Source of the DNA: an uncultured virus (IMG/VR IMGVR_UViG_3300031241_000001)
Lineage: Duplodnaviria; Heunggongvirae; Uroviricota; Caudoviricetes
Direction: 5' to 3' (one strand)
Virus record (IMG/VR): IMGVR_UViG_3300031241_000001
DNA: 64,000 bases
The notes below the pieces were generated by a model, which was given only the letters and a program-made list of their open reading frames with translations, was not told where the DNA came from and made no database searches. A program made the position numbers and the translations under genes. Below are positions 1 through 64,000 of the stretch, one piece after another; within the stretch, counting starts at the first letter, position 1, and every line of letters begins with the position of its first letter.

Positions 1-273
1 TCATCGAGCGCCGGGGGTCCTTCGGATCTGTCCCGGCGCGGACCTGGATCATCGTGGGGGCGTCGCCGTGCCGGTACAGGCTCCCCTCGGCGTACTGCCA
101 GCCGTAGTGCGTGATCTCGGGCGCGTACGGGTCGCCGAGGATCTCCTCGACTAGGACGGGGATGAGCGGGTGGGCGAGTTGGTGGAGCTCGACCCACCGG
201 CGGGAGCCGACGTGATGAAACGTTCCGCGTTCGTAGCGGTAGGCCCAGAGGTCCCATGAGCGACCGACGATGC

Positions 274-732
274 TCATGGTGGACCTTTTGCCTCGACGGT
301 CACGCGGTAGTGCAGGTCGGGAATGGCGTCGAAGCGTACGAGGTTCGCGATCTCCACGTCGTCGACGTAGTAGACAGCGCACAGACGGTAAGCCGCGTCC
401 TTGGACTGGAGCATGTCGAGGTCGAACGCGCCGTTGTACCCGACGATCGTGTTCGGTACGACCTCACACGCATCAGTCTTGGAGGGCGCGTCGGTTGCGG
501 TCGTCGTCGGCACGACCACAACTTCGCGCTTCTCGGCGTCCCAGTGCAGGCGTGCCTCGCCCTTCGCGATGAGGGTGACGGCCAGTGGCAGGATGTCCGG
601 GAAGAATTCGCGCGCGGCCTTGTCGCTCCACGAGTAGCACGAGGACTTGCCGGCGCCGCGGAGTGCCGCGTCCTGCCCTTTGTCCCATGCCTCGCGGATG
701 AGTCTGTTGATCTTGCGGAGGTTGATGCGCAT
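274..732 (-). CDS. hypothetical protein
   Basis: 152 aa ORF coupled to both neighbours by overlapping codons. Confidence 0.7.
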   Translation of the reverse strand: MRINLRKINRLIREAWDKGQDAALRGAGKSSCYSWSDKAAREFFPDILPLAVTLIAKGEARLHWDAEKREVVVVPTTTATDAPSKTDACEVVPNTIVGYNGAFDLDMLQSKDAAYRLCAVYYVDDVEIANLVRFDAIPDLHYRVTVEAKGPP

Positions 733-2063
733 CAGGCGTCGCCCTCCTCGTACAGCGCCAGCTCCGTGAACTTCGTGCTGGTCACGGCCTCAAGATCGTA
801 GAGTCCCTCACCGCAGCAGATCTCCGCGAAGACGGGCGCGTACGCCTGTGCCTGTTCCAGCGAGACGAACACACGCTTGCTGACGAAGTGCCCCTTCACG
901 TCGAGTGCCCGTCTCGGCCCTTCGACGCGGACCTGGTACACGGTCCTCACGCTTGGTCCTCCGGCGGCGTGGCACCGGCGGCGACGAAGTGGAGGTCCTG
1001 GCCCCGTGCGCGGAAGATCGCGCGCAGGTGGAGGATCAGGTCCGCGAGCGCCTCGGTGGCGTCGTCGTAGCCTGTGATGCCGATGCCCCCCTTGGTCTCG
1101 TCGAGGAGGAACATGATCGCGCGGTCCGATTCCCGCTTCTCGGGGTGGGCGTTGAACGCTTCGATCAGGGTGTCGCAAATGCGGGTGAGTCGATCCTTGG
1201 GGACGTCGCTCTTGGTGGCGTCGATCATGGGGCCTCTCGCGTGTTGCAGTCGATGGCGTCGAGGGTGCTCTGCGGACGCCACGCGATGCACGGCAGGTCG
1301 GGGTGGGCGGCGTGCCCACGCGCGATCGCGTCGGCGTGCTCTTGGCCGATCGCGCCTTGGCCGAAGCCGCACGCGCAGTCGACTTCGAGCTTGGTCTCGC
1401 AGCTCGCGCCGCGCCAACAGACGTGCGGTTGGAACGTGGTCTGGTGAGCGTTCATTCGCCACGTCTCCAAGCACGCAGGGCTTTCTCGAGCTGCGTCTTG
1501 TTCCAGTACGGCCCGCGCTCCGCCTCACCGTGCATGCGCAGGATGGGCGAGAGCCAGACCTGGTCGGAGTTACCGACGATGCCGCCGCTCGTGCGCACAC
1601 GCCAGCGCTCGGTGCGCATCTCTCCGGCTCGGGGTCCCATGGGCCGGTGGACCTCGAAACCGTAGCGGTTGGCCCGCACGATGCTGATCGTGAGCTTGTC
1701 GAGGACCTCGCGTGTGCGCGCGGGTTCATGCGAGGGCCGTGCGTTCTCACGACTTCCCTCGAAGCGCCGCGTTGATCTGGTCCCGCAGCCACAGGAGGTC
1801 TTTGCGGGACATCGACGCGGTGCCGATCGCGAAGTGCTTGCCGGGTGCGCCGCGCCGCGTCTTCACTCTCGCGCGGACCTGTAGCCCCCACCGAGCGTTC
1901 TCCTCACCGTGCGTGCGTGCACTCGCCGTGCACCAGAGGCGCACGCCGTCCTTGTCGCAGCCGGGGTCCCAGCGATCGCGGATGGGGTCGTGGAGCGTGG
2001 TCTCGACGTGGTCGATCGCGCGGAACTCGGTGGACGGCTTGGCAGGGTCCTTGGACTTCTGGC

Positions 2064-2765
2064 TCACCGGTGCATCTCCTGGCCCTCGGCCCCGTCCCAC
2101 ACCATGTGCGTGTCGCCGGGGAAGATTCGGTAGTAGTCGATCTCCGCGTACGCGACGTGGTGGGTGCCGCCGTCGGTCATCTTGGCCCAGGCGCGGAGGG
2201 CCTCGTCGCGTCCGACCGCGCCGGTGCAGTCGGTCCAGCAGCCGTCCATGCCATCCCACTGGCGCACGACGTAGCTCTCGTACTTGACGAAGATGCCTTC
2301 CGTCTCGCGCATGACGCGGCAGTAGGTTGCGAGCAGGTCGGCGTCGGAGAGCGCGGCGACTTCGTTCGCCGCGAGCACCAGCCGCGGGCCGCTCGGTGCG
2401 CGTGCGGGTTCAGAGGCAGGAGCCGATCGCAGGAGGGCTTCGATGAAGGGCTGAGCCCGTTGGACGCCCTCTGTTCGCGCGCCGTCGATGATCGCCCCCG
2501 CTCCCGTGGCGAAACCGTTCTGTTGCCGCGCGATCTCCCATATTGCGCCCTCGATCGCCACACGTGCGATCTGTTCGATCCGGTCGTGGAGGTCCGCGCG
2601 ATGGTCGAGCAGCTCGACGTATGCGCGCGCGAGCAGTTGGATCGCGTGCGGCGGGACGAGCTTGTCGGGCGTGGCTGCGTTGGCTAAGCCGATCTCTCCA
2701 GCCTGTGCGATCAAGCGTGCGGCGGCCTCGGCGAGGCGCCTCTCGGCGTCTTCGAGCGGCTTCAC
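2064..2765 (-). CDS. hypothetical protein
   Basis: 233 aa ORF, 4-bp overlaps with neighbours, protein-like composition. Confidence 0.7.
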   Translation of the reverse strand: MKPLEDAERRLAEAAARLIAQAGEIGLANAATPDKLVPPHAIQLLARAYVELLDHRADLHDRIEQIARVAIEGAIWEIARQQNGFATGAGAIIDGARTEGVQRAQPFIEALLRSAPASEPARAPSGPRLVLAANEVAALSDADLLATYCRVMRETEGIFVKYESYVVRQWDGMDGCWTDCTGAVGRDEALRAWAKMTDGGTHHVAYAEIDYYRIFPGDTHMVWDGAEGQEMHR

Positions 2766-4998
2766 TTGACGTCCTTTGCGCAGGCGGCCAGCTCGGCCAG
2801 CGCCGCGAAGTCCGCGCTGTGCATGTTCTCCGCGACGCTTCGCGCCGACGCCTCGCAGCGCACGTCTTGGGCTGAGAGGATTTCCCAGTCGCTGTGCTTG
2901 TCCGGCTCGTCGTCGTCGGTCCCGACGAGCAACTCGACGCTCACCGGCAGCACGACGCTGATCCGAATGACGCGCTGGTGCTGGCGCTTCTTGGGCTGCT
3001 CTTTCACGGCAGGTGCTCCTTGGCCTTGGCCCGCATTTCGGCTGTCACGTCGATCTCGATCTCGGCAGTCGTGACGCCGAAGCTCCTGAGTAGGGCGACC
3101 TCTTCCTCGTCGAATGGCCCGATACCACGGCGTAGCATCTCGGTCGTCGAGTCGATCTCGGCCTGCGTCGACCACAGGCGCGCGCGGGGCTCGGCGTACG
3201 GCGGCAAGAAGCCGATCCGCTTGAGGACCAGGGTCTCCGCCTCGTCGTACTCGACGTGGTAGCGGACGACGGTCTCCTCGGCGAGGACCCTCACGCGCGC
3301 ACGCCCTTCGTGATAGCGGTTCGGACCATGGCCGGCGTCACGTAGCCGTCACTGGTGCCCTTGCGCTGACCGCGCTCGAACAAGTCGGGTGTGTTGCCGC
3401 GCAGGACGTTGTCCGCGACGCGGAGCACCACGTCGCGCCCGTGGCGGACCTCGATGGTCCCGCGGCCGTAGCGCCAGCGGTAGGCCACGCCCGCGACGTT
3501 GACCGTCCTCCACGAGCGGCTGCGGCTGCGCTTCACAGGCCCACCGCCAGGTGGAGCTGGTTGATCAGGCGTGCCTGGTCGATCGACATCGCCTTCATGG
3601 AGTCGGGGCAGCCCTTGTCGGTGGCGTCGAGGAAGTCGACGACGAGGTCACGCAGCGCGAGCAACGCGCGCTCGGACTCGCTGCGCTCTGCGTGGATCAT
3701 AGCCCCTTGGGTAGCAGCGAGGATTTCGCGTAGCGTCATGGGATTAACTCGACGGCGGTGATGATCCGGTGGACGTAGGCGTCGAGGTCGTCGACGATCT
3801 TCTGCACGTCCTCAAGCGGGAGGAGGCCCGAGAGCCGGACTTCGATCACGGCTTCCTTGGCGAGGCGCGCGGCGGCGTCGAGCTTGGTGCCGGCAGCGAT
3901 AAGCGCGATGAGGCGCGCACGGTTGCCCGGGGGCATGGTGAAGGCGCTCACGGCTTCTTCGCCTTGAGCCGTCGGATCGTCTCCTTGGCGTCGCGTTCGT
4001 TGTCGATCGTCTTGAGCAGTGCGCTGCCGGTCGGCCGGATCGCGACTTCGATGTGGAAGCCGTAGTCGGTCTTGGTGCGGAGTAGATCGAGCAGCTCGGT
4101 GAGCGTGCCCATCTGGATCTCGCCGCCCTTCTCGACGGCGCGCATGATGCTGTCCGCGCTGGTCCGCAGGGGGTCGTCGACCTTGCCGCGCGTCGGCTTG
4201 TAATCCGCGGCCTTCTGATCTACGTGGCGCTTGGTCACTTGAGTTGCTCCCTTCGGGCGTCGTCGACGTCGGCCTCGTCGATGCGTCGCACGACGTGCTC
4301 GATGATCCGGCGCGGGTCGCTGTTGAGTGACGCGACGCGCACGATCGCGGCGGTCAGGTCGGCCAGGGCCCTGGCGGCGACGCCCCCAGTGTCTTCGCCG
4401 GGTACGTCCTGGCCGAGTGCGATTTCGAGGGCGGTGTCCGCGAGCAGGTGGGGCTCCGCTGCGACGGTGTCCTGGTGCCGTCGCCCTTGTTTGGTCAGCC
4501 ATCCGTCGTCGATCGTGTCGAATAGGCTGACCACGGACTCGATCGCGAGCCGCGGCTTCGCGGAGAGCGCCGCGACGTGGGCGATCGCGTTGGCGAGGTA
4601 GAGCAGGGCCTCGGCGCCGCCCGCGCTTTGTCGCGCGTACCCGACCTCCATGCACAGCGCGATGTGGAAGAGCTGCTGTCCGCGGCGCGTGACCCGCGCG
4701 TGCTCGTCGGGTTTCACGGCACCTTCGTCGGCGCCGGAGCACCCTGGGTGAAAGCGTTCCGCCAGCCTTCTCCGAAGAGGTCGCGGAGGACCGTGGTGAG
4801 CACGACGCGCACCGATCCGCACTTGGTGCATCGACTCATGCTCGACTGCTCGTGGCCGCAGGCGGCGCACGCGCAGCCCGGCGTGAGGTCTTCTTCTTTT
4901 GGTCTCTTCGTCGTCACGTGCTTACCCCTCCTTCGTAGCGGTGTTCGCGTCCTCGCGTAATGGGTGCTGTCGTACTCCCCCGGGCTCCTGGGGCGATC

Positions 4999-5529
4999 TC
5001 AGCCCTTCTTGGGCTTCTTCTTCGGGGGCTTGAGCGGTGACGCCTTCGGCGCCCGCGGCAAGTCCGGTAGCTCTTGACCGCGCGCCGCGGCACGCACGCC
5101 GTTGATGAGCGCTTCGAGTACGGGGGCCCATTCCGGGTCGACGTTGAGCGTGCGTTTTCCGGCGCGCGAGCGTGTGAACCCGACGTCGTGGTGCAGGAGC
5201 ACCGCGTCGACCCAGGCTTCGATCGCTGCGGTCTGGCCGGGGTCGTCGTCCTCGTCCCCGTCGCCGTCGTCCCCTGGGAGTCCCTGGGCGCGCGCGCGGG
5301 CGCTCGCCCGCGCGGCGTTCGCCTCGGCCTCGGCGAGGCCGGCGACCTTCCGTCGGTCCGCCGCCGCCTTGAGCTGCGCCGCCTCCAGCGTGTTCTGGGC
5401 TTTGATCTTGGCGTTGACGATGGACAGCTCACCCTGGAGGTGCACGCGCTCCGCGGGGGGTAGTTGCGCCGCGAGGCGCTCCACGAGCTCAGCGCGCGTT
5501 CGCGCGAGCGACACCTTGTCTTCGATCAT
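4999..5529 (-). CDS. hypothetical coiled-coil protein with Lys-rich tail
   Basis: 176 aa, GGAG upstream, helical N-half, KPPKKKPKKG end. Confidence 0.7.
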   Translation of the reverse strand: MIEDKVSLARTRAELVERLAAQLPPAERVHLQGELSIVNAKIKAQNTLEAAQLKAAADRRKVAGLAEAEANAARASARARAQGLPGDDGDGDEDDDPGQTAAIEAWVDAVLLHHDVGFTRSRAGKRTLNVDPEWAPVLEALINGVRAAARGQELPDLPRAPKASPLKPPKKKPKKG

Positions 5530-5827
5530 TCCTTGCTCTCCAGCTTCTTGGTGAGGATCTGCCCGACGTGGGTGGTGATCGGCCCGTAGACGCGACGGAC
5601 GTAGAACGCCGGCTTCGCCACCTACGCGGCTCCTTCACGGAGGCCGGCCTTGCGGATCTTTTGCGCGAGCGCTGCGAATCGGTCGGCACGTGGACCGGAG
5701 TGGTGCATGTCCGCGGCGTCCATGAGGGCGTCGTAGATGTCGCGCCAGTCACGCACGGAGAAGTGTGTCGCGGCGCCGCGGTGCCGCGGCGCGCTTACCT
5801 TCTTGGGCGTCTTCATCGTCGTGGCCT

Positions 5828-6526
5828 TCATCGATCTTCTCTTCCTGCCAGGTCGACCAGGCGTCGGTGGGTGTTCTCAACGGCCAGCTCCGCCTCGAAT
5901 CGCGCCTCGAAGGCGCGGTTCAGCTCCGCCTTGATCGTGGCTACCAGCACCTCGCACTCGTGCTGATGCCTCCGCGCGCGGGCGTACGCGATGCCCGCTT
6001 CCGCGAGCGGATCTTCGGCGGTCGGTGGCGAAGTGGTCGTGACTTCGACCTCGACCTCCGTGCGCGGGTCTTCGGTGACCGCGGCGATCGGATCTTCGGT
6101 GCTCGGCGCGGGCGCGGGCGCAGGCAGGGACGCTTGTCGTGGCGGCGGGGGAGCTGGCAGGATCTTCGGGCCGTTGGCCGTGATCAGCACGGGCGTCCAC
6201 GCCTCGAAGTTGTTGCGGGCCATCGCCTCGTCGAGCACGGTGATCACCGTCTCGTCGCGCACGACCGCGTAGTACGTCGCGTGGTGGCACGCGACCGAGC
6301 GGAGCGTCGTGACGGCCTCGGGGGCGCGGTGGTCGAGCACCTGGTAGTTGAACTCGGCGTAGCCGAGGCGCTCGTCGAGCAGGTTGCCCAGGTCGTTGTC
6401 GTTGCGGTGGCGGAACTCCTCGTCGACGCGCTCGCGGAAGCGCTCGATCGCGTGCTCGCTGATCGTGAGGCGGCGCTTGTGCGCGCGGGTGGGGGCGCGG
6501 GCGGATCGGGAGGTGAAGGCGCTCAT
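5828..6526 (-). CDS. hypothetical protein
   Basis: 232 aa, ISEHAIERFRER N-terminal segment and Pro-rich linker. Confidence 0.7.
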   Translation of the reverse strand: MSAFTSRSARAPTRAHKRRLTISEHAIERFRERVDEEFRHRNDNDLGNLLDERLGYAEFNYQVLDHRAPEAVTTLRSVACHHATYYAVVRDETVITVLDEAMARNNFEAWTPVLITANGPKILPAPPPPRQASLPAPAPAPSTEDPIAAVTEDPRTEVEVEVTTTSPPTAEDPLAEAGIAYARARRHQHECEVLVATIKAELNRAFEARFEAELAVENTHRRLVDLAGREDR

Positions 6527-7473
6527 GGCTTGCGGCTATCGTCACCGGAGTTCAGGGACTCGTCGAAGGGTACGGTCACTGCCAGTCCCCGTGCGGCCAG
6601 TCCCCGCGCTCGACGCGCTCGGCCGCCTTCAGCTGGATTCCCCGCGAGGTCCCGTCGCCGTCGCAGACGTGGCAGCAGGCCCGCCGCGCCAGCTCTTCGA
6701 TCTCCCAGGGTGCCCCCAGCTGGATCGCGGCAGAGCGCAGGAACGTGCGCGCGCCCTCCTCGTAGAACTCCAGCGCCGCTGCGTGGCGCAGCAGCTCGAC
6801 GACTCTCGCACGTTGGGCGGTTGGCAAGGGCATGGTGGGTTCCTAGTCGTAGGGGTCGTACGTGCGGACGACCCGGGGTTCGTCACCGTCGAGGTAGATG
6901 ACGGGGGAGAGCTTCGTGCGATCGCGCATGGCGCGTTTCATGTCGACGAGGAACTCGTCCGTGATCGCCGGCAGGTCTTTCGGTGCGACGACGATGACGA
7001 TCTCGAGGTCGAAGCGCCCGTGGTGCCGCAGGAGGTTCGCGGTGTCCTTGTCCGCGCAGCGCTCCTCGACGCGCGCCATGAGCCATTGCATGTGTTCTCG
7101 ATCGACCGGGACCTTGTGCACCACTCACCACCTCTCGATGTAACCGTGCCCGGGGCAGCCCTTGCGCGGGCACTTCACGCGCTTGTAGCCGTCGGGGCCG
7201 CCGCCGATGTCCCTGCCGTGCTGGCTCTCGACCTCTTCGGGCAGGTACTCGATGACCGCCTTGCACGAGTCGCACGCGACACGTTTGCCCTTCGGTGGCA
7301 AGCGTGGAGTTCACGCGCCTCGGTGGCGGCCGACTTCAGCGGACGGCGGTCGTGCGTGTTCGACGGTGCTCCACGGCACCAGGGACCATCGTGCCCGCAC
7401 GAGCACTGGTAGCGCGCCTTGTCGCCGCACCACAGTACGCGCAGCAGGCGGTGATCGCTTTCGTTTGGTTTGT

Positions 7474-7692
7474 TCATGGGGCTGCCTTCGAGGCTCCGAC
7501 CTCTTCCCAGCGGTCGACGCCCGGGATGAGCCCGAGCGTCGAGCCGTTGTCCCATTGGACGTGGACGGTCCCGAGGTCGTCGACCAGCGTGACCGTGCCT
7601 TCGAGGCCGGGCAGGTTGGACGAGTGCTCGTCCGCGTAGCCGTAGCGGACGAGGCGGACGCGCCGACCGACGGGCGCGGGGGCTGTCTTCAT
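7474..7692 (-). CDS. DUF4314-like small protein
   Basis: GRRVRLV...GLEGTVTLVDDLGTVHVQWDNGSTLGLIPGVD matches my recollection of DUF4314. Confidence 0.75.
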   Translation of the reverse strand: MKTAPAPVGRRVRLVRYGYADEHSSNLPGLEGTVTLVDDLGTVHVQWDNGSTLGLIPGVDRWEEVGASKAAP

Positions 7693-8246
7693 CGCGGCGG
7701 CCTCCGCACACCCAGGGCGGCGCCGGTGATCTTGACCTTGTCGCAGGCGTCGTCGTGCGCGCGCCGCCACCACACGACGCCCTCGATGTCGTGCGTACGA
7801 AAGAACTCGACGAGGCCGGCCTTGTCGCGCGGCACGGCGTCGAGGATGTCGTAGCCGTGACGGATCAGGCGGTGCTCGCGCAGCCCTTCCGGGTTGCCGC
7901 CGATCTTCGGTCCGCACGCTTCGTACGTGCCGTCTGCGACCCAGGCGGCTCCGGCGGCTCGGATCCACTGGTCTTCGGGACGCTCCGCGGGTACCCAGCC
8001 CGGGTGGTGCCCCGTGTTCGGATCGGGGTCCTGCGCGGGCTCGAAGCCGGGGGGTGGCGCCTTGCCGCGCTTGGCGTCGTAGCGCGCGAACAGGCGCCCG
8101 TCGCGCACGAGGACCGCGGTGCCGTCCCACTTCCGTGTGGCGACGCCCTCGCCGGCGACGACCCACGCGGCGCCCGGGTGGAAATCGTCGGTGAGGACCC
8201 GCGGGTTGCTCGGGTCGCGGGCGAAGAGGGAGGAGATCTTCTTCAT
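7689..8246 (-). CDS. RNA ligase-like nucleotidyltransferase (DUF5565/RLIG1-like)
   Basis: ATRKWDGT (motif I KxDG), YEACGPKIGGNPE, IEGVVW, terminal VKI. Confidence 0.7.
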   Translation of the reverse strand: MKKISSLFARDPSNPRVLTDDFHPGAAWVVAGEGVATRKWDGTAVLVRDGRLFARYDAKRGKAPPPGFEPAQDPDPNTGHHPGWVPAERPEDQWIRAAGAAWVADGTYEACGPKIGGNPEGLREHRLIRHGYDILDAVPRDKAGLVEFFRTHDIEGVVWWRRAHDDACDKVKITGAALGVRRPPR

Positions 8247-9760
8247 GGGACCCTCTTGAGGGGACGACAGAACAGGTGGGGCAGCGTGAGCGCGAGCTGG
8301 GTCAGCCGCGCGCCGAGGCGGCACAGAGCCTCGTGGAACTCGGCGTCGAGGTGGTTGGAGGATTCGCTGTGCCCGAGTTCATGCAGCAGCAGCTGGTTGA
8401 GGTCCACGGTCGGCCGCATGACCTCGTCGCCCTCCTCCAGCGGGCCGTCCACACACGCCTCGAAGAAGGCGTGCCCCAGCCGACCGAGGTTGAGCACGAG
8501 CCCCTGGTCGCCGTAGCAGGCGGCCCAGCCCTCGGTGACGTCGGAGAGGATCGACACCTTGACGGGCGTCTGGACCAGCTCGCGACAGACGACCTCGGCG
8601 TACTCGACGACCGCGCGCATCTCTCGCGTCCACTTTTCGCGCGGCACCCAGGTGTCCTTGCCGTCGGGGGCGAACAGCGCCTTCTTGGTCGGCGCGATCT
8701 GGCCGGCGGGCCGCGTCTTGGCGCCGTCGTGCTTCTTGACGTTCGCCCACTGGTCGGCGGTGAGCTGGCCACCCTTGATGAGCATGTACCCCTGCGCGAC
8801 GAGGTTCATGTTCGCTTCGGGGTCGGAAGGGTCCCAGATCGCGCGCTTCTCTCCGTACTTGAGGTCGAGCGCCTTGGAGACGGCCTCGGGCGCCGCGTGC
8901 TCGTCGGCGAGCGCCTCGTTCACGAACGTGGCGTTGGCGTCTTCGGTCGAGAGCTCCGCGTGCATCGCATTGACGACGACCGTGCGCACGTCTCGCAGGT
9001 AGCCGGGCGTGACGTTGTCGCGGTCCATGTTGAGGACGGTCTTCTGCTCGATCGACACGTCCCACTTGTCGCCGGTCTCGACCACGGGGATCCCCAGCTC
9101 GTAGAGCATCGGGACCTGACCTGGCAGCGGAGCGTAGATGCTCACGGTCGTCTTGCGTGACGACCGGCGGAGGACACCCTCCTCGTCGGCGACCTCGGTC
9201 GCGAGCGTCGCCTCGACCGTCTTGATCGGCGTGCGGGCCGGCAGGGGTTCGCCGTTGACGGTGATCGTGACGCCGGACGGGGCGATGAGCCGACGCAGAC
9301 CGTCCTTGATCTCCGTCAGCTCGGCGCGGGTGATGCGCGCGATGCCCATGAACTCGGTGCCGCGTTCGCGGCGGGCACGCATGTTCGTTCGCCCGCGCCC
9401 GTCGAACATGACCGCGCCCTTGGTCGAGATGATCGACGCCTCAGTGCAGAGCGCGAGCACGAGCTTTTCGCCGAGATTAAAGCGCCCTCGCTTGGTCGGG
9501 TACGCCTTGCGGCTCGACTCGGCGAACAGTGTCCACGCGTGGGTCAGGTCGGTGAAGCCGTCCGGCGCGTCGTCTCGCACGACGATGGTGGCGTGCGGGA
9601 CGCCTTCCTCGGGTTCCAGCACGACCTCGACGCGGGTGACCCCGTCGGCGTCGAGCGCGTTGCCGATCAGCTCGTGGACGAGCGCGATCTTGCCGCGGCG
9701 CTCGATCAGCTTGGCGAGCCCTCGACGATCGATCTCGAACCAGTTCTTGGCTTCGCTCAC
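8243..9760 (-). CDS. GHKL-type ATPase with C-terminal HExxH (zincin-like) segment
   Basis: HELIGNALDA (N box), VRDDAPDGF, RGRFNLGEK; C-terminal LLHELGH..NHLDAEFH. Confidence 0.75.
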   Translation of the reverse strand: MSEAKNWFEIDRRGLAKLIERRGKIALVHELIGNALDADGVTRVEVVLEPEEGVPHATIVVRDDAPDGFTDLTHAWTLFAESSRKAYPTKRGRFNLGEKLVLALCTEASIISTKGAVMFDGRGRTNMRARRERGTEFMGIARITRAELTEIKDGLRRLIAPSGVTITVNGEPLPARTPIKTVEATLATEVADEEGVLRRSSRKTTVSIYAPLPGQVPMLYELGIPVVETGDKWDVSIEQKTVLNMDRDNVTPGYLRDVRTVVVNAMHAELSTEDANATFVNEALADEHAAPEAVSKALDLKYGEKRAIWDPSDPEANMNLVAQGYMLIKGGQLTADQWANVKKHDGAKTRPAGQIAPTKKALFAPDGKDTWVPREKWTREMRAVVEYAEVVCRELVQTPVKVSILSDVTEGWAACYGDQGLVLNLGRLGHAFFEACVDGPLEEGDEVMRPTVDLNQLLLHELGHSESSNHLDAEFHEALCRLGARLTQLALTLPHLFCRPLKRVP

Positions 9761-10860
9761 AGGTTCTCCTTAGAGCAGCTTGACGTGGGAGATGACGTTG
9801 CTGATGGGAGGCTCGGTGCGGACGTGGTCGACGTGGACGACGATGTTGCGGACGCGCAGGTCCTCGGCCTCGTCCTCGACCTCGAACTCCGGCGTGACGT
9901 CGCGGAACGTGCGGTAACCGAAGCCGGCCTCGCCGGACGACCAGACGTCACGTCCCACGAGCACGTGCTCCAGGGCCTCCTCGGGCGAGGAGCTGTCGGG
10001 CACGGCCCAGGTTAGCTCGCCCTTTTTGGGGGCGCGGAACTCGATCCAGACGCGGAGCGTGTCGCGGACCTCGACGAGGGCCTTGGCGCTCACGGTGTCG
10101 CGCCCTCGCGGCTGCCGAACGCGCGGTCGATCACGCCGTGCACGTCGACCACCAGTCTGATCGCGTCGCGCAGCGCTGCGTGGTTCATGAAGCTGCCGTC
10201 GTCGTCGCAGAGGTCGGCGGGGTCGGTCCACAGTAGCGCGTGACCATGCGCCGTCTTGGGCAGTGGCGCGACGGCACGCTCGATGATCGCGTCGCAGCCG
10301 ACCGGCAGGCTGACCTCGACGCTGCAAAGCTTGCCGGCGTGCTCGACCGTCCGCCCCGTGAGCAGGACGTTGAGGCCGATGCCGTTGCCGGACGGCGTGC
10401 TCGTGTACAACTTCACGGCGTCGCCTTGGGCGAGCGCGGGACGTCGGGGACGAAGTGTCCGACGTCGATGAACTCGACCCCGTCGTCGCGCGTCTGCGCG
10501 CAGTAGAGGTAGAAGGTCCCGGCGACGCCGGGTTCGCGGTGCGTGACCGCGCACGTCTCGTGCGGGTCGCAGGCGAGCAGGACGAACTGGAAGATAGCGG
10601 TAACGATCGAGAGCATGGTCAGGAGTCCTTCTGCGCGGCGAACGCGCGGGTGGGAGCTTCCGGGAGCGCGAGGTCGCGCAGGCGGAAGCGCAGGTAGACG
10701 CCGGGGGACGGCGTGGCACGAAACACGGCCTCGACCGAGTGTGTGCCCGGGCACTGGCTGACGTAGTGCATCGTCTCCGAGGTGATGAGCCTCTGCGGAG
10801 GCTCCAGCACGACCCAGGCGCCGTCGTGGAACCAGCGCCAGGGTTGGGCGAAGGGCTCCA

Positions 10861-10920
10861 TGATCGACTGCACCCGCGGCGTGGCGTCCGTGATCGACTG
10901 CACCTGCGGCGTGGCGTCCA
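10861..10920. repeat. 30-bp in-frame tandem duplication inside ORF 10619-11116
   Basis: tgatcgactgcacc(c/t)gcggcgtggcgtcc(g/a) twice; encodes DATPQVQSI/DATPRVQSI. Confidence 0.9.
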
Positions 10921-11112
10921 TCGGAGACGCCGTGACGTTGTTGAGGCGGGACGCCTCGGCGCGAGCGTCGGCGCGACGGTCGTGCTCGGACTGTTGCTGG
11001 CCGGTCTCGCGATCGCGCACGACCCACGTGCGGTCGCGTGGCGGTGGCGGGTTGAGCGAGCCGAGGTTGTCGCAGGGCTCGACGACGTAGCGAAGGTATC
11101 GAGTGGGCACCT

Positions 11113-11709
11113 TCATGACTGGTCCTCCTCGGTGCGGGGGCGCTCCCACGTCAGCTCGCCCGGGTGGCAGTCGCTGTAGGTGTCGCGACCGTCGGACACG
11201 TGGAGGCCGCACGCGGCGGCGAAGGCCGCGAGGTCGAACGCGGCGTCGCTGGCCGCGAACTCGACGGCGATCGCGTTCGCCGTCGCCGCGACTCCGAAGC
11301 GTAGCTCCAGCTCGCGCTCGCGCCACACGTCGTCGCCGTCGTTCAGGCGACGATCGGAGAACGCCTCGACGCGGCCCTTGATGGCGCGGGCCACCAGGTC
11401 GTAGGGGGCGACCGTCTTCGCGCCTTGCTGTGCCTTGACGGCTGCGATCGCGAGGTCGATCGCCTTGTCGAGTGAGCGGGAGCCCCCGTGCGCGATCATC
11501 TGGCGCGTGGGCCCCTCACCGCGGCACTCGTTGACGAAGCCCCCGCCGGTGAGGCCGATCAAGATTGTGACGCGCGTGTCGACGTCGTCACGGAAGATCT
11601 TGACCTGGTCATCTTGGGCGATTGGATCGGCGGCCTCGACGAGGTGCGCGGCGAGGCCGACCTCTGCGAGGCGCGTGATGATCCACCGCTTGTCTTCCGG
11701 GAGGATCAC
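11113..11709 (-). CDS. hypothetical protein, paralogue of 12089-12400
   Basis: Both share ILPED...DDQ(V/I)xIFxxDVDTRVTI...SLxKAIDxAIxxVKAQQGAK. Confidence 0.75.
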   Translation of the reverse strand: MILPEDKRWIITRLAEVGLAAHLVEAADPIAQDDQVKIFRDDVDTRVTILIGLTGGGFVNECRGEGPTRQMIAHGGSRSLDKAIDLAIAAVKAQQGAKTVAPYDLVARAIKGRVEAFSDRRLNDGDDVWRERELELRFGVAATANAIAVEFAASDAAFDLAAFAAACGLHVSDGRDTYSDCHPGELTWERPRTEEDQS

Positions 11710-12088
11710 GTTGCCTTCTTCGTACCCTGCGAGGGCTTGATCTTGTCGATCTGGTTGATGCGCTCGTAGCGCGGGCCGGGGACTTCCTTGGCCAGCGACG
11801 GCAAGAGGAACAGGTAGCCGCCGGTCACCGTATCGGGCACGCACTCCGCGAGGCCGAACGTGACGAGCTTGAACATCGCGGTGACGTTGAGCCCGTAGAT
11901 CTTCTCGCGCACCGTGCCCACGACGTGGTTCACGTCGGTGTACGGCACCTCGCGGTACCAGGAGCCCCTGGCATTGATGAGCTTGCCGCCGACCGTGCGC
12001 AGCACGTCGTACTGGTACTGCTGGGCGTCGGAGAGGAAGCGCCCGTTGGGGAGTGTGGTGCGAGGGAAGCGCTTCGGCATGAAGGGGG

Positions 12089-12400
12089 TCACGACGAGGT
12101 CTCCTTTGCGCCCTGCTGGGCCTTGACGGTCTCGATTGCGCGGTCGATCGCCTTGCGGAGCGAGCGGAAGCTGCCGCGCAGGATCATCACGAGCGAGGCG
12201 TCCGCGCCGCGGTGCTCGTTGACGTGGTAGTCGCCGCCGATGCGCGCGACCTGGATCGTGACGCGGGTGTCGACGTCGCCGCAGAAGATCTCGATCTGGT
12301 CATCCTCGACGTCCGGATCGGTAGACTCGACGAAGCGCGCCGTGAGGCCCGCCGCGGTGAACCTCGCCGCGAGGTGACGCATGTCCTCGGGCAGGATCAC
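12089..12400 (-). CDS. hypothetical protein, paralogue of 11113-11709
   Basis: Shared motifs as above; GTG start overlaps the upstream stop. Confidence 0.75.
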   Translation of the reverse strand: MILPEDMRHLAARFTAAGLTARFVESTDPDVEDDQIEIFCGDVDTRVTIQVARIGGDYHVNEHRGADASLVMILRGSFRSLRKAIDRAIETVKAQQGAKETSS

Positions 12401-12873
12401 AGCACCACCAACTCGGCGACGACGGCCTTGCGCTTGGCCGCGATGGTGTCCGCGAGCGCCTTGGGGTCCGCGTCCGGTTTGAACGCGAACCACAGCCACG
12501 TGTCCCCGTGGCGCAGCCGCGCGGCGCGCAGGCCCTGCGCCTGGCTCCTGGCCTTCTCTTTCGCGTCGGCATTGGCGATCTTCTTGGCGAACGCCTGGTC
12601 GGACTTCTTGGCAAGCTCGGCCTCGACGAGCTGGTCGACGACCCACTCGGCGCCGCTCGTGAAGTTCGCGTACTTGATCGGCACGAGGGTCTTGCCGTGG
12701 GCCTCGACCTGGTCGCGCACCGACGGGTCGAGGTGCACCAGGGTGCAGCCGCCGTGGCCGTCGTTCTCGGCGTGGCCGACCTTCTTGCCGTCGACCCAGA
12801 CGTCCGCCGCGAACGCGGTGGTCTCCTGGGAGAGGCGCGCGTTGGTCGTGAACCGCTTCAGCTCGATCTTCAC
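12397..12873 (-). CDS. hypothetical protein
   Basis: 158 aa, first gene of a leftward operon, LSQETTAFAADVWVDGKKVGHAENDGHGG. Confidence 0.75.
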   Translation of the reverse strand: MKIELKRFTTNARLSQETTAFAADVWVDGKKVGHAENDGHGGCTLVHLDPSVRDQVEAHGKTLVPIKYANFTSGAEWVVDQLVEAELAKKSDQAFAKKIANADAKEKARSQAQGLRAARLRHGDTWLWFAFKPDADPKALADTIAAKRKAVVAELVVL

Positions 12874-12938
12874 GACCAGGACCTATTGCGCGCGGCGTGC
12901 CGTCCGATCGCAGGCGTAAGCCCGCGATCGCAAAACCT

Positions 12939-13017
12939 GGGTAGCGTGTCACCCGGTGCCGAGCAGCCACGGCAGCCACGGGCACGTGACGCTCGAGAGA
13001 CGGGTGCTGCGATACCC
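12939..13017. promoter_or_regulatory. Paired palindromic operator GGGT-N8-ACCC
   Basis: GGGTagcgtgtcACCC (12939) and GGGTgctgcgatACCC (13002) in a divergent intergenic region. Confidence 0.65.
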
Positions 13018-14322
13018 AGGATCATGCGGGGGCCGCCCTCGCGGCCATCGCGGATGCGTACGTCGCACACACCACGCCGTCGAGTGGCATGATGGCGTGA
13101 TGACGAGGACGATCTTCCACGAGGGCTTGGCGCTCCATCCGCTCACGCCAGACTTCATCGCGACGCACCCGACGTTCGACCCCTGGCGACGCGACGAGGC
13201 GATCCTGGCCCGTGGTGAGGCGGGCTGGGTCGACTTCGAGGGCAAGCGTCAGCCGCCGCGCCTCATCCGCCGTGTCTGTCGGCCTGGCGACGATCTCTAC
13301 TACTGGGACGGCCCCTGGGGCGCGCTCTCGGGCAGCAGCGGGATCGCGGTCGTTCGCGACGGTCGCGTGGTGGAGACGTTCACGATCTGGGTCGCTTGAT
13401 CCGACGGTCACGGGGCTGCCCCCACGAGCCCGCGCACGGCGTCGCGGACCCTCCGAAGCTCGCGACCTGGCGGCCCGTTGAACCACACGACGTCGTCACC
13501 GTCTCCGCGGCGGCCGTACTGCTTGGCGACGTACTGGGTGACGAGGTTCGCCTCCTGTGCGCGCCGCAGGATCGCGTCGACGCGGGGTAGGTCGACGATC
13601 GTGCCCTCGTAGCGGTAGCCGACGATCCGCGAGGTCGCGGATGGCTTGCGCACGGGCCTCATCGCAGGGATCCCTTGAAGGTCTGGACCGGCGTGCGCCC
13701 GACGCTCAAACCGGGCGGGAAACCGAGCTCGTGGCGGTAGTAGTCGCTGATGTCCCCGTTGCGCGCGAGCGTGTCGGCGCAGCCATCGACCCAGCCGACG
13801 AGGCCGTTCTCGACGCCGCGCACGTCGTCGGACAGGTTGAGGCCGTGAATCGCGAGGCTCGCGAGCGGGAACCGCCGCGCGGTGCCTTCGTCGAGTTCTG
13901 CGACCATCGAGCAGTTCATGCGGAGCGCGGTGCTCACGGGGTCTCCAGCTCGTCCAGCTCGCGGACGAGCGCGGCGACGCGATCATCCATCGCGGTCGTC
14001 TTGCCGGGCACGTGGACGGCGTGACTCGCGATGGCCGCTAACTCTCTCGCGATCTCTCCGAGGCGCTCGCAACGCGCCTCGCCGATCAGGACGGCGCGCG
14101 CGTGTGTGCTGGTGACGTTGGCGATCGGCTCGCTCCCCGCGTCGTGGTGGCCCTGCGACCAGAGCCCGTCCGCCGCCTGCGCGGCCATGACGTCGGCGAG
14201 GTGCTCGAGCGCGCGACGGCAGGGCTCGACGTCGGCCTGCTCGCCCACGACCTGGAGGCGGACGACGATGTCGACTGTCGTCGTGATTTCCTTGGGGGTG
14301 ACGAAGTCGATGAGGCTCTTGC

Positions 14323-15024
14323 TCATAGGGCTCCCTTCCAGTCGCGCTCTTTGAGCGCCTTGAGCGCGTCGATCGTGGCGGAGGCGTCTCGGCTCGACAG
14401 CCGGTCGACGTCTCTTGCGTCCCGCAGGTGCGGGCGCGCGTTCTGCGCGCCTTCGTCGAGCAGTCGCCGGATGTAGTCACGCTGTCGCGGGGTCGCGCTG
14501 CCGTGCTTCTCGGGCAGGTGCGACAGGTCGCGTGCGCCGTCGCCTTCGAGCCGTGCGCGGCACGCTGGGCACATCTCGTGCGCACGTCCGTTGACTAGCT
14601 CGCTTTTTGCCGCGATCGGGGCGTAGTCGGCGCCGGTGGCCCGCGCCCCGCACGCGGTGATCGCGCGTGGACGCTCGATCATCGAGCCGAAGCGCCGGAC
14701 GATCGTCTCCGTGCCGTCGTAGGCGCCCGTGCGGACGTGGCGGACGACCGGCGCGACCCAGCGGATCGCGTCGGCGATCGTCTCCTCGATCACGCTCTCG
14801 CCCGAGGCGAGCTTGGTGGCGTAGAGGCAGTTGGCCGGCGTGAAGCGCAGGCGCCCGACGGGCCGCTTGGTGAGCACGCTCCGCACGAGCCAGGTTTCGG
14901 GGCGGCGGGTGGCGCGTGGGTCGGTGGCCTCCTCGCGGTCGCGCGCGGTCTCGGCCTGGTGGACCAGGAACAGCCCCAGCTCGGCCGCGAGCGATCGGTC
15001 GGTGTCGGTGATCGTCAGTTGCAC
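14323..15024 (-). CDS. hypothetical protein
   Basis: Cys pairs plus C-terminal ATPRQRDYIRRLL...SRDASATIDAL helical motif. Confidence 0.65.
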   Translation of the reverse strand: MQLTITDTDRSLAAELGLFLVHQAETARDREEATDPRATRRPETWLVRSVLTKRPVGRLRFTPANCLYATKLASGESVIEETIADAIRWVAPVVRHVRTGAYDGTETIVRRFGSMIERPRAITACGARATGADYAPIAAKSELVNGRAHEMCPACRARLEGDGARDLSHLPEKHGSATPRQRDYIRRLLDEGAQNARPHLRDARDVDRLSSRDASATIDALKALKERDWKGAL

Positions 15025-17354
15025 GGGGCTCCCGTGTTCTCCGCGACCTTTCGCCGGACCCGGAGGCGCCCGGCTTCGTCGACCACGCGCTCGTAGTCGC
15101 GCTGGGCGCGCTTCCACTCCGCGCGGATGAAGGGTGTGACCGCGTACAGGGCGTCGTCGCACGCCAGCCCCTCGACGATCTGCGCGTACACGACGTAGGC
15201 GGACAGCATGACCTCTCCGCACATCCCGACCTTCATGCACAGGTAGCCCGCGTAGATGATCGCCTCGGGCGGTAGGTCACCGACGGGCACCCTCGTGAGG
15301 AGGTGGACGCCGCGGTCGACGGCGCTGAGGACGGGTGCCGTCACCGCATGCCGTCTTGCTGTTCGGCCCATGCGATCGCACGGGCTGCGTGTGCCTTCTT
15401 GCGTTCGAGCGCCTCCAACTCGAGGCGGCGCGCGGCCAAGAAGGACTGGATCGCTTGCAGCGGAGTCTCGAAGAAGGAGCGCCCGAGCGCGCTCGGCTCG
15501 AACAGGATGTTCGCGAGACCGTCGAAGCGCTTTTGGAGCTTGACCTGCTTTTCGCTCGCCTTCTCCACGGCGATGCAGGCGACCTCCCACGTGTGTGGCG
15601 AAGCATCGGGTGGGGGCGGGTCGATCTCGACCACGCGGTAGACGAGGTCGCCGGCCTTCAGCGCGGTGCTCACGCGGACTCCGCGGTGACGCCGTCGGGG
15701 TGCGTGCCGTCGACGACGCGTTCGACGTCGATCGCCGGGATGTAGAAGCGGACGTCGACGTAGTGCTCGCCCGTACGGCCGTCCCATCCCGGGCCCTGGA
15801 ACGCGACGCGCTCGGGGCTCTCACGGTCGGGGTCCTCGTGGAACCCTGCCTTGCTGAGCCAGGCGCGCGCGATCGCGAGGGCGGCGTCGCCCTCGGTGGG
15901 CTTCGGGCGTGAACGATCGTCGTCGCCGGTGTTCCGCCTCACGGCACAGCTGCTTTCGCGAACAGGGGCCGGTACCAAGCCTGCGGCTGGTGCTCGTCGA
16001 TGTACTTGAGCGCTATGGCGTTCAGGGGGACGCTGATCGTGACGATCATGGCGGGCGGGTACCCGGCGACGTCCTCGTCCCAACGGCCCTGCATCGGAGC
16101 CATCACGGGTGCGGCCATCAGCAGCGCCACGACCTCGGCGGCCTCTGAGGAAAACATGCCCCGGCTGTCCAGGAACTCGACACACCAATCCTTGAACGTC
16201 ATCTACTCATCCCCCATCGTGGCGAGCGCCGCAGCGTCGAGCTTGGCCAGGCAGTCGTACTGGCGGGTCATCGCACAGGACGTGCGGCGCACGCGGTCGT
16301 CGACGCCGGGCGCGCACAGCGCGACGTCGCGCCAGCTGTGGCCGGACTGCTCCGCCTCCACGCGCTCGGCGGCCTGGTCCGGGTAGCTCGCCGATCCGCG
16401 TTGAAAGGTCAGTGCGTCGACGTCCTCGCGGATCGCCGCTCGAACGAACTGGCAGTAGTCGTCGAGGCTCCTGACCTTGGCTTCGGCCTTTGCTTCACCG
16501 CGCGTGCAGAGGAGCATGATCAGGCCGGGGGTCATCCCCAACGCCATCACGGTGACCACCACAGCGGTCACGGCGACCGCGGACGGTCGGCGTGGCGCGG
16601 TCACGCCCACACCGAGGCCCACATCGCGGGCAGCTGCGTCAGGTCGCGCAGGGCATCGACCTGGCGTCGCGTGAGGCCGAAGCGCCCGGGCGGTTCACGC
16701 TCGGGGCGCGTCGAGATGGACGGGATGCGTGCGCTGAGCGGCTCGTGCTTCTTGTACTTCATGCCGTGCCCTCCTTTGCGCGCGCTGCGATCACGGCGTC
16801 GCAGGCGTCACAGACGTCCATGTTCTCCCACCACTTTGGCGTCGTCATCTGGACGTCGCCGCAGTACGTGCACCAGTTGTCGTCGTACTTCTTACGTCCC
16901 GTGCAGAAGTCGCACGCGCACCCGTTGACCGTCGATGCCGGGAGCCCTGCGGCCTCGGCGTCCCTCAGCCTTTGGAGTAGGCCGTCGTCCACCGACTAGG
17001 ACTCCTTCAGCGCGACGCCGTAGTGGGCCGCGATCTCGCCCGCGACGTGCCGGGTCACCCAACCGAGGTTGTAGAGGCCCTCGGGCGAGACCCCGTACGG
17101 GATCAGGTAGTGCGTCTCACCGCGCCTGTTGGTGTACGCGCTGCCGTGGACCTTGAGCCATGCCTCGTGGGGCGCGCTGTCGATCACGACGACGGGCCCC
17201 ACGGCCATGCCGCCGACGGAGTCCTCGTGCTTGAACGATACGGTCACAGGGCCGGTGATCGCGGGAAGTGGCTTCGTCGTCGCCTTGGGCGACGAGAAGA
17301 TTTGCTGGTTCCCGACGGTGGTGACCGCGGGGATCTTCTTGGCAGCCTTGGCGG

Positions 17355-17738
17355 TCATTTGGACTTTCTTGCGGGCGTGGGCGTGATGACCTCGCTCGCG
17401 ACGGGCACGCCGGGGTACGCGACGTCACTGTCGTCGTTCCCCTCGGCCTGCACCTCGACCTCGCTCGCAAGAGCGCCGACCTCGGACTTGGTGAGCCCGG
17501 TGACGTCGAACGTGATGACGAGGGACTGTTTCTTGCCGCGCTTGGTGATCTTCGAGATCTCGAGGACGCGCACGTCGGGGTGACCCGCGGTCTCGCCCTT
17601 GTGGTAGCGCTTGCCGCCCGCTCCGTCGGAGGCTTCGCCCTGCACGACGGCGTCGCCGCTCAGCGCGTCGACCTGCTCTTTCGAGAGGCCCGTGACGTCG
17701 AACGTGACGACGAGGTGCTTGGGATTCTTCTTGCTCAC
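17355..17738 (-). CDS. hypothetical protein with internal duplicated domain
   Basis: LV(V/I)TFDVTGL(S/T)KxxVxAL...VQxE occurs twice. Confidence 0.75.
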   Translation of the reverse strand: MSKKNPKHLVVTFDVTGLSKEQVDALSGDAVVQGEASDGAGGKRYHKGETAGHPDVRVLEISKITKRGKKQSLVITFDVTGLTKSEVGALASEVEVQAEGNDDSDVAYPGVPVASEVITPTPARKSK

Positions 17739-17947
17739 GCAGGTGTCTCCGTAGTGGTGGCAGGCGCTTCGGTCTTGAGGCCGCGCGCGATCACCTCGCC
17801 TGCGACGCTGGCCGCCGTGTGGGGGTAGCCGCGCTCCTCGGCGATCTTCGTGATCAACGCGCGGTCCTCCGGTCTCACGCGCACGTACATGACGACGGGC
17901 GCGCGAGGGCGCTTGGCCTTTGCCGCGCGTCGAGGGGTCTGAGGCAT
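17735..17947 (-). CDS. putative ribbon-helix-helix DNA-binding protein
   Basis: VMYVRVRPEDRALITKIAEERG strand-helix pattern; palindrome directly upstream. Confidence 0.6.
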   Translation of the reverse strand: MPQTPRRAAKAKRPRAPVVMYVRVRPEDRALITKIAEERGYPHTAASVAGEVIARGLKTEAPATTTETPA

Positions 17948-17953
17948 GCGCAA

Positions 17954-17995
17954 GTTATGCCCCGAGACTGCGTGATGTTGCAAGAACCTCTTGCA
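17954..17995 (-). promoter_or_regulatory. Putative promoter (TTGCAA-18-CATAAC) overlapped by palindrome TGCAAGA-N3-TCTTGCA
   Basis: Perfect 7-bp inverted repeat at 17979-17995 over the -35-like box; -10-like box ends 6 nt before the ATG. Confidence 0.55.
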
Positions 17996-18394
17996 CATGG
18001 ATCGATGACGTTGGTTAGAGCCACTCCACGTCCGTCACGCGGACGCTGGTGTCGATCTGGTTGCGGCGCGACCAGACGGTGACGAACCGCCCGCTGGACG
18101 GCAGCCCGGGCAGCTCGTCCTTCTTCTCGATCGCGATCGCGAACTCGCCGCGCGCGAACGCCAGGCCCATCTTCGTCTTGACGTCGCACTTGACGCGGAC
18201 GAGGCGGTAGCTCGCGAAGCGTCCTTTGTATTGCGCGTGCTGGGAGACCTGCGCGCTGGCGGTCGCCTGGAGGCTCGTCAGGGTGGCGGAGAGGTCAGTG
18301 TTCGACATGACTCGGAGACCTTGCTCGCGGCGTGCCGTCTCGCGGGTCCGGAACACGGGGGGCTAAGTCCTTGGCTCGAGGTTCGATCGGGGCG

Positions 18395-18464
18395 GGGTAC
18401 TGCGCGACCCAGTGTCCGCGGGGCCACGAGCTCGTGAAAGTCGCGCCCAGGTATTCCACTACCC
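18395..18464. promoter_or_regulatory. Paired operator GGGT-N8-ACCC at the main strand switch
   Basis: GGGTactgcgcgACCC (18395) and AGGTattccactACCC (18449). Confidence 0.6.
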
Positions 18465-18529
18465 GGGGCGTCAGATCCGAGCGTTAGGTGCTCGCAGTGT
18501 TGGCACTCCGCGTGGATTACAGGGACCTC

Positions 18530-19750
18530 ATGATCACGACGACGTCGTTCACGCTCGCGGGCCCGGTCGGCGTCGACGCGCACCCGGTCTCGATCCAGTG
18601 CTCTGTCGACGCGGTGAAGCCCAGTTGCTTCCTCGTGGAGGGCGTGACGCTGTCTCCGGCGCAGGGCAAGGAGATCTCCGTGCGCGTGCGCTCCGCGATC
18701 GCGTCGACGGCCCTGTGCGCGTGGCCCGCGGGGCGCGTGACGGTCAGCATCGACGCGGGGTGCGCCAAGCTCTACGCGCCAGCGCTCGACCTCCCGATCG
18801 CGCTGGCGATCGCGGGGGTCGACACGGCCGGCCTCCTCGTCGCTGGCGAGCTGGGTCTCGACGGCTCGGTGCGCTCGGTGCGCGGCGCGCTCCAGGCGGC
18901 GCTCCTCGCGCAGTCGCTGGGCTTGCGCGGCGTGCTGGTCCCCTCCCAGAGCGTCCGCGAGGTGCTGGAGGCGTCGGGTCCCGACCTGGCCGTCCACGCG
19001 GTCGGGCACCTCTCCGAGATCGGGCACGCGCTCTCCATGGAGGCGGCCCGGCCCGCGCGCGCGAAGCCTTCGGCGCCGACGCTCGACTTCGCCGAGGTGC
19101 GCGGGCTGGCCGACGCGCTCGCGGTGGTCGAGCGCGCGGTCGCGACGCACGCCGGGCTCCTCCTCGTCGGTCCGCCGGGCACCGGGAAGACGATGATCGC
19201 GCGTCGGATCCCCGGGGTGCTGCCCCGGATGCAGCGCGACGAGCAGGTGGAGGTGACCCGTGTCTACAGCGCGGCTGGGCTCTCCGATGGCTTGGTGACG
19301 CAGCGCCCGCTCCGCGCGCCTCACCACACGATCTCGGCCGCGGCGCTCGTGGGCGGCGGCACGTCGTCACGTCGCCCCGGTGAGGCGCAGCTGGCGACGC
19401 ACGGCGTCTTGTTCCTGGACGAGGTCGCCGAGTTCGCGATCGGGGCGATCGAGGCGCTCGCCGCCACGCTCGCCCAGATGCCCGCGGCCTCGCGCCCGAT
19501 CGTCGTGGCGAGCGTGAACCCGTGCCCGTGCGGCTGGCGCGGGTCGGAAGTCCGCTCGTGCACCTGCTCGGAGGCCAGCGTCTCGCGTCACGCCGCGCGC
19601 GTGAAGGGGGCGATCGCCAAGCTCGGCCTGACGATCACCGCGACGGTCCCCCCGGTGACGCTCTCCGATTTGCGCGGTGGCGCCGCGGGCGAGTCGAGCG
19701 CGGTCATCGCGGGGCGCATCGCCGCCGCGACGGCGGGGAGGGTGTGCTAG
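18530..19750 (+). CDS. comM: ComM/YifB Mg-chelatase-like AAA+ ATPase, degenerate and C-terminally short
   Basis: GELGLDGSVR, GPPGTGKT, RAPHHTIS...GGG, FLDE, NPCPCG. Confidence 0.85.
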   Translation: MITTTSFTLAGPVGVDAHPVSIQCSVDAVKPSCFLVEGVTLSPAQGKEISVRVRSAIASTALCAWPAGRVTVSIDAGCAKLYAPALDLPIALAIAGVDTAGLLVAGELGLDGSVRSVRGALQAALLAQSLGLRGVLVPSQSVREVLEASGPDLAVHAVGHLSEIGHALSMEAARPARAKPSAPTLDFAEVRGLADALAVVERAVATHAGLLLVGPPGTGKTMIARRIPGVLPRMQRDEQVEVTRVYSAAGLSDGLVTQRPLRAPHHTISAAALVGGGTSSRRPGEAQLATHGVLFLDEVAEFAIGAIEALAATLAQMPAASRPIVVASVNPCPCGWRGSEVRSCTCSEASVSRHAARVKGAIAKLGLTITATVPPVTLSDLRGGAAGESSAVIAGRIAAATAGRVC

Positions 19751-19817
19751 CACTCAGTGTCCAGGGTGACACGAGCGCGTGAAGCCGTGAACGGCGCGCC
19801 CGGGTGCGTGGGTACCC
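19740..19817. promoter_or_regulatory. Paired operator GGGT-N8-AC(C/T)C
   Basis: GGGTgtgctagcACTC (19740) and GGGTgcgtgggtACCC (19802). Confidence 0.55.
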
Positions 19818-19893
19818 CGCGACGTCAGGTCGGCACGTTACGCTCGGTGGTACGGCCGACGAGTTGGCATCCGGCGTGGAGTAACAGCAGGGT

Positions 19894-21102
19894 ATGCAGA
19901 TGATCGACAGCTCCCCGCTCGTGACACTCCGTGTCCGCCGGCCTGCGCCTGCACTGGTCGACCGCGGTGTCGAGGTCGACGCGACGATCGCCGATCTGAT
20001 CGCGGCGGACGCCCCGGTGGCGATCGGCGTGTCCGGAGGCAAGGACTCGTGCGCCGCCGCGATCGCGACGGTCGAGCATCTGCGCGCGGTCGGGCACAAG
20101 GGCCCGGTGGTGCTCGTGCACGCGGACCTCGGGCGCGTCGAGTGGGACGACTCTCTGCCGACCTGCGAGCGGCTCGCGACCTTCCTCGGCGTCGAGCTTC
20201 TCGTCGTCCGTCGCAAGGCGGGCGACATGATGGACCGCTGGCTTCAGCGTTGGCGTGACAACGTGCGTCGCTACGCGCAGCTCTCATGCGTCACGATCAT
20301 CCTGCCGTGGTCGACGCCCAGCATGCGGTTCTGCACGAGCGAGTTGAAGTCGCAGCCGATGGCGGCGGCACTCGTGCGTCGCTTTCCGGGTAAGCGCATC
20401 ATCAGCGCTTGTGGTGTTCGCCGCGACGAGTCCAAGGAGCGTAGTGGCGCGCTGACGTCCGAAGAGAACGATCTGCTCGCTAAGAAGAAGCTCCGCACGA
20501 GCGGCGTCGATTGGAAACCCATCGCGGCGTGGACGGCGGACGATGTGTTCGCGTACTGCGCGGCACGGGGCTTCGAGATGCACGAGGGCTACGCGCGGTT
20601 CGGGATGTCGCGCATCTCGTGCGCGTTCTGCATCATGGCCAATGGCAGTGACCTGGCGTCCTCCGCATCGAACCCGGCGCATGCCGCGCTCTACCGCGAG
20701 ATGGTCGATCTGGAGATTGCGAGCGCGTTCGCGTTCCAGGGGTCCCGCTGGCTTGGTGACGTCGCGCCGCACCTCTTGACGACCGACCAACTCACGGGGC
20801 TTCTCCGCGCGAAGGAGCGCGCGGTGCGGGTCAAGCTTGCGCAGAAGCGGATTCCCAAGCACCTGCTGTACACCCGGGGTTGGCCCACCGTGATGCCGAC
20901 ACGCGAGGAAGCTGAGTTGCTCGCCGAGGTTCGCCGCGAGGTCGCGGACGCCGGCGGCTTCCAGATCGAGTGGGCCGACGCGCAGTTGATCCTTGACCGC
21001 TACGCCGACCTGATGGTGAAGAAGGCCGCGAAGGAAGCGGTCGCTGCGAAGAAGGCGGCTCGCAAGAGGTCGCCGAAGATGACGAAGCACGTGCAGCTGT
21101 AG
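19894..21102 (+). CDS. PAPS reductase family (PP-loop) protein
   Basis: VSGGKDS, RFCTSELK, GVRRDES..R, SRISCAFC. Confidence 0.85.
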   Translation: MQMIDSSPLVTLRVRRPAPALVDRGVEVDATIADLIAADAPVAIGVSGGKDSCAAAIATVEHLRAVGHKGPVVLVHADLGRVEWDDSLPTCERLATFLGVELLVVRRKAGDMMDRWLQRWRDNVRRYAQLSCVTIILPWSTPSMRFCTSELKSQPMAAALVRRFPGKRIISACGVRRDESKERSGALTSEENDLLAKKKLRTSGVDWKPIAAWTADDVFAYCAARGFEMHEGYARFGMSRISCAFCIMANGSDLASSASNPAHAALYREMVDLEIASAFAFQGSRWLGDVAPHLLTTDQLTGLLRAKERAVRVKLAQKRIPKHLLYTRGWPTVMPTREEAELLAEVRREVADAGGFQIEWADAQLILDRYADLMVKKAAKEAVAAKKAARKRSPKMTKHVQL

Positions 21103-21105
21103 GCC

Positions 21106-21201
21106 ATGGCCACCAAACGACAACCTAAGGTTCCTAAGCGAAAGAAAGCAGCGGGGTCTAAGAAGATGAAGAAGCAGCCGTTGAAGAAGGAAGCAGCCTG
21201 A
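21106..21201 (+). CDS. possible 31-aa Lys-rich peptide
   Basis: MATKRQPKVPKRKKAAGSKKMKKQPLKKEAA fills the gap between two plus-strand genes. Confidence 0.45.
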   Translation: MATKRQPKVPKRKKAAGSKKMKKQPLKKEAA

Positions 21202-22226
21202 CATGGGCCTCGATCTTCGACTCTTGCCCTGTGAGAGCTGGCACCAGGTGGACGGCCGGTTGTGGGGCTACTCCCACACGATCCTCGACCTGGGGCGCCT
21301 CGCCGAGGAGGCGTGGGAAGCCTTCCAGACACGGGTGAAGCCCCACCTCGTGGCGCTGCCCGCTGACCACAGCATCACGTCCTTCGTGGGGGCGCGCGTT
21401 CCGGACGGTCCTTACAAGGACGAGCACAGGTACGGGCAGATCCGCGATAAGGACGCCTACGGCGAGCCCTACGAGGTCGTCACGGCGGAGCACCTCCTGC
21501 CGTGGCTGGAGATCCACTTTCGCTACGACGGCCATCACGGATACGGGCCGTACCAGACGGCGATCGTGGCGTACGTCCGCGCGCTGCCGTCGGACACGAA
21601 GATCGTACTCGACTGGCACTGAAGAAGGGAGACGGCGCATGAAGGACGAGGAGAAGCACAGAGCCCTCAGTGAGGCGCAGGTCCACACGCTCTACGCGCG
21701 TGGCGTCATCGATCAAGCGACGTGTAACAACGCGCTGCGATCGTTCCGCGGTGACCACGGACACGTCGGCCAGCACGCGATCCGTACGTGCGAGGTGGCC
21801 ATCGAGGCGCTCGTCGAGCGCGCGGTCGACGCGGCGTGCGCGGTGATCCAGGACAGGCTCGGCGTCAAGACGGGCGACCGCGCCGCGTCGACGCTCTCGG
21901 ACGGCGCGATCGAGCGCGAGCTGACGCGCTACGTGCACGCCGAGCTGTCCGGCGCGCTGCCCAGCGCGCCCGGGGAGGCGGCGTAGGTGGCGATCTGGGT
22001 CTGCACGTGCTGCCGGACCGAGGGCACCGCGCTGCACGCGCACGGTACGTATTGCACGGTGCACCCGGACGCGCCGGTCGTGCCGCGCCCGCCGCCGCTC
22101 GGTGACCCGGGCGGCGAGGACTGCACTGGGCCCACGGTCAAGGCGGCGGTCCTCGCGGCCTACCGCACGCGCGGAGGCGTCGTCTACGACCTCGCGCTCA
22201 AGCTCTACGGAGAGGCGTAGTTCGTC

Positions 22227-22502
22227 GTGGGGCAGGACGCGCTCGTCGCGCTCGTCGCTGCCAAGGCGCGGCTGCGCACGCACGACATCGAAGGCGCCCC
22301 GTTCGCCATCGGGCTCCGAGTCACCGTCGTCGCGGCGTCCGACGAGACGGCCAAGCCCGAGTTCATGGGGCGGTCCGGCGTGATCGAGCACTACGAGTAC
22401 GACTGCGGCTGCGAGCAGACCTTCCCAGAAGATCCGATGATCGGTGTCCGCTTCGATGACGGCCAGCTCGAAGAGTTCTGGCCCGAGGAACTTGCGGCCT
22501 GA
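22227..22502 (+). CDS. carS: CarS-like antirepressor (SH3-like DNA mimic)
   Basis: HDIEGAPFAIGLRVTVV, FMGRSGVI, QTFPEDPMIGV, FWPEEL parallel M. xanthus CarS as I recall it (HDVDGAPVRIG, FLGQTGIV, QYPDDPLIQV, FFPEEL). Confidence 0.75.
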   Translation: MGQDALVALVAAKARLRTHDIEGAPFAIGLRVTVVAASDETAKPEFMGRSGVIEHYEYDCGCEQTFPEDPMIGVRFDDGQLEEFWPEELAA

Positions 22503-22590
22503 TAGTCCAGAATTTTGCGGGCCTTCTGAGGAGTGCTGAGGAGCGCTGAGAAGGCCAAGATCAGACCTTCCGCCCCGGCGGCGTCTTGGG

Positions 22591-22924
22591 CATGCTTATC
22601 CGGTTAACACCCCTACTGCGAGGACAATGCCATGAGTGATCCACAGGGAACGTTTGCTTGGCTCGTTGTGGTGCGTGATGGGACCGGCACGGTTTCCGAT
22701 TCGGAGGACTGGCCGGCCGGCTCACCGCTTTATCAGTGCGCAGGTGGTTGGACTCACGACGTTCTCAAGGCGCTGCGATACGCGCGATCTGAGGACGCCT
22801 TAGCCGTTGCCATCAACCGCAACAACGGCTGGCCGTGGGGCGCCCGAGCAATCATCGAGGAGCACGGTTTCGCTCCGCTAACAACTCCGGTCATCCTGTG
22901 AGGGGTGAAAACCGGATAGGCATG
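22591..22924 (+). mobile_element. 334-bp non-autonomous single-gene insertion cassette (IS1595-family-like ends)
   Basis: Ends CATGCTTATCCGGTTAACACCCC / GGGGTGAAAACCGGATAGGCATG; 8-bp direct repeat GTCTTGGG at 22583-22590 and 22925-22932. Confidence 0.9.
22632..22901 (+). CDS. hypothetical cargo protein of cassette 1
   Basis: 89 aa, GAGGA RBS, fills the space between the inverted repeats. Confidence 0.75.
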   Translation: MSDPQGTFAWLVVVRDGTGTVSDSEDWPAGSPLYQCAGGWTHDVLKALRYARSEDALAVAINRNNGWPWGARAIIEEHGFAPLTTPVIL

Positions 22925-22956
22925 GTCTTGGGTGAGACTCGCGAGAGGAGAACGTG

Positions 22957-23466
22957 ATGGCCAACGGCAAGAAGAGCGGCGCGCAACTCGACCGTGAGGT
23001 CAATGACATCTTGGCGGCGCGCCAGAAGCGCGAGGCTCGCGGACAAGCGCCCAAGGCCAAGCCGCAGTCGTCCGGCATCCCTAGCCAGGCGGACTACGAG
23101 CGCCGCGAGCTGGACGAGGCCAACCGGAAGCTCCGCGAGGTCGAGAAGGCACCGCTCGCCGACCGCAAGGAGGCCGCCGACGAGTTCTTCGAGGCGATGC
23201 GCGACGACCCGGCGTTGGTCGCAGAGCGCCTCCGGTGGCTCCTGGACGGCAACTACGGCTACGGGTCGATGCTGATGGCCAAGCGCATCCTGAAGAGTCC
23301 GCGCATGAACCGCAGCGCGGCGCTCACGCACATGATCGCAGCCTTCGAGTGGTCTGCGCCGGGACCGCTGGTGATGGCGGCCTGGAAGAAGCTGACGAAG
23401 GGGCAGCAGGCCGCGCTGGAGAAGGTGGTGCAGGCCGAGATCCGCAGCGCGGAGCGCGAGGAATAG
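22957..23466 (+). CDS. hypothetical protein with QLDRE N-terminal motif
   Basis: GAGGAG RBS; KKSGAQLDREVNDIL. Confidence 0.75.
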   Translation: MANGKKSGAQLDREVNDILAARQKREARGQAPKAKPQSSGIPSQADYERRELDEANRKLREVEKAPLADRKEAADEFFEAMRDDPALVAERLRWLLDGNYGYGSMLMAKRILKSPRMNRSAALTHMIAAFEWSAPGPLVMAAWKKLTKGQQAALEKVVQAEIRSAEREE

Positions 23467-23470
23467 AGAC

Positions 23471-23971
23471 GTGGCGCGCTCGGGGCCGAAGAAGAAGACG
23501 GCCAAGCAGCTCGACCGCGAGGTCGCGGCTGTGCTGGCGAAGGGCAACGGCAACGGCGGCGGCATGGAGCGCGCGACGCGCGATCGGGTCCACGAGCCGC
23601 TCGTCGGCGAGCGCGTCGCACGTCGCACTCCGGTCGAGGTCACGCTGCTCGCCGATGTCGGTCCCGAGCCCTGGGAGTTGGTCTTCACCGCGGGCAAGAA
23701 CTTCGGCGGGGCTCGAGCGGGCCGGATCCTGATCGTGCTTCCTGGTAGTGGACCGACCGATCCGTTGGCAGGACTCGCCTACGCCGTCGAGCACGGGCGC
23801 GCCTACGTCCACCACGTGTGGGTCGACCCCGAGGCGCGCGGGCGCGGGCTGTCTCAGGTCTTGTTCGACGCTTACCGATCGGAGGTCACGCCCGAGCTGG
23901 TCGTGGTCGGTCCGTTCACGAAGGCTGGACGGGCGGCGGCGGAGCGCGCGGGCGCGATGATCGAGGAGTAG
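23471..23971 (+). CDS. GNAT-family acetyltransferase with QLDRE N-terminal motif
   Basis: YVHHVWVDPEARGRGLS acetyl-CoA motif A; KKTAKQLDREVAAVL. Confidence 0.75.
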   Translation: MARSGPKKKTAKQLDREVAAVLAKGNGNGGGMERATRDRVHEPLVGERVARRTPVEVTLLADVGPEPWELVFTAGKNFGGARAGRILIVLPGSGPTDPLAGLAYAVEHGRAYVHHVWVDPEARGRGLSQVLFDAYRSEVTPELVVVGPFTKAGRAAAERAGAMIEE

Positions 23972-23972
23972 C

Positions 23973-24716
23973 TCAGGCGCTATTCAGCGCGGGGCTATCG
24001 CTGACGTCGTTGTCGTCGTCGGCATCATCGACGTCAGCGTTGATCGCGTCCTCGTCGAGCTCCTGGGGGTCCGGTGGAGCGCTGGTCTTGGCGTCCTTGC
24101 GCGCGAGCTGCTCCTGGGCCTGGGCCTGAACCTGCGCCTTTTTGGTCGCGATCGCCTTCTGCACGACGCCGGGCTTGGGCGCGATCAGCATCGTCATGCG
24201 CCGCCCGTCGAGGTTCGGCGCGGCCTCCACCGCGGAGAGGTCCTTGCAGCGTTCCACCACGCGGTCGAGGACGCTCTTGCCCACTTGGGGGTGCGCCATC
24301 TCGCGACCGCGGAACACGACGACGAGCCGGACCTTGTTGCCCTCTTCGAGGAAGCGCCGGACGTGCTTGACCTTGAAGTCCATGTCGTGGCCCTCGGTCT
24401 TCGGCCGGAACTTGATCTCCTTCGTCTCGAAGGTCGTCGTGTTCTTGCGCTGCTGCTGCTTCTTCTTCGCCTCCTCGAACTTGAACTTGCCGTGGTCCAT
24501 GATCCGGCACACTGGGGGCAGCGCGGTCGGCGAGATCTCGACGAGGTCGAGGCCCTTGTCTTCGGCGAGGCGCAGCGCCTGGTGCGTCGGCATGACGCCG
24601 AGCTGCTCACCCTCGTGGATGACGCGCACTTCGGTGGCGCGGATGCGGTGGTTGACGCGGTGCCCGGTCTGGGGGCGGCGGCGGTCGAAGCGGCCGGAGT
24701 TGGGGCGGCCGTTCAT
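23973..24716 (-). CDS. infC: translation initiation factor IF-3 with acidic C-terminal extension
   Basis: VNHRIRATEVRVI, GLDLVEISP..PPVCRIMD, KEIKFRP, GNKVRLVVVFRGRE. Confidence 0.95.
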   Translation of the reverse strand: MNGRPNSGRFDRRRPQTGHRVNHRIRATEVRVIHEGEQLGVMPTHQALRLAEDKGLDLVEISPTALPPVCRIMDHGKFKFEEAKKKQQQRKNTTTFETKEIKFRPKTEGHDMDFKVKHVRRFLEEGNKVRLVVVFRGREMAHPQVGKSVLDRVVERCKDLSAVEAAPNLDGRRMTMLIAPKPGVVQKAIATKKAQVQAQAQEQLARKDAKTSAPPDPQELDEDAINADVDDADDDNDVSDSPALNSA

Positions 24717-24803
24717 GAGTGCTTCATGCGCTGTGTGGTCCTCAAGCCGCGTTTGTACTTCAGGTCGCAGCCGTCAGCAATTCTGACGGTAGACTCGACG
24801 GGC

Positions 24804-25133
24804 ATGTTGAAGTCGAAGTCCGCCGTCCAGTTGAACCGTGAGATCGCTGAAGCACTATCTCGCGAGAAAGCCCACCGCGTGACCGGTATTGACACGACGA
24901 CGACGGTGGACCGTGAGTTCCGCGCTCGTCCACGCGACGCGCTGACGTTGGCAGAGAAGGCGCGTCAGGCACGCGGGGCCGCAGCGCGCTGGACCAAACG
25001 ATCGGGGGCCTACGCACGCGAGGGCCAGTTCAGGGAGGCCGACGACGCTCAGACCGAGGCGATCGCGCTCGGGCAGATGGCCGCAGACCTTGAGGAAGAG
25101 GTCGCGCAGATCAGGGCGCGCGCGCGGCGTTGA
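24804..25133 (+). CDS. hypothetical protein with QLNRE N-terminal motif
   Basis: KSKSAVQLNREIAEAL; TAGACT box 8 nt upstream of the ATG. Confidence 0.7.
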   Translation: MLKSKSAVQLNREIAEALSREKAHRVTGIDTTTTVDREFRARPRDALTLAEKARQARGAAARWTKRSGAYAREGQFREADDAQTEAIALGQMAADLEEEVAQIRARARR

Positions 25134-25427
25134 TGTTGCCCGTAGGTACACGACGTGTACGATCCGCTGGATGTTGGAGCCTCTGGAGCCGCGCTGGTAC
25201 TACGTGCACGTCGACTTCGGCCCGGGGATCGCGCCGTGGCTCGTCGCCATCGAGGCGACCTCCCCCGAGGAAGCACGATCGCACCTCGCGCGTGACCTCG
25301 CCGCCAAGGGCGCCGCTGCCACGATCGTAGAGGTCGGGCTCCTCGCGGATCTGCCCGGCTCCGACGACGGCTCCGACGATGAAGCCAATGCGGATGCGGA
25401 CGCCGTCGACCAAGGGACCGTGCACCC

Positions 25428-25856
25428 GTGAAGACGGCACGCCAACTCGATCATGAGGTGGCCGACCACCAGGCGCGCGATCGGTTGAGGCTCCGGGTGC
25501 AGAGGATCGTCGACAAGTGGCAGCCGATCCTGGGCGTGCGCTTGAACGAGTTCCGCGTGAAGAAGATGCGTGCGTTCGCGTCGCTCAATGTGCGCGACGG
25601 CAGGCTGTGGGTCAGCCAGTCGTGCGTGGGTATGCCCCGGGCGGACCTCGAGTACGTGGTCGTGCACGAGCTCGTGCACTTGTACGTGGGTGACCGCGCG
25701 AGGGCCGCGGGCTGTGACCCGGAGGCCGGATCTGGGCACGACGCGCGCTTCTACGCGACGTTGGACCACTACCTGCCGACCTGGCGTCGTCGTCACGCGC
25801 AGTTGCGCAGTGGCGACGGCGTGGTCGCCCGCGGGCTGCCTGGCATGGGACACTGA
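25428..25856 (+). CDS. YgjP/DUF45-like (M48-like) metal-dependent hydrolase domain
   Basis: LEYVVVHELVHL...GHDARFY...YLPTWR; N-terminal KTARQLDHEV. Confidence 0.8.
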   Translation: MKTARQLDHEVADHQARDRLRLRVQRIVDKWQPILGVRLNEFRVKKMRAFASLNVRDGRLWVSQSCVGMPRADLEYVVVHELVHLYVGDRARAAGCDPEAGSGHDARFYATLDHYLPTWRRRHAQLRSGDGVVARGLPGMGH

Positions 25857-26406
25857 TCGTGCCTTAGCGCGAAGGACGCGGTGAACGATGACGGCGCGCA
25901 CCAAGATCCCGCTACAGGTTGTCGTGAGGGCCCTCTGTGAGGTGCTCACCGATCTTCCGCCCGACGATCAGGAGCGTGCTCTCGAAGCTGTGCGTGTCAC
26001 CCTTGGGTTAGACGCTCCCGTCGTGACCGTGTGGGATTCAGAGGCTGCGTCTCTCGCGTCGCGATCGCGGGCTTCTGAACCGGATCCTGTGCCGCGTGTG
26101 CTGTGGGAGACTTCTCTCTTTCAGGAGCCAGCAGCGCGGAGGGCGCTGCCGACCGTGGTGGTGCAGATGATGGGTGATCGTCCGAGGGTGGTGGGTCAGC
26201 AGGTGGGTCGACCTTGCACGATCGTCCTGGTCGGCATGCAGCACGACCAACGTCGGCGACTGTCGGCGCCGCGTGCTTCTGCCGCTGCACCCCCAGCACA
26301 GTCACCAGGATCCCGGCGCGGCGGTTACGTGCGATCGATCCGCTAGTGGATGCCCCCGTGGGTCAGAAACTCGCGTGGGCACCGTCGGTGATCTTACGAT
26401 CGGGGG

Positions 26407-27108
26407 ATGCGCTTCTTCGTCTTCATGACCTGCGCGCTCCTCCTCGCGCTCGAGACGCCGGCGGCCGCGCAGGCCGTCCCGCTGCCGCGGTTGGACGGCA
26501 TCGACTTCTTTGGATCTGTGGGGGACCTCGAGAGTCGCGCGATCGCCCCGGCTCACCGCGTCGGGCCCTTCAGCACGTTCGGCTGGGGCTTCGAGACGAC
26601 GTTCACCGTGGTGGCCAAGGACGATTACCTCGTCGAGATCGGCGTCAGCTACGCGCAGGTGTTCGAGCGCGGCACGCTGGGGGGCTACGTGTTCACCGGC
26701 GAGTTGCGCGACCTGCCCGGCAGCACCGTCTACGTCACCTTCCACGACGGGCTGTACCTCGGGATCGGCACGGGGATGACGTCCCTGGCGCACGCTTCGG
26801 TCGACAACGGGACGTCCCGGTACGCGGTCAGCGGGGACACCATCGACCTGTCCGGGGTCGTCGGCTTCGCGACCACCCTCCTCGGGCGAGACGCGGCGGA
26901 CCGGCGGGTCAACGGCTTCGTCGAGGTCGCCTACCACGCGCGGTACTTCGGCGGCCTCGACTGGGGCATGGGGGCGCCGGCGACGTTGCCGACCAGCGCG
27001 TACCTGGGAGGGGGGACGGTGAGCATCGGCGTGCAGCTCGCGATCGGTGCGAAGGCTGCGATCGCGGCGGACCCGGTGGCAGCAGCCGCCTCCGCGGCGG
27101 CGAAGTAG
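26407..27108 (+). CDS. secreted or outer-membrane beta-barrel-like protein
   Basis: Signal peptide ending AAAQA; Gly/aromatic-rich beta-strand pattern. Confidence 0.55.
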   Translation: MRFFVFMTCALLLALETPAAAQAVPLPRLDGIDFFGSVGDLESRAIAPAHRVGPFSTFGWGFETTFTVVAKDDYLVEIGVSYAQVFERGTLGGYVFTGELRDLPGSTVYVTFHDGLYLGIGTGMTSLAHASVDNGTSRYAVSGDTIDLSGVVGFATTLLGRDAADRRVNGFVEVAYHARYFGGLDWGMGAPATLPTSAYLGGGTVSIGVQLAIGAKAAIAADPVAAAASAAAK

Positions 27109-27409
27109 CTCACGGCTTGACGTTGCCGACGTGCACGCACTGCTTGAACGCGCACGTCCAGTCGCCGTAGGCGCATTGGTGGTACGCGAGGCCGGTGCTG
27201 ATGACCGTGACGGCCATGGCCAGCGAGAGCAGGAGGTCGCGGCGGAGGCTCTTCTTCATTTGCGCAGGGGTACCACGCACGGCACGCATTGAAGACATCT
27301 AGGACGGCGTCGCTGCTATGATGGGGGAAGCTCGTCTGCCAAGCGTAGAAGGAGTTCCGGAGCCGTCGTGCTGGCGGCTCCAGCTATTTTCGGCCCCTAT
27401 CCGCAGGGC

Positions 27410-28171
27410 TTATCGTCGAGGAAGTGGAGCACCCGCCTCGCGGGCATCACGTGTGATCGCACGGCCGACAGCGTTCGCGATCTTGACGTCATAGCTGAAG
27501 CCGCGAGGCGGATCGATCTTCACACCCTCGTCGAACCAGCCCACGCCTTCACCTTGCGCTTGCATTGCGCCCTTGTAGCCAGCTTTCTCTGCGGAGAACG
27601 TCGCGAAGATCTCCGCCAACTGATCGTCGGTGAGGGAATCACGGACCTGCTTCGTGAACTTCTTCGCGACAGCGCGAACGGCCGGCGGCGGATCACCCAG
27701 CACACGATCCCAGTGACCCCCGGGTCCCGGAGACAGCGCGCGGTACGCAGCCATGAAGGCGGCTTCCTTGCGTGCATCTCCAGCTTCTCGCGCGTCCTCG
27801 GCGAGATTCTCGACCTCGGAGATGTACGGGCTCGCCCAGAAAGCGAACGCGGCCCCTTTGGTGAAAGCTTCCCAGTCGTAGTCTTTTTTCGTCGCGTGTT
27901 CGTGACGCGGTGTTGCGTGCACACGTTTCGGAGCACTCCTCGCCGAGGAGGACTTGGGTTGCACCGTGTCGATCGTGACCCACGCTCCGGACGGGAAGCG
28001 CTCCTGGATCTCCATCGGACTGCTCACGGCACTGGTCCAGTATGCGGCGGAGGCACGGGCGTCTTTGAGCGTCTCGTCGTGAGAAGCCACGCGGCGCGTG
28101 CTCGGCTGGAGAACGCGAAAGCTGCCGGTCGGCTTGGCCCTGCTGAATCGCGCGCCGCTGCTGTAGCTCAT
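27410..28171 (-). CDS. hypothetical protein
   Basis: 253 aa; HATPR/HATKK linker; TGcTACTGT box 6 nt upstream of the ATG. Confidence 0.7.
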   Translation of the reverse strand: MSYSSGARFSRAKPTGSFRVLQPSTRRVASHDETLKDARASAAYWTSAVSSPMEIQERFPSGAWVTIDTVQPKSSSARSAPKRVHATPRHEHATKKDYDWEAFTKGAAFAFWASPYISEVENLAEDAREAGDARKEAAFMAAYRALSPGPGGHWDRVLGDPPPAVRAVAKKFTKQVRDSLTDDQLAEIFATFSAEKAGYKGAMQAQGEGVGWFDEGVKIDPPRGFSYDVKIANAVGRAITRDAREAGAPLPRR

Positions 28172-29037
28172 GGACCGACAGTAGCAAAACAGCGTCGACT
28201 CCGCCTGTTTGTTGCCTTGGGGATCAGGCTCTGCGCTCTCCCCACACCGTGCGGAAGCCCTCGAAGCGACCTGGTGCTCCGCCGCTGTGGATCGGCTTGG
28301 CGAGGCGCCGCAGGAAGCGCTCGTCGTCCTTGCTCTGCCTGTCGGCGCGCACGAACACCTCGCGGTCGTCTTGCAGGCGGACGATGAATTGAACGCAGGA
28401 GCTGCCCCAGCAGTAGAGCTTGCCGAGCTGGGCGACGTCGGCCTGCTCGAACGTGACTGCGGCGCCGCCGGGCCAGGGGCAGCCGGTGTTCGAGAGGGCC
28501 TTCTCGACGCCGCTCATCATCGGCGCACCGAGGTGTGGGCCGGTCGACCCGACGCTTCCCAGAAGAGGACGTCCTCCTTCTCTCTCTCGGCCTCTTCCGC
28601 GCCCCACGAGTCCATCAGCTCGCGGAGCGTGTCGCGGTCGGGCACCTCGTCCCACAGGGCCAGGTTGATCGACCCGCGCGCTTCGACGCGCTGAGCGAAG
28701 CGCTCTGCCTGCCCGCGCGCCTGGTGGTTCGGGCAGAAGAACCCCTCGTCGCAGCGGACGGCTCCCTCGATGCGGTGGCCGCGCAGCACGTAGCGCTTGC
28801 CGTCAGTGCCGCGTACCTCGAACGACCAGTCGTAGCAGTAGCCGACGGAGTCCTCGAACTGCACCGCGTAGAGCGGCCCCTCGACGGCCGAGCAGGACTG
28901 GATGGCGATCCGCGGCGCTTTGTTGTTCGTCGTCATGCCACGTCGTAAGTGCAGCGGCTGTTCCACGACCTGACACGTCCTACGAGGAGACGACCTAGGT
29001 CTCTCGCGATGCGTCAAGCTTGCGGAGGGTCGTCCCT

Positions 29038-29115
29038 GGGTGACGGGGCACCCGTGTCTCGAGAACGCCGCAGCGCTGCGAACCGTGAACGGCGGGCACG
29101 GGTAGGTGATCACCC
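29038..29115. promoter_or_regulatory. Paired operator GGGT-N8-ACCC
   Basis: GGGTgacggggcACCC (29038) and GGGTaggtgatcACCC (29100) between divergent genes starting at 28936 (-) and 29201 (+). Confidence 0.65.
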
Positions 29116-30324
29116 GAGCTCTCGCGTACCGCTGTTCTGGGACTTTGCCTGCACTCACTTTGCTGTCAGGATGGCGCGGCGGTTGCTCTTGGAACGAGTC
29201 ATGGCGCAGACGAAGAAGCAGCGACACTCGAAGGAGCAGAAGCTGCTCGACGCGGTGACCCACGCGGCCTCGTGTCTCAAGGAGGCGGGAGAGCCTCTCC
29301 ACGGTCTGGGCCCGAGCGCCCGCTACGCCTCAGCGTTCGACCTCTACGGGCATGCGCTGAGGGACCTCCTCGCCCATGAGTGCCCGCTTCACGTCGCCGA
29401 CTGGAGTTGGGATGGCTACGAGGGCAACTTCCACTTCTACTGGGAGTTCGGGACGCAACTCGCGCAGCCCGGCGCGGCGTACGAGCACGACACACGCTTC
29501 ACGGCGATGCGCAGCGCAGCGCGCCTCGACCCTGCGAAGCCCCTGCTCGAAGAGCTGGCGCGCCTGCGCGCCGAGGCGTCCCACTACGAGGAGCTGCGCA
29601 ACGCGGTGGTGCGCTGGGCCAGCGACGCGCGTGTGACCGCGCGGGTCGCGGCGCGCGCAAGGCAGTCCCTCGCGACGACGCCGGCCCCGGCCGAGGAGTG
29701 CGCGTCGTGAGTCGCCGGGTCATCCTGGAATGGTGCGAGGTCGGTCAGCGCTTCGGGTGCCAAGGGCTCGTGCTGGATGCACGCACGCGCCGGGTGCTTC
29801 ATCGGACGCGGGTCCGTCCGTACGGGATGCCGTCGACCGTGCTCGGTGACGCGGGGGCGCACGCGGCGGCAAAGGACTGGGCGGTGCTCCCATGAGGGAC
29901 CTTCCCAAGCCCAAGCTCAAGAAGCTCGCGAAGACGCTCGACGACATGCTGGGCGCGTTCGACGAGGAGATCCACAAGCTCGCCGAGCAGGCGCGCTCCG
30001 AGATTCTGCCGTACTTTAAGGCGCACGACTACGACTACGCGGCGGGTAACGGCCAGTGGTTCATCTCCAAGCCGTCCTCCGTCGGCGCTCCCTACTACAG
30101 GGAGGACGACTACGTCGCGCACGACGACCTGCCCGCGAACATCCGCGAGTTGCTCATGCTCGATGTCGGGCTGACGAACGCCTGCCTCGGGTACTACATC
30201 CGGGACATCAAGCGGGGAGAGTGGTAGTGGCCCTCGCTCCGCTGGCAGCGCCCTGCACGACGCGCGAGGATGAAGGCACCCTCGGCGGCGAAGGACCCCA
30301 GTGCCTCGACAGCGAGACGATGCC

Positions 30325-31506
30325 GTGAGTCGCACCCTCAAGCGTGTTCCGTTGGACTTCTCGTGGCCCGAGCAGAAGGTCTGGAAGGGCTACGTCAACC
30401 CGTACGCGAAGCTCTCGAAGCACTGCCCGGACTGCGCGTACGGCGAGCACGGCCCCCGGGGCTACTCCCCGCGAGCGTACCGCTTCTACCAGGAGTGGTA
30501 CGGCTACGTCGCGTTCGATCCGGTCGCCTACGGCGCCAAGCCGATCACGGTCGACCACCCGCGCATCCGCGCGCACGCGACGGCGCAGGTCAACCGCAGT
30601 CCCGAGTTCTACATGACCCCCGAGGAGCGCCGTCGCGAGCGCCAGAACCTCCAGAAGGCGGGTATCGACCTCATCGAGCTGATGAAGACGACCGAGGAGC
30701 TGAAGGCCGAACTTGACGCACCGCCCGGTGACCTCGAAGACCTCCAGCAGCCGGGGCTCGTCAGGATCGGCGGTCACCGTGGTGCCGCCATCGAGCGCGA
30801 GGTCCGGCGCCTCTACGAGCAGTGCATCAAGGGGCACTGGTGCCACCACCTCACCCAGGACGACGTCGACGCGCTCGTCGCCGCCAGTCGCCTGCCCGAA
30901 TTCACGCATCGGCCCGTCAACCAGGAGCAGGTCGAGAAGCTCAAGGCCCAGGGGGTGGCAGGGGGCTCCGGCTATTGGCTCGACGAGCCGAACGGCTACT
31001 GCCCGACCGCCGACGAGGTGAACGCTTGGGCACTATTCGGGATGGGGCACGACGCGATCAACCAGGGGGTCTGCCTCGCTGCACGCTGCGCGCGCGAGGG
31101 GGTCCAGGTCGAGTGCCCGACGTGCGTCGGCAAGGGCAGCTACTGGCCCGACGTGGAGTACGACGACCTGCCGCGGCTGGTCGAGGGGCTGCTCAAGCCG
31201 GAGCAGATCCTCGCGATCAAGCCCGTCGGCAAGCTCGTGCCGTCCGACGTCGTCGGCAAGCTCTACGAGGAGTGGGAGGACTACGAGCCGCCCGCGGGTC
31301 CCGGCTACCAGCTCTGGGAGAAGGTCTCCGAAGGCAGTCCGGTGTCCCCGGTGTTTGGCACGTTCGACGATCTGTGCGCGTGGGCGGAGGGGCACTCGGT
31401 CGCCGGCCGTCTCCTCTCGAAGGAGCAGTGGAAGAGCATGCTCGAAGCCGACTTCGTCTACACCGTGCACGAGACCCGCGGTGGGGTCACCCTCATCTCC
31501 GTGTGA
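30325..31506 (+). CDS. hypothetical protein with CxxC pairs
   Basis: About 393 aa; CPDC, CPTC, EPPAGPGYQLWEKVSEGSPVSPVF. Confidence 0.8.
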   Translation: MSRTLKRVPLDFSWPEQKVWKGYVNPYAKLSKHCPDCAYGEHGPRGYSPRAYRFYQEWYGYVAFDPVAYGAKPITVDHPRIRAHATAQVNRSPEFYMTPEERRRERQNLQKAGIDLIELMKTTEELKAELDAPPGDLEDLQQPGLVRIGGHRGAAIEREVRRLYEQCIKGHWCHHLTQDDVDALVAASRLPEFTHRPVNQEQVEKLKAQGVAGGSGYWLDEPNGYCPTADEVNAWALFGMGHDAINQGVCLAARCAREGVQVECPTCVGKGSYWPDVEYDDLPRLVEGLLKPEQILAIKPVGKLVPSDVVGKLYEEWEDYEPPAGPGYQLWEKVSEGSPVSPVFGTFDDLCAWAEGHSVAGRLLSKEQWKSMLEADFVYTVHETRGGVTLISV

Positions 31507-31711
31507 ACTCCATGCCTGACCCCAACCCCAACGTCGGTGAGATGCCCGCTGCGCGGGCGCAGTGCCCCTGGGAGCCCGCGGCGATCGTGCGACTCCGCAT
31601 CGAGCGCGCTGCGTACGAGCGCGCGGGTCGCCCGCGGGGCTACTTCTTCCGGCAACGCGCGGATGTCGAGGCCGAGCTGGCCGAGGTCGCGCGGCGTCTC
31701 GGGAGGCCGCG

Positions 31712-32695
31712 GTGAGGCGCCCGAAGGTCCTTTCGCTCGGCGGTGGCCTCGACTCGTGGGCGATGTTGCTCGACGCCGAGGTCCGCGGGGAGCTGCCCGA
31801 CGTCGTCGCGTTCGTGGACGTTGGTGATCCCGAGGACCGCGCCACGCACCCTGGCGAGTGGGACGGCACGTACCGTCACGTCGAGGAGGTCGTCCGGCCG
31901 TGGTGCGCGGCGCGCGGGATCGAGTTCGTCGAGGTCAGCGCGCGCACGGGCTACCTGATCCGTCCCGAGAACCAGGCGTCGCGATCGCTGTTCGGCTGGC
32001 TCTGGACGATGGGTCAGATCCCAGTCGCGGGCCCCAACCGGATCTGCACGCGGATCGCCAAGGTCGAGCGTTTCGAGCGGTGGCTCGACGACCGCTTCGC
32101 CGGTCGCGAGGTCGAGGTCTGGATCGGCTTCGACGCTGCCGAGCAGGCCCGCGTCGACAACGACCCGAACGCCGGCAAGCCGCGCGGTGCGACGGGGCTC
32201 AAGGCGCGCGCGGGAGACTCCCTCGGCGCGCAGCTCCACAACGCCTTCCGCTGGACGAAGGTGCTCGCGTTCGCCATGACGCACGCGGGGCGCGTGAACC
32301 GCTTCCCGCTCATGGAGCGCGGGCTGTGCCGCTGTCGCTGCGAGGCGCTGGCTCGCGCGAGCGGCTACCCGGTGCCGCGGAAGTCGGCGTGTATGGCGTG
32401 CCCGTACGGGTCGCGCGGCGACTGGAAGACGCTCGCCGCCGAGCGCCCGGCGGTGTTCGCGTACGCGGTCGAGCTGGAGGCGAAGAAGCCTCCCACGACC
32501 AAGAACGGGATCAAGCTGTCGATCATGGACTTCGACAGCCGGACCAAGACCGGCAGACCGCTGCCCGTGTTCGTGAGCCGGCCGTACCGCGCGAAGGTCG
32601 TGCCGTGCACCGTGTGCGGCGCCGCGCAGCGCGCGACGAAGGCGGCGGGCTGCGGCTACCTCGAAGAGGGCCGCGCGGTGACGGAGGCCGCGTGA
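31712..32695 (+). CDS. PAPS-reductase-like (PP-loop) protein
   Basis: LSLGGGLDS, RICTRIAK, WIGFDAAE, FPL, PRKSACMACPY. Confidence 0.75.
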   Translation: MRRPKVLSLGGGLDSWAMLLDAEVRGELPDVVAFVDVGDPEDRATHPGEWDGTYRHVEEVVRPWCAARGIEFVEVSARTGYLIRPENQASRSLFGWLWTMGQIPVAGPNRICTRIAKVERFERWLDDRFAGREVEVWIGFDAAEQARVDNDPNAGKPRGATGLKARAGDSLGAQLHNAFRWTKVLAFAMTHAGRVNRFPLMERGLCRCRCEALARASGYPVPRKSACMACPYGSRGDWKTLAAERPAVFAYAVELEAKKPPTTKNGIKLSIMDFDSRTKTGRPLPVFVSRPYRAKVVPCTVCGAAQRATKAAGCGYLEEGRAVTEAA

Positions 32696-35600
32696 GCGCC
32701 GTGCCGCGAGGCGTGTCCTGCACGGCACGGTGGCGACGTCGATCGTCGCGGGTCGAACACGGGTGGGCCGCTACCCAGGCTGCGTCATCGCGTGGTTGCA
32801 CGGGCGTCGGATCGGCACGGGCGATGCTTTGGAAGAGGGCATGACGACCACGGCGCTCTTCGGTCCCGACTGCCCGATCACCAAGGCGCTCGCGGGGCAG
32901 CCCCAGCTCGCGGTCGCCGATCGCGCGACCTATGATCGGATCTGGGCCCGGCTCGCGCGTGCCGACAGCGATAAGCGTCGCGCAGAGAAGCGGGGCGACG
33001 CGGCGAAGCTCGCCGCCGCCAAGCGCGCGATCGCCCGCGCGACAGGCGCACGGGACGCGCTCCTGGCTCCCGTGATCGGGCACCTGTGGGCGCCCGCCCG
33101 CATCATCGCCACGTTCGAGGCGGACTGGCACGGGAAGGCCGGTGCTGGAGTCCACCGCCACGCCTGCGAGATGGTCCTCGACCACAAGGACCTGTCCGGT
33201 CCGCAGTACCGGACCGTGCGTGTGCTCAAGGACGAGGGTGGACCGCCCACGAACGCACGCTCCGCGCCCGACGCGATGGGCGTCGCGTGGTTCGCGATCG
33301 AGGCGCAGATCCGCTGCGGGCAGATCGTCGTGCTCGACGAGGAGCCGTCGTGAGCGCGCGCTCCGTGACGCTGAAGGACGTGCGGGACGCTGCGCTGATC
33401 GGGCAGATTGTCGGCGAGGCGTCGATGGCGGACGCCCCGACCATCTGCCTCGGTGAGGGGTGCGGGCACCCGCTTGAAGAAGACTGCGTTGCGTCCGCGC
33501 TTGGCGCCTCGGGTGGCGCGTACGACCTCTGGCTCTGCGCCAGCAACGCGATCGCGACGACGCGCAACGAGCGCGCAGCGGAGATTGCCGACGCCGAAAC
33601 GTCGGACGCGAAGCTGCGGCTCAAGAAGCTCTACGCTTGGGTCGACGGCGTCTGCGGGTCGATCGAAGACCTCGCCACGGCCGAGTTGCATGCAGCGTCG
33701 TTGCTCCGCGACGGGGACATCCCGCCCGGCTGGAGTATCGAGTTCTCGCCCGCCGTGGAGGACCAGTGAGCAACCGCAAGGCGCACCGTCGCGAGCGCAG
33801 CTTCCGTCGGGCCGAGCGCTTCACCGCGCATCGGCACCGCCGTCCCGGACGCAGTGAGCGAACGGCGCGGCAGGTCGAGGAGCGCCACGAGCGGCGCAGC
33901 GCCCGGAGGCTTGTCCGCGAGTGCTTCACGGAGGAAGTGTGAAGATGAAGACGCGCCACGAGCGCTTGGGGCTCCGCACCATCGAGTTGGAAGGGCGCTA
34001 CCTCTACGAGGTGACCGCGAAGACCGGCGATGGTCAGACGGCGACCGCCGTTGTCGCGGCCGACACCGAGGGGAAGGCACGCACATGCTTGATGGCGGTG
34101 CAGACGACGATGCACCTGCGCGGGCAGCTCGTGACATTCGAGGTCCGCCAGGTCGGAGGCGCGGCGTGACCATCGAGCAGTGGCTGGCGGTGTTCGCCGC
34201 GGGGCATCGTGACGCGCGCGGCGTTTGCAAGGAACCTTGCGCTCGCGCCGAGGACGCGCTGGACGTGTGCGGTGTGGTCATGCTCGTGGTGCTGGGCGTG
34301 TTCCTGGTGCTCAGGAGCGTGGCGTGACGACCGGCCAGTGGTTCGCGTGGGTGGTGCTCGGCGCGTGGCGGTACGACGCGCGTGGGTGCTACATCGAGTC
34401 GCGCACGCGCGCCGAGGACGAGTTGGAGACGCGGCTCTGGTGCTTCGCGAGCGGTCTCGACCCCGAGGGTTGGCGCGGGTGGTGCTCCTCCGACTACGAG
34501 GCGCTTCCCGAGGAGCTGGCATGATCTACGTTGTGACGATCCAGGACAAGACGCTCTACGGCGAGCCCGACATCGCGCTCGCGGTCGTCGACGCGCCCGA
34601 CGAGCAGGCCGCGGCCCGTGCCGCGTACCCGACGATCGAGCAGCTCGCCGACGCGGGACGCGGGCGATGCGTGCCGCATGTACGCGCGATCGAGCCCGGG
34701 AAGTTCTACCGGCTCGGGGCGCTCGTCAGGCTGGCGTTTGACCCGAACGCGGAGACGCAGATCGATCCTGCGCACAAGGCGCAGATCGAGGGGGTGCTCG
34801 GCCGAACGCTGCACGCGGACGAGCTGGTGAGGGTGGATGCCCTGAGCCGCATCTCGCCTGTGGAGCGTCTTGTCGCCGAGGAGTTGGCGCGCAAGCAGAT
34901 CGTGCTCTGCGCGCTCTATCTGCGGGCCGTCGCGCCAGTCGGCATGGGTGAAGCGATGCGCTTCATCGACGCGCTGCTCAACCCGAGGAGCACGGAAGCG
35001 TGATGGACCTCATGGAAGGGCTGGAGGAGCGCCGCGGCGTCAACGTCGGCTTCTTCTACCTCCGGGCGAAGGGCGCGGAGGCGACGTGCAAGGTCCAGGT
35101 GTTCGTCGAGGCAGACGGCGACGTCCGGCACGTGTGGGATGGCGAGCGCTGGCGCGCCTACGAAGCGTTCGAGCCCGCGGACGTCCTGGAGGACGCGATC
35201 GAGCAGTGCAGGGCGTTCAACGGGGCGCTTCAGTGAAGCGCGACGACATCGTCGTCATGCTCAAGCATGGCCACGAGCGCGAGCTTTGGTGCGTGCTCGC
35301 ATGCGGACCGAAGACCTTCGACCTGGTCGCGTACAGCGGCTACGTCGAGCGCCACAAACATGGCAACGTCGCGACGCGACCGGCGACCGCCGCGGACTTC
35401 CACGGCGACGAGGAACACCAGACGACACACCTCCGCAAAGAAGCCGCAGCCGCACGCGAGGAGCGCCGAACCGGCGCACGCGTCAAGAGAGGGCAGGTAT
35501 GGCCAAGCCACTGAGTCCCTCGACAGGAGCAGACCTCGGCGCGTTCGTCTGTCCCATGACGCATGAACACCGCAACCACCCGCTCGGTGGCGGCGCCTCT

Positions 35601-36223
35601 ACCCCTTCTTCTCACCGAAGATCCTGCGCGACATCGAGTTGGCGTACATCCTCGCGAAAGCCGCGCACCGATCGCAGACGCGCAAGGAGCTCAACGATCT
35701 CGGCGAGCCCGTGCGGTACTTCGAGCATGTGCGCCGCGCCACCCTCATCGGGATCGACCTCGCGCAGATCGTCCGGCCCGACACCGTGATCGCCAGCATC
35801 CTGCACGACGCACGACGGCATCGAGGACACGCGCGACCTGCGCCCCGAGATGATCGAGCACGTCTTCGGCGCCGACGTCTGCGGGGTCGTGAAGGTGCTC
35901 TCGAAAGATCCGAAGGAGGGCTACCTGGAACGCTTCTACGTCTGCACGGCGTTGCCTAGGAATCGATAACGAGGCAAGTGTTCAAGGGCAGCACGTCTGA
36001 TTGATGGGCAGCTAGCATGGTCGCCAGATTGGCTGATCCAACAAGTTGCGTCTCGCTAGAGCGGCCTCGGCATGTTGCCGACACAGCCACTTCGAGTGAC
36101 CAGGCGTTGACGTAGCTACGACGCACATCGTCGCAGCGCGCGAACACTGGCGCTTTTCGCGGCCGAGTTTGTGTGGAAACGGAGACCGATCGACAACGGT
36201 CTCCTCGCAGCGCAGCGTGTCCG

Positions 36224-36766
36224 TCATCGCTTCCGCGCTCGCTTCAGGAACGCCTCGACCGCCGACAGAGCAAGCATCACCGCGATCTCCTCGTTCACCT
36301 TCGCGTTGGACATCCCCAACGCCCTTGCCTTGTCCGCAGTTTCTTCGAGGTACTTGCGGGCGGCCTTCTCGAAGGTCCCGCGCTCATCCGCCAATAGCCA
36401 GTACCGCGTGCTTGGGTCTTTGACCTGTTCAGCCGCGAGCCGCACGATCTCTCGCGCTCTCACGCCACGCGCGTGCCCGACGGGATCATCCTCGTGTGAC
36501 GCTTTCCTCGTCGCGTGATGCGTCGATGTCTCTGTACGCTCAACGTCGAACACTTTGGAAGCAAGGTAGGAACGTCGCACCATCCCTCCAGCTTCCTTCG
36601 CGCTACGGGCCACGATCTTGACCCTGGCGCCTTCAAGGATCGGCGCTTCTTCAATACGGAGGCTGTCCGATGCCATGCGGATGATGTCACCACGCCGCAG
36701 ATCGGTCGCCGGAATGGAAACCACGGTCACCGGATCTCCGTACGAGTCGCGCGCGGTCTTGACCAT
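36224..36766 (-). CDS. hypothetical cargo protein
   Basis: 180 aa; TAGACT box 6 nt upstream; HHATRK linker. Confidence 0.7.
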   Translation of the reverse strand: MVKTARDSYGDPVTVVSIPATDLRRGDIIRMASDSLRIEEAPILEGARVKIVARSAKEAGGMVRRSYLASKVFDVERTETSTHHATRKASHEDDPVGHARGVRAREIVRLAAEQVKDPSTRYWLLADERGTFEKAARKYLEETADKARALGMSNAKVNEEIAVMLALSAVEAFLKRARKR

Positions 36767-37049
36767 GACGCCAGTCTACCGGCGCTGGGGACAGAATGCG
36801 ACTTCTGTGCGCATTCTGTCCCCGGCTACTTGACGAGCTTCAGGACGGCCTCGCGAGGCTGATCCTCGACGACGGTCTCCTCGTCGGTGAAGTCACTCGG
36901 CGGTCTCCCGCAGTGCGGGCACGTCCGTGGCGACAGGAGCGCGCCCGCGAGCAGGTCGTCGATCCCCACGTCGGTCAGCCGCGCGACGCTGTACGCGAGC
37001 CTCGCGGTCACGTCGCGTCCGCGCGCGTTCGTGACCTTCACGAGCGAGT

Positions 37050-37224
37050 CGACCGCGCCGACCTTGTCGATCGCTTCGAGGTTCTTCTTGCTGAGGTATG
37101 CCTTGTCGGCACTCACTTCCTTGACCGCGAACCGCTGCGCCGTCGCGACGAGTAGCTCGGGCAGGAGCGGACAGTCCGCTTCCGGCGACACCTTCGCGCT
37201 CGTGACGACGTTCGTCACGGTGCC
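37050..37224 (-). pseudogene. DDE transposase fragment (IS4/IS5-like)
   Basis: TNVVTSAKVS..ADCPLLPELL...VKEVSADKAYLSKKNLEAI. Confidence 0.6.
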
Positions 37225-38105
37225 GTCTGCACCGACTGGCGCCCGTACTTCGTGAAGGCGTGCGACCGACTCGACAACCTTCGCTCCATGGAGGGGTCCA
37301 CCGTCGAGTTCCGTCGGAAGCAGGTGGCCGAGACCCGCGACAAATACTACCGGCTGTTCGACCGCATGGTCACGCTGACTCCGGAGGAGTACCGCGACGG
37401 TGTCCGGCGCCTTCGCGAGCATGTCAGTCAAGCGGTCGCCGCAATCCCACTCGACTGAGAACTTGGAGCACGCTATGACCCGCATCTTCACGCTCGAGTA
37501 CGAGCACACGTGGCCGACAACGTGCTGGCCAGACGACCTCCCCCTCGCGCCCGGTGTCTTACGGGAGGTCTGGGGCGATTCCGCCGGGAAACCTACGGGT
37601 CAGAGGTTCCTGCGGGATGTGCCGGGTGTGCGGGACCAAGAGCACGCCTGGGAGATCGTACGCGCTGACGCGCGGCCGGGCTTCGGGACCATCCTGCACG
37701 CGGTGACGCCGAGACCGGCCACGTACGTCAGCCAAGGGTTCCGCCGGGCCGATCGTAGTCGTGCCCTCTGAACGCTGCGAGTTCTGTGGCAAGTTCGGCG
37801 CGCGACGCAACGTGTTCGATCGCGGGCCGAACGGTCACGGAGGACGTGACCTCCTCACATTCTACGAATGTGCGCGATGTGAAGCTAAGCGTCGATCGTC
37901 GACGCCCCCGGGTCCCCCGGGTCACCGAACACCCGACTCCTGAGCGCCACGGCGTGCCGGCGACGCCACGGCTAGGTGGCCCTGGCCCTGGCGCCGTCGT
38001 CTCTTGGAGGACTTACCGGGGGCATGGGACCGGTACGCGGGTTGCTACTCTTAGATTGCAGGCGACGCTGAGTCGCCACTGACCCTCGCTGAAAGGACCA
38101 ACGTC

Positions 38106-38723
38106 ATGACCGTCACTGATACCGACACCACCACGAATCTCGAGGCTTCCCTCACCAAGTTGTCCGACACGATCGCGCCGCTCGTCGCCGCGCACGCCGC
38201 TTCTGAGGAGGCCAAGACTGACGAGCTGGCCGCGCAGGTCGCGCTCGTGGCGCGGATCCTGGAGATCGCGCGCCCCGCCGTGCGCGCTCTCGGCTCGCGC
38301 CCCAAGACGTCCAACGACTACATCGCCGGGGAGGGCGACGTAGGATCGACGCGCGCGAGCTGGCGCGGGTTGATCCTCACGTGCACGACGAAGGAGCTGG
38401 GGCCGTCGCGCGACAAGCTGCGCCGCGACGACAACGACGGCACCTACGAGGGCAGGGACGTGTTCCTGCGCGATGACGGCCAGCTCGTCGAGTTGGCCTA
38501 CTCCGGGTCGTGGAGTAACTGGCAGGGATCGCGCTGCGGCTGGACGACCGAGGAGCGGACGATCACCGTCGAGGCGTTCTGCCGGAATTGGGCAACGTCC
38601 GCGCCTGATCGTCTGGTCGTGCAGCTGCAAGCGCTCGCTGACGCGGCGGGAGATCGCGACAAGGTGACGAAGGTTTCGCGCGCGCGTGCCAGCAAGTACC
38701 GCGCGATCCTGGCGCTGCTGTAG
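38106..38723 (+). CDS. hypothetical protein
   Basis: 205 aa, AAGGA RBS. Confidence 0.75.
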   Translation: MTVTDTDTTTNLEASLTKLSDTIAPLVAAHAASEEAKTDELAAQVALVARILEIARPAVRALGSRPKTSNDYIAGEGDVGSTRASWRGLILTCTTKELGPSRDKLRRDDNDGTYEGRDVFLRDDGQLVELAYSGSWSNWQGSRCGWTTEERTITVEAFCRNWATSAPDRLVVQLQALADAAGDRDKVTKVSRARASKYRAILALL

Positions 38724-39364
38724 GGGGGCGTCGTGACCGAGAAGCGCCAAGGACTCCCCGACCTGCCGTGCCCGCACTGCGGGCACGCCGACACGATCCC
38801 GTTGCGGAACTACGGCAGACCGATCGTTGGTGAGTCGCCGGGCACGTCGCGCTGGCAGTGCCTGGAGTGCAAGCACCAGTTCGACGGGCCCCTGGTGCGG
38901 CGATGAGGCGCCGTGAAGCCGTGTGGATCGAGGTGCGTGCCGCGGAGATCGCTGCGCAGATGGTCCACGAGCTTTGTCACGACATGACCATCGAGGAGGT
39001 CGTCGGCTGGATGCGCCGCGGAGACAACCGCGAGCGCGGGAGCTACCCGAAGTCGCCTGCGTGGCAGGCCGGTTGGCTGGCCGCGATCATCTGGGGCCAC
39101 GAGCGTCGAGGTGAGCCGTGAAGCGCTGGGTGCGCGCGCAGCGTCACGGCTTCTGGCCGTTTGTCCGTTGTCCGTTCTGTCCGTCGCGTGGAGAGCAGGC
39201 GCTCAACGAGCTGATGCCGTGGTGCTCGACGTGCGGCTGCGAGTACCGGATCACGCCGCGCGGCGCCACGTTCGACCAGGCGCTCAAGACGCCGCGCTAC
39301 GCCTGGGGTAAGGCGATCAACCTCGCGGGCGGCGTGAAGATCGGCAAGCCGTGACGCGTCGCCC

Positions 39365-39432
39365 GGGTAGTGGGGCACCCGTGTCTCGTGAGCCCCGACC
39401 GTCGCCGTGCGGAGCCGGGTGCGGGATCACTC
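39365..39432. promoter_or_regulatory. Paired operator GGGT-N8-AC(C/T)C
   Basis: GGGTagtggggcACCC (39365) and GGGTgcgggatcACTC (39417), upstream of the ATG at 39498. Confidence 0.6.
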
Positions 39433-41112
39433 GGGCTAACCGTCCGCGTACTTGCGGCGCTACCGACCTGGGCACGCGATCTGCTTTACTGCATCCCATG
39501 GCGATCAAGTTCGAGAAGATCGAGCCCGGCATGACCCTGCTCGACATCCACGCCGAGAAGATGGGTAACACCACCATGAGCGAGCTGGGTTGCTGGCAGG
39601 TCAAGGTGATCTCCGTTGACGCGGCGAAGCGCACTGCCGTTGTCTCGTGGAACAGCAACCGCCCGGAGGTCTACTACGAGCGTCAGCTGACCACGCTCTA
39701 CCGCGAGGGCAAGGAGCCGAAGCGCTATCGTGACCAGCAAGAGTGTCGCCGCAAGAATGGAACGCGGTTCTGATGTCGGCGCCCTTGTCCAATCGTACGT
39801 GGCAGAGCTGCGTCCCGTCGTGCGGCACGGTTCACGCGCGTGACCGTTACCGTTGGTACAGCGCTTCACGCGCCGCGCGCGGTCACACGGTGCGTGACAT
39901 CGCACGGAAGTGCTTCGCGATCCTGGTCGCGATCGTCGCCGCCGTGGTCGCTCTCGTGGGCGCCTACTACTTCCTGTACTTCCTGTGTCTCGCGATCTTC
40001 ACCGCCGTGGGCGTGGGCCTCGTCTCGCACATCGTCAGCGTGGGGGGGGACTGGCTCGCGCCTTCGCGCCGTGACCGCGACCCGCAGGCGAGGCGTCTCT
40101 GATGTCGGCGCCCATGACCGAGAGCGAGTGGCAGAACTTCTACGAGATCACGTCCGTCAAGGGCCGGATCTGGAAGCGGAGCGAGGTCGCCAAGCGCGCC
40201 GTCGAGATGCTGAAGGTGCTGTCGCCGGGGATTCTGGCGCCCGTGGGCCGCGTCGCCGTCTTGTTCGTGCTGGACGACCCGGCGTTCATGCGCCCGCGCC
40301 GTGGCATGGTGCCCGCGCGTGTGGCCGAGGACGCGGCGATCGAGGCCATGCTGCTCGTGCAGCGTGGGGTGACGTCGTGAGCGACACCGCGCGGCGCTGC
40401 CTCGCGATCGTGGTCGCGATCGTGTCCGCCTACTTCCTCTTGCATGTCCTGCGGTTCGTGGCCCTCACCGGCGAGGAGCGTGGCGTCTGCGCGGGCATCG
40501 TCGGCTACGTGGTGGGCGACTGCCTCGCGGCCCCTCGCCGTCGGAGGAAGCGGTGAGTGACCCGGCCGAGAAGCCGTTCACTGTCGCGGAGTGGTTGCTG
40601 CTCGCGCAGATCGCGGTTGCTGCTGGCGCGCGGGCTGACGCGCGTGGTGAGTCGGCCGCGCCGTACGACGCGCTGAGCGAGAAGTGCGACGCGCGTGCGA
40701 TCGCGCTCGCCCAGGGTCGGGTGATGCCGTGACGCGCGCCGGAGAGCGTGGTCCTTGCGCACGCTGCGGTCGAAAAACGGCCATCCGGGACGGGGCTGCC
40801 GCGGACGGTCGGCCCCAGTACCGTTGTCTCAACGGTGCCTGTGCGGACACGTGGACCAGGGGTCTTTTCGGTGAGGCGTGGGACACGCAACCGGCGTCGA
40901 CTCGGACGCGGAGGGTCCCCTAACGTGTTCACGCTCGAAGAGGTCGAACTGGGAGGTGCGGCCCTGGAGGCCGCCCGCGCGACCGACGCCGTCCATACGC
41001 GCGCCGTCGCGATGCGGATGCTGCGCGACGAGTGCGGCTGGACGCTGCGTCGCGCCGACCAGGTCTTGTCGTACTTGCTGACGCTGCCGCTGCTGGCGGA
41101 GAGGACTCCGTG

Positions 41113-41454
41113 ATGCTGGCCGACCGAGCGCTCAAGAAGGCTGCACGTCGCGCGATCCGGCTCATCGAGGAGCGGGGCTTCCGCCGGGGCAAGCGCGGGC
41201 CGGGGCTCTGCGTGGGTGACGCGATCGCCGAGGCCGACCCCGCGAAGAAGTACCGCTGGACGCTGTGGGTGTGGGCGGAGTCCGTCATCTGCGCGACCAC
41301 GCGCATGCGGCACGGCGGAGGCAAGGGCCTGATCCCGCGCTGGAACGACGCGCCCGGTCGCACGAAGGAGGAGGCGGTCGAGTTGCTCCGCCGCGTCGCT
41401 CGGCACGACGTGCCCTTCACGTACCGCGACGCGCGCGGGTTGGTGCGGTCGTGA
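41113..41454 (+). CDS. DUF6197-like hypothetical protein
   Basis: GLCVGDAI...WNDAPGRTKEEAVELL. Confidence 0.55.
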   Translation: MLADRALKKAARRAIRLIEERGFRRGKRGPGLCVGDAIAEADPAKKYRWTLWVWAESVICATTRMRHGGGKGLIPRWNDAPGRTKEEAVELLRRVARHDVPFTYRDARGLVRS

Positions 41455-41722
41455 TCGACGTGAGGGTCGACGGGGCGCTCGCCCGCGCGCTGTGGGAGGG
41501 CGACCTCGCCAAGCTGAACGAGCTGGCCGGCTGCCGTTGCTGCTGCGACGAGCACTTCTTCGAGGACTGTCCCGCGCGCGTCTGGGGCGGCTGTCGCGGG
41601 CAGGCGTCGCTCACGCGGGACGACTACGCGGCGTGGGAGGCCCACTACCGCAAGCACCACGGGCTCTCCCGTGACCAGTTCTACGGCGCGGAGGCTGTGC
41701 CCGTGGGGCAGCAGGGAGACGC

Positions 41723-42556
41723 TTGATGCACTGGATCATCCAGAACAACATCTACGAGGAGGAGGGCTTCGCCACGCTCTTAGAGACGCTCGACCGCTTC
41801 GACCTCACGCGCACGCTGGTCAAGGTCGTCCCGTTCGTCGGCGAGATCATCGGGACAGACGGGCCACCCCTGCCATCGTCCGGCGGCGACGCGATCGTGA
41901 TGGGTTCGTACTCGCTCGCTCGCCAGGCGAAAAAGATGGGTTGGGTGCCGGGGGCGTTCCTACACAACCTGGACTTCGAGGTCCAGCACCGCGCGTGGGG
42001 TGAGTGGATGCTCAACGCCGACGCGCACGTCTGCGCGTTCGACGCGGTGCCCTTCCAACCCGAGCCCTTCTTCATCCGCCCGGTGCACGACACCAAGGCG
42101 TTCACGGGGTACGTCGAGGACTGGGACGGGTACTCGAAGTGGCTCGCGTCGCTTCGGCGCCTGCCTGAGTCACCAGATCCGGAGAACGACCCGCTGGGCG
42201 TCAACCTGATGACCCTCAGCACACCGGTCATGGTTTGCGCGAAGAAGGAGATCTACTCCGAGACGCGCACGTGGGTCGTCGACGGTCGCGTCGTCACGAG
42301 CTCGGGGTTCAAGCTCGGGACCCTCAAGCGATACACGACGCCCGACCAGGTCGACTCGCGCGTCATCGACTTCGCGAACAGCGTGGCCGGTCACTGGTCA
42401 CCGAACGAAGCCTACGTGCTCGACGTCGCCGACACGGCTGACGGCCTCAAGGTCGGGGAGGTCAACAACCTGAACTCCGCGGGCTGGTACCGCGCGGACC
42501 TCCAACGGCTCGTCACAGCGCTTGAGGATCAGAGCGCTAGATCGAGGCGTCTGTGA
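41723..42556 (+). CDS. ATP-grasp domain protein (R2K/DUF4343-like)
   Basis: FFIRPVHDTKAFTG, ETRTWVVDGRVV, YVLDV...GEVNNLNSAGWY. Confidence 0.75.
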   Translation: MMHWIIQNNIYEEEGFATLLETLDRFDLTRTLVKVVPFVGEIIGTDGPPLPSSGGDAIVMGSYSLARQAKKMGWVPGAFLHNLDFEVQHRAWGEWMLNADAHVCAFDAVPFQPEPFFIRPVHDTKAFTGYVEDWDGYSKWLASLRRLPESPDPENDPLGVNLMTLSTPVMVCAKKEIYSETRTWVVDGRVVTSSGFKLGTLKRYTTPDQVDSRVIDFANSVAGHWSPNEAYVLDVADTADGLKVGEVNNLNSAGWYRADLQRLVTALEDQSARSRRL

Positions 42557-43717
42557 GCCGCGCGTCCTCGATCCGCGCGTTTCGCCAGGCGGTGGAGCTG
42601 CTGCGTTCGATCGACCCCAAGCTCTCGCTCTACGTCGCCAACGGCACGCTGTGCCTGATGAAGGGGCCGTCGCACGACGACCGCGGGCGCGCGCAGCAAG
42701 GCAACGTCATCGACAGTGCGGGCCGTCTGCGCCTCGATGGAGGTGACTGGTGACTGTCTCGGCGACGCACAGGACGCTCAACGAGGAAGGAGCCCGGAAG
42801 ATGAAGTGGAAGGACACCAGCTCGTACGCGCAAGGGGACGTTAAGCGCGTGCCTCATGAATTCGTGCTCGGACTCGGGCGCCTGCACCAGGACGCGATCA
42901 CCGTCCACCACTACATGGGCAGCGGGGACGCCTGGTTCGTCACCTGCCGCGGCGTCAACATCGAGCGCCAGAAGCTCGTTGCGATCGGCATCGAGGACGC
43001 GAAGGCCGAGGCGATCACAGTCGTCCAGGCGCGCGTTGACGCCTTCGTTGCCGCGATCAGGAAGGCCACCGAAGCGTGAGCGCGTCCTGGGACAGCAACC
43101 ACCAGCGCCCGGGCGTCGGCTGGGATCGACGCAAGGGGCAGCGGAATCAGGAGACCCTGCTTGGCTGGACGAAGCGCGGACGCGAAGTGATGTACTGGGT
43201 GGACTACGGTGTCGTGTGCCCCGACGAGGCGACGACCAACGGCAGCGCGTACGCCTTGATCTACTACGGCGCGGCACCCGTGCGCCTGACACCGCCGGGC
43301 GTGGCCTTCTTCGTCGGCTTCGCGTTCAGCACGCTCAAGCGTCGGTACGGCGATTCCACTGCAACGAAGGAGGCATCGTGACACGCGAAGAGAAACTGCG
43401 GGAGATCAAGGCTCACCCCGAGAGGCACCGGCACACGTTCGAGGAGCTGCAACGCTGCTGCATGCACGCCGGCGCGCTGGACACGCAGCTCTTGGACGCG
43501 CACGAGGCGCACGCGGCCGTCGGCGTCAACGGTGGACGGCGCTGTGACGTCACTCGCGGCCCCTGCGCGTGCGGGGCTTGGCACTGATGATGAATGCGCG
43601 GGCAGCCGTTTTTCATGAACGGCGCTTCATCGACAAGGCGAAGTGCTACCTGACGCGCGAGCAGTGCCTGACCATCTGGGCGGAAGTGAACGCTGAAGAA
43701 CCACCGGAGGTATCGTC

Positions 43718-44092
43718 GTGACCAAGTCGAAGAAGTTGCGCGTGCTGCACGAGATCTACGCCACGATCCCGAGCGCAGGCTGCAAGGGGTTGTGCACGGA
43801 GGCGTGCGCGTCGATCCCGGTGCTGCCGTTCGAGCTGGAGCAGCTTGAGGCCGTGGCCGGCCGGCGGCTGCCGACGATCTCCGCCGGGGACACCCTGATC
43901 CTGGGCGTTGCCGTCGGCGACGCCTGCCCGCTGCTCGTGATGGGGCGCTGTAGCGTCTACGACCAGCGACCGCTGATCTGCCGCGCGTTTGGCTCGGCGG
44001 AGGGGCTGCGCTGCCCGCACGGCTGCCGGCCTGACGAGTTGGTCCCCCGGGCGGAGGTCTTCGGAGCCTTCGAGAAAGTGGCGGAGCTGTAG
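43718..44092 (+). CDS. YkgJ-family cysteine-cluster protein
   Basis: CKGLCTEAC...CPLL..GRCSVYDQRPLICRAF. Confidence 0.8.
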   Translation: MTKSKKLRVLHEIYATIPSAGCKGLCTEACASIPVLPFELEQLEAVAGRRLPTISAGDTLILGVAVGDACPLLVMGRCSVYDQRPLICRAFGSAEGLRCPHGCRPDELVPRAEVFGAFEKVAEL

Positions 44093-44556
44093 ATGGAGCG
44101 GATCGTCTTGATCACCAACCTGCTCGACGTCTCTATCGACACGGGCTTCGGGAGCGTGCGCACGCCCACGAACGCGCTCGTGCTCTCTGACCGTGGGCCC
44201 AAGGACGGAACGGGGGCGCGCTACCGCATGCACGGCTTTCACAACGAGGCCGGTAATCCGACGTTCGACCTGACGCTGCCCTCGTTCGACTGGACGATCG
44301 AGGCGCAAACCTACCGGAGGTCCTTCGCGCTCTGCTTCGTCGGAAAGGTCCCGAAGATCATGCTCTCGACCGACTTCGCGAACGATCTGCCGCTCGACAT
44401 CGAGCGCATGGATCGCACGGACGTCGGATGGGCCGACGTCCTCCTGCGCAAGGTGCTTCGCTACTATCACGCGCCCTACATCGTGCTCGGGCAGCAGCTC
44501 GACGCGGATCGAGCGCGCGAGGTCCTCGGTGTCGAGAGCGTCGACGGGGCATCCCG

Positions 44557-45366
44557 ATGAGGGACCCCCTCGCGCTCTCCTACGGCATGGGCGTCGACTC
44601 GACCGCCGTGCTCGTCGGCTGGTGGCGGCGCGGCATCCGGCCGCACTGGATCGGCCACGCGCAGGTCGGCAACGAGTGGCCCGAGACCTACGCGTACCGC
44701 CCCGTCATCGACGCTTGGCTCATCCAGGTTGGCTTCCCGACGATCACCGACGTGCAGTACGTCGTGAAGCGCCCCAAGCACGGGCACTACGCGACGCTCG
44801 AGGAGAACTGCCTGGTCAACCAGACGCTGCCGTCGCTCGCGTTCGGCTACAAGAAGTGCAGCCTCAAGTGGAAGGGTGAGCCGCTCGACGCCGCGTGCGC
44901 CGACTACTTCGCCGGCCATATCAAGGCGGGCGGCAAGGTCGTCCGCGCGATCGGCTACGACGCGGGCCCGTGCGACTCGCGACGCGGTGGCGTCGAGACC
45001 CAGGGCCCGTGGACGTGGGCCTACCCCCTGCGCGAGTGGGGCTGGGACCGCGACCGCTGCGTGGAGGAGATCGCCAGGGCGGGGCTGCCGGTGCCGCCGA
45101 AGTCGGCGTGCTGGTTCTGCCCCTCCACGAAACCCGCCGAGCTGATCCAGCTCGCGCGGCGGCACCCGGACCTCGCGCGCCGCGCCGTCGAGATGGAGGA
45201 CCGGGCGCGCCCGGGGCTGACGAAGATCGAGGGCCTGTGGGGCACGGGCGTCAAGGGCACGCGCGGCGGTGAGAAGAAGCCCGGGTCGTGGCGCGTGTTC
45301 CTGACGGAGCACGCGCCGGAGGTGCTGCCGGAGCTGCCGCCGCCCGCGAAGAAGGACGCCGCGTGA
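44557..45366 (+). CDS. PAPS-reductase-like (PP-loop) protein
   Basis: LSYGMGVDSTA, KCSLKWK, IGYDAG, YPL, PPKSACWFCP. Confidence 0.75.
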   Translation: MRDPLALSYGMGVDSTAVLVGWWRRGIRPHWIGHAQVGNEWPETYAYRPVIDAWLIQVGFPTITDVQYVVKRPKHGHYATLEENCLVNQTLPSLAFGYKKCSLKWKGEPLDAACADYFAGHIKAGGKVVRAIGYDAGPCDSRRGGVETQGPWTWAYPLREWGWDRDRCVEEIARAGLPVPPKSACWFCPSTKPAELIQLARRHPDLARRAVEMEDRARPGLTKIEGLWGTGVKGTRGGEKKPGSWRVFLTEHAPEVLPELPPPAKKDAA

Positions 45367-48052
45367 AGCGCTTCATCGTCGTGCAGGCGTCCACTAGTGG
45401 GGCGTGGCGTCACTACCTGGCGGCGTGGGAGAGAGGCGTTTCGCGTGTCCAGTCGCAAACGACCCAGCCCAACGACGCGATCCAAGAAGCGAAGCGTCGC
45501 GCGCGTGCTGAGCTGAACAAAATGCACGCTAGTAAACAGGGCCAGAGCTTCCTCGAAAGACACAGCACTTCGAGTGACATTCCTCGTCAGGCAAACACAA
45601 TGGCCCAGGACGTGGCGAAGGATCCGCGGGCACGCCCTGTTTGGCACGCAGACTGTGGGCACGCGCTGCGGCTCGACGAGCAGTCCGCTCGTTTGCTCGT
45701 CGACCAACTCGACACGCTCTATCGTCAGGCCGAAGCTGTGCACCACATGATCGAGGAATTGCTGTGACGAGATCGTTCAACGGACACGAGGTGGCGTTCT
45801 TGATGGGCTGGGCCGAGGGGCACGATCGGGACTTCGTGCTGCACCGCGAGGTGCTCGGCCGACGTTCGGACGGGTACGAGCACGCGCAGGTCGTCGTCGA
45901 GCACCCCGACGGTAAGCTCTACCAGTTCGAGGTGCGCTACGACGACGAGCACGGCATCATCCCGTGCCTCAGTCGGCCAAACGAGCTGACCGAGGCGGTC
46001 GAGGTCGAGGCGGTCGAGGTCGTGACGACCGTCTATCGTCCGAAGGGCACGGATGGCACGACGGGGGCATCTCCGTGATCGGCGGTGTCCTGCGCGCGTT
46101 CGTCTTGCCGCTCGCGCTCGGTGCCTTGATCGTGCTGGCCGTGACCTGTACCTATTGGGTGATGGAGCCGCTGCTCGCGAGCCGCACGGACTACGTCCGA
46201 GGTCTGTGGGAGGGGGCCGTCGTCGTGACGGTCGTCAACGCGGGGAACGCGATCGCGAGGCGCGTGATCAGGCATGTCGACGCACAGAAGGAGGACTCAC
46301 GTGACTGAAGAATCGCGGCCCCAGTGGTCTGACGAGGTCGTCGCCGAGAGCTTCCGTGCCGAGGTCCGCGCGCGCTTCGAGGCGCACAACGTCGCGTACC
46401 GCGCGCGTGAGGCGGCCGAGCTGGAGGCGGTGTTGCTCGAGCATCCCGACAAGCGCGGGCAGCCCGGCTACGAGGTCCGCGACAGCCTTGCTTGGTACGT
46501 GTACCAAGCGTCCGAGGTCCGGATCGACCGGAACTCGGTGTCGATCGTCCTGCCGCGCGGGATCCACATCGGGGTCGACCTCATCTACATGTTCGACCAC
46601 ACCACCGTGGCTGGGGGGAGTCTTTCGATCGGCGCGACGATCGTCGATGGCGAGGCGCGGGCCACGATCGAGATCATGCTCGTCGCCACCTGGGACGATG
46701 CGATGGACGTCGCGTGGCGCAAGGAGGGCCACGATCGCAAGCACGTTTTCGTCGAGCTCTTCGAGGACGACGTTCACACCCTCTGCGGTTTGATTGACGC
46801 GCGCGCCGACGCGGACGCCGAGGCTCTGAAGGTCCGCTCCGACGCGGACACCGAGGTGCTGAAGATTCGCGCCCGGTTGAAACTGGCATTGGAGGTCCTG
46901 TCATGAACGACGCGCTGCCGCTGCCCCCACCTCCCGGCGTCCGTGTCGACTCCTACGGAGACCACTACCCGGTCGCCGTCACCGCGCAGATCGTCGACGT
47001 CGGGGACCCGGACCGTTGGCGCCTCTTCATTGACACGTGGACCTACGACGCTGTTCGAGGGCTGTGGTCGCGCTCGTCGTTTGGTGACGGGCTCACGTCG
47101 ACTGAGGTGCGAAGGCTCTTCGAGCACGTGACCAAGCACGCACCTGGGGTCCTGCCGTGAGCCGCCGCGTGTTCACGCAGGCTGAGCGCTGGAGCCGCGC
47201 GATCGACGGCGGAGCGGACGTCTACGGCGAGGACTCGTGCGCCTACTGTGGGCGTCCCGTGCGCCCGGAAGCTGTTCGCCTGTACACGGCGCGCACGAAC
47301 GACGGCGAGTGGTGGCTCGTGTCCGCGGACGAGGACCTCGCGGGCGCTGAGTGGAAGGACTTCCAGACCCAGCTCAACGGTAGCCGCGCGCCGACGCTCT
47401 TGCCGGTCGGTCCCGACTGTCTGCGCGATCACCCGGAGTTCGCCTTCGCGGTGGCCGAGTACGCGGGGAGCGGCCGGAGCCGGAGGACCTCGTGACGCGC
47501 GGATCGGGGGTCCACGACGACGTCTCGAGGCACTTCGGAGTGTGCTCGCAGTGCGCGAGCGTCCAGCCGGAGAGCGTCCGTGTCGCGCAGCCTGAGGCGC
47601 TTCGGCGGACCGTCCCCGACGACGTGCTCGTCAAGCTGTGCCTCGCCGGCCGGTCGATCTATCGGGCGTACCTGCGCTGGCTCGCGGAGCCCGACGAGTG
47701 AGCGCCTCCAGCCGCGACTACGACCGGGACCGGGCCCTCTACGACTACGCGGTCCGGCGGGCGCTGTCCGTGTTGGTCGGCTATGCCGCGTGCCGCGGTC
47801 GGGGCTGGCACCATCTCGCCGACGGTGAGGTGATCGTCGCCGCGGAGATGGAGCTGTGACGGCCGACGAGGTGACAAGGGCCCCTGTGCGCGTGCTGCCG
47901 TGTCCCTTCTGCGGCGGGGCTGGCCATCGGTCCGCGCACGAGCACGAGCGCGGCATCGCTGTAGTCTTGGTGCTGGGACGAAGTCGGGCCGTGGCCGTGG
48001 CCGTGGCGCAGCGATCAGCGAGGATCGTCAGCTGATCAGATCAGGTGATGCT

Positions 48053-48752
48053 GTCGAGACCACGACGAGGTCTCGCATCGATTGCGCCGTTCTAGCTTTC
48101 TAGCTTGTTATGCAGGTACTTCTGTCGAGACCACAGCGCGGTTTCGCATCGATCGCGCCGGGCGCCGGGCGCCGAGCGCACCGGTCCCCACTCCGAGGTC
48201 GAGACCATCGCGAGGTCTCGCATCGAGCACGCCCGCTTCCGTGTCTCCTCTACGTCGAGACGTCGAGACCATCGCGAGGTCTCGCATCTCTCGCAGCGCT
48301 TGCGCTGATCTGTGCGTCCGTGCGTCCATCCCTCTACGTCGAGACCACAGCGAGGTCGCGCATTTATCGTTACGTGCTTGTGCTTGAGCGAGAAGCGAGA
48401 ACGGTCCGGGGTCCGGGGTCCCGTGTCCTGTGTCCCGTTATCCGACGCCGACGCCGACGCCCGACGCCTTGTGGACTTTGTCGAGTGTCGAGACCCGAGA
48501 CCCCAGTGAGGTCTCGCAGCGGTGATCTTCGTGCGCACGTCGTCTTCGAGACCACCGCGAGGTCTCGCATTGATCATTGATCGCGCCAGGCACCAGGTAG
48601 CGGCTCTTCGCTCTCCGCTCTCCGTCTCCGTCGACTCAGCGATGATCCAGTCGAGACCACAGCGAGGTCTCGCATCGAGATCGCGTTGGCGAATCCACCG
48701 ATTCACCTCAAGAACGTAAGCGTTGTCGAGACCACAGCAAGGTCTCGCATCG
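48053..48752 (-). CRISPR. Decayed array remnant, ~9 B-type repeats
   Basis: Variants of gtcgagaccaccgcgaggtctcgcatcgat near 48053, 48124, 48198, 48262, 48338, 48487, 48547, 48650, 48725. Confidence 0.85.
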
Positions 48753-48781
48753 TTCGGCACTACACACTACACGGTCAAGAA

Positions 48782-51694
48782 GTCTCGGTTGTTAACCAAC
48801 CGAGCGGGTACGATCATAGGGTGTCCCTTAGAGCCTTAGACAGTGCAGTAGCTTCCTGTCTCAGCCGTCAACCGGCTGAGCAAGTGCGACCAAGGGCCTC
48901 GGGCCTCGGGCTTGTGCCCCTCGGGCCTCGGGCCTCGGGGGTCGGGGAGAATGCACGGACTCCCACTCGTCTCGGGCGTCGACCGACCGAGCAAGTCTTG
49001 CGGTTTGCGGTGTGCCGGTGTGCCGGTGTGCCGGTGTGCCGTGTGCCGTTGCTCAAGTCCCGGTCGTCAACCGGCCGAGTGACCGAGTCTCATGGCACTG
49101 CGCTGTAATCCCCTTGCTGTCTCGGTCGTCAACCGACCAAGCAGGTACTCTCGCTACATGCACATGCGCGCACTGGCACTCACTGACGTCAACCGTCCGT
49201 CTGAGCGTCTGAGCTGCAACAAGCTCAAGGCTGGTCTCGGACGTCAACCGTCCGAGCAGGCGCGATCACTCCGAAGCTCCGTAGGCATAGCTGTCTCGGA
49301 CGTCGGACGTCAACCGTTCGAGCAGGTGTCGATCATCCGCACGAGTGTCGAGTGTCGAGTGTCGAGCGCAAACTCGGGATTCTCTGTCTCGGACGTCAAC
49401 CGTCCGAGCAGGTGCGATCACCTACCAGGGTGAGAGATGGAAACAATCTCCGTCTCGGGCGTCAACCGTCCGAGCAGGTGCGATCACTCTCATAGATCAC
49501 GTGCTCCAGCCTCCAGCCTCCAGCCTCCAGCCTCCAGCCTCCAGACGTCGGATCAGGCTCGTCTCGGACGTCAACCGTCCGAGCAGGTGCGATCACCTGC
49601 CCCCCTGCCCCCCGCAGAGGCCGCAGAGGCGCAAGAACTCTCTCGCCAGTCTCGGACGTCAACCGTCCGAGCAGGTGCGATCACAGGCAGGTTCTCGCCT
49701 GGCTCCCGGCTCCCGGCTCCCGGCTCCACCTAACCAAGGTGTCTCGGACGTTAACCGTCCGAGCAGGTGCGATCACCCGCTCGCTGAGCGTGAGCGTGAG
49801 CGGCCGATCGTAGCGGGTGTCTCGGACGTCAACCGTCCGAGCAGGTGCGATCACACGCGAGCATCGGGTGGCGCTGGCCCTCTCTAAACAATGCGTCTCG
49901 GACGTCAATCGTCCGAGCAGGTGCGATCATCTTCTGGACGCACGACGACAGATTCGGGATTCGGGTTGGCCCAGTCTCGGACGTTAACCGTCCGAGCCGC
50001 ATCCCATGCGGCAGCGGCCCGATCCCTTGTCTCGGACGTCAACCGTCCGAGCAGGTGCGATCACCTCGCACGGGCGCGCGAGCCGTGAGGCCGTGAGCCG
50101 TCGATCGAGCTCAAGTCTCGGACGTCAACCGTCCGAGCAGGTGCGATCACTTGTGCGCGCGCATGCCGCGGGCGGCGGGCGGCGCGTGGTCTCGAACGTC
50201 AACCGTCCGAGCAGGTGCGATCACACGACGACGAATCAGCAGGCAAGGATAACTGCTGGTCTCGGACGTCAACCGTCCGAGCAGGTGCGATCACAGGGGA
50301 CGGACATCTTCGTGTTCGATCTTGGCACGCCTCGACCTCGAGCCACCTATAGTCTCGGACGTCAACCGTCCGAGCAGGTGCGATCACAAGCCACCCGCGA
50401 CGCCTACGCGATGGAGCGTCGAGTCTCGGACGTCAACCGTCCGAGCGTCCGAGCAGGTGCGATCACACGCGCTGTACATCGGCCCCGGCGAGAAGTTCCG
50501 GTCTCGGACGTCAACCGTCCGAGCAGGTGCGATCACACGCGACCCGTGACCCGTTGCGCGAACGCGCGAACGGAACGGCCGGCTCCTCGTCTCGGACGTC
50601 AACCGTCCGAGCAGGTGCGATCACGCTCGGCGGCCAGCTGATCAGCACGCGCGATCGCTTGTCTCGGACGTCAACCGTCCGAGCAGGTGCGATCACAATT
50701 GGCGATCAGTTGCGCGCGGCTGCGCGCTCGTCTCGGACGTCAACCATCCGAGCAGGTGCGATCACCCGCAGTTCGGGCAGGGAGCGTCCTCAAAGATCTG
50801 TCTGTCTCGGACGTCAACCGTCCGAGCAGATGCGATCACCTTCGACCGGTAGCGCGAGCGCTCGGGTACTTGTGGTCTCGGACGTCAACCGTCCGAGCAG
50901 GTGCGATCACGCGTCTCGACGGGGTAGCGCACCGAAATGGTCCGGGTCTCGGACGTCAACCGTCCGAGCAGGTGCGATCACGAGGTCAGCCGGTGTCCCA
51001 AATGCGGCGCCTTCGGGTCTCGGACGTCAACCGTCCGAGCAGGTGCGATCACTTGTGACGCATGTGCTCGCGGCTGGCAGCACTCAGTCTCGGACGTCAA
51101 CCGTCCGAGCAGGTGCGATCACAGGATCACGCGCGTCGCCTCGTTAATCAGTCCGTCGTCTCGGACGTCAACCGTCCGAGCAGGTGCGATCATGCGAGAG
51201 CCGTGCCCGTCTGAATCACGATCTCCCAGCGTCTCGGACGTCAACCGTCCGAGCAGGTGCGATCACCGGCCGGGCGAAGCTTACCCGTTCAACTATCGAG
51301 TGTGGTCTCGGACGTCAACCGTCCGAGCAGGTGCGATCACAGGTGCCGCCTTTTGCTGCGTGTACAGGCGTTGGCTGTCTCGGACGTCAACCGTCCGAGC
51401 AGGTGCGATCACTCACCCATCGGACTGGCCAGTCCCTGGAGATCGGGTCTCGGACGTCAACCGTCCGAGCAGGTGCGATCACACGTCGTGACCGATCTAG
51501 CGATGACTAATCGGTTCGTCTCGGACGTCAACCGTCCGAGCAGGTGCGATCACCCTCGGCGCTGCGCGTAGCTGGTCTGCCCGTCTAGTCTCGGACGTCA
51601 ACCGTCCGAGCAGGTGCGATCACTCGCAGCAGGCGATCCTCAAGCTGGCGCGGCCGATGTCTCGGACGTCAACCGTCCGAGCAGGTGCGATCAC
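48782..51694 (-). CRISPR. CRISPR array A: 36-bp repeat GTGATCGCACCTGCTCGGACGGTTGACGTCCGAGAC, ~33 near-consensus plus ~6 diverged copies
   Basis: Manual count 49234-51694; spacers about 33-38 nt at the right end; decay at the left end gives the orientation; 8-bp stem CTCGGACG/CGTCCGAG. Confidence 0.97.
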
Positions 51695-51843
51695 CGGAGT
51701 TTCTTATTCAGTTGTCAAAGAAGGCACTTGCATCCTTCGATGCAGGCACCGGTAGCTTTACTCCACGCTCGTGCGTGTCGCGAGGGAGGACCCCTCTGAA
51801 TGCTGCTGTACGGCCTGAGGTTTCGGGGGCGCATGAACCTCTT
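51695..51843 (-). promoter_or_regulatory. Array A leader with boxA-like antiterminator and a small hairpin
   Basis: Minus strand TTCTTTGACAACTGAATA (51705-51722), preceded by hairpin TGCATC-GAAG-GATGCA (51729-51744). Confidence 0.65.
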
Positions 51844-53781
51844 CTACGCGGCACGCCGCACCTGCGGCACCGGACCGCTCGACAAGCCGTGCCTGTGGAG
51901 GAGGTTGCGCGCGGCGTTCGCGTCCTGGTCCCAGGTCCGAATGCACGACGAGCAGGTGTGCTCGATCGAGGCTGCCGCGTCGAACGCCTCGACCGAGCCG
52001 CACCACGCGCACGCCTTGGTCGAGTCCGCGGCCTGCTCGGCCTCGACGCGGGCGCCGCGTTTGGGGGCGGCCTTGAGGATCTCGGCGCGAAGCTCGCCGG
52101 GAGCTGCAAGGCGGCTCATGCGGCGCTGCTCGCGCCCGTCGGACGGGTCGCCGTCCTCCGGCGCGGGCTGCTCCCAGCCGTCGACCTCGGTGAGCTTCAT
52201 CGAGGTGTCGTGGTTCGACCCGCTCTCGATCAGGATCGTCGCGTAGCGGGCGGTGAGCTCGGCGGCGATCACGCGCCACACCTCACGGCGGTGGGCGATC
52301 AAGCGATCGCGCTGGTGCTCCTCCCAGTTCTGGAGGTGTCGATCTTGGCGCGCCCACGCCTGGAGCACGGCGAGGATCGGACCGTCGCCGTCGATGCGGT
52401 TGGCCGTCGAGCCGAAGTCCGAAGGGTTGCACTTCTTGCCCTCGGCGCGAGCGACGCGCCAGGCGTCCCAGTCGATCCCAGTCCAAGCGTCGACGAGGGA
52501 GGCGAGCTTGCGGGGGGCGCGCCACTGCGCCAGGCTGCCGACGCGCTCGGCCATCCACGCGGGGGTCTCCCGGTCGAGCAGCCAGGCCGCGAGGCGGTCG
52601 CGCGCGGTCTCGAACTCCTTGTCGCGGATCGACGCCAGGTCGTGGACCTTGGCCATTCCCGTCAGCAGATCGTCGGGCACACGGATCTCGCGCTCGTGCC
52701 CGTGCTCGTCGACGAGGTAACCAACGCGCAGACCGACCTGCACGCCCTGGGCGTCGAACAGCCGCCGCCAGCCCAGGTCGATCGCGCAGGTCCCCTCGCC
52801 GATCGCCACCGGGCAGGCACGAAAGCGCTCGCTCTCGAGCGTGAGCTGGAACCTCCACTCGTAGTGACGGCCGACGCGCTTGCGCACGACGTACGCCCAC
52901 TTGATCACCGCGTCCTTCGGGATGGGTCGGTGGAGGGTGAGGGGGAAGCGCGCGAAGATCGGCTTCCGGTCAGGGTGGCTGCCGACGCGCAGGTCGACGT
53001 ACGTCCGTGCCGCGTGACGGCGCAGGTTGCGCGGGAGGCACGCGGCCTCCTCCCACGTGGCGCACGCTCCGACCTCGGCGCGCGGGTGCTTGTCGGCGAG
53101 ACCAGGGGTCCCCAGCCGGAGCCGGGAGTCCTGCTGCGACAGCAGCTCGCTGACGGTCATGCCGTAGATTCCCGGGGCGCCGTCGCGCGCGATGAGCTGC
53201 GTGCCGATCGATCCGGTCCCGTCGTAGCGCTCGAAGTGGAGCGGGCGCTTCGCCGTCTTGACGGCCTGCTTGACCGAGTTCTCGACGCGGTCGTAGGTGC
53301 CGGTGCGCAGTCCTCGCTCGATGAAGGCGCGGCGGGCCTCCTTGCGGCGCAGCGCCGTGAGCGCGCGCGCGGCCTCGTAGCCCGGCTGGAGCTGCGCCGC
53401 GCGAGACGCCTTGGCCTCGCGCAGCTCCGCGCCGCACAGGGCGCGGAGGTCCTTGGCGCGGGCGAGCACCTCGCGCTCCGCCGTCAGGTCCGGGGCAGCG
53501 ACGCCGGACTTCGCGGCCCGCAGGTCGTCGTAGGCGTCGTCGACGGCACCCGCCGCGTCCTCGTAGTCGCGGAGGGCCGCACCGACGATCGGATCCGCGA
53601 GCTGGACGCCGCGGAGGTCGTCCCAGAGCTTGTGCTCGATCTCGACGAGCGTGTTGCGGTACTGGTGCGCGAGGCGGAACTGCTCTTCGACGCGGTTCAC
53701 CTCGGTGATCGGAGGCAGGCAGCGGTACGAGTAGATCCGGGTCGGGACGTCGGAAGTCTTCTTCCTGGGCTGTCGCGGCAT
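51844..53781 (-). CDS. cas12m: Type V Cas12m-like (V-U1/TnpB-derived) effector A, 645 aa
   Basis: EEQFRLAHQYRNTLVEIE, long helical insert, FERYDGTGSIGTQL, LHRPIP, AIDLGWR, QWRAP, ILIES, AAPGELR, CAWC/CSSC, DQDANAARNL; adjacent array. Confidence 0.85.
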   Translation of the reverse strand: MPRQPRKKTSDVPTRIYSYRCLPPITEVNRVEEQFRLAHQYRNTLVEIEHKLWDDLRGVQLADPIVGAALRDYEDAAGAVDDAYDDLRAAKSGVAAPDLTAEREVLARAKDLRALCGAELREAKASRAAQLQPGYEAARALTALRRKEARRAFIERGLRTGTYDRVENSVKQAVKTAKRPLHFERYDGTGSIGTQLIARDGAPGIYGMTVSELLSQQDSRLRLGTPGLADKHPRAEVGACATWEEAACLPRNLRRHAARTYVDLRVGSHPDRKPIFARFPLTLHRPIPKDAVIKWAYVVRKRVGRHYEWRFQLTLESERFRACPVAIGEGTCAIDLGWRRLFDAQGVQVGLRVGYLVDEHGHEREIRVPDDLLTGMAKVHDLASIRDKEFETARDRLAAWLLDRETPAWMAERVGSLAQWRAPRKLASLVDAWTGIDWDAWRVARAEGKKCNPSDFGSTANRIDGDGPILAVLQAWARQDRHLQNWEEHQRDRLIAHRREVWRVIAAELTARYATILIESGSNHDTSMKLTEVDGWEQPAPEDGDPSDGREQRRMSRLAAPGELRAEILKAAPKRGARVEAEQAADSTKACAWCGSVEAFDAAASIEHTCSSCIRTWDQDANAARNLLHRHGLSSGPVPQVRRAA

Positions 53782-53885
53782 CCGTGAATGGCTAACAGGA
53801 TGATAGACGTTTTGCAAGGCTTCGTGACGGCGGTCCCCCTGGGACAGAGTCACTACCCCGGAGCGTACACGGCGTCCGATTCACG

Positions 53886-56800
53886 TCGAGACCACTGCGA
53901 GGTCTCGCATCGATCGCGTGATCGCCTGTTGGTCGAGGTTTCACATCGATCGTGCCGCCTTGCCGTGCCAGGTGAGCAAGCGCTTGCACACGTCGAGACC
54001 ACAGCGAGGTCTCGCATCGATCGCACCAACCTGAAATCGTCGGCGCCTTCATCCGGACGATTCGTCGGTCGGTTGAGACCACAGCGAGGTCTCGCGTCTC
54101 GCATCGATTGTGCCGAGAGTCGGCGCGGAGTTCTACGTTGACTTCTTCGGGTCGAGACCACCGCGAGGTCTCGCATCGATCAGGCCCGGCAATTTCATTG
54201 GCCGGAACTCCCAGTACCGGCTGGTCGAGACCACCGCAAGGTCTCGCATCGATCCCAGCCCAAATGTGAATCCGTCGAGACCACCGCGAGGTCTTGCATC
54301 GATCATCGATTGGGCCTCCCGCCCGCTCGCCAGCTCGCCGGGTTAGCAGTGGTCTCGACGAGCGGATCTACCGCGAGGTCTCGCATTGATCGTACCCCTT
54401 TTCCCTCGCCGTTTTCGCGGTCGTTGAGACCACTGCGCGCTGCGAGGTCTCGCAGCGATCGGGCCGAGCGGCCGAGCGGCCGAACGGAGCTGCCCCCAGC
54501 TCACGCGCTCGTAGGCTGATCGACCGGCTCGTCGAGACCGCCGCGAGGTCTCGCATCGATCGTGGCACTTCTTCGGGACCATACCCGTCACCTTGAGGAG
54601 AACTCGTCGAACCTCGTCGAGACCACCGTGGTCTCGCATCGATCGTGCCAATCGATTCGCGCAACGTCGATCGTGTCTGATTCGACGAGCTCGGGGCGAA
54701 GCGGTCGAGACCACAGCGAGGTCTCGCATCGATCATGCCTGTGGTGACGAAAAGGGCTGACAACGGTGACCTGTGGGTCGAGACCACAGCGAGGTCTCGC
54801 ATCGATCGTGCGTCGGTGACTTGCTTCGATCGTGTCTTTGTCGGGGGCTTGCGCGAAACTTGGACCATGGGCAGTCGAGACCACAGCAAGGTCTCGCATC
54901 GATCACACCTGCGAACGGCGAGCTTCACAGTCAAGACGGCGCGCATTGATCTTGGCAGGCTTCAAGTTTCAAGTCCCTCGTGCGCCTTATCGTCCGTATC
55001 GTCGCGTTCTGGTCGAGACCATCGCGAGGTCTCGCATCGATTGCACCAGGGCTGCTCTGTGCCCTGGGGGCATGCTCGGTGCTCGGCTGCTCGTCGAGAC
55101 CCCTGCAAGGTCTCGCACTGACCGGAACTGATTCGCAACCACCTGTCGAGACCACCGCAAGGTCTCGCATCGATTGTGCCGTTTGTACGTGAGGTTGATG
55201 AGGGGACGTCGAGAGTCGAGACCACCGCTCCTCATGGCAGCGTCGGGGTGGACCAACGACCAACGGTCGAGACCACCGTGAGGTCTCGCATTGATCGTGC
55301 CCCCTTCTTGGGCCAGCAGGCGTCCTCCGTCAAGTGGTCGAGACCACAGCACAGCGAGGTCTCGCATCGATCGCGCCTCGATATCGCGCGGGCGCGCGGT
55401 GGTGGCTCAATGCTCAATGTTGTCGAGACCGTAGATGACCTGCGGCATTGCGGCACATTGAGCGTGGTCGAGACCACAGCGAGGTCTCGCATCGATTGTG
55501 TCACTCGGCGATCTCGTTGTCCGTACCCCGTCGCCGCAGTCGAGACCACAGCGAGGTCTCGCATCGATTGTGCCCGACCTCGTGATTCGTGATTCGACGT
55601 GAGGATGGAGATCCCGGTGTCGAGATCTCGCGTCGATTGTGCCGTGGACGCCAAGTGGAGCGAGAGCCTTGGTAAAGCTGTCGAGACCACCGCGAGGTCT
55701 CGCATCGATCGTGCCAAGTAGGCTGCACATGAGTCGATGGCCGTTCGGCGTGTCGAGACCACCGCGAGGTCTCGCATCGATCGAGCTTGCGCACAGGTTT
55801 TCGAGACCACCGCGAGGTCTCGCATCGATCGTGCCGTGAAGACGTAGTCCCCGCGCGGCGGACTCGCATTGTCGAGACCACCGCGAGGTCTCGCATCGAT
55901 TGTGCCCGTCAGCCCAAGCACCCTGTCGCGCTGGGAGTCGAGACCACCGCGAGGTCTCGCATCGATTGTGCCGCCTAGGCGCAGGCGTCTCACCTACGCA
56001 ATCGCTAAGTCGAGACCACCGAGGTCTCGCATCGATCGTGCCGGGGGGCCGGGGATCGTCGACCGTCGGCCCAACTGCGGACAGTCTAGGCGAGACCACA
56101 GCGAGGTCTCGCATCGATCGTGCCCAGCGCTTGCTCGCTTCCTCTTCGCGCGCCGATGACGACGTGTTGCGGCGGTAACAGGTAACAGGTGCGCACCGGG
56201 TGTTTGGGTCGAGACCACAGCGAGGTCTCACATCGATTGTGCCCCGGCTAAGCTGAAGAACCGTGACCCCAAACTACGGCGAGTCGAGACCACAGCGAGG
56301 TCTCGCATTGATTGTGCCCCGTGACCAGGCTCGAGTACGTCAGCTTCAGCACCGTAGGGTCGAGACCACAGCAAGGTCTCGCATCGATTGTGCCAGCCTC
56401 AGGCTCCGCGTCCTGCTATTCCCGTTCGTCCAAGTCGAGACCAGCGCGGTCTCGCATCGATTGTGCCACGTGCCACGCGAGCCGCATCCCAGCCGTCAGG
56501 GTGTCGAGACCACCGCGAGGTCTCGCATCGATTGATTGTGACGCCGTGCAGCGCGCCAAGAATCGGGGCGATGCCAGTGTCGAGACCACCGAGGTCTCGC
56601 ATCGATTGTGCCGTACCGCCGCGAGCGCGCCTTGACCGACGTAGAGCGTGTCGAGACCACCGCGAGGTCTCGCGTCTCGCATCGATTGTGCCGCGACACT
56701 CGCCGAAGTCGACCTCCGATCCCGACCCTGTCGAGACCACCGCGAGGTCTCGCATCGATTGTGCCTCCGCACCGTGCGCTGCGCGCTTCGGTGTCGTCTG

Positions 56801-59800
56801 GTCGAGACCACCGCGAGGTCTCGCATCGATTGTGCCTGCCGGCCTGCCGGCCTGCCGGCATCGCGCCGACGTCGTGGACGTGGGCACACCCGTCGTCGAG
56901 ACCCCCGCGAGCACAGCACCGATCGTCAACTGGTCGAGACCACCGCGAGGTCTCGCATTGATTGTGACCGCTCGGGTCACCCACCATCTGCCGTGACACG
57001 ATCTTGTCGAGACCACCGCGAGGTCTCGCATCGATTGTGCCGACGGACGCGGACGTCGTCGAGAAATGTCGGCCCTTGTCGAGACCACCGCGAGGTCTCG
57101 CATCGATCATCGATCGTGCCTTGCCACGACTACGCATGTGGCTCGGCGGGTCTGCGCGTGGGGCCACACCTCGGACTGGTCGAGACCACCGCGAGGTCTC
57201 GCATCGATCATGCCGTTACCTGCTAAGACGGTAAGCAGGGAGGTCGTCGAGACCACTGCGAGGTCTCGCAGCGATCGTGCCCGTGAGGTCTCGCCCCTGC
57301 GACGTTGGGATCGGTCGTTGGTCGAGACTACCGCAAGGTCTCGCATCGATCGTGCCGCAACAGAATTCGTGACGGCGCCGATACTCGGAGCGGTCGAGAC
57401 CACCGCGAGGTCTCGCAGCGATCGTGCCCAGGCATCTATCAAGGCTACGCTTGCACGGGCGCTCGTCGAGACCACCGCAAGGTCTCGCATCGATCGTGCC
57501 CTTTGCTGTCATGTGTCCTCTTCTTCCTTCTTCCTTGCAGGTTGTCGAGACCATCGCGAGGTCTCGCATCGATCGTGCCGCGCGGTCGCGCCGTCGCGCG
57601 GGACGCGATGCTGTAGTCGAGACCACCGCGAGGTCTCGCATCGATCGTGCCGCTCGCGTAGCGAGGTGCCAACGGCGTTCTTACGAGGTCGAGACCACCG
57701 CGAGGTCTCGCATCGATCGTGCCGCCCAGGAGCGTCAGAGTGTCGACCATTTCGCCGTGTCGAGACCACCGCGAGGTCTCGCATCGATCGTGCCGTTCAA
57801 CCCGCACTCGGGCAAGCACAAGACGCTCGGTCGAGACCACCGCCGTGACGGATGAGCCTGTTGCTGTTGGGCAGGCCTACGTCGTATTGGTCGAGACCAC
57901 CGCGAGGTCTCGCATCGATCGTGCCCTGGCTGTCCTTAAGACGAGGCCCCTATGGACCGAGAGTCGAGACCACCGCGAGGTCTCGACCACATGGCTCCGG
58001 CTCTGGTCGAGACCACCGCGAGGTCTCGCATCGATCGTGCCGTCTCCACGTTCACGCCGCCCTCCCACGCGAGCCAGTCGAGACCACCGCGCGGTCTCGC
58101 ATCGATCGTGCCGTGCCACGTGCCACGTGCCACAGCAGCAGCGAGCCCAGACTAGACAGTTCGTCGAGACCACCGGGAGGTCTCGCATCGATCGTGCCAG
58201 TCGGTCGCTTGACCATGGCTAACCTCAAAAATGTGTCGAGACCACCGCGAGGTCTCGCATCGGTCGTGCCCTCGATACGGACCCGAGAAACGGAAACTGG
58301 TTTTTCAGTCGAGACCACCGCGAGGTCTCTCATCGATCGTGCCGGCCAAGTCTTCCTCGGTCGTCGAGCGCCCGCCGGCCTTGTCGAGACCGCCGCGAGG
58401 TCTCGCATCGATCGTCGATCGTGCCCTCTTGTAGACCCAGCCGTGTAGCCGATAGAGCTGCTTGTCGAGACCACCGCGAGGTCTCGCATCGATCGTGCCG
58501 TCTCGTCGCTCGCCATGCTCGCCGGCACACCGAACCCGTCGAGACCACCGCGAGGTCTCGCATCGATCGTGCTCCCAGGCGAGCGAGTCGAGGTAGTCGC
58601 GGACCGGGTGGGTCGAGACCACCGCGAGGTCTCGCATCGATCGTGCCGCACGCGGGCGCGCGCTCGGTGTCGTTGACCGTTGACCGAGGAGGTCGAGACC
58701 ACCGCGAGGTCTCGCATCGATCGTGCCGCCGTGCAATTGCGGACGGCCGATCTACTTCCGGTGGTCGAGACCACCGCGAGGTCTCGCAATCGATCGTGCC
58801 GGTCGAGAGTGCGTGACCGAAAACACGGAACCGGAGGCTGGTCGAGACCACCACGAGGTCTCGCATCGATCGTGCCGTACAGGTTCGCCGTGGTGCCCTT
58901 GGGCGCACCGTAGTCGAGACTACCACGTCATAGCGGCCGTCGAGACCACCGCGAGGTCTCGCATTGATCGTGCCGCGACCTCGTCGAGGTGCCGCTCGTC
59001 GTTCATTCTTGTCGAGACCACCGCGAGGTCTCGCATCGATCGTGCCTTGCCTAGCCGCCGAGGCGTTCGGCGACAAGACAGCGGGTCGAGACCACCGCGA
59101 GGTCTCGCATCGATCGTGCCGCGGCCGCGGCCGGGCAGGAGGGCAGGAAGTTGAACGTCGAGTCAACTTTGTCGAGACCACCGCGAGGTCTCGCATCGAT
59201 CGTGCCGAACGCCGAACACTGCTGAGCGGCAGGCGATACTCCTAGGGCAGTCGAGACCACCGCGAGGTCTCGCATCGTCGCATCGCTCGTGCCTGCAACG
59301 CGCGGTTCGCTCAGCGGGGGTTGGAGGTGGTCGAGACCACTGCGAGGTCTCGCATCGATCGTGCCCGCGACTCGTTCGTCGTTCGCCGCGTCGGCCGTAG
59401 TGCGCCGGGTCGAGACCACTGCGAGGTCTCGCATCGATCGTGCCACGCGCGCCAAGTCGGTCCAACTAAGAGCCCCAATCGTTGTCGAGACCACCGCGAG
59501 GTCTCGCATCGATCGTGCCCAGCCGACCGAATTCGCCACTGCATTTACGACGCTGTGTCGAGACCACCGAGAGGTCTCGCATCGATCGTGCCGAACGCGG
59601 GCGCGTCGGGCTCGAGTTCGTTCCATTGGTCGAGACCACCGCGAGGTCTCGCATCGATCGTGCCGCGCGCATCGTGCGGCAAGCGTGCGGCAAGCGTGCG
59701 GCATGAGCTTGTCGAGACCGCCGCGAGGTCTCGCATCGATCGTGCCTTATCGTCGGACTTGCCGATCCCGAGCTGCCCTTTTGTCGAGATCACTAGGTCT

Positions 59801-61785
59801 CACATCGATCGTGCCGGTTATGGCGCCCTCGTTGTCGCAGTGCCCGTTCTCGTCGAGACCACCGCGAGGTCTCGCATCGATCGTGCCGATCGTCGACGTG
59901 GAACGTGGAGGCGCGTTGGCGCAACCGGAAGTCGAGACCACCGCGAGGTCTCGCATCGATTGTGCCCGTCGCGCGCTCGCCCGATATCGATGAGCCCAAC
60001 GTGTCGAGACCACCGCGAGGTCTCGCATCGATCGTGCCGGGAAGTAGGCTGCACATGAGTCGATGGCCGTTCTGCGTGTCGAGACCACCGCGAGGTCTCG
60101 CATCGATCGTGCCGTCTAACGTGGCTGCTCACCGGAGCCGTGGTTCGCTGTCGAGACCACAGCGAGGTCTCGCATCGATCGTGCCTCGGGAATTCCAAGA
60201 CCTCCGTCAGCGGTTCCTCTCGTCGAGACCACAGCGAGGTCTCGCATCGATCGTGCCGGTGTCAAACGTGCGATGGAACAGGCGGAGGTTTAGGTCGAGA
60301 CCACCGCGAGGTCTCGCATCGATCGTGCCTGAACACGTTCTTGCCGTTGGCGCCTTCGCCATAATGGTCGAGACCACCGCGAGGTCTCGCATCGATCGTG
60401 CCGTTGTGCAGACACTTTGCCGTAACGACGCCGGTGTCGTCGAGACCACCGCGAGGTCTCGCATCGATCGTGCCGAACGACTCGAAGGTCGCGACATCGA
60501 CGCATCTGTCGTCGAGACCACCGCGAGGTCTCGCATCGATCGTGCCCGCGTGCGAAGCAGAGATGCCCTCGAGCAGTCGCTCGTCGAGACCACCGCGAGG
60601 TCTCGCATCGATCGTGCCGCTGCGCGACCGCGACGAAGCTCGTCGTCCTCATAGATGCTCACGTCACGTCGAGACCACCGCGAGGTCTCGCATCGATCGT
60701 GCCACAGGAGTAGACACGGATCCACGGAGGAACCAATGGGTCGAGACCACAGCGAGGTCTCGCATCGACGACGTGATCGCCCGTTGGTCGAGACCACCGC
60801 GAGGTCTCGCATCGATCGTGCCAGGTCGGGCTGGACCTTGGCAGTCGAGACCGCTGCGAGGTCTCGCATCGATCGTGCCGAAAGCGGCCGGGTCGGGCGC
60901 GGGCGCGATCTGCGCGTCGAGACCCCCGTGAGGTCTCGCGTCTCGCATCGATCGTGCTGTTCAGGATCTCAGCCGCAGCGAGCGAGGTGTCTATGTCGAG
61001 ATGTCGAGACCACCGCGAGGTCTCGCATCGATCGTGCCCAGCAACGAACCCGGGCTAGAGAGTTCGAACCCATGTCGAGAGTCGAGACCACCGCGAGGTC
61101 TCGCATCGATCGTGCCGATCGCCGCCGCGATTGAAGCAGCGCTCGTCTCTGGCGTCGAGACCACCGCGAGGTCTCGCATCGATCGTGCCTGATCTGAGCG
61201 GCCTTGTCGATCGGCTCAAGGTCGAGACCACCGCGAGGTCTCGCATCGATCGTGCCGGCTCGGACGCATGACCAAGAGCGTTACGTTCGATGTGTCGAGA
61301 CCACCGCGAGGTGCCATGACCTCACCATAGCGCGCCCGCGATCGTGCCGACGAACCCGAATTCCTCCGCCGAGGACAATCCGTAGGTGTCGAGACCACCG
61401 CGAGGTCTCGCATCGATCGTGCCGGGGCTTGGGCTCGATCCGCGCTACACGATCTCGTCGTCGAGACCACCGCGAGGTCTCGCATCGATTGTGCCCGCCT
61501 GACGGTACGCCGCCGGGGCGGAGGGCTGCGTGTCGAGACCACCGCGAGGTCTCGCATCGATTGTGCCCTCGACCGTCTCGTGCCAGCCCTTCGGGATTCG
61601 CACGTCGAGACCACCGCGAGGTCTCGCATCGATTGTGCCCACTCTCGTGGTCTCGTGGCAATACCCACTCGACGTGCGTCGAGACCACCGCGAGGTCTCG
61701 CATCGATTGTGCCGCGCCGCTTGTCCGGTGGCGACCAGGACTTCAGGATGTCGAGACCACCGCGAGGTCTCGCATCGATTGTGCC
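53886..61785 (-). CRISPR. CRISPR array B: 36-bp repeat GGCACGATCGATGCGAGACCTCGCGGTGGTCTCGAC, ~108 copies including truncated ones
   Basis: Manual count; spacers mostly 34-40 nt; more decayed at the left end; 7-bp stem CGAGACC/GGTCTCG. Confidence 0.97.
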
Positions 61786-61802
61786 TTCGATTGTCAGAGA
61801 AC
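61786..61802 (-). promoter_or_regulatory. boxA-like element abutting the first repeat of array B
   Basis: Minus strand GTTCTCTGACAATCGAA, similar to the array A leader motif. Confidence 0.55.
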
Positions 61803-61806
61803 GAAC

Positions 61807-62078
61807 CATGCTTATCCGGTTGTCACCCCTCGCGGGCGCGACGGATCTCCTTGATCTTTCGCTCGGCGCGCTTCGCAGAGGCTCGCCATTCAGCGAGAGC
61901 TTCCGTTGGGGTGAATTCTTGAATCGTTCCGCCGACGTTGATCACGGACGGTCGCTTGCCCAGAGAGGCGGAAAGAAGCTCGCCCATTTCGGAGCGGATG
62001 ATTTTAAGTTCACGTTCGAGTCGCGATGCCATTTGATGTCTCCCTGATCACGTTTGGGGTGTTAACCGGATAAGCATG
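61807..62078 (-). mobile_element. 272-bp non-autonomous single-gene insertion cassette, same family as 22591-22924
   Basis: Ends CATGCTTATCCGGTTGTCACCCC / GGGGTGTTAACCGGATAAGCATG; 8-bp direct repeat GAACGAAC at 61799-61806 and 62079-62086. Confidence 0.92.
61823..62032 (-). CDS. hypothetical 69-aa cargo protein of cassette 2
   Basis: GGGAG RBS; stop codon lies inside the inverted repeat. Confidence 0.7.
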   Translation of the reverse strand: MASRLERELKIIRSEMGELLSASLGKRPSVINVGGTIQEFTPTEALAEWRASAKRAERKIKEIRRAREG

Positions 62079-62090
62079 GAACGAACGATC

Positions 62091-64000
62091 CTACGGCGTT
62101 GCGGGGCTCGGCGCGAGCGGCTGCTGGTCCTTCCGCCGGTTCCGCCGCGCCGGGGCCTTCTTCTTCGTCGAAGGTGCCGGAACCTTGGGGTCGAGCGGCC
62201 ACCCGCTCTCGCCGCGCGCGACGGCGCTCGCGGCGGCGAGCAGGTTTCGGCTCATCGTGATGTCCTGGTCCTCGGCGTGGCCGCAGTTCTCGCAGCGGAT
62301 CACCCGCTGCACCCGGTCTTCCCGCGAGACGTCGCGGTGGTGACCGCAGGCCGCGCAGTCGAGCGTCCCACCGGCAGCGTCGACCTCCAGGTCGACGCTG
62401 CCGTACTTCTTCGCGAAGTAGCCGACGCGGGCGCGGGCGCGCCCGGGCCCCAGGATGTTCACGCGGCGCGCCGTCTTCTTGCGCAGCTTCTGCTCGTCCT
62501 CGTCGTGCTGGTCGTCCTTCTCGACGAGGCCGGTCACGTCGAAGTCGTCGCGGGCGACGACCCCGTAGCGCTTGGCCAGCTGGACCGCGACCGCGGTGAC
62601 GCGGCCCTCGACCTGGCGCTGCATGCGCTCGAGGCTCGGCACCTCGCGGTGGAGCAGGTGGACGTCCTGCTTGCTCCACGCCTCCAGCGCCGCGAAGGCC
62701 GGCTGGTCGCCGTGGATGCGCTGGTCTCGCCACTGCCGGTGCAGGCGGACGTACTTGCTGGGGGCCCGCCAGTTGTGCATGTGGCGGCTCTCTTCGCGGA
62801 GCCACGACGTCGCCGGCAGCGACCGGGCGTAGGCGAGGATCATGTCGCGGAGCACGTCCTGGTTCTGGTCGCGGATCGAATGGATCGAGTCGGCCCAGGG
62901 TTTCACACCGAGCACGTCCTCGGGGATCACGAGTTGCCCCCAGAGCGGGCTCGCGGGGTCGTTGGGGTCGAGTGGCGCGGTGGCGCTCCACGTGAGCAGG
63001 CGGATGCCCGCCTTCTTGCCCTCCTCGTCGAAGAGCTGACGCCAGCCGATGTGGACGGCGACCGCGTCGTGCGGGTGCGGGTGCGGGGTGGTCACGGCCA
63101 CGGAGCCCTCGACCTCAAGCGTGAGGTACCAGCGGTAGCGGAGCCCGGTGCGCTCGCGCCGGACCACGGCCCACTTGACGACGTCGTGCCCGAGCTGGAG
63201 GCGGTTCTTCGTGCGCGGGGACTGGTGCAGGAGCAGGTGCATCTGGGCCCAAATCGGGCGGATGGTGCCCGGCACAGTCCCGACGCGGATCGCGAGCGCG
63301 TGGAAGCGCTTGCCCTTCGTGGCGGCCTCTCCCGCGCGCGGCCCGATCTTGATGACGTCTCCCGGGTTCCCGGCGACGTCGATCGCGCGCCCCTCGGCGT
63401 CGACCGCGGCGGGTCGGAAGTGGTCGACCGGGGCACCCAGCGAGTACGCGACCGATCCGATGCGCAGCCAAGACCCTTCGCCGCCGATGAGATCGTCGGC
63501 GTAGACGGACTTCTTGGCGGGAAGTGTCTTGCCGGTCCGCGCGTCGATGCGCGCGTTCTGCCGCTGGAACTGGACGGCGATGCGGCCCACGTCCGGGGGG
63601 AAGTCCGTCCCCACGAACGTGGTCCGGCCGTTTTCGTCGATGAGCCCTGCCTTGTCGATCGTGCGCCGCGCGAAGTCGGCCGCGTCGTCCGCCTTGCCGA
63701 GCGTCCCCCACATGGCTCCCGCCTCGATCGTCGCGTCGCGCACGGCCTTGAGCGCGCGCTTCTTCCCCGCGAACACGCGCTCGCGGAGGGCCTTGAACTC
63801 GTCAGAGGCGTGCCACGCATCGCGGGCAGCTTTCCCAGCCTCCGACTTCCACCACGCGCCACGCGCTTCGACGGGTACGTCCCTGGCCGGGTAGTCGATG
63901 AGCGCGCGCCGGAGGAAGCGCTCGCGGTTCTCGATGAGCGCGATCTGTCGGCGGTAGCGCGCGCCGAGGCGCACCTGCTCGCGCAAGCAATGGTCGTCGG
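62091..64000 (-). CDS. cas12m: Type V Cas12m-like effector B, 5' end beyond the window
   Basis: REQVRLGARYRRQIALIE, GRIAVQFQ, AVHIGWR, NWRAP, ARDDFD, CAAC/CENC, DQDITMSRNL; frame is open to the window edge. Confidence 0.85.
   Translation of the reverse strand, partial: DDHCLREQVRLGARYRRQIALIENRERFLRRALIDYPARDVPVEARGAWWKSEAGKAARDAWHASDEFKALRERVFAGKKRALKAVRDATIEAGAMWGTLGKADDAADFARRTIDKAGLIDENGRTTFVGTDFPPDVGRIAVQFQRQNARIDARTGKTLPAKKSVYADDLIGGEGSWLRIGSVAYSLGAPVDHFRPAAVDAEGRAIDVAGNPGDVIKIGPRAGEAATKGKRFHALAIRVGTVPGTIRPIWAQMHLLLHQSPRTKNRLQLGHDVVKWAVVRRERTGLRYRWYLTLEVEGSVAVTTPHPHPHDAVAVHIGWRQLFDEEGKKAGIRLLTWSATAPLDPNDPASPLWGQLVIPEDVLGVKPWADSIHSIRDQNQDVLRDMILAYARSLPATSWLREESRHMHNWRAPSKYVRLHRQWRDQRIHGDQPAFAALEAWSKQDVHLLHREVPSLERMQRQVEGRVTAVAVQLAKRYGVVARDDFDVTGLVEKDDQHDEDEQKLRKKTARRVNILGPGRARARVGYFAKKYGSVDLEVDAAGGTLDCAACGHHRDVSREDRVQRVIRCENCGHAEDQDITMSRNLLAAASAVARGESGWPLDPKVPAPSTKKKAPARRNRRKDQQPLAPSPATP

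What the first reader, a model, noticed from the sequence alone, without database searches (positions are those of the whole stretch)
48053..64000. Tandem, nested pair of miniature Cas12m-like CRISPR systems on a phage-like replicon
Seen: on the minus strand, effector B, ~108 B repeats, effector A, ~39 A repeats, then ~9 more decayed B repeats only ~29 nt past the last A-type copy. The two repeats differ in sequence but share one geometry: 13-nt tail ending TG, 21-nt hairpin, 3' AC. No cas1/cas2/cas4 or tracrRNA candidate is visible. Known: Cas12m is a TnpB-derived, tracrRNA-independent effector, usually without an adaptation module. Inference: module A inserted into the old end of array B, or the locus duplicated and switched repeats, giving two orthogonal guide systems that acquired ~150 spacers in trans.
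Basis: partly seen in the sequence, partly recalled or inferred. Interest (0 to 1): 0.92.

Follow-up and report, generated by a model that had tools for sequence, protein, structure and literature searches.

The report
Two nested Cas12m CRISPR systems, giant arrays
A 461-kb phage-like element from soil carries two different small DNA-binding CRISPR systems (Cas12m type), one sitting inside the old end of the other's array, with about 150 spacers in all and no spacer-acquisition genes nearby.

Summary
On the minus strand lie effector B (651 aa, start 46 nt beyond the window), 108 B repeats, effector A (645 aa), 37-39 A repeats, then 9 decayed B repeats 22 nt after the last A repeat. Both proteins are Cas12m (type V-M) family members by sequence, profile and, for B, fold. 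Both repeats keep the family's guide-RNA handle (G, 21-nt hairpin, AC), and the hairpin shows compensatory changes. A has a D-E-D RuvC triad and B has H-D-D. Trees and AU tests reject A and B as a local duplicate pair, and reject one origin for B's H-D-D and the H-D-D of a Cas12m2-like plasmid protein. The decay gradient and a shared loop variant link the B tail to the distal B array, so insertion of module A into array B is favoured. No cas1, cas2, cas4 or anti-repeat was found in the 72 kb I could read. The other ~389 kb of the contig was out of reach. No spacer target was found, so targets, PAM, orthogonality and acquisition in trans remain inferences. Phage identity is likely but unproven. 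This scan has already noted phage-borne Cas12m loci in at least 15 other genomes, and papers report them too. The nesting, array size and convergent triad are what is new.

The parts
62091..64000 (-). Effector B gene (Cas12m-like, H-D-D RuvC triad). Partial in the window: the full gene is 651 aa and its start codon lies 46 nt beyond the window end.
   Evidence: ORF and GC3 0.93. Full length from L003:15359-17311. PDB 23vw Cas12m E 1.2e-25. PADLOC Cas12u1 1.5e-38. Foldseek top hits Cas12m2 8hhl 1.6e-24 and GoCas12m 8pm4 7.8e-23. Triad from alignment.
61785..62090 (-). Leader of array B (306 nt, GC 0.55). Contains a possible 69-aa ORF at 61823-62032.
   Evidence: Sequence read. The ORF has a GGGAG motif upstream but GC3 of only 0.64. 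No Pfam-type or PADLOC hit. Status uncertain.
53884..61784 (-). Array B, main part: 108 repeat cores. Consensus GGCACGATCGATG|CGAGACC-TCGCGGT-GGTCTCG|AC. Spacers are 36 nt when intact.
   Evidence: Decay gradient. Blocks of repeat variants.
51844..53781 (-). Effector A gene (Cas12m, D-E-D triad), 645 aa from the ATG at 53781. An in-frame GTG at 53853 is also open.
   Evidence: P0012, 100% identical over 645 aa. PDB 23vw Cas12m E 1.2e-64 and Cas12m2 9e-26. PADLOC Cas12u1 8.8e-89 over the full profile.
51695..51843 (-). Leader of array A (149 nt). No similarity to leader B beyond 8-nt words.
48782..51694 (-). Array A: 37 clear repeats plus about 2 heavily decayed ones. Consensus GTGATCGCACCTG|CTCGGACG-GTTGA-CGTCCGAG|AC. 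The distal copies carry compensatory stem changes.
48052..48759 (-). Tail of 9 decayed B-type repeats, read as the severed old end of array B.
   Evidence: Mean 5.7 mismatches to the B consensus. GCTGTGG loop variant in 4 of 9.

Best explanation
These are two separate, intact type V-M (Cas12m) CRISPR systems on one strand of a 461-kb extrachromosomal element, probably a huge phage. System B is effector B, a 306-nt leader and 108 repeats. System A is effector A, a 149-nt leader and 37-39 repeats. System A sits inside the decayed, leader-distal end of array B, which leaves 9 B repeats stranded downstream.

Inferred mechanism, taken from characterised Cas12m proteins:
- Each array is transcribed from its leader.
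- Each effector grips the 3' part of its own repeat (G, hairpin, AC) and trims the pre-crRNA upstream of the hairpin without using RuvC.
- It then uses the roughly 36-nt guide to bind PAM-flanked double-stranded DNA without cutting it. This blocks transcription or replication of the target, most likely rival phages or plasmids in the same host.

The arrays grew one unit at a time at the leader end and decay at the far end. Whatever inserts the spacers is not encoded in the 72 kb seen.

Shown: the anatomy, family membership, hairpin conservation, polar growth and decay, and the separate ancestry of A and B. Inferred: binding without cleavage, self-processing, orthogonality, targets, acquisition in trans, and phage identity.
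For: Family. A matches PDB 23vw 'Cas12m' at 1.2e-64 and Cas12m2 at 9e-26. B matches 23vw at 1.2e-25. Both have PADLOC Cas12u1 (V-U1, the old name of V-M) as best or joint-best model, at 8.8e-89 and 1.5e-38. The AF2 model of B (pLDDT 77.5) matches Cas12m2 and GoCas12m at about 1e-23, against about 1e-10 for Cas12f and TnpB.

Guide handle. Across 17 repeats from A, B, an IMG/VR relative, phage Rctr197k and the P. propionicus plasmid, G13, C14, G34, A35 and C36 are invariant. 96.6% of hairpin cells pair and 6 of 7 pairs show compensatory changes, against 15-45% pairing in slid controls. This matches the G(-23):A(-2) pair and C(-1) read by Cas12m2 (PMC10442227, passages). Within the arrays the 5' tail mutates far more than the stem: 11.9% against 0.8% for the B 5' stem, and 10.2% against 3.0% in A.

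Polar growth. A repeat variant (A at position 5) comes in blocks: 5 of units 1-12, 2 of units 13-60, and 14 of units 61-84.

Decay. Mismatches rise with unit index (Spearman 0.56, p 1.6e-9; 0.61 with the tail included).

Separate ancestry. B nests among D-E-D proteins in a group that excludes A and the known Cas12m references (100 SH-like support).

Intact genes. GC3 is 0.91 and 0.93. The zinc-finger cysteines and the DQD motif are invariant in 37-38-row alignments.

Function of relatives. D-E-D, H-D-D and N-D-D Cas12m proteins all bind but do not cut. There is no tracrRNA, and processing is RuvC-independent (PMC11013384, passages).

Other records. Four contigs of other samples are 100% identical to parts of the B array. 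14 of 24 listed DNA runs hold at least half of the sampled words.
Against: - No protospacer was found, so there is no PAM and no target class.
- There are no RNA data.
- No adaptation genes were seen, yet about 150 spacers exist, and about 389 kb of the contig could not be read.
- Much of both arrays is eroded. Only 33 of the first 60 and 12 of the last 39 B spacers are 35-38 nt, so part of the locus may be inert.
- B has Q where Cas12m2 and A have the crRNA-contacting Arg (HQ against HR). B's first ~270 residues match no solved Cas12m by sequence.
- No phage structural gene lies in the 72 kb.
- The groups for the AU tests were named after the tree had been seen.
Confidence: 0.75

Rival explanations
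1. Division of labour: effector A (intact D-E-D) is an active RNA-guided nuclease and effector B (H-D-D) only binds, so the pair is a cutter plus a silencer.
For: A keeps all three canonical RuvC residues, as do 80 of 115 aligned relatives. Omura et al. raise the possibility that D-E-D clades may cut (PMC10442227, passages). 34 of 143 spacers carry 6-14-nt tandem duplications, mostly 7-8 nt. These could in principle be fill-in scars of staggered cuts.
Against: The D-E-D Cas12m proteins that were tested did not cut DNA (PMC11013384, passages). The duplications have no fixed position within spacers and reach 3-6 copies, which looks like slippage. 19 of 115 relatives have lost the triad (N-G-D), which suggests RuvC chemistry is dispensable in this clade.
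Confidence: 0.13
2. Local duplication: one ancestral effector-array module duplicated in place, and the copies then diverged in protein and repeat.
For: The modules are tandem, on the same strand, with the same architecture and the same repeat geometry. With sparse sampling A and B came out as sister clades (support 94).
Against: With 1.84 billion representatives searched, B's nearest relatives are a separate D-E-D group at 33-41% identity (E 1e-74 to 1e-44). A-family representatives score only about 1e-27 to 1e-29. The AU test rejects A and B as exclusive sisters (delta lnL 195, p 3e-51). The leaders are unrelated. B repeats flank module A on both sides.
Confidence: 0.04
3. Relic: the locus is a decaying remnant that no longer functions.
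For: Spacing is irregular and many repeats are truncated or internally duplicated. 34 of 143 spacers hold tandem duplications, against 6.55 +/- 2.44 in controls. No targets were found.
Against: Both genes are full-length with strong coding signal and conserved motifs. The leader-proximal units are clean: A units 1-16 have mean 0.1-0.2 mismatches and 15 of 16 spacers of 33-38 nt. The hairpin is preserved even in old units.
Confidence: 0.06
4. Assembly artefact: the nesting is a false join at CRISPR repeats.
For: Arrays break short-read assemblies. The four other contigs stop inside array B and none spans 48.76 kb or 53.87 kb.
Against: The A and B repeats share no long word that could cause a false A/B join at 48.76 kb. 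The window and contig Ga0265316_10000001 are different records: they differ by one 6-bp duplication at 59128, yet agree across both junctions. Any arrangement must still put a B repeat next to the A gene's upstream side and next to the end of array A.
Confidence: 0.02
5. Replicon rival, compatible with the main reading: the 461-kb element is a megaplasmid or other extrachromosomal element and not a phage.
For: No capsid, portal, terminase or tail gene in 90 ORFs. Known Cas12m loci sit mostly on plasmids: 14 plasmid records against 1 phage record. Al-Shayeb et al. note large putative plasmids with similar translation genes (PMC7162821, passage).
Against: The 505-aa ORF at 8246-9760 has its only match among 50,697 phage records in a 485-kb 'uncultured phage' (47% identity, 5e-123). 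The ATP-grasp ORF matches jumbo phages of 206-357 kb. The window also holds an IF3 gene, an RNA-ligase PHROG and three phrog_424 paralogs. An A-family homologue sits beside phage replication genes on an IMG/VR contig.
Confidence: 0.3

Closest known systems
Type V-M CRISPR-Cas12m (MmCas12m/Cas12m2, PDB 8HHL; GoCas12m, 8PM4; MsCas12m; PDB 23vw)
   Same: Effector size of about 600-650 aa. RuvC split by a CxxC...CxxC TNB zinc finger. 36-nt repeats with G-hairpin-AC at the 3' end. No tracrRNA candidate and no adaptation genes in the locus. RuvC triads within the family's known set (D-E-D, H-D-D).
   Different: Two divergent systems (27% identity) are nested in one locus. The arrays have 108+9 and 37-39 repeats, against 4 in P. 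propionicus and 17 in Rctr197k. B's H-D-D arose separately from the Cas12m2-type H-D-D. B has HQ in place of the HR crRNA-contact pair. Both belong to clades known only from metagenomes: the best species-genome relative is 33% identical.
Phage-borne Cas12m loci: myxophage MV-1 (bioRxiv 10.64898/2026.09.14.751636) and Virus Rctr197k (KX853510)
   Same: A Cas12m effector followed by an array, no cas1, cas2 or cas4, no tracrRNA, and no spacer targets found. Same repeat geometry.
   Different: MV-1 has one effector and 8 spacers (passages). Rctr197k has one effector, annotated 'similar to transposase', and 17 repeats. Here there are two effectors and about 150 spacers.
CRISPR systems of huge phages (Al-Shayeb et al. 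2020, PMC7162821)
   Same: An element over 200 kb, type V-U variants reported in phages, and acquisition genes almost always missing (passages).
   Different: That paper gives a median of six repeats per phage array. Array B here has 108 in one run.
IS200/IS605 TnpB with omegaRNA
   Same: A shared RuvC-TNB core: PF07282 hits at 2.4e-07 and 6.5e-08.
   Different: Scores of 31 and 41 bits against the NCBIfam guided_TnpB cut-off of 100. Arrays with many spacers take the place of a single omegaRNA. No TnpA or IS ends are present. The fold is closer to Cas12m by about 14 orders of E-value.

Membership tests
Type V-M CRISPR-Cas12m | Effector homologous to Cas12m over most of its length | tested here: met
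   A: 23vw 1.2e-64 (residues 41-652, two stretches); PADLOC Cas12u1 8.8e-89 over profile positions 3-529 of 533. B: 23vw 1.2e-25 (residues 272-590); Cas12u1 1.5e-38; Foldseek top four hits are all Cas12m structures. B's N-terminal ~270 residues are supported by fold only.
Type V-M CRISPR-Cas12m | RuvC domain interrupted by a zinc-finger TNB domain | tested here: met
   PF07282 above its cut-off in both (31.2 and 33.1 bits against 26.3). Four cysteines and the DQD motif are invariant in the alignments.
Type V-M CRISPR-Cas12m | Adjacent CRISPR array whose repeat ends in G-hairpin-AC, the crRNA handle | tested here: met
   Compared with the Cas12m2 crRNA description in PMC10442227.
Type V-M CRISPR-Cas12m | No tracrRNA | tested here: met
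   No anti-repeat in leaders or flanks. Best matches are 12-13 nt perfect, or 18 nt with one mismatch inside a coding sequence. This is sequence level only; the RNA was not examined.
Type V-M CRISPR-Cas12m | Locus lacks cas1, cas2 and cas4 | tested here: met
   0 of 90 ORFs in 72 kb. The rest of the contig was not readable.
Type V-M CRISPR-Cas12m | PAM-dependent dsDNA binding without cleavage | not testable with these tools
   Inferred from tested D-E-D, H-D-D and N-D-D orthologues (PMC11013384).
Type V-M CRISPR-Cas12m | Effector processes its own pre-crRNA | not testable with these tools
   Inferred from the literature. No RNA run was listed.
IS200/IS605 TnpB-omegaRNA | Reaches the TnpB family threshold and lies in an IS element with a single guide RNA | tested here: not met
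   31.4 and 40.8 bits against cut-off 100; IS200_TnpB 17-19 bits against 425. Multi-spacer arrays are present instead.
Huge (jumbo/mega) phage | Genome over 200 kb | tested here: met
   Contig length 461,400 bp as listed. Completeness unknown.
Huge (jumbo/mega) phage | Virion hallmark genes (major capsid, portal, terminase) | tested here: inconclusive
   None among 90 ORFs of the 72 kb seen. 389 kb unseen.
Huge (jumbo/mega) phage | Genes shared with known huge phages | tested here: met
   ORF 8246-9760 is 47% identical to LR745208.1 (485 kb). The ATP-grasp ORF matches jumbo phages. However, only 1 of 84 window ORFs matched the 40-kb stretch of LR745208.1 that was fetched.

The most novel reading that the evidence does not exclude
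A huge phage, possibly of Myxococcota, keeps two mutually orthogonal, non-cutting Cas12m silencers with different active-site chemistry (D-E-D and a convergently evolved H-D-D). It has built the largest phage-borne spacer stores yet seen (about 150) by a route that needs no locus-encoded Cas1-Cas2: either hijacked host machinery acting on two unrelated repeats, or an unknown acquisition mechanism. The worn B repeats directly upstream of gene A might also let system B control expression of system A.
Probability: 0.2. Interest if true: 0.8.

Novelty: new variant of a known kind. Interest (0 to 1): 0.55.

Why it matters
Cas12m is a compact DNA binder already used for base and epigenome editing. 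Two natural, divergent Cas12m systems side by side, with different hairpins, would be a ready-made candidate pair of non-interfering programmable repressors.

For biology, arrays of more than 100 units without local acquisition genes sharpen an open question: how do mobile-element CRISPR arrays gain spacers? The block pattern of repeat variants shows ordered growth at the leader end, so some machinery must recognise two unrelated leaders and repeats.

The independent D-E-D to H-D-D change in the B lineage suggests repeated selection for the single-metal, DNA-holding active site described for Cas12m2.

The A family has more than 100 members, many on contigs of 240-461 kb, and none is closer than 33% identity in 185,579 species genomes. 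This points to a large reservoir of Cas12m on giant mobile elements.

Tried and rejected
- The window's own genome is not held, and the 461-kb contig could not be searched whole. Cas1, Cas2 and capsid genes elsewhere on it are therefore unknown.
No read-level check of the junctions was possible.
- No RNA holder was listed among 24 runs.
- Spacer targets, all negative:
  - No match of either array in 50,697 phage records.
  - No self-match above 16-22 nt in 72 kb.
  - Two exact spacer cores are absent from IMG/VR.
  - Plasmid hits were one marginal match for array B (E 0.05), and tandem-repeat or marginal matches for array A (best E 2e-3, the rest 0.02-0.08).
  - No spacer hit in five genomes of the phylum holding the best IF3 matches.
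- Single-protein and repeat searches of IMG/VR found nothing. A B-family profile also found nothing there.
- The promoter/terminator scan was at chance level: 1 promoter-like site against 1.4 expected.
- No tRNA and no Rfam family in the window.
- No solitary repeat cores outside the arrays.
- The 40-kb stretch of huge phage LR745208.1 shares only one ORF with the window.
- The first tree, which put A and B as sisters, was overturned by wider sampling.
- Complex prediction, the second structure job and the protein atlas were not used.
Full report
**What is there**

The scan found the two repeat families only between 48.05 and 61.78 kb. Read on the minus strand, the order is:
- effector B (62091 to beyond the window end);
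- a 306-nt leader;
- array B (61784 to 53884);
- effector A (53781 or 53853 to 51844);
- a 149-nt leader;
- array A (51694 to 48782);
- 22 nt;
- nine decayed B-type repeats (48759 to 48052).

Counting the 3' hairpin core at up to 2 mismatches gives 108, 37 and 9 copies. Full-length matching at up to 12 mismatches gives 100, 37 and 9. The difference is made up of truncated units that keep only the hairpin. Both genes have the strong third-position GC of real genes in this 67% GC sequence (0.91 and 0.93).

**Source record**

A pattern search placed the window on metagenome contig Ga0265316_10000001 (461,400 bp). The stored stretch L003 equals window 46730-64000 except for one 6-bp tandem duplication in a spacer at 59128. 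The window therefore comes from a different record of the same element. L003 adds 7.8 kb beyond the window and gives the full 651-aa effector B.

**What the proteins are**

- Effector A matches solved Cas12m structures by sequence: 23vw at 1.2e-64, Cas12m2 at 9e-26 and 'UnCas12m4a' at 8e-21.
- A also covers the whole PADLOC Cas12u1 profile at 8.8e-89.
- Effector B is more distant: 23vw at 1.2e-25 over residues 272-590 and Cas12u1 at 1.5e-38.
- An AlphaFold model of B built on 38 sequences (mean pLDDT 77.5) has Cas12m2 and GoCas12m as its four best Foldseek matches (1.6e-24 to 8e-22). Cas12f, Fanzor and TnpB follow at 1e-10 to 1e-8. TM-scores are low (0.35-0.43), as expected for a flexible multi-domain protein.
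- Both proteins fall far below the NCBIfam TnpB cut-offs.
- A and B share 27% identity over 393 residues.

**The repeats**

Both repeats are 36 nt: a 13-nt tail ending in G, a 21-nt hairpin, then AC. I aligned 17 repeats: A, B, their decayed variants, an IMG/VR relative (L021), phage Rctr197k and the P. propionicus plasmid. In that alignment G13, C14, G34, A35 and C36 never change. The stem pairs in 96.6% of cells, and 6 of 7 pairs show compensatory changes. Slid controls pair in 15-45% of cells.

This is the handle described for Cas12m2: a non-canonical G(-23):A(-2) pair and a base-read C(-1) flanking the stem-loop (PMC10442227, passages seen). Inside the arrays the tail decays much faster than the stem, as expected if only the 3' part survives in the mature guide.

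**Active sites**

In a 115-row alignment, A has D-E-D. B and six close relatives have H-D-D. P0011, the earliest-branching member of the B clade (51-53% identity), has D-E-D. H-D-D is the non-canonical triad of Cas12m2, which holds one magnesium ion and grips the non-target strand instead of cutting it.

In the same alignment A keeps the HR pair that contacts the crRNA in Cas12m2, and B has HQ.

Bigelyte et al. report the following (PMC11013384, passages seen):
- D-E-D, H-D-D and N-D-D Cas12m proteins all bind DNA but do not cut it.
- No tracrRNA exists.
- Pre-crRNA processing does not need RuvC.
- V-U systems typically lack acquisition genes.

**Ancestry**

The word-based protein search found 109 relatives of A (26-100% identity) and 8 of B. 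All come from metagenomes, many on contigs of 240-461 kb. With only these rows, A and B looked like sister clades.

The exhaustive search then found a separate group of about 25 proteins closer to B (33-41% identity, 1e-74 to 1e-44) than any A-family member (about 1e-27 to 1e-29). One of that group, P0127, matches all four solved Cas12m sequences.

In the wider tree, B nests inside this D-E-D group. A sits on the other side of a fully supported split together with the A. silvanus, P. propionicus and M. intracellulare plasmid proteins and phage Rctr197k. AU tests reject 'A and B are exclusive sisters' (delta lnL 195, p 3e-51). They also reject 'all H-D-D proteins form one clade' (delta lnL 143, p 9e-10). 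The groups were named after the tree had been seen, and the tests used LG+G4 on 38 rows.

It follows that the pair is not a local duplication, and that B's H-D-D is convergent with the Cas12m2 type.

**Nesting**

- Mismatches to the B consensus rise with distance from the leader: means of 0.7-1.8 for units 1-60, 2.7-5.3 for units 61-100, and 5.7 in the tail (Spearman 0.56, or 0.61 with the tail included).
- The loop variant GCTGTGG occurs in 3 of the first 60 units, 12 of the last 40, and 4 of 9 tail units.
- Array A has its own decayed far end (mean 7.0 mismatches in units 33-37), with stems kept by compensatory changes.

Module A, already carrying an aged array, most likely entered the old end of array B.

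A false join is unlikely. The A and B repeats share no long word, and two distinct records agree across both junctions. The read-level test could not be run.

A B-type homologue (P0008, 70% identity) and an A-type homologue (P0031, 62% identity) are each recorded on a contig of exactly 332,853 bp. The pairing may therefore be older than this element. I could not fetch that contig.

**Growth and decay of the arrays**

A repeat variant (A at tail position 5) marks units 1-5. It is nearly absent from units 13-60 (2 of 48) and returns in units 61-84 (14 of 24). Blocks like this are what copying of the first repeat at each leader-end acquisition produces.

Intact spacers are 36 nt (B) and 33-38 nt (A). 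15 of the first 16 A spacers are intact, against 3 of the last 20.

Many longer spacers are explained by perfect tandem duplications. 34 of 143 spacers hold one with a unit of at least 6 nt, against 6.55 +/- 2.44 (maximum 17) in 300 length-matched samples of the coding part of the window. Of the 42 duplications, units of 7 nt (22) and 8 nt (10) dominate, and some reach 3-6 copies. The 6-bp difference between the two records is one more such event.

Spacer GC is 0.65, close to the element's 0.67.

**What was not found**

- No Cas1, Cas2 or Cas4 in 90 ORFs.
- No anti-repeat.
- No Rfam family or tRNA.
- No spacer target in phage records, plasmid records, two IMG/VR probes, the local 72 kb or five genomes.

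**Context**

Most of the 82 ORFs upstream are small and match nothing. The exceptions are:
- a full IF3 gene;
- an RNA ligase PHROG;
- a Mg-chelatase-like ATPase;
- three PAPS-reductase-like paralogs (phrog_424);
- an R2K ATP-grasp protein;
- beyond the window, an SF2 helicase and a sigma-70 factor.

The 505-aa ORF at 8246-9760 has a single match among 50,697 phage records, in a 485-kb uncultured phage (47% identity). The ATP-grasp ORF matches jumbo phages. An A-family homologue (50% identity) lies next to phage replication genes on a 95-kb IMG/VR contig, followed by at least 22 repeats of the same geometry. No virion gene was seen. I put phage at about 0.65-0.7.

**Host hints**

A CarS-type SH3 domain was found at 22227-22499 (8.4e-08). 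The IF3 protein is 68% identical over its full length to two genomes of the phylum that holds a Polyangiaceae MAG. In that phylum 3 of 201 genomes matched at E <= 1e-73. In the phylum of an Acidobacteria MAG, 0 of 121 matched at E <= 1e-68. Only two phyla were sampled in depth.

**Comparison and novelty**

- Cas12m is well characterised.
- Type V-U variants in huge phages were reported in 2020, with a median of six repeats per phage array (PMC7162821, passages).
- A 2026 preprint calls its 8-spacer myxophage locus the first phage Cas12m (passages).
- GenBank phage Rctr197k already holds an unrecognised one with 17 repeats.
- This scan has noted such loci in at least 15 other genomes. None of the 8 notes shown describes a nested pair or arrays of this size.

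My paper searches for 'Cas12m' (88 papers, 25 listed) and for 'virus-encoded CRISPR' with 'V-U1' (5 papers) turned up no nested dual locus. Supplementary tables of those papers were not opened, and they may list this contig or its relatives.

The kind is therefore known. The nested pair, the array size, the convergent triad and the metagenome-only clades make this a new variant of it.

Noticed in passing
window 48052-61784 (e.g. 49504-49544, 49701-49727, 58112-58161): Spacers, and some repeats, carry perfect tandem duplications, mostly of 7-8 nt and up to 6 copies. 34 of 143 spacers are affected, against 6.55 +/- 2.44 in controls. Their positions within spacers are not fixed. The mutational process behind the 7-8-nt preference is unexplained.
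   Followed up: yes
window 59128: The window differs from contig Ga0265316_10000001 by a single 6-bp tandem duplication (CGCGGC) inside a spacer, and by nothing else over 17.3 kb. The slippage seems to be ongoing in the population.
   Followed up: yes
window 61823-62032 (-): A 69-aa ORF with a GGGAG motif upstream lies between effector B and its array. GC3 is only 0.64 and there is no family hit. Module A has no counterpart.
   Followed up: partly
window 60038-60076 and 55715-55750: Two B spacers share an identical 31-nt core. This means either the same target was acquired twice or there was a small internal duplication. The core has no exact match in IMG/VR.
   Followed up: partly
window 23976-24716 (-) and 22227-22499 (+): A full-length IF3 with a C-terminal extension is 68% identical to two genomes of the phylum of a Polyangiaceae MAG. 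A CarS-type SH3 domain protein lies nearby. Together these hint at a Myxococcota host. Only two phyla were sampled in depth.
   Followed up: partly
window 19894-21099, 31562-32692, 44428-45363 (+): Three PAPS-reductase-like paralogs (phrog_424, E 3.5e-25 to 1.8e-20). The third also matches the PADLOC SspD model at 2.8e-08.
   Followed up: no
window 8246-9760 (-): A 505-aa ORF of unknown function is 47% identical (5e-123) to one place in the 485-kb uncultured phage LR745208.1. That is its only match among 50,697 phage records.
   Followed up: partly
L003:18923-20323 and L003:23150-24859 (beyond the window end): An SF2 helicase (ResIII/Helicase_C; PADLOC type IV restriction-like, 5.5e-30) and a 570-aa sigma-70 factor follow effector B on the opposite strand.
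   Followed up: no
A-family homologues (P0050, P0054-P0056, P0061, P0064, P0072; L021): 19 of 115 aligned relatives have N-G-D in place of D-E-D, including the IMG/VR contig L021. One 410,486-bp contig length is shared by an N-G-D protein (P0072) and a D-E-D protein (P0108). Pairs of Cas12m genes on one giant element may be common.
   Followed up: partly
L009 (KX853510.1, Virus Rctr197k) 3950-7415: A GenBank Caudoviricetes record annotates a Cas12m-like gene as a misc_feature, 'similar to transposase'. It is 29% identical to A and has a D-E-D triad. It is followed by an annotated CRISPR region with 17 repeats of the Cas12m geometry.
   Followed up: partly
L021 11954-13377 (IMGVR_UViG_3300036768_000843): The related viral contig's array alternates spacers of about 24 nt and about 37 nt (periods 50-61 and 68-78) and runs to the contig end.
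   Followed up: no

Follow-up and report, generated by a model that had tools for sequence, protein, structure and literature searches.

Two type V-M modules with different RuvC pockets on a huge-phage-like element, one apparently inserted into the array of the other

The presence, in one locus, of two Cas12m-like effectors, one with a D-E-D RuvC triad (effector A) and the other with an H-D-D triad (effector B), raises the question of whether the first is a nuclease that works beside a silencer. A sequence-only reading of the window (the whole stretch of DNA analysed, 64,000 nucleotides from an uncultured virus) had suggested as much. It pointed out that the characterized MmCas12m has a non-canonical H-D-D site and blocks transcription, in agreement with the available text of PMC10442227, and it proposed that effector A may be either a cutter or an intermediate between TnpB and Cas12m. 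We favour a different answer, to which we assign a probability of roughly 0.65: the locus would hold two independent type V-M modules on a huge-phage-like element, with both effectors binding without cutting and the A module inserted later. Its parts share a strand and follow one another as cas12m-B, array B, cas12m-A, array A and a worn remnant of array B; by coordinate they are:

48052..48800, minus strand: array B', 8-10 heavily degraded B-type repeats past the far end of array A
48858..51694, minus strand: CRISPR array A, at least 36 repeats of 36 nt, 22 of them perfect, with a modal spacer of 35 nt
51695..51843, minus strand: putative leader, so called from its position between the cas12m-A stop codon and the first repeat of array A
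51844..53781, minus strand: cas12m-A, a 645-aa type V-M effector with a CxxC...CxxC zinc ribbon
53885..61785, minus strand: CRISPR array B, at least 102 repeats of 36 nt, with a modal spacer of 36 nt (28 of 101)
62091..63998 and on past the window end, minus strand: cas12m-B, 651 aa in full, its first 16 codons lying outside the window

The minus-strand translation of 51844-53853 is an open frame carrying CAIDLGWR, TILIESGS and WDQDANAARNLL. The 645-aa form of cas12m-A runs from an ATG at 53779-53781 to a stop at 51844-46, with the triad codons D335 at 52777-79, E519 at 52225-27 and D620 at 51922-24; its zinc ribbon and its canonical RuvC-III motif, D-x-N-A-A-R-N-L, are both intact. That cas12m-A might be a pseudogene was ruled out by the intact frame, a GC3 of 0.91 and the occurrence of the identical protein on 8 contigs. 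The part of effector B that falls within the window comprises 635 residues, all contained in the full-length protein P0272, and carries AVHIGWR, VARDDFD and EDQDITMSRNLL; in the 651-aa numbering, its RuvC codons are H332 (63051-53), D500 (62547-49) and D595 (62262-64).

Both proteins are indeed relatives of Cas12m. The PADLOC Cas12u1 profile matches A at E 8.8e-89 (residues 14-630 against positions 3-529 of the 533 in the model), B at E 1.4e-38 and the assayed MsCas12m at E 2e-92. The best sequence match for either among solved structures is PDB 23vw, a 577-aa 'CRISPR-associated DNA-binding protein Cas12m' (HMMER E 1.2e-64 for A and 1.2e-25 for B), whose aligned D-E-D lies opposite the D/E/D of A and the H/D/D of B. 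A also matches Cas12m2 8hhl (HMMER E 9.3e-26), its D/E/D facing the H/D/D of that structure; B has no sequence match to 8hhl at E up to 1. The two triads that had been read from the letters, D335-E519-D620 and H332-D500-D595, both fall on the RuvC residues when aligned with solved Cas12m structures, and the Glu of A, E519, does align to the RuvC-II position. When the A and B families are aligned profile to profile (probability 100%, E 9.5e-75, 533 columns), D/H, E/D and D/D share columns, and the triad columns in a MAFFT alignment of 251 relatives agree; judged by these alignments, the correspondence of the motifs is homology, not chance similarity. Sequence and profile homology place A and B in type V-M (formerly V-U1), and the ~36-nt repeats with a spacer-proximal hairpin, adjoining the effector, are also those of this type.

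The predicted folds are likewise those of Cas12m. The AlphaFold2 model of A (pLDDT 86.5) and the model of B (pLDDT 84.8) have the bilobed WED-REC-RuvC-TNB arrangement of Cas12m2 and GoCas12m; B was modelled and aligned through P0113, the representative of its cluster, a protein nearly though not fully identical to it. In Foldseek, with a PDB set that did not include 23vw, the top four matches for both models are the clade 2, H-D-D proteins MmCas12m2 (8hhl, 8hhm and 8hio) and GoCas12m (8pm4). Against 8hhl, A reaches E 2.8e-31 and TM 0.69/0.74, at 23% identity to Cas12m2 in the fold alignment, and B reaches E 7e-27 and TM 0.63/0.69. After Cas12m, Cas12f is best (TMq 0.36-0.38), and Cas12f and TnpB together lie at TMq 0.33-0.39.

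The proposal of a transposon origin for A, as a TnpB-like protein or a form midway between TnpB and Cas12m, takes its appeal from domain searches: the sole Pfam domain in A is the TNB zinc ribbon, which is shared with TnpB, and the only NCBIfam models to match are those of TnpB. Yet guided_TnpB scores 31.6 bits where its cut-off is 100, and the match covers residues 550-630, the C-terminal 80 residues alone, whereas the Cas12u1 match is full length. Structure prediction, which the sequence-only reading had suggested as a check, gives TMq 0.37 for TnpB 8h1j (TM 0.37/0.61), with the core alone matched, as against 0.69 for Cas12m2. Moreover, the array of A numbers at least 36 repeats, whose hairpin covaries; A itself branches well within the family, away from the base of the tree, and does not answer to the description of TnpB applied here, a score above the curated cut-off together with a compact fold of ~400 aa that lacks REC2. 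We find a TnpB-like A scarcely credible; profile and fold alike make it a full Cas12m, and it has an array to itself.

The step from a D-E-D triad to a likely nuclease does not hold up when the family is considered. D-E-D is the commonest state, found in 180 of the 251 aligned relatives; in the family of ~2,000 representative proteins it is the rule, and the triad variants form scattered side branches. It is the ordinary, and probably the ancestral, state of Cas12m, and D-E-D clades (3 and 4) had already been published (PMC10442227). According to the available text of Bigelyte et al. 2024 (PMC11013384), none of eight Cas12m orthologs, four of them D-E-D, cleaved dsDNA, the IVTT assay used being one that detects double-strand ends, not nicks. 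DNA was bound by six of the eight, and all four D-E-D proteins were among those that bound without cutting; purified D-E-D MsCas12m had neither cis nor trans cleavage activity. In the same vein, the text of PMC10442227 records that Cas12m2 stayed unable to cut when its H-D-D was changed to D-E-D. The triad of A is unsurprising, because the question of whether it implies a nuclease has already been answered in the negative for four orthologs.

Among the known systems closest to A is MsCas12m (P0267), from the Allomeiothermus/Meiothermus silvanus plasmid pMESIL02 (NC_014214.1; PMC11013384). It carries D-E-D in the same columns as A, its D274 corresponding to D335, and shares with A the canonical RuvC-III motif, the match to the Cas12u1 profile and the arrangement of a single effector with an array. 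It is plasmid-borne, and it differs in its length of 536 aa against 645 aa; there are two insertions in A, one of 25 aa at ~434-458. MsCas12m has been shown to bind and not to cut, whereas the function of A is predicted by analogy, an extrapolation over the large distance that an identity of 28% represents.

The strongest competing explanation is that A is a nuclease-active Cas12m, cutting or nicking DNA through its D-E-D pocket while B silences, so that the locus would combine a cutter with a binder. The intact triad, RuvC-III motif and zinc ribbon of A are what such an enzyme would need, although the motifs of the non-cutting MsCas12m are just as canonical. The tree can be read both ways. 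A belongs to an all-D-E-D clade of 25 sequences within a clade of 102 (support 1.0), of which 74 keep D-E-D; another 25 fall into nested subclades with N-G-D or N-E-D. In this wider clade the triad is lost only in a coupled fashion, the change from D to N being accompanied by one from E to G and by an altered RuvC-III motif, which suggests that selection acts on the intact pocket, and this could be selection for catalysis. The N-x-D locus L013 retains array-like repeats, however, and close N-G-D relatives of A apparently manage without catalysis. Omura et al. 2023, in the text available, suggested DNA hydrolysis by the D-E-D clades 3 and 4, and a preprint (10.64898/2026.09.14.751636) reads a phage D-E-D Cas12m in the same way, without an assay; the depositors of 23vw, which is D-E-D by alignment, named it a DNA-binding protein. 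Taken with the four non-cutting orthologs and the failed back-mutation of Cas12m2, this makes a cutter beside a binder unlikely in our view.

The four assayed D-E-D proteins do come from clades other than that of A. A narrower form of the idea, that the mostly virus-borne D-E-D clade of A may differ from them and may cut or nick DNA, is one that we consider distinctly unlikely. If true, it would mean that a huge phage carries a cutter and a convergent H-D-D silencer in one nested locus, and the two proteins, neighbours in nature, would allow one to ask which features other than the triad decide whether a Cas12m cuts or binds.

The conservation of the triad needs explaining, and it might be sought in RNA instead: D-E-D of A could be catalytic in pre-crRNA processing or on target RNA. 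Cas12c and Cas12j process pre-crRNA in their RuvC domains (PMC10442227), and in the available text of the literature cited the processing of pre-crRNA by Cas12m has not yet been mapped to any site. On the other hand, MsCas12m D274A still processed pre-crRNA, and MsCas12m cleaved neither target nor collateral RNA, as far as the available text of Bigelyte et al. 2024 goes; in that of PMC10442227, D485A in Cas12m2 had little or no effect on processing. We hold a catalytic role on RNA to be very improbable.

Under the preferred reading, that of two binding modules, each effector would probably bind crRNAs cut from its own array, recognize a PAM-flanked dsDNA target and form an R-loop, and it would then stay on the target as an obstacle to its transcription or replication, with no cutting. 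The D-E-D pocket of A would most likely hold the displaced strand via magnesium, as does the H-D-D pocket of Cas12m2, and B would have come to H-D-D by a route separate from that of the MmCas12m2/GoCas12m lineage.

The evidence for this independent origin comes from the tree. B has H-D-D in the same columns as clade 2, yet it lies in a different part of the tree: its H-D-D clade of 7 sequences has a D-E-D sister (support 1.0 / 100) and sits inside a mostly D-E-D clade. Forcing it to be monophyletic with two mycobacterial HDD proteins, which match Cas12m2 at E 3.8e-193, costs 167 lnL units and is rejected by the AU test at p 4e-85 (iqtree2, LG+G4, 44 of 70 rows). The RuvC-III motifs differ as well, being Q-D-x-T-M-S-R-N-L in B and D-x-D-x-S-x-x-x-L-M-L in clade 2. 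On this phylogenetic evidence joint descent is rejected, and the H-D-D of B is of separate origin from that of the MmCas12m2/GoCas12m type. Such a second origin supports the view of H-D-D as a working means of holding a strand, as opposed to the product of random decay.

The two modules also differ in their repeats, the A-type hairpin having an 8-bp stem and a 5-nt loop and the B-type a 7-bp stem and a 7-nt loop. On the minus strand, the repeat of array A ends in its 8-bp hairpin followed by AC and folds at -16.1 kcal/mol. Across 9 related loci, compensatory changes are seen in 5 of the 8 pairs of the A-type stem, and the covarying hairpin includes G-U pairs that are workable solely on the strand of the gene. 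An array lies directly downstream in 11 of the 22 A-family loci other than cas12m-A. In the putative leader of array A, no promoter passed a consensus scan, and promoters and terminators in 47500-64000 showed no excess over shuffles. Scanning the window for tRNAs and Rfam families returned nothing, and no anti-repeat was found in it outside the arrays, the best local score, 16, belonging to a sense-strand copy inside gene B. The spacers of arrays A and B had no targets in the window, the related loci or GenBank phages, so that no PAM was derived, and those of array B had none in plasmids.

The order of the parts, together with the wear of the repeats, bears on the history of the locus. Decay grows with distance from cas12m-A in array A and with distance from cas12m-B in array B; relative to the B consensus, mean substitutions rise from 0.77 through 1.67 to 2.92 along array B and then to 5.25 in B'. 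The 'A' variant at column 12 of the repeat occurs in 11 of 25 repeats in the far part of array B and in 4 of 8 in B'. These patterns suggest that B' is the oldest end of array B, severed by the A module. Because the gradient continues from B into B', the A module appears to have been inserted into array B, and hence to be later than B, as judged from this one locus. The sequence-only reading had A paired with a silencer; a later insertion would make the two modules neighbours, not a designed pair of cutter and silencer. Where the arrays are oldest, they are crowded with tandem duplications of 7-11 nt.

The window comes from a 461-kb contig that looks like a huge phage. A 505-aa ORF shares 47% identity, across 97% of its length, with a 485-kb uncultured phage. 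For an ATP-grasp ORF there are matches in 61 phage records, led by jumbo phages of 308-357 kb, and viral sequences make up 79-91% of the closest ESM Atlas clusters. PHROGs matches were obtained for 7 of 49 ORFs of the window, and 39 of the 49 have no Pfam match; no capsid, portal or terminase genes were seen within the 64 kb. Searches of 49 ORFs of the window with Pfam and of 17 further ones with PADLOC found no cas1, cas2 or cas4. Close relatives of A or B were not found in IMG/VR, nor was an A-family relative found in GTDB species genomes with the two patterns searched; GTDB did yield one 31% relative of the wider clade of B, in an uncultured alphaproteobacterial MAG.

Phages have been found to carry comparable modules. 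MvCas12m of the myxophage MV-1 (10.64898/2026.09.14.751636) and a gene of Virus Rctr197k (KX853510.1) are each a single D-E-D Cas12m beside an array and, as here, have no adaptation genes nearby; A is 28.9% identical to the Rctr197k protein. They differ from the present locus in that it holds two lineages: one genome thus provides two distant Cas12m proteins with different pockets and repeats, which would be useful as orthogonal binders for gene control. The arrays differ too, that of MV-1 having 8 spacers and that of Rctr197k spanning 1.5 kb, as against at least 36 and at least 102 repeats here. The median for phage arrays is given as six repeats in the available text of Al-Shayeb et al. 2020, and array B, with its at least 102, may be very large for a huge-phage-like element.

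The RuvC motifs that a sequence-only reading had quoted for the two effectors were all found on translation of both frames; the proteins are real, and the observation that A carries a D-E-D triad and B an H-D-D triad is correct. With each codon checked, the triad of A is D335/E519/D620 and that of B is H332/D500/D595. Full-length B has 651 aa, including the window's 635 residues, and is protein P0272 of the 461,400-nt metagenomic contig to which the window belongs; its cluster representative P0113, which is nearly identical to P0272, was used for models and alignments. In minus-strand order, the locus reads as follows.

Features of the two-effector locus
63998 and beyond, down to 62091, minus strand: cas12m-B (B), first in order, running off the window end
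61785-53885, minus strand: CRISPR array B, at least 102 repeats, second in order
53781-51844, minus strand: cas12m-A (A), 645 aa, start codon ATG at 53781
51694-48858, minus strand: CRISPR array A, at least 36 repeats, fourth in order
48800-48052, minus strand: B', 8-10 badly worn B-type repeats, last in order, past array A

The PADLOC profile Cas12u1 (V-U1 is the former name of V-M) covered A in full (E 8.8e-89) and the C-terminal half of B (E 1.4e-38); reference scores in the same run were 2e-92 for MsCas12m, a D-E-D Cas12m from a Meiothermus plasmid, and 1e-212 for a mycobacterial plasmid Cas12m. AlphaFold2 gave confident models for A (pLDDT 86.5, pTM 0.67) and B (pLDDT 84.8, pTM 0.78), and in a PDB fold search Cas12m2 and GoCas12m ranked first for both (A, E 2.8e-31, TM 0.69/0.74; B, E 7e-27, TM 0.63/0.69), with Cas12f and TnpB following after a wide gap at TMq 0.33-0.39. 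By profile and predicted fold, both proteins are Cas12m, as had been suggested for A. The same reading had also offered A as an intermediate between TnpB and Cas12m. The NCBIfam TnpB models match over only the last 80-120 residues and far under cut-off; given the full-length Cas12u1 match and a fold far nearer Cas12m2 than TnpB, A is therefore not a TnpB-like intermediate, and a TnpB-like role for it is extremely improbable.

In HMMER alignments, the D, E and D of A pair with those of PDB 23vw, a solved D-E-D Cas12m (E 1.2e-64), and with the H, D and D of the Cas12m2 structure 8hhl (E 9.3e-26), while the H, D and D of B pair with the triad of 23vw (E 1.2e-25). An hhalign comparison of the A-family (n=47 sequences) and B-family (n=15 sequences) profiles gave a probability of 100% and E 9.5e-75, with the three triad positions in register. 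Because both kinds of alignment put the triads in the same columns, the glutamate of A stands at the RuvC-II position, as the proposal of a nuclease-active A paired with a silencing B had presupposed.

The idea of a D-E-D nuclease has a published history. Passages of Omura et al. 2023 (PMC10442227) distinguish four Cas12m clades by triad, with clade 2 HDD and clades 3 and 4 mainly DED, state that the DED clades 'may facilitate' DNA hydrolysis, and report that Cas12m2 changed to DED did not regain cleavage. According to passages of Bigelyte et al. 2024 (PMC11013384), eight orthologs were selected (four D-E-D, two H-D-D and two N-D-D), of which none cleaved dsDNA and six showed PAM-dependent binding; purified MsCas12m, itself D-E-D, had neither target DNA or RNA cleavage nor collateral activity, and its D274A variant kept pre-crRNA processing. 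The plasmid-derived MsCas12m sequence has D274 as its RuvC-I Asp, and its motifs are no less canonical than those of A. The closest solved relative of A, 23vw, shows D-E-D in the alignment, and its depositors called it a 'DNA-binding protein'. With the D-E-D nuclease idea in the one paper and negative assays in the other, the inferred nuclease repeats a speculation that later tests on other clades did not bear out, the clade of A being only 28% identical to MsCas12m. The meaning proposed for the two triads has thus largely been tested in print already and found wanting. A itself is larger than typical Cas12m, at 645 aa, and has inserts relative to MsCas12m.

The locus holds new members of the known Cas12m kind. 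We consider it probable (about 0.65) that both effectors act as crRNA-guided DNA binders blocking transcription or replication, in which case the D-E-D pocket of A may hold the displaced strand via metal ions. Cutting or nicking of DNA by A, which its canonical triad would allow and the assays on other D-E-D orthologs speak against, is unlikely; action of the same pocket on RNA, a substrate that MsCas12m left intact, is less likely still.

The D-E-D triad is common among the relatives recovered. Searches with A found 109 relatives (26-100% identity, all metagenomic) and with B eight; when B was the query of an exhaustive HMMER search, 1,963 representative proteins came up at E <=0.001. The alignment comprised 251 rows (266 proteins minus 15 shorter than 480 aa, three named plasmid proteins included); in this sample, not random and enriched for kin of A and B, the triads were D-E-D in 180, N-G-D in 22, H-D-D in 13, N-E-D in 9, N-D-D in 3 and others in 24, and every large clade was dominated by D-E-D. 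A lies within a clade of 25, all D-E-D (support 0.999), itself enclosed in a clade of 102 (support 1.0) with 74 D-E-D, 19 N-G-D and 5 N-E-D members. The N-G-D subclades also have an altered RuvC-III motif, with Y or H in place of A after D-Q-D-A-N, and the pocket therefore changes as a unit. N-G-D or N-E-D replaces D-E-D, with a changed RuvC-III motif, in A-family proteins P0037-P0064 and at locus L013, and array-like repeats are still present downstream of at least one such gene (L013).

The H-D-D triad of B is convergent with that of the MmCas12m2 type. The H-D-D clade of B (seven members, support 1.0) has as its sister the D-E-D protein P0120 (51-53% identical, support 1.0) and lies inside a 48-member clade with 33 D-E-D sequences. 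Two mycobacterial plasmid proteins stood in for MmCas12m2 in the tree, one of them (P0268) with matches of E 3.8e-193 to 8hhl and 3.5e-173 to GoCas12m; this H-D-D pair was placed away from the clade of B, beside a different D-E-D protein, and H-D-D formed five separate groups in the 251-row tree. IQ-TREE with 70 rows and a mixture model gave the same picture, with at least four changes to H-D-D, at least three of them forced by well-supported branches. Forcing the clade of B and the mycobacterial pair together was 167 log-likelihood units worse (AU p 4e-85; 44 rows, LG+G4), and B had no sequence match at all to 8hhl. No statement of this convergence was met in the passages of the Cas12m literature consulted, and we regard it as a modestly new side result.

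The arrays suggest that A serves as a functional CRISPR effector. Array A contains 22 perfect repeats beside cas12m-A, with decay growing with distance from the gene, and its repeat, read on the gene's strand, closes with an 8-bp hairpin followed by AC (-16.1 kcal/mol). An array begins just past the gene in 11 of 22 other metagenomic A-family loci, most of the other 11 ending too soon to judge; loci L005, L006 and L007 have none in about 10 kb of downstream DNA. Compensatory changes affect five of the eight stem pairs (nine loci), and the G-U pairs, which would be A-C if read from the other strand, are workable on the gene's strand only, so that the direction of transcription is fixed. No anti-repeat was found, nor any cas1, cas2 or cas4 within the 64-kb window. 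At L005 and L007 (A-like genes, 66-67% identical, contigs of 231 and 202 kb), a single repeat-like hairpin lies immediately 3' of the gene, at 11918-11955 in each. One spacer of array B is present twice, at 55716-55751 and 60042-60077 (35/36 identical, about 4.3 kb apart), and the repeat of array B has a sense copy of its hairpin core (17/18 nt) inside the cas12m-B coding region at 62324-62341 (minus strand).

Mean substitutions of B-type repeats relative to consensus rise along array B, away from cas12m-B, from 0.77 through 1.67 to 2.92, and the trend continues in B', past cas12m-A and array A, at 5.25. A repeat variant with 'A' in column 12 occurs in 11 of 25 repeats in far array B and four of eight in B', with none among 30 in the middle. 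These repeats are most simply read as an insertion of the A module (about 5 kb) into array B at its old end; a locus of two nested modules, one with so long an array, is again new in a modest way. A-like P0023 and B-like P0117 apparently lie on a single 332,853-nt contig, more than 10 kb apart; the lineages therefore travel together without forming a fixed unit.

Perfect tandem duplications of 6-12 nt, reaching 5-6 copies (as at 49504-49544), occur in old spacers and even repeats, at 47900-50000 and scattered across 53885-61785. Per kb, they number 13.3 in 47900-50000 and 3-4 in array B; the remainder of the window has 1.4 per kb, and 57 of the 65 duplications there are multiples of three. They look like a slippage signature, visible only where selection is absent, and add a third side result of modest novelty.

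The element, of which the window is a portion, is probably a huge phage, or else another large mobile element. Pfam gave no match for 39 of the 49 ORFs upstream of the arrays, and PHROGs matched seven of them, two of the matches being to families of unknown function; the 64-kb window showed no structural gene.

Genes bearing on the nature of the element
7689-8324: RNA ligase resembling mycobacteriophage RNA ligases (PHROGs)
8243-9760: 505-aa ORF, 47% identical over 97% of length to a single GenBank phage record, a 485-kb uncultured phage
19894-21102, 31562-32695 and 44428-45366: three PAPS-reductase-like paralogs (PHROGs)
23973-24716: stand-alone IF-3 gene (PHROGs)
41723-42556: R2K ATP-grasp gene, of a type characteristic of jumbo phages; 61 phage records match, the best being jumbo phages of 308-357 kb

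The ESM Atlas clusters closest to A are 79-91% viral, and 44 of 52 ORFs flanking related loci had no Pfam match. Phage-borne D-E-D Cas12m had been recorded before, in the form of MvCas12m (2026 preprint, 10.64898/2026.09.14.751636) and of a gene in Virus Rctr197k (KX853510.1, a 197-kb GenBank phage record; locus L028). At L028 4950-8366, the 622-aa D-E-D Cas12m-like gene is labelled only 'similar to transposase', and an annotated 1.5-kb CRISPR region follows directly after it.
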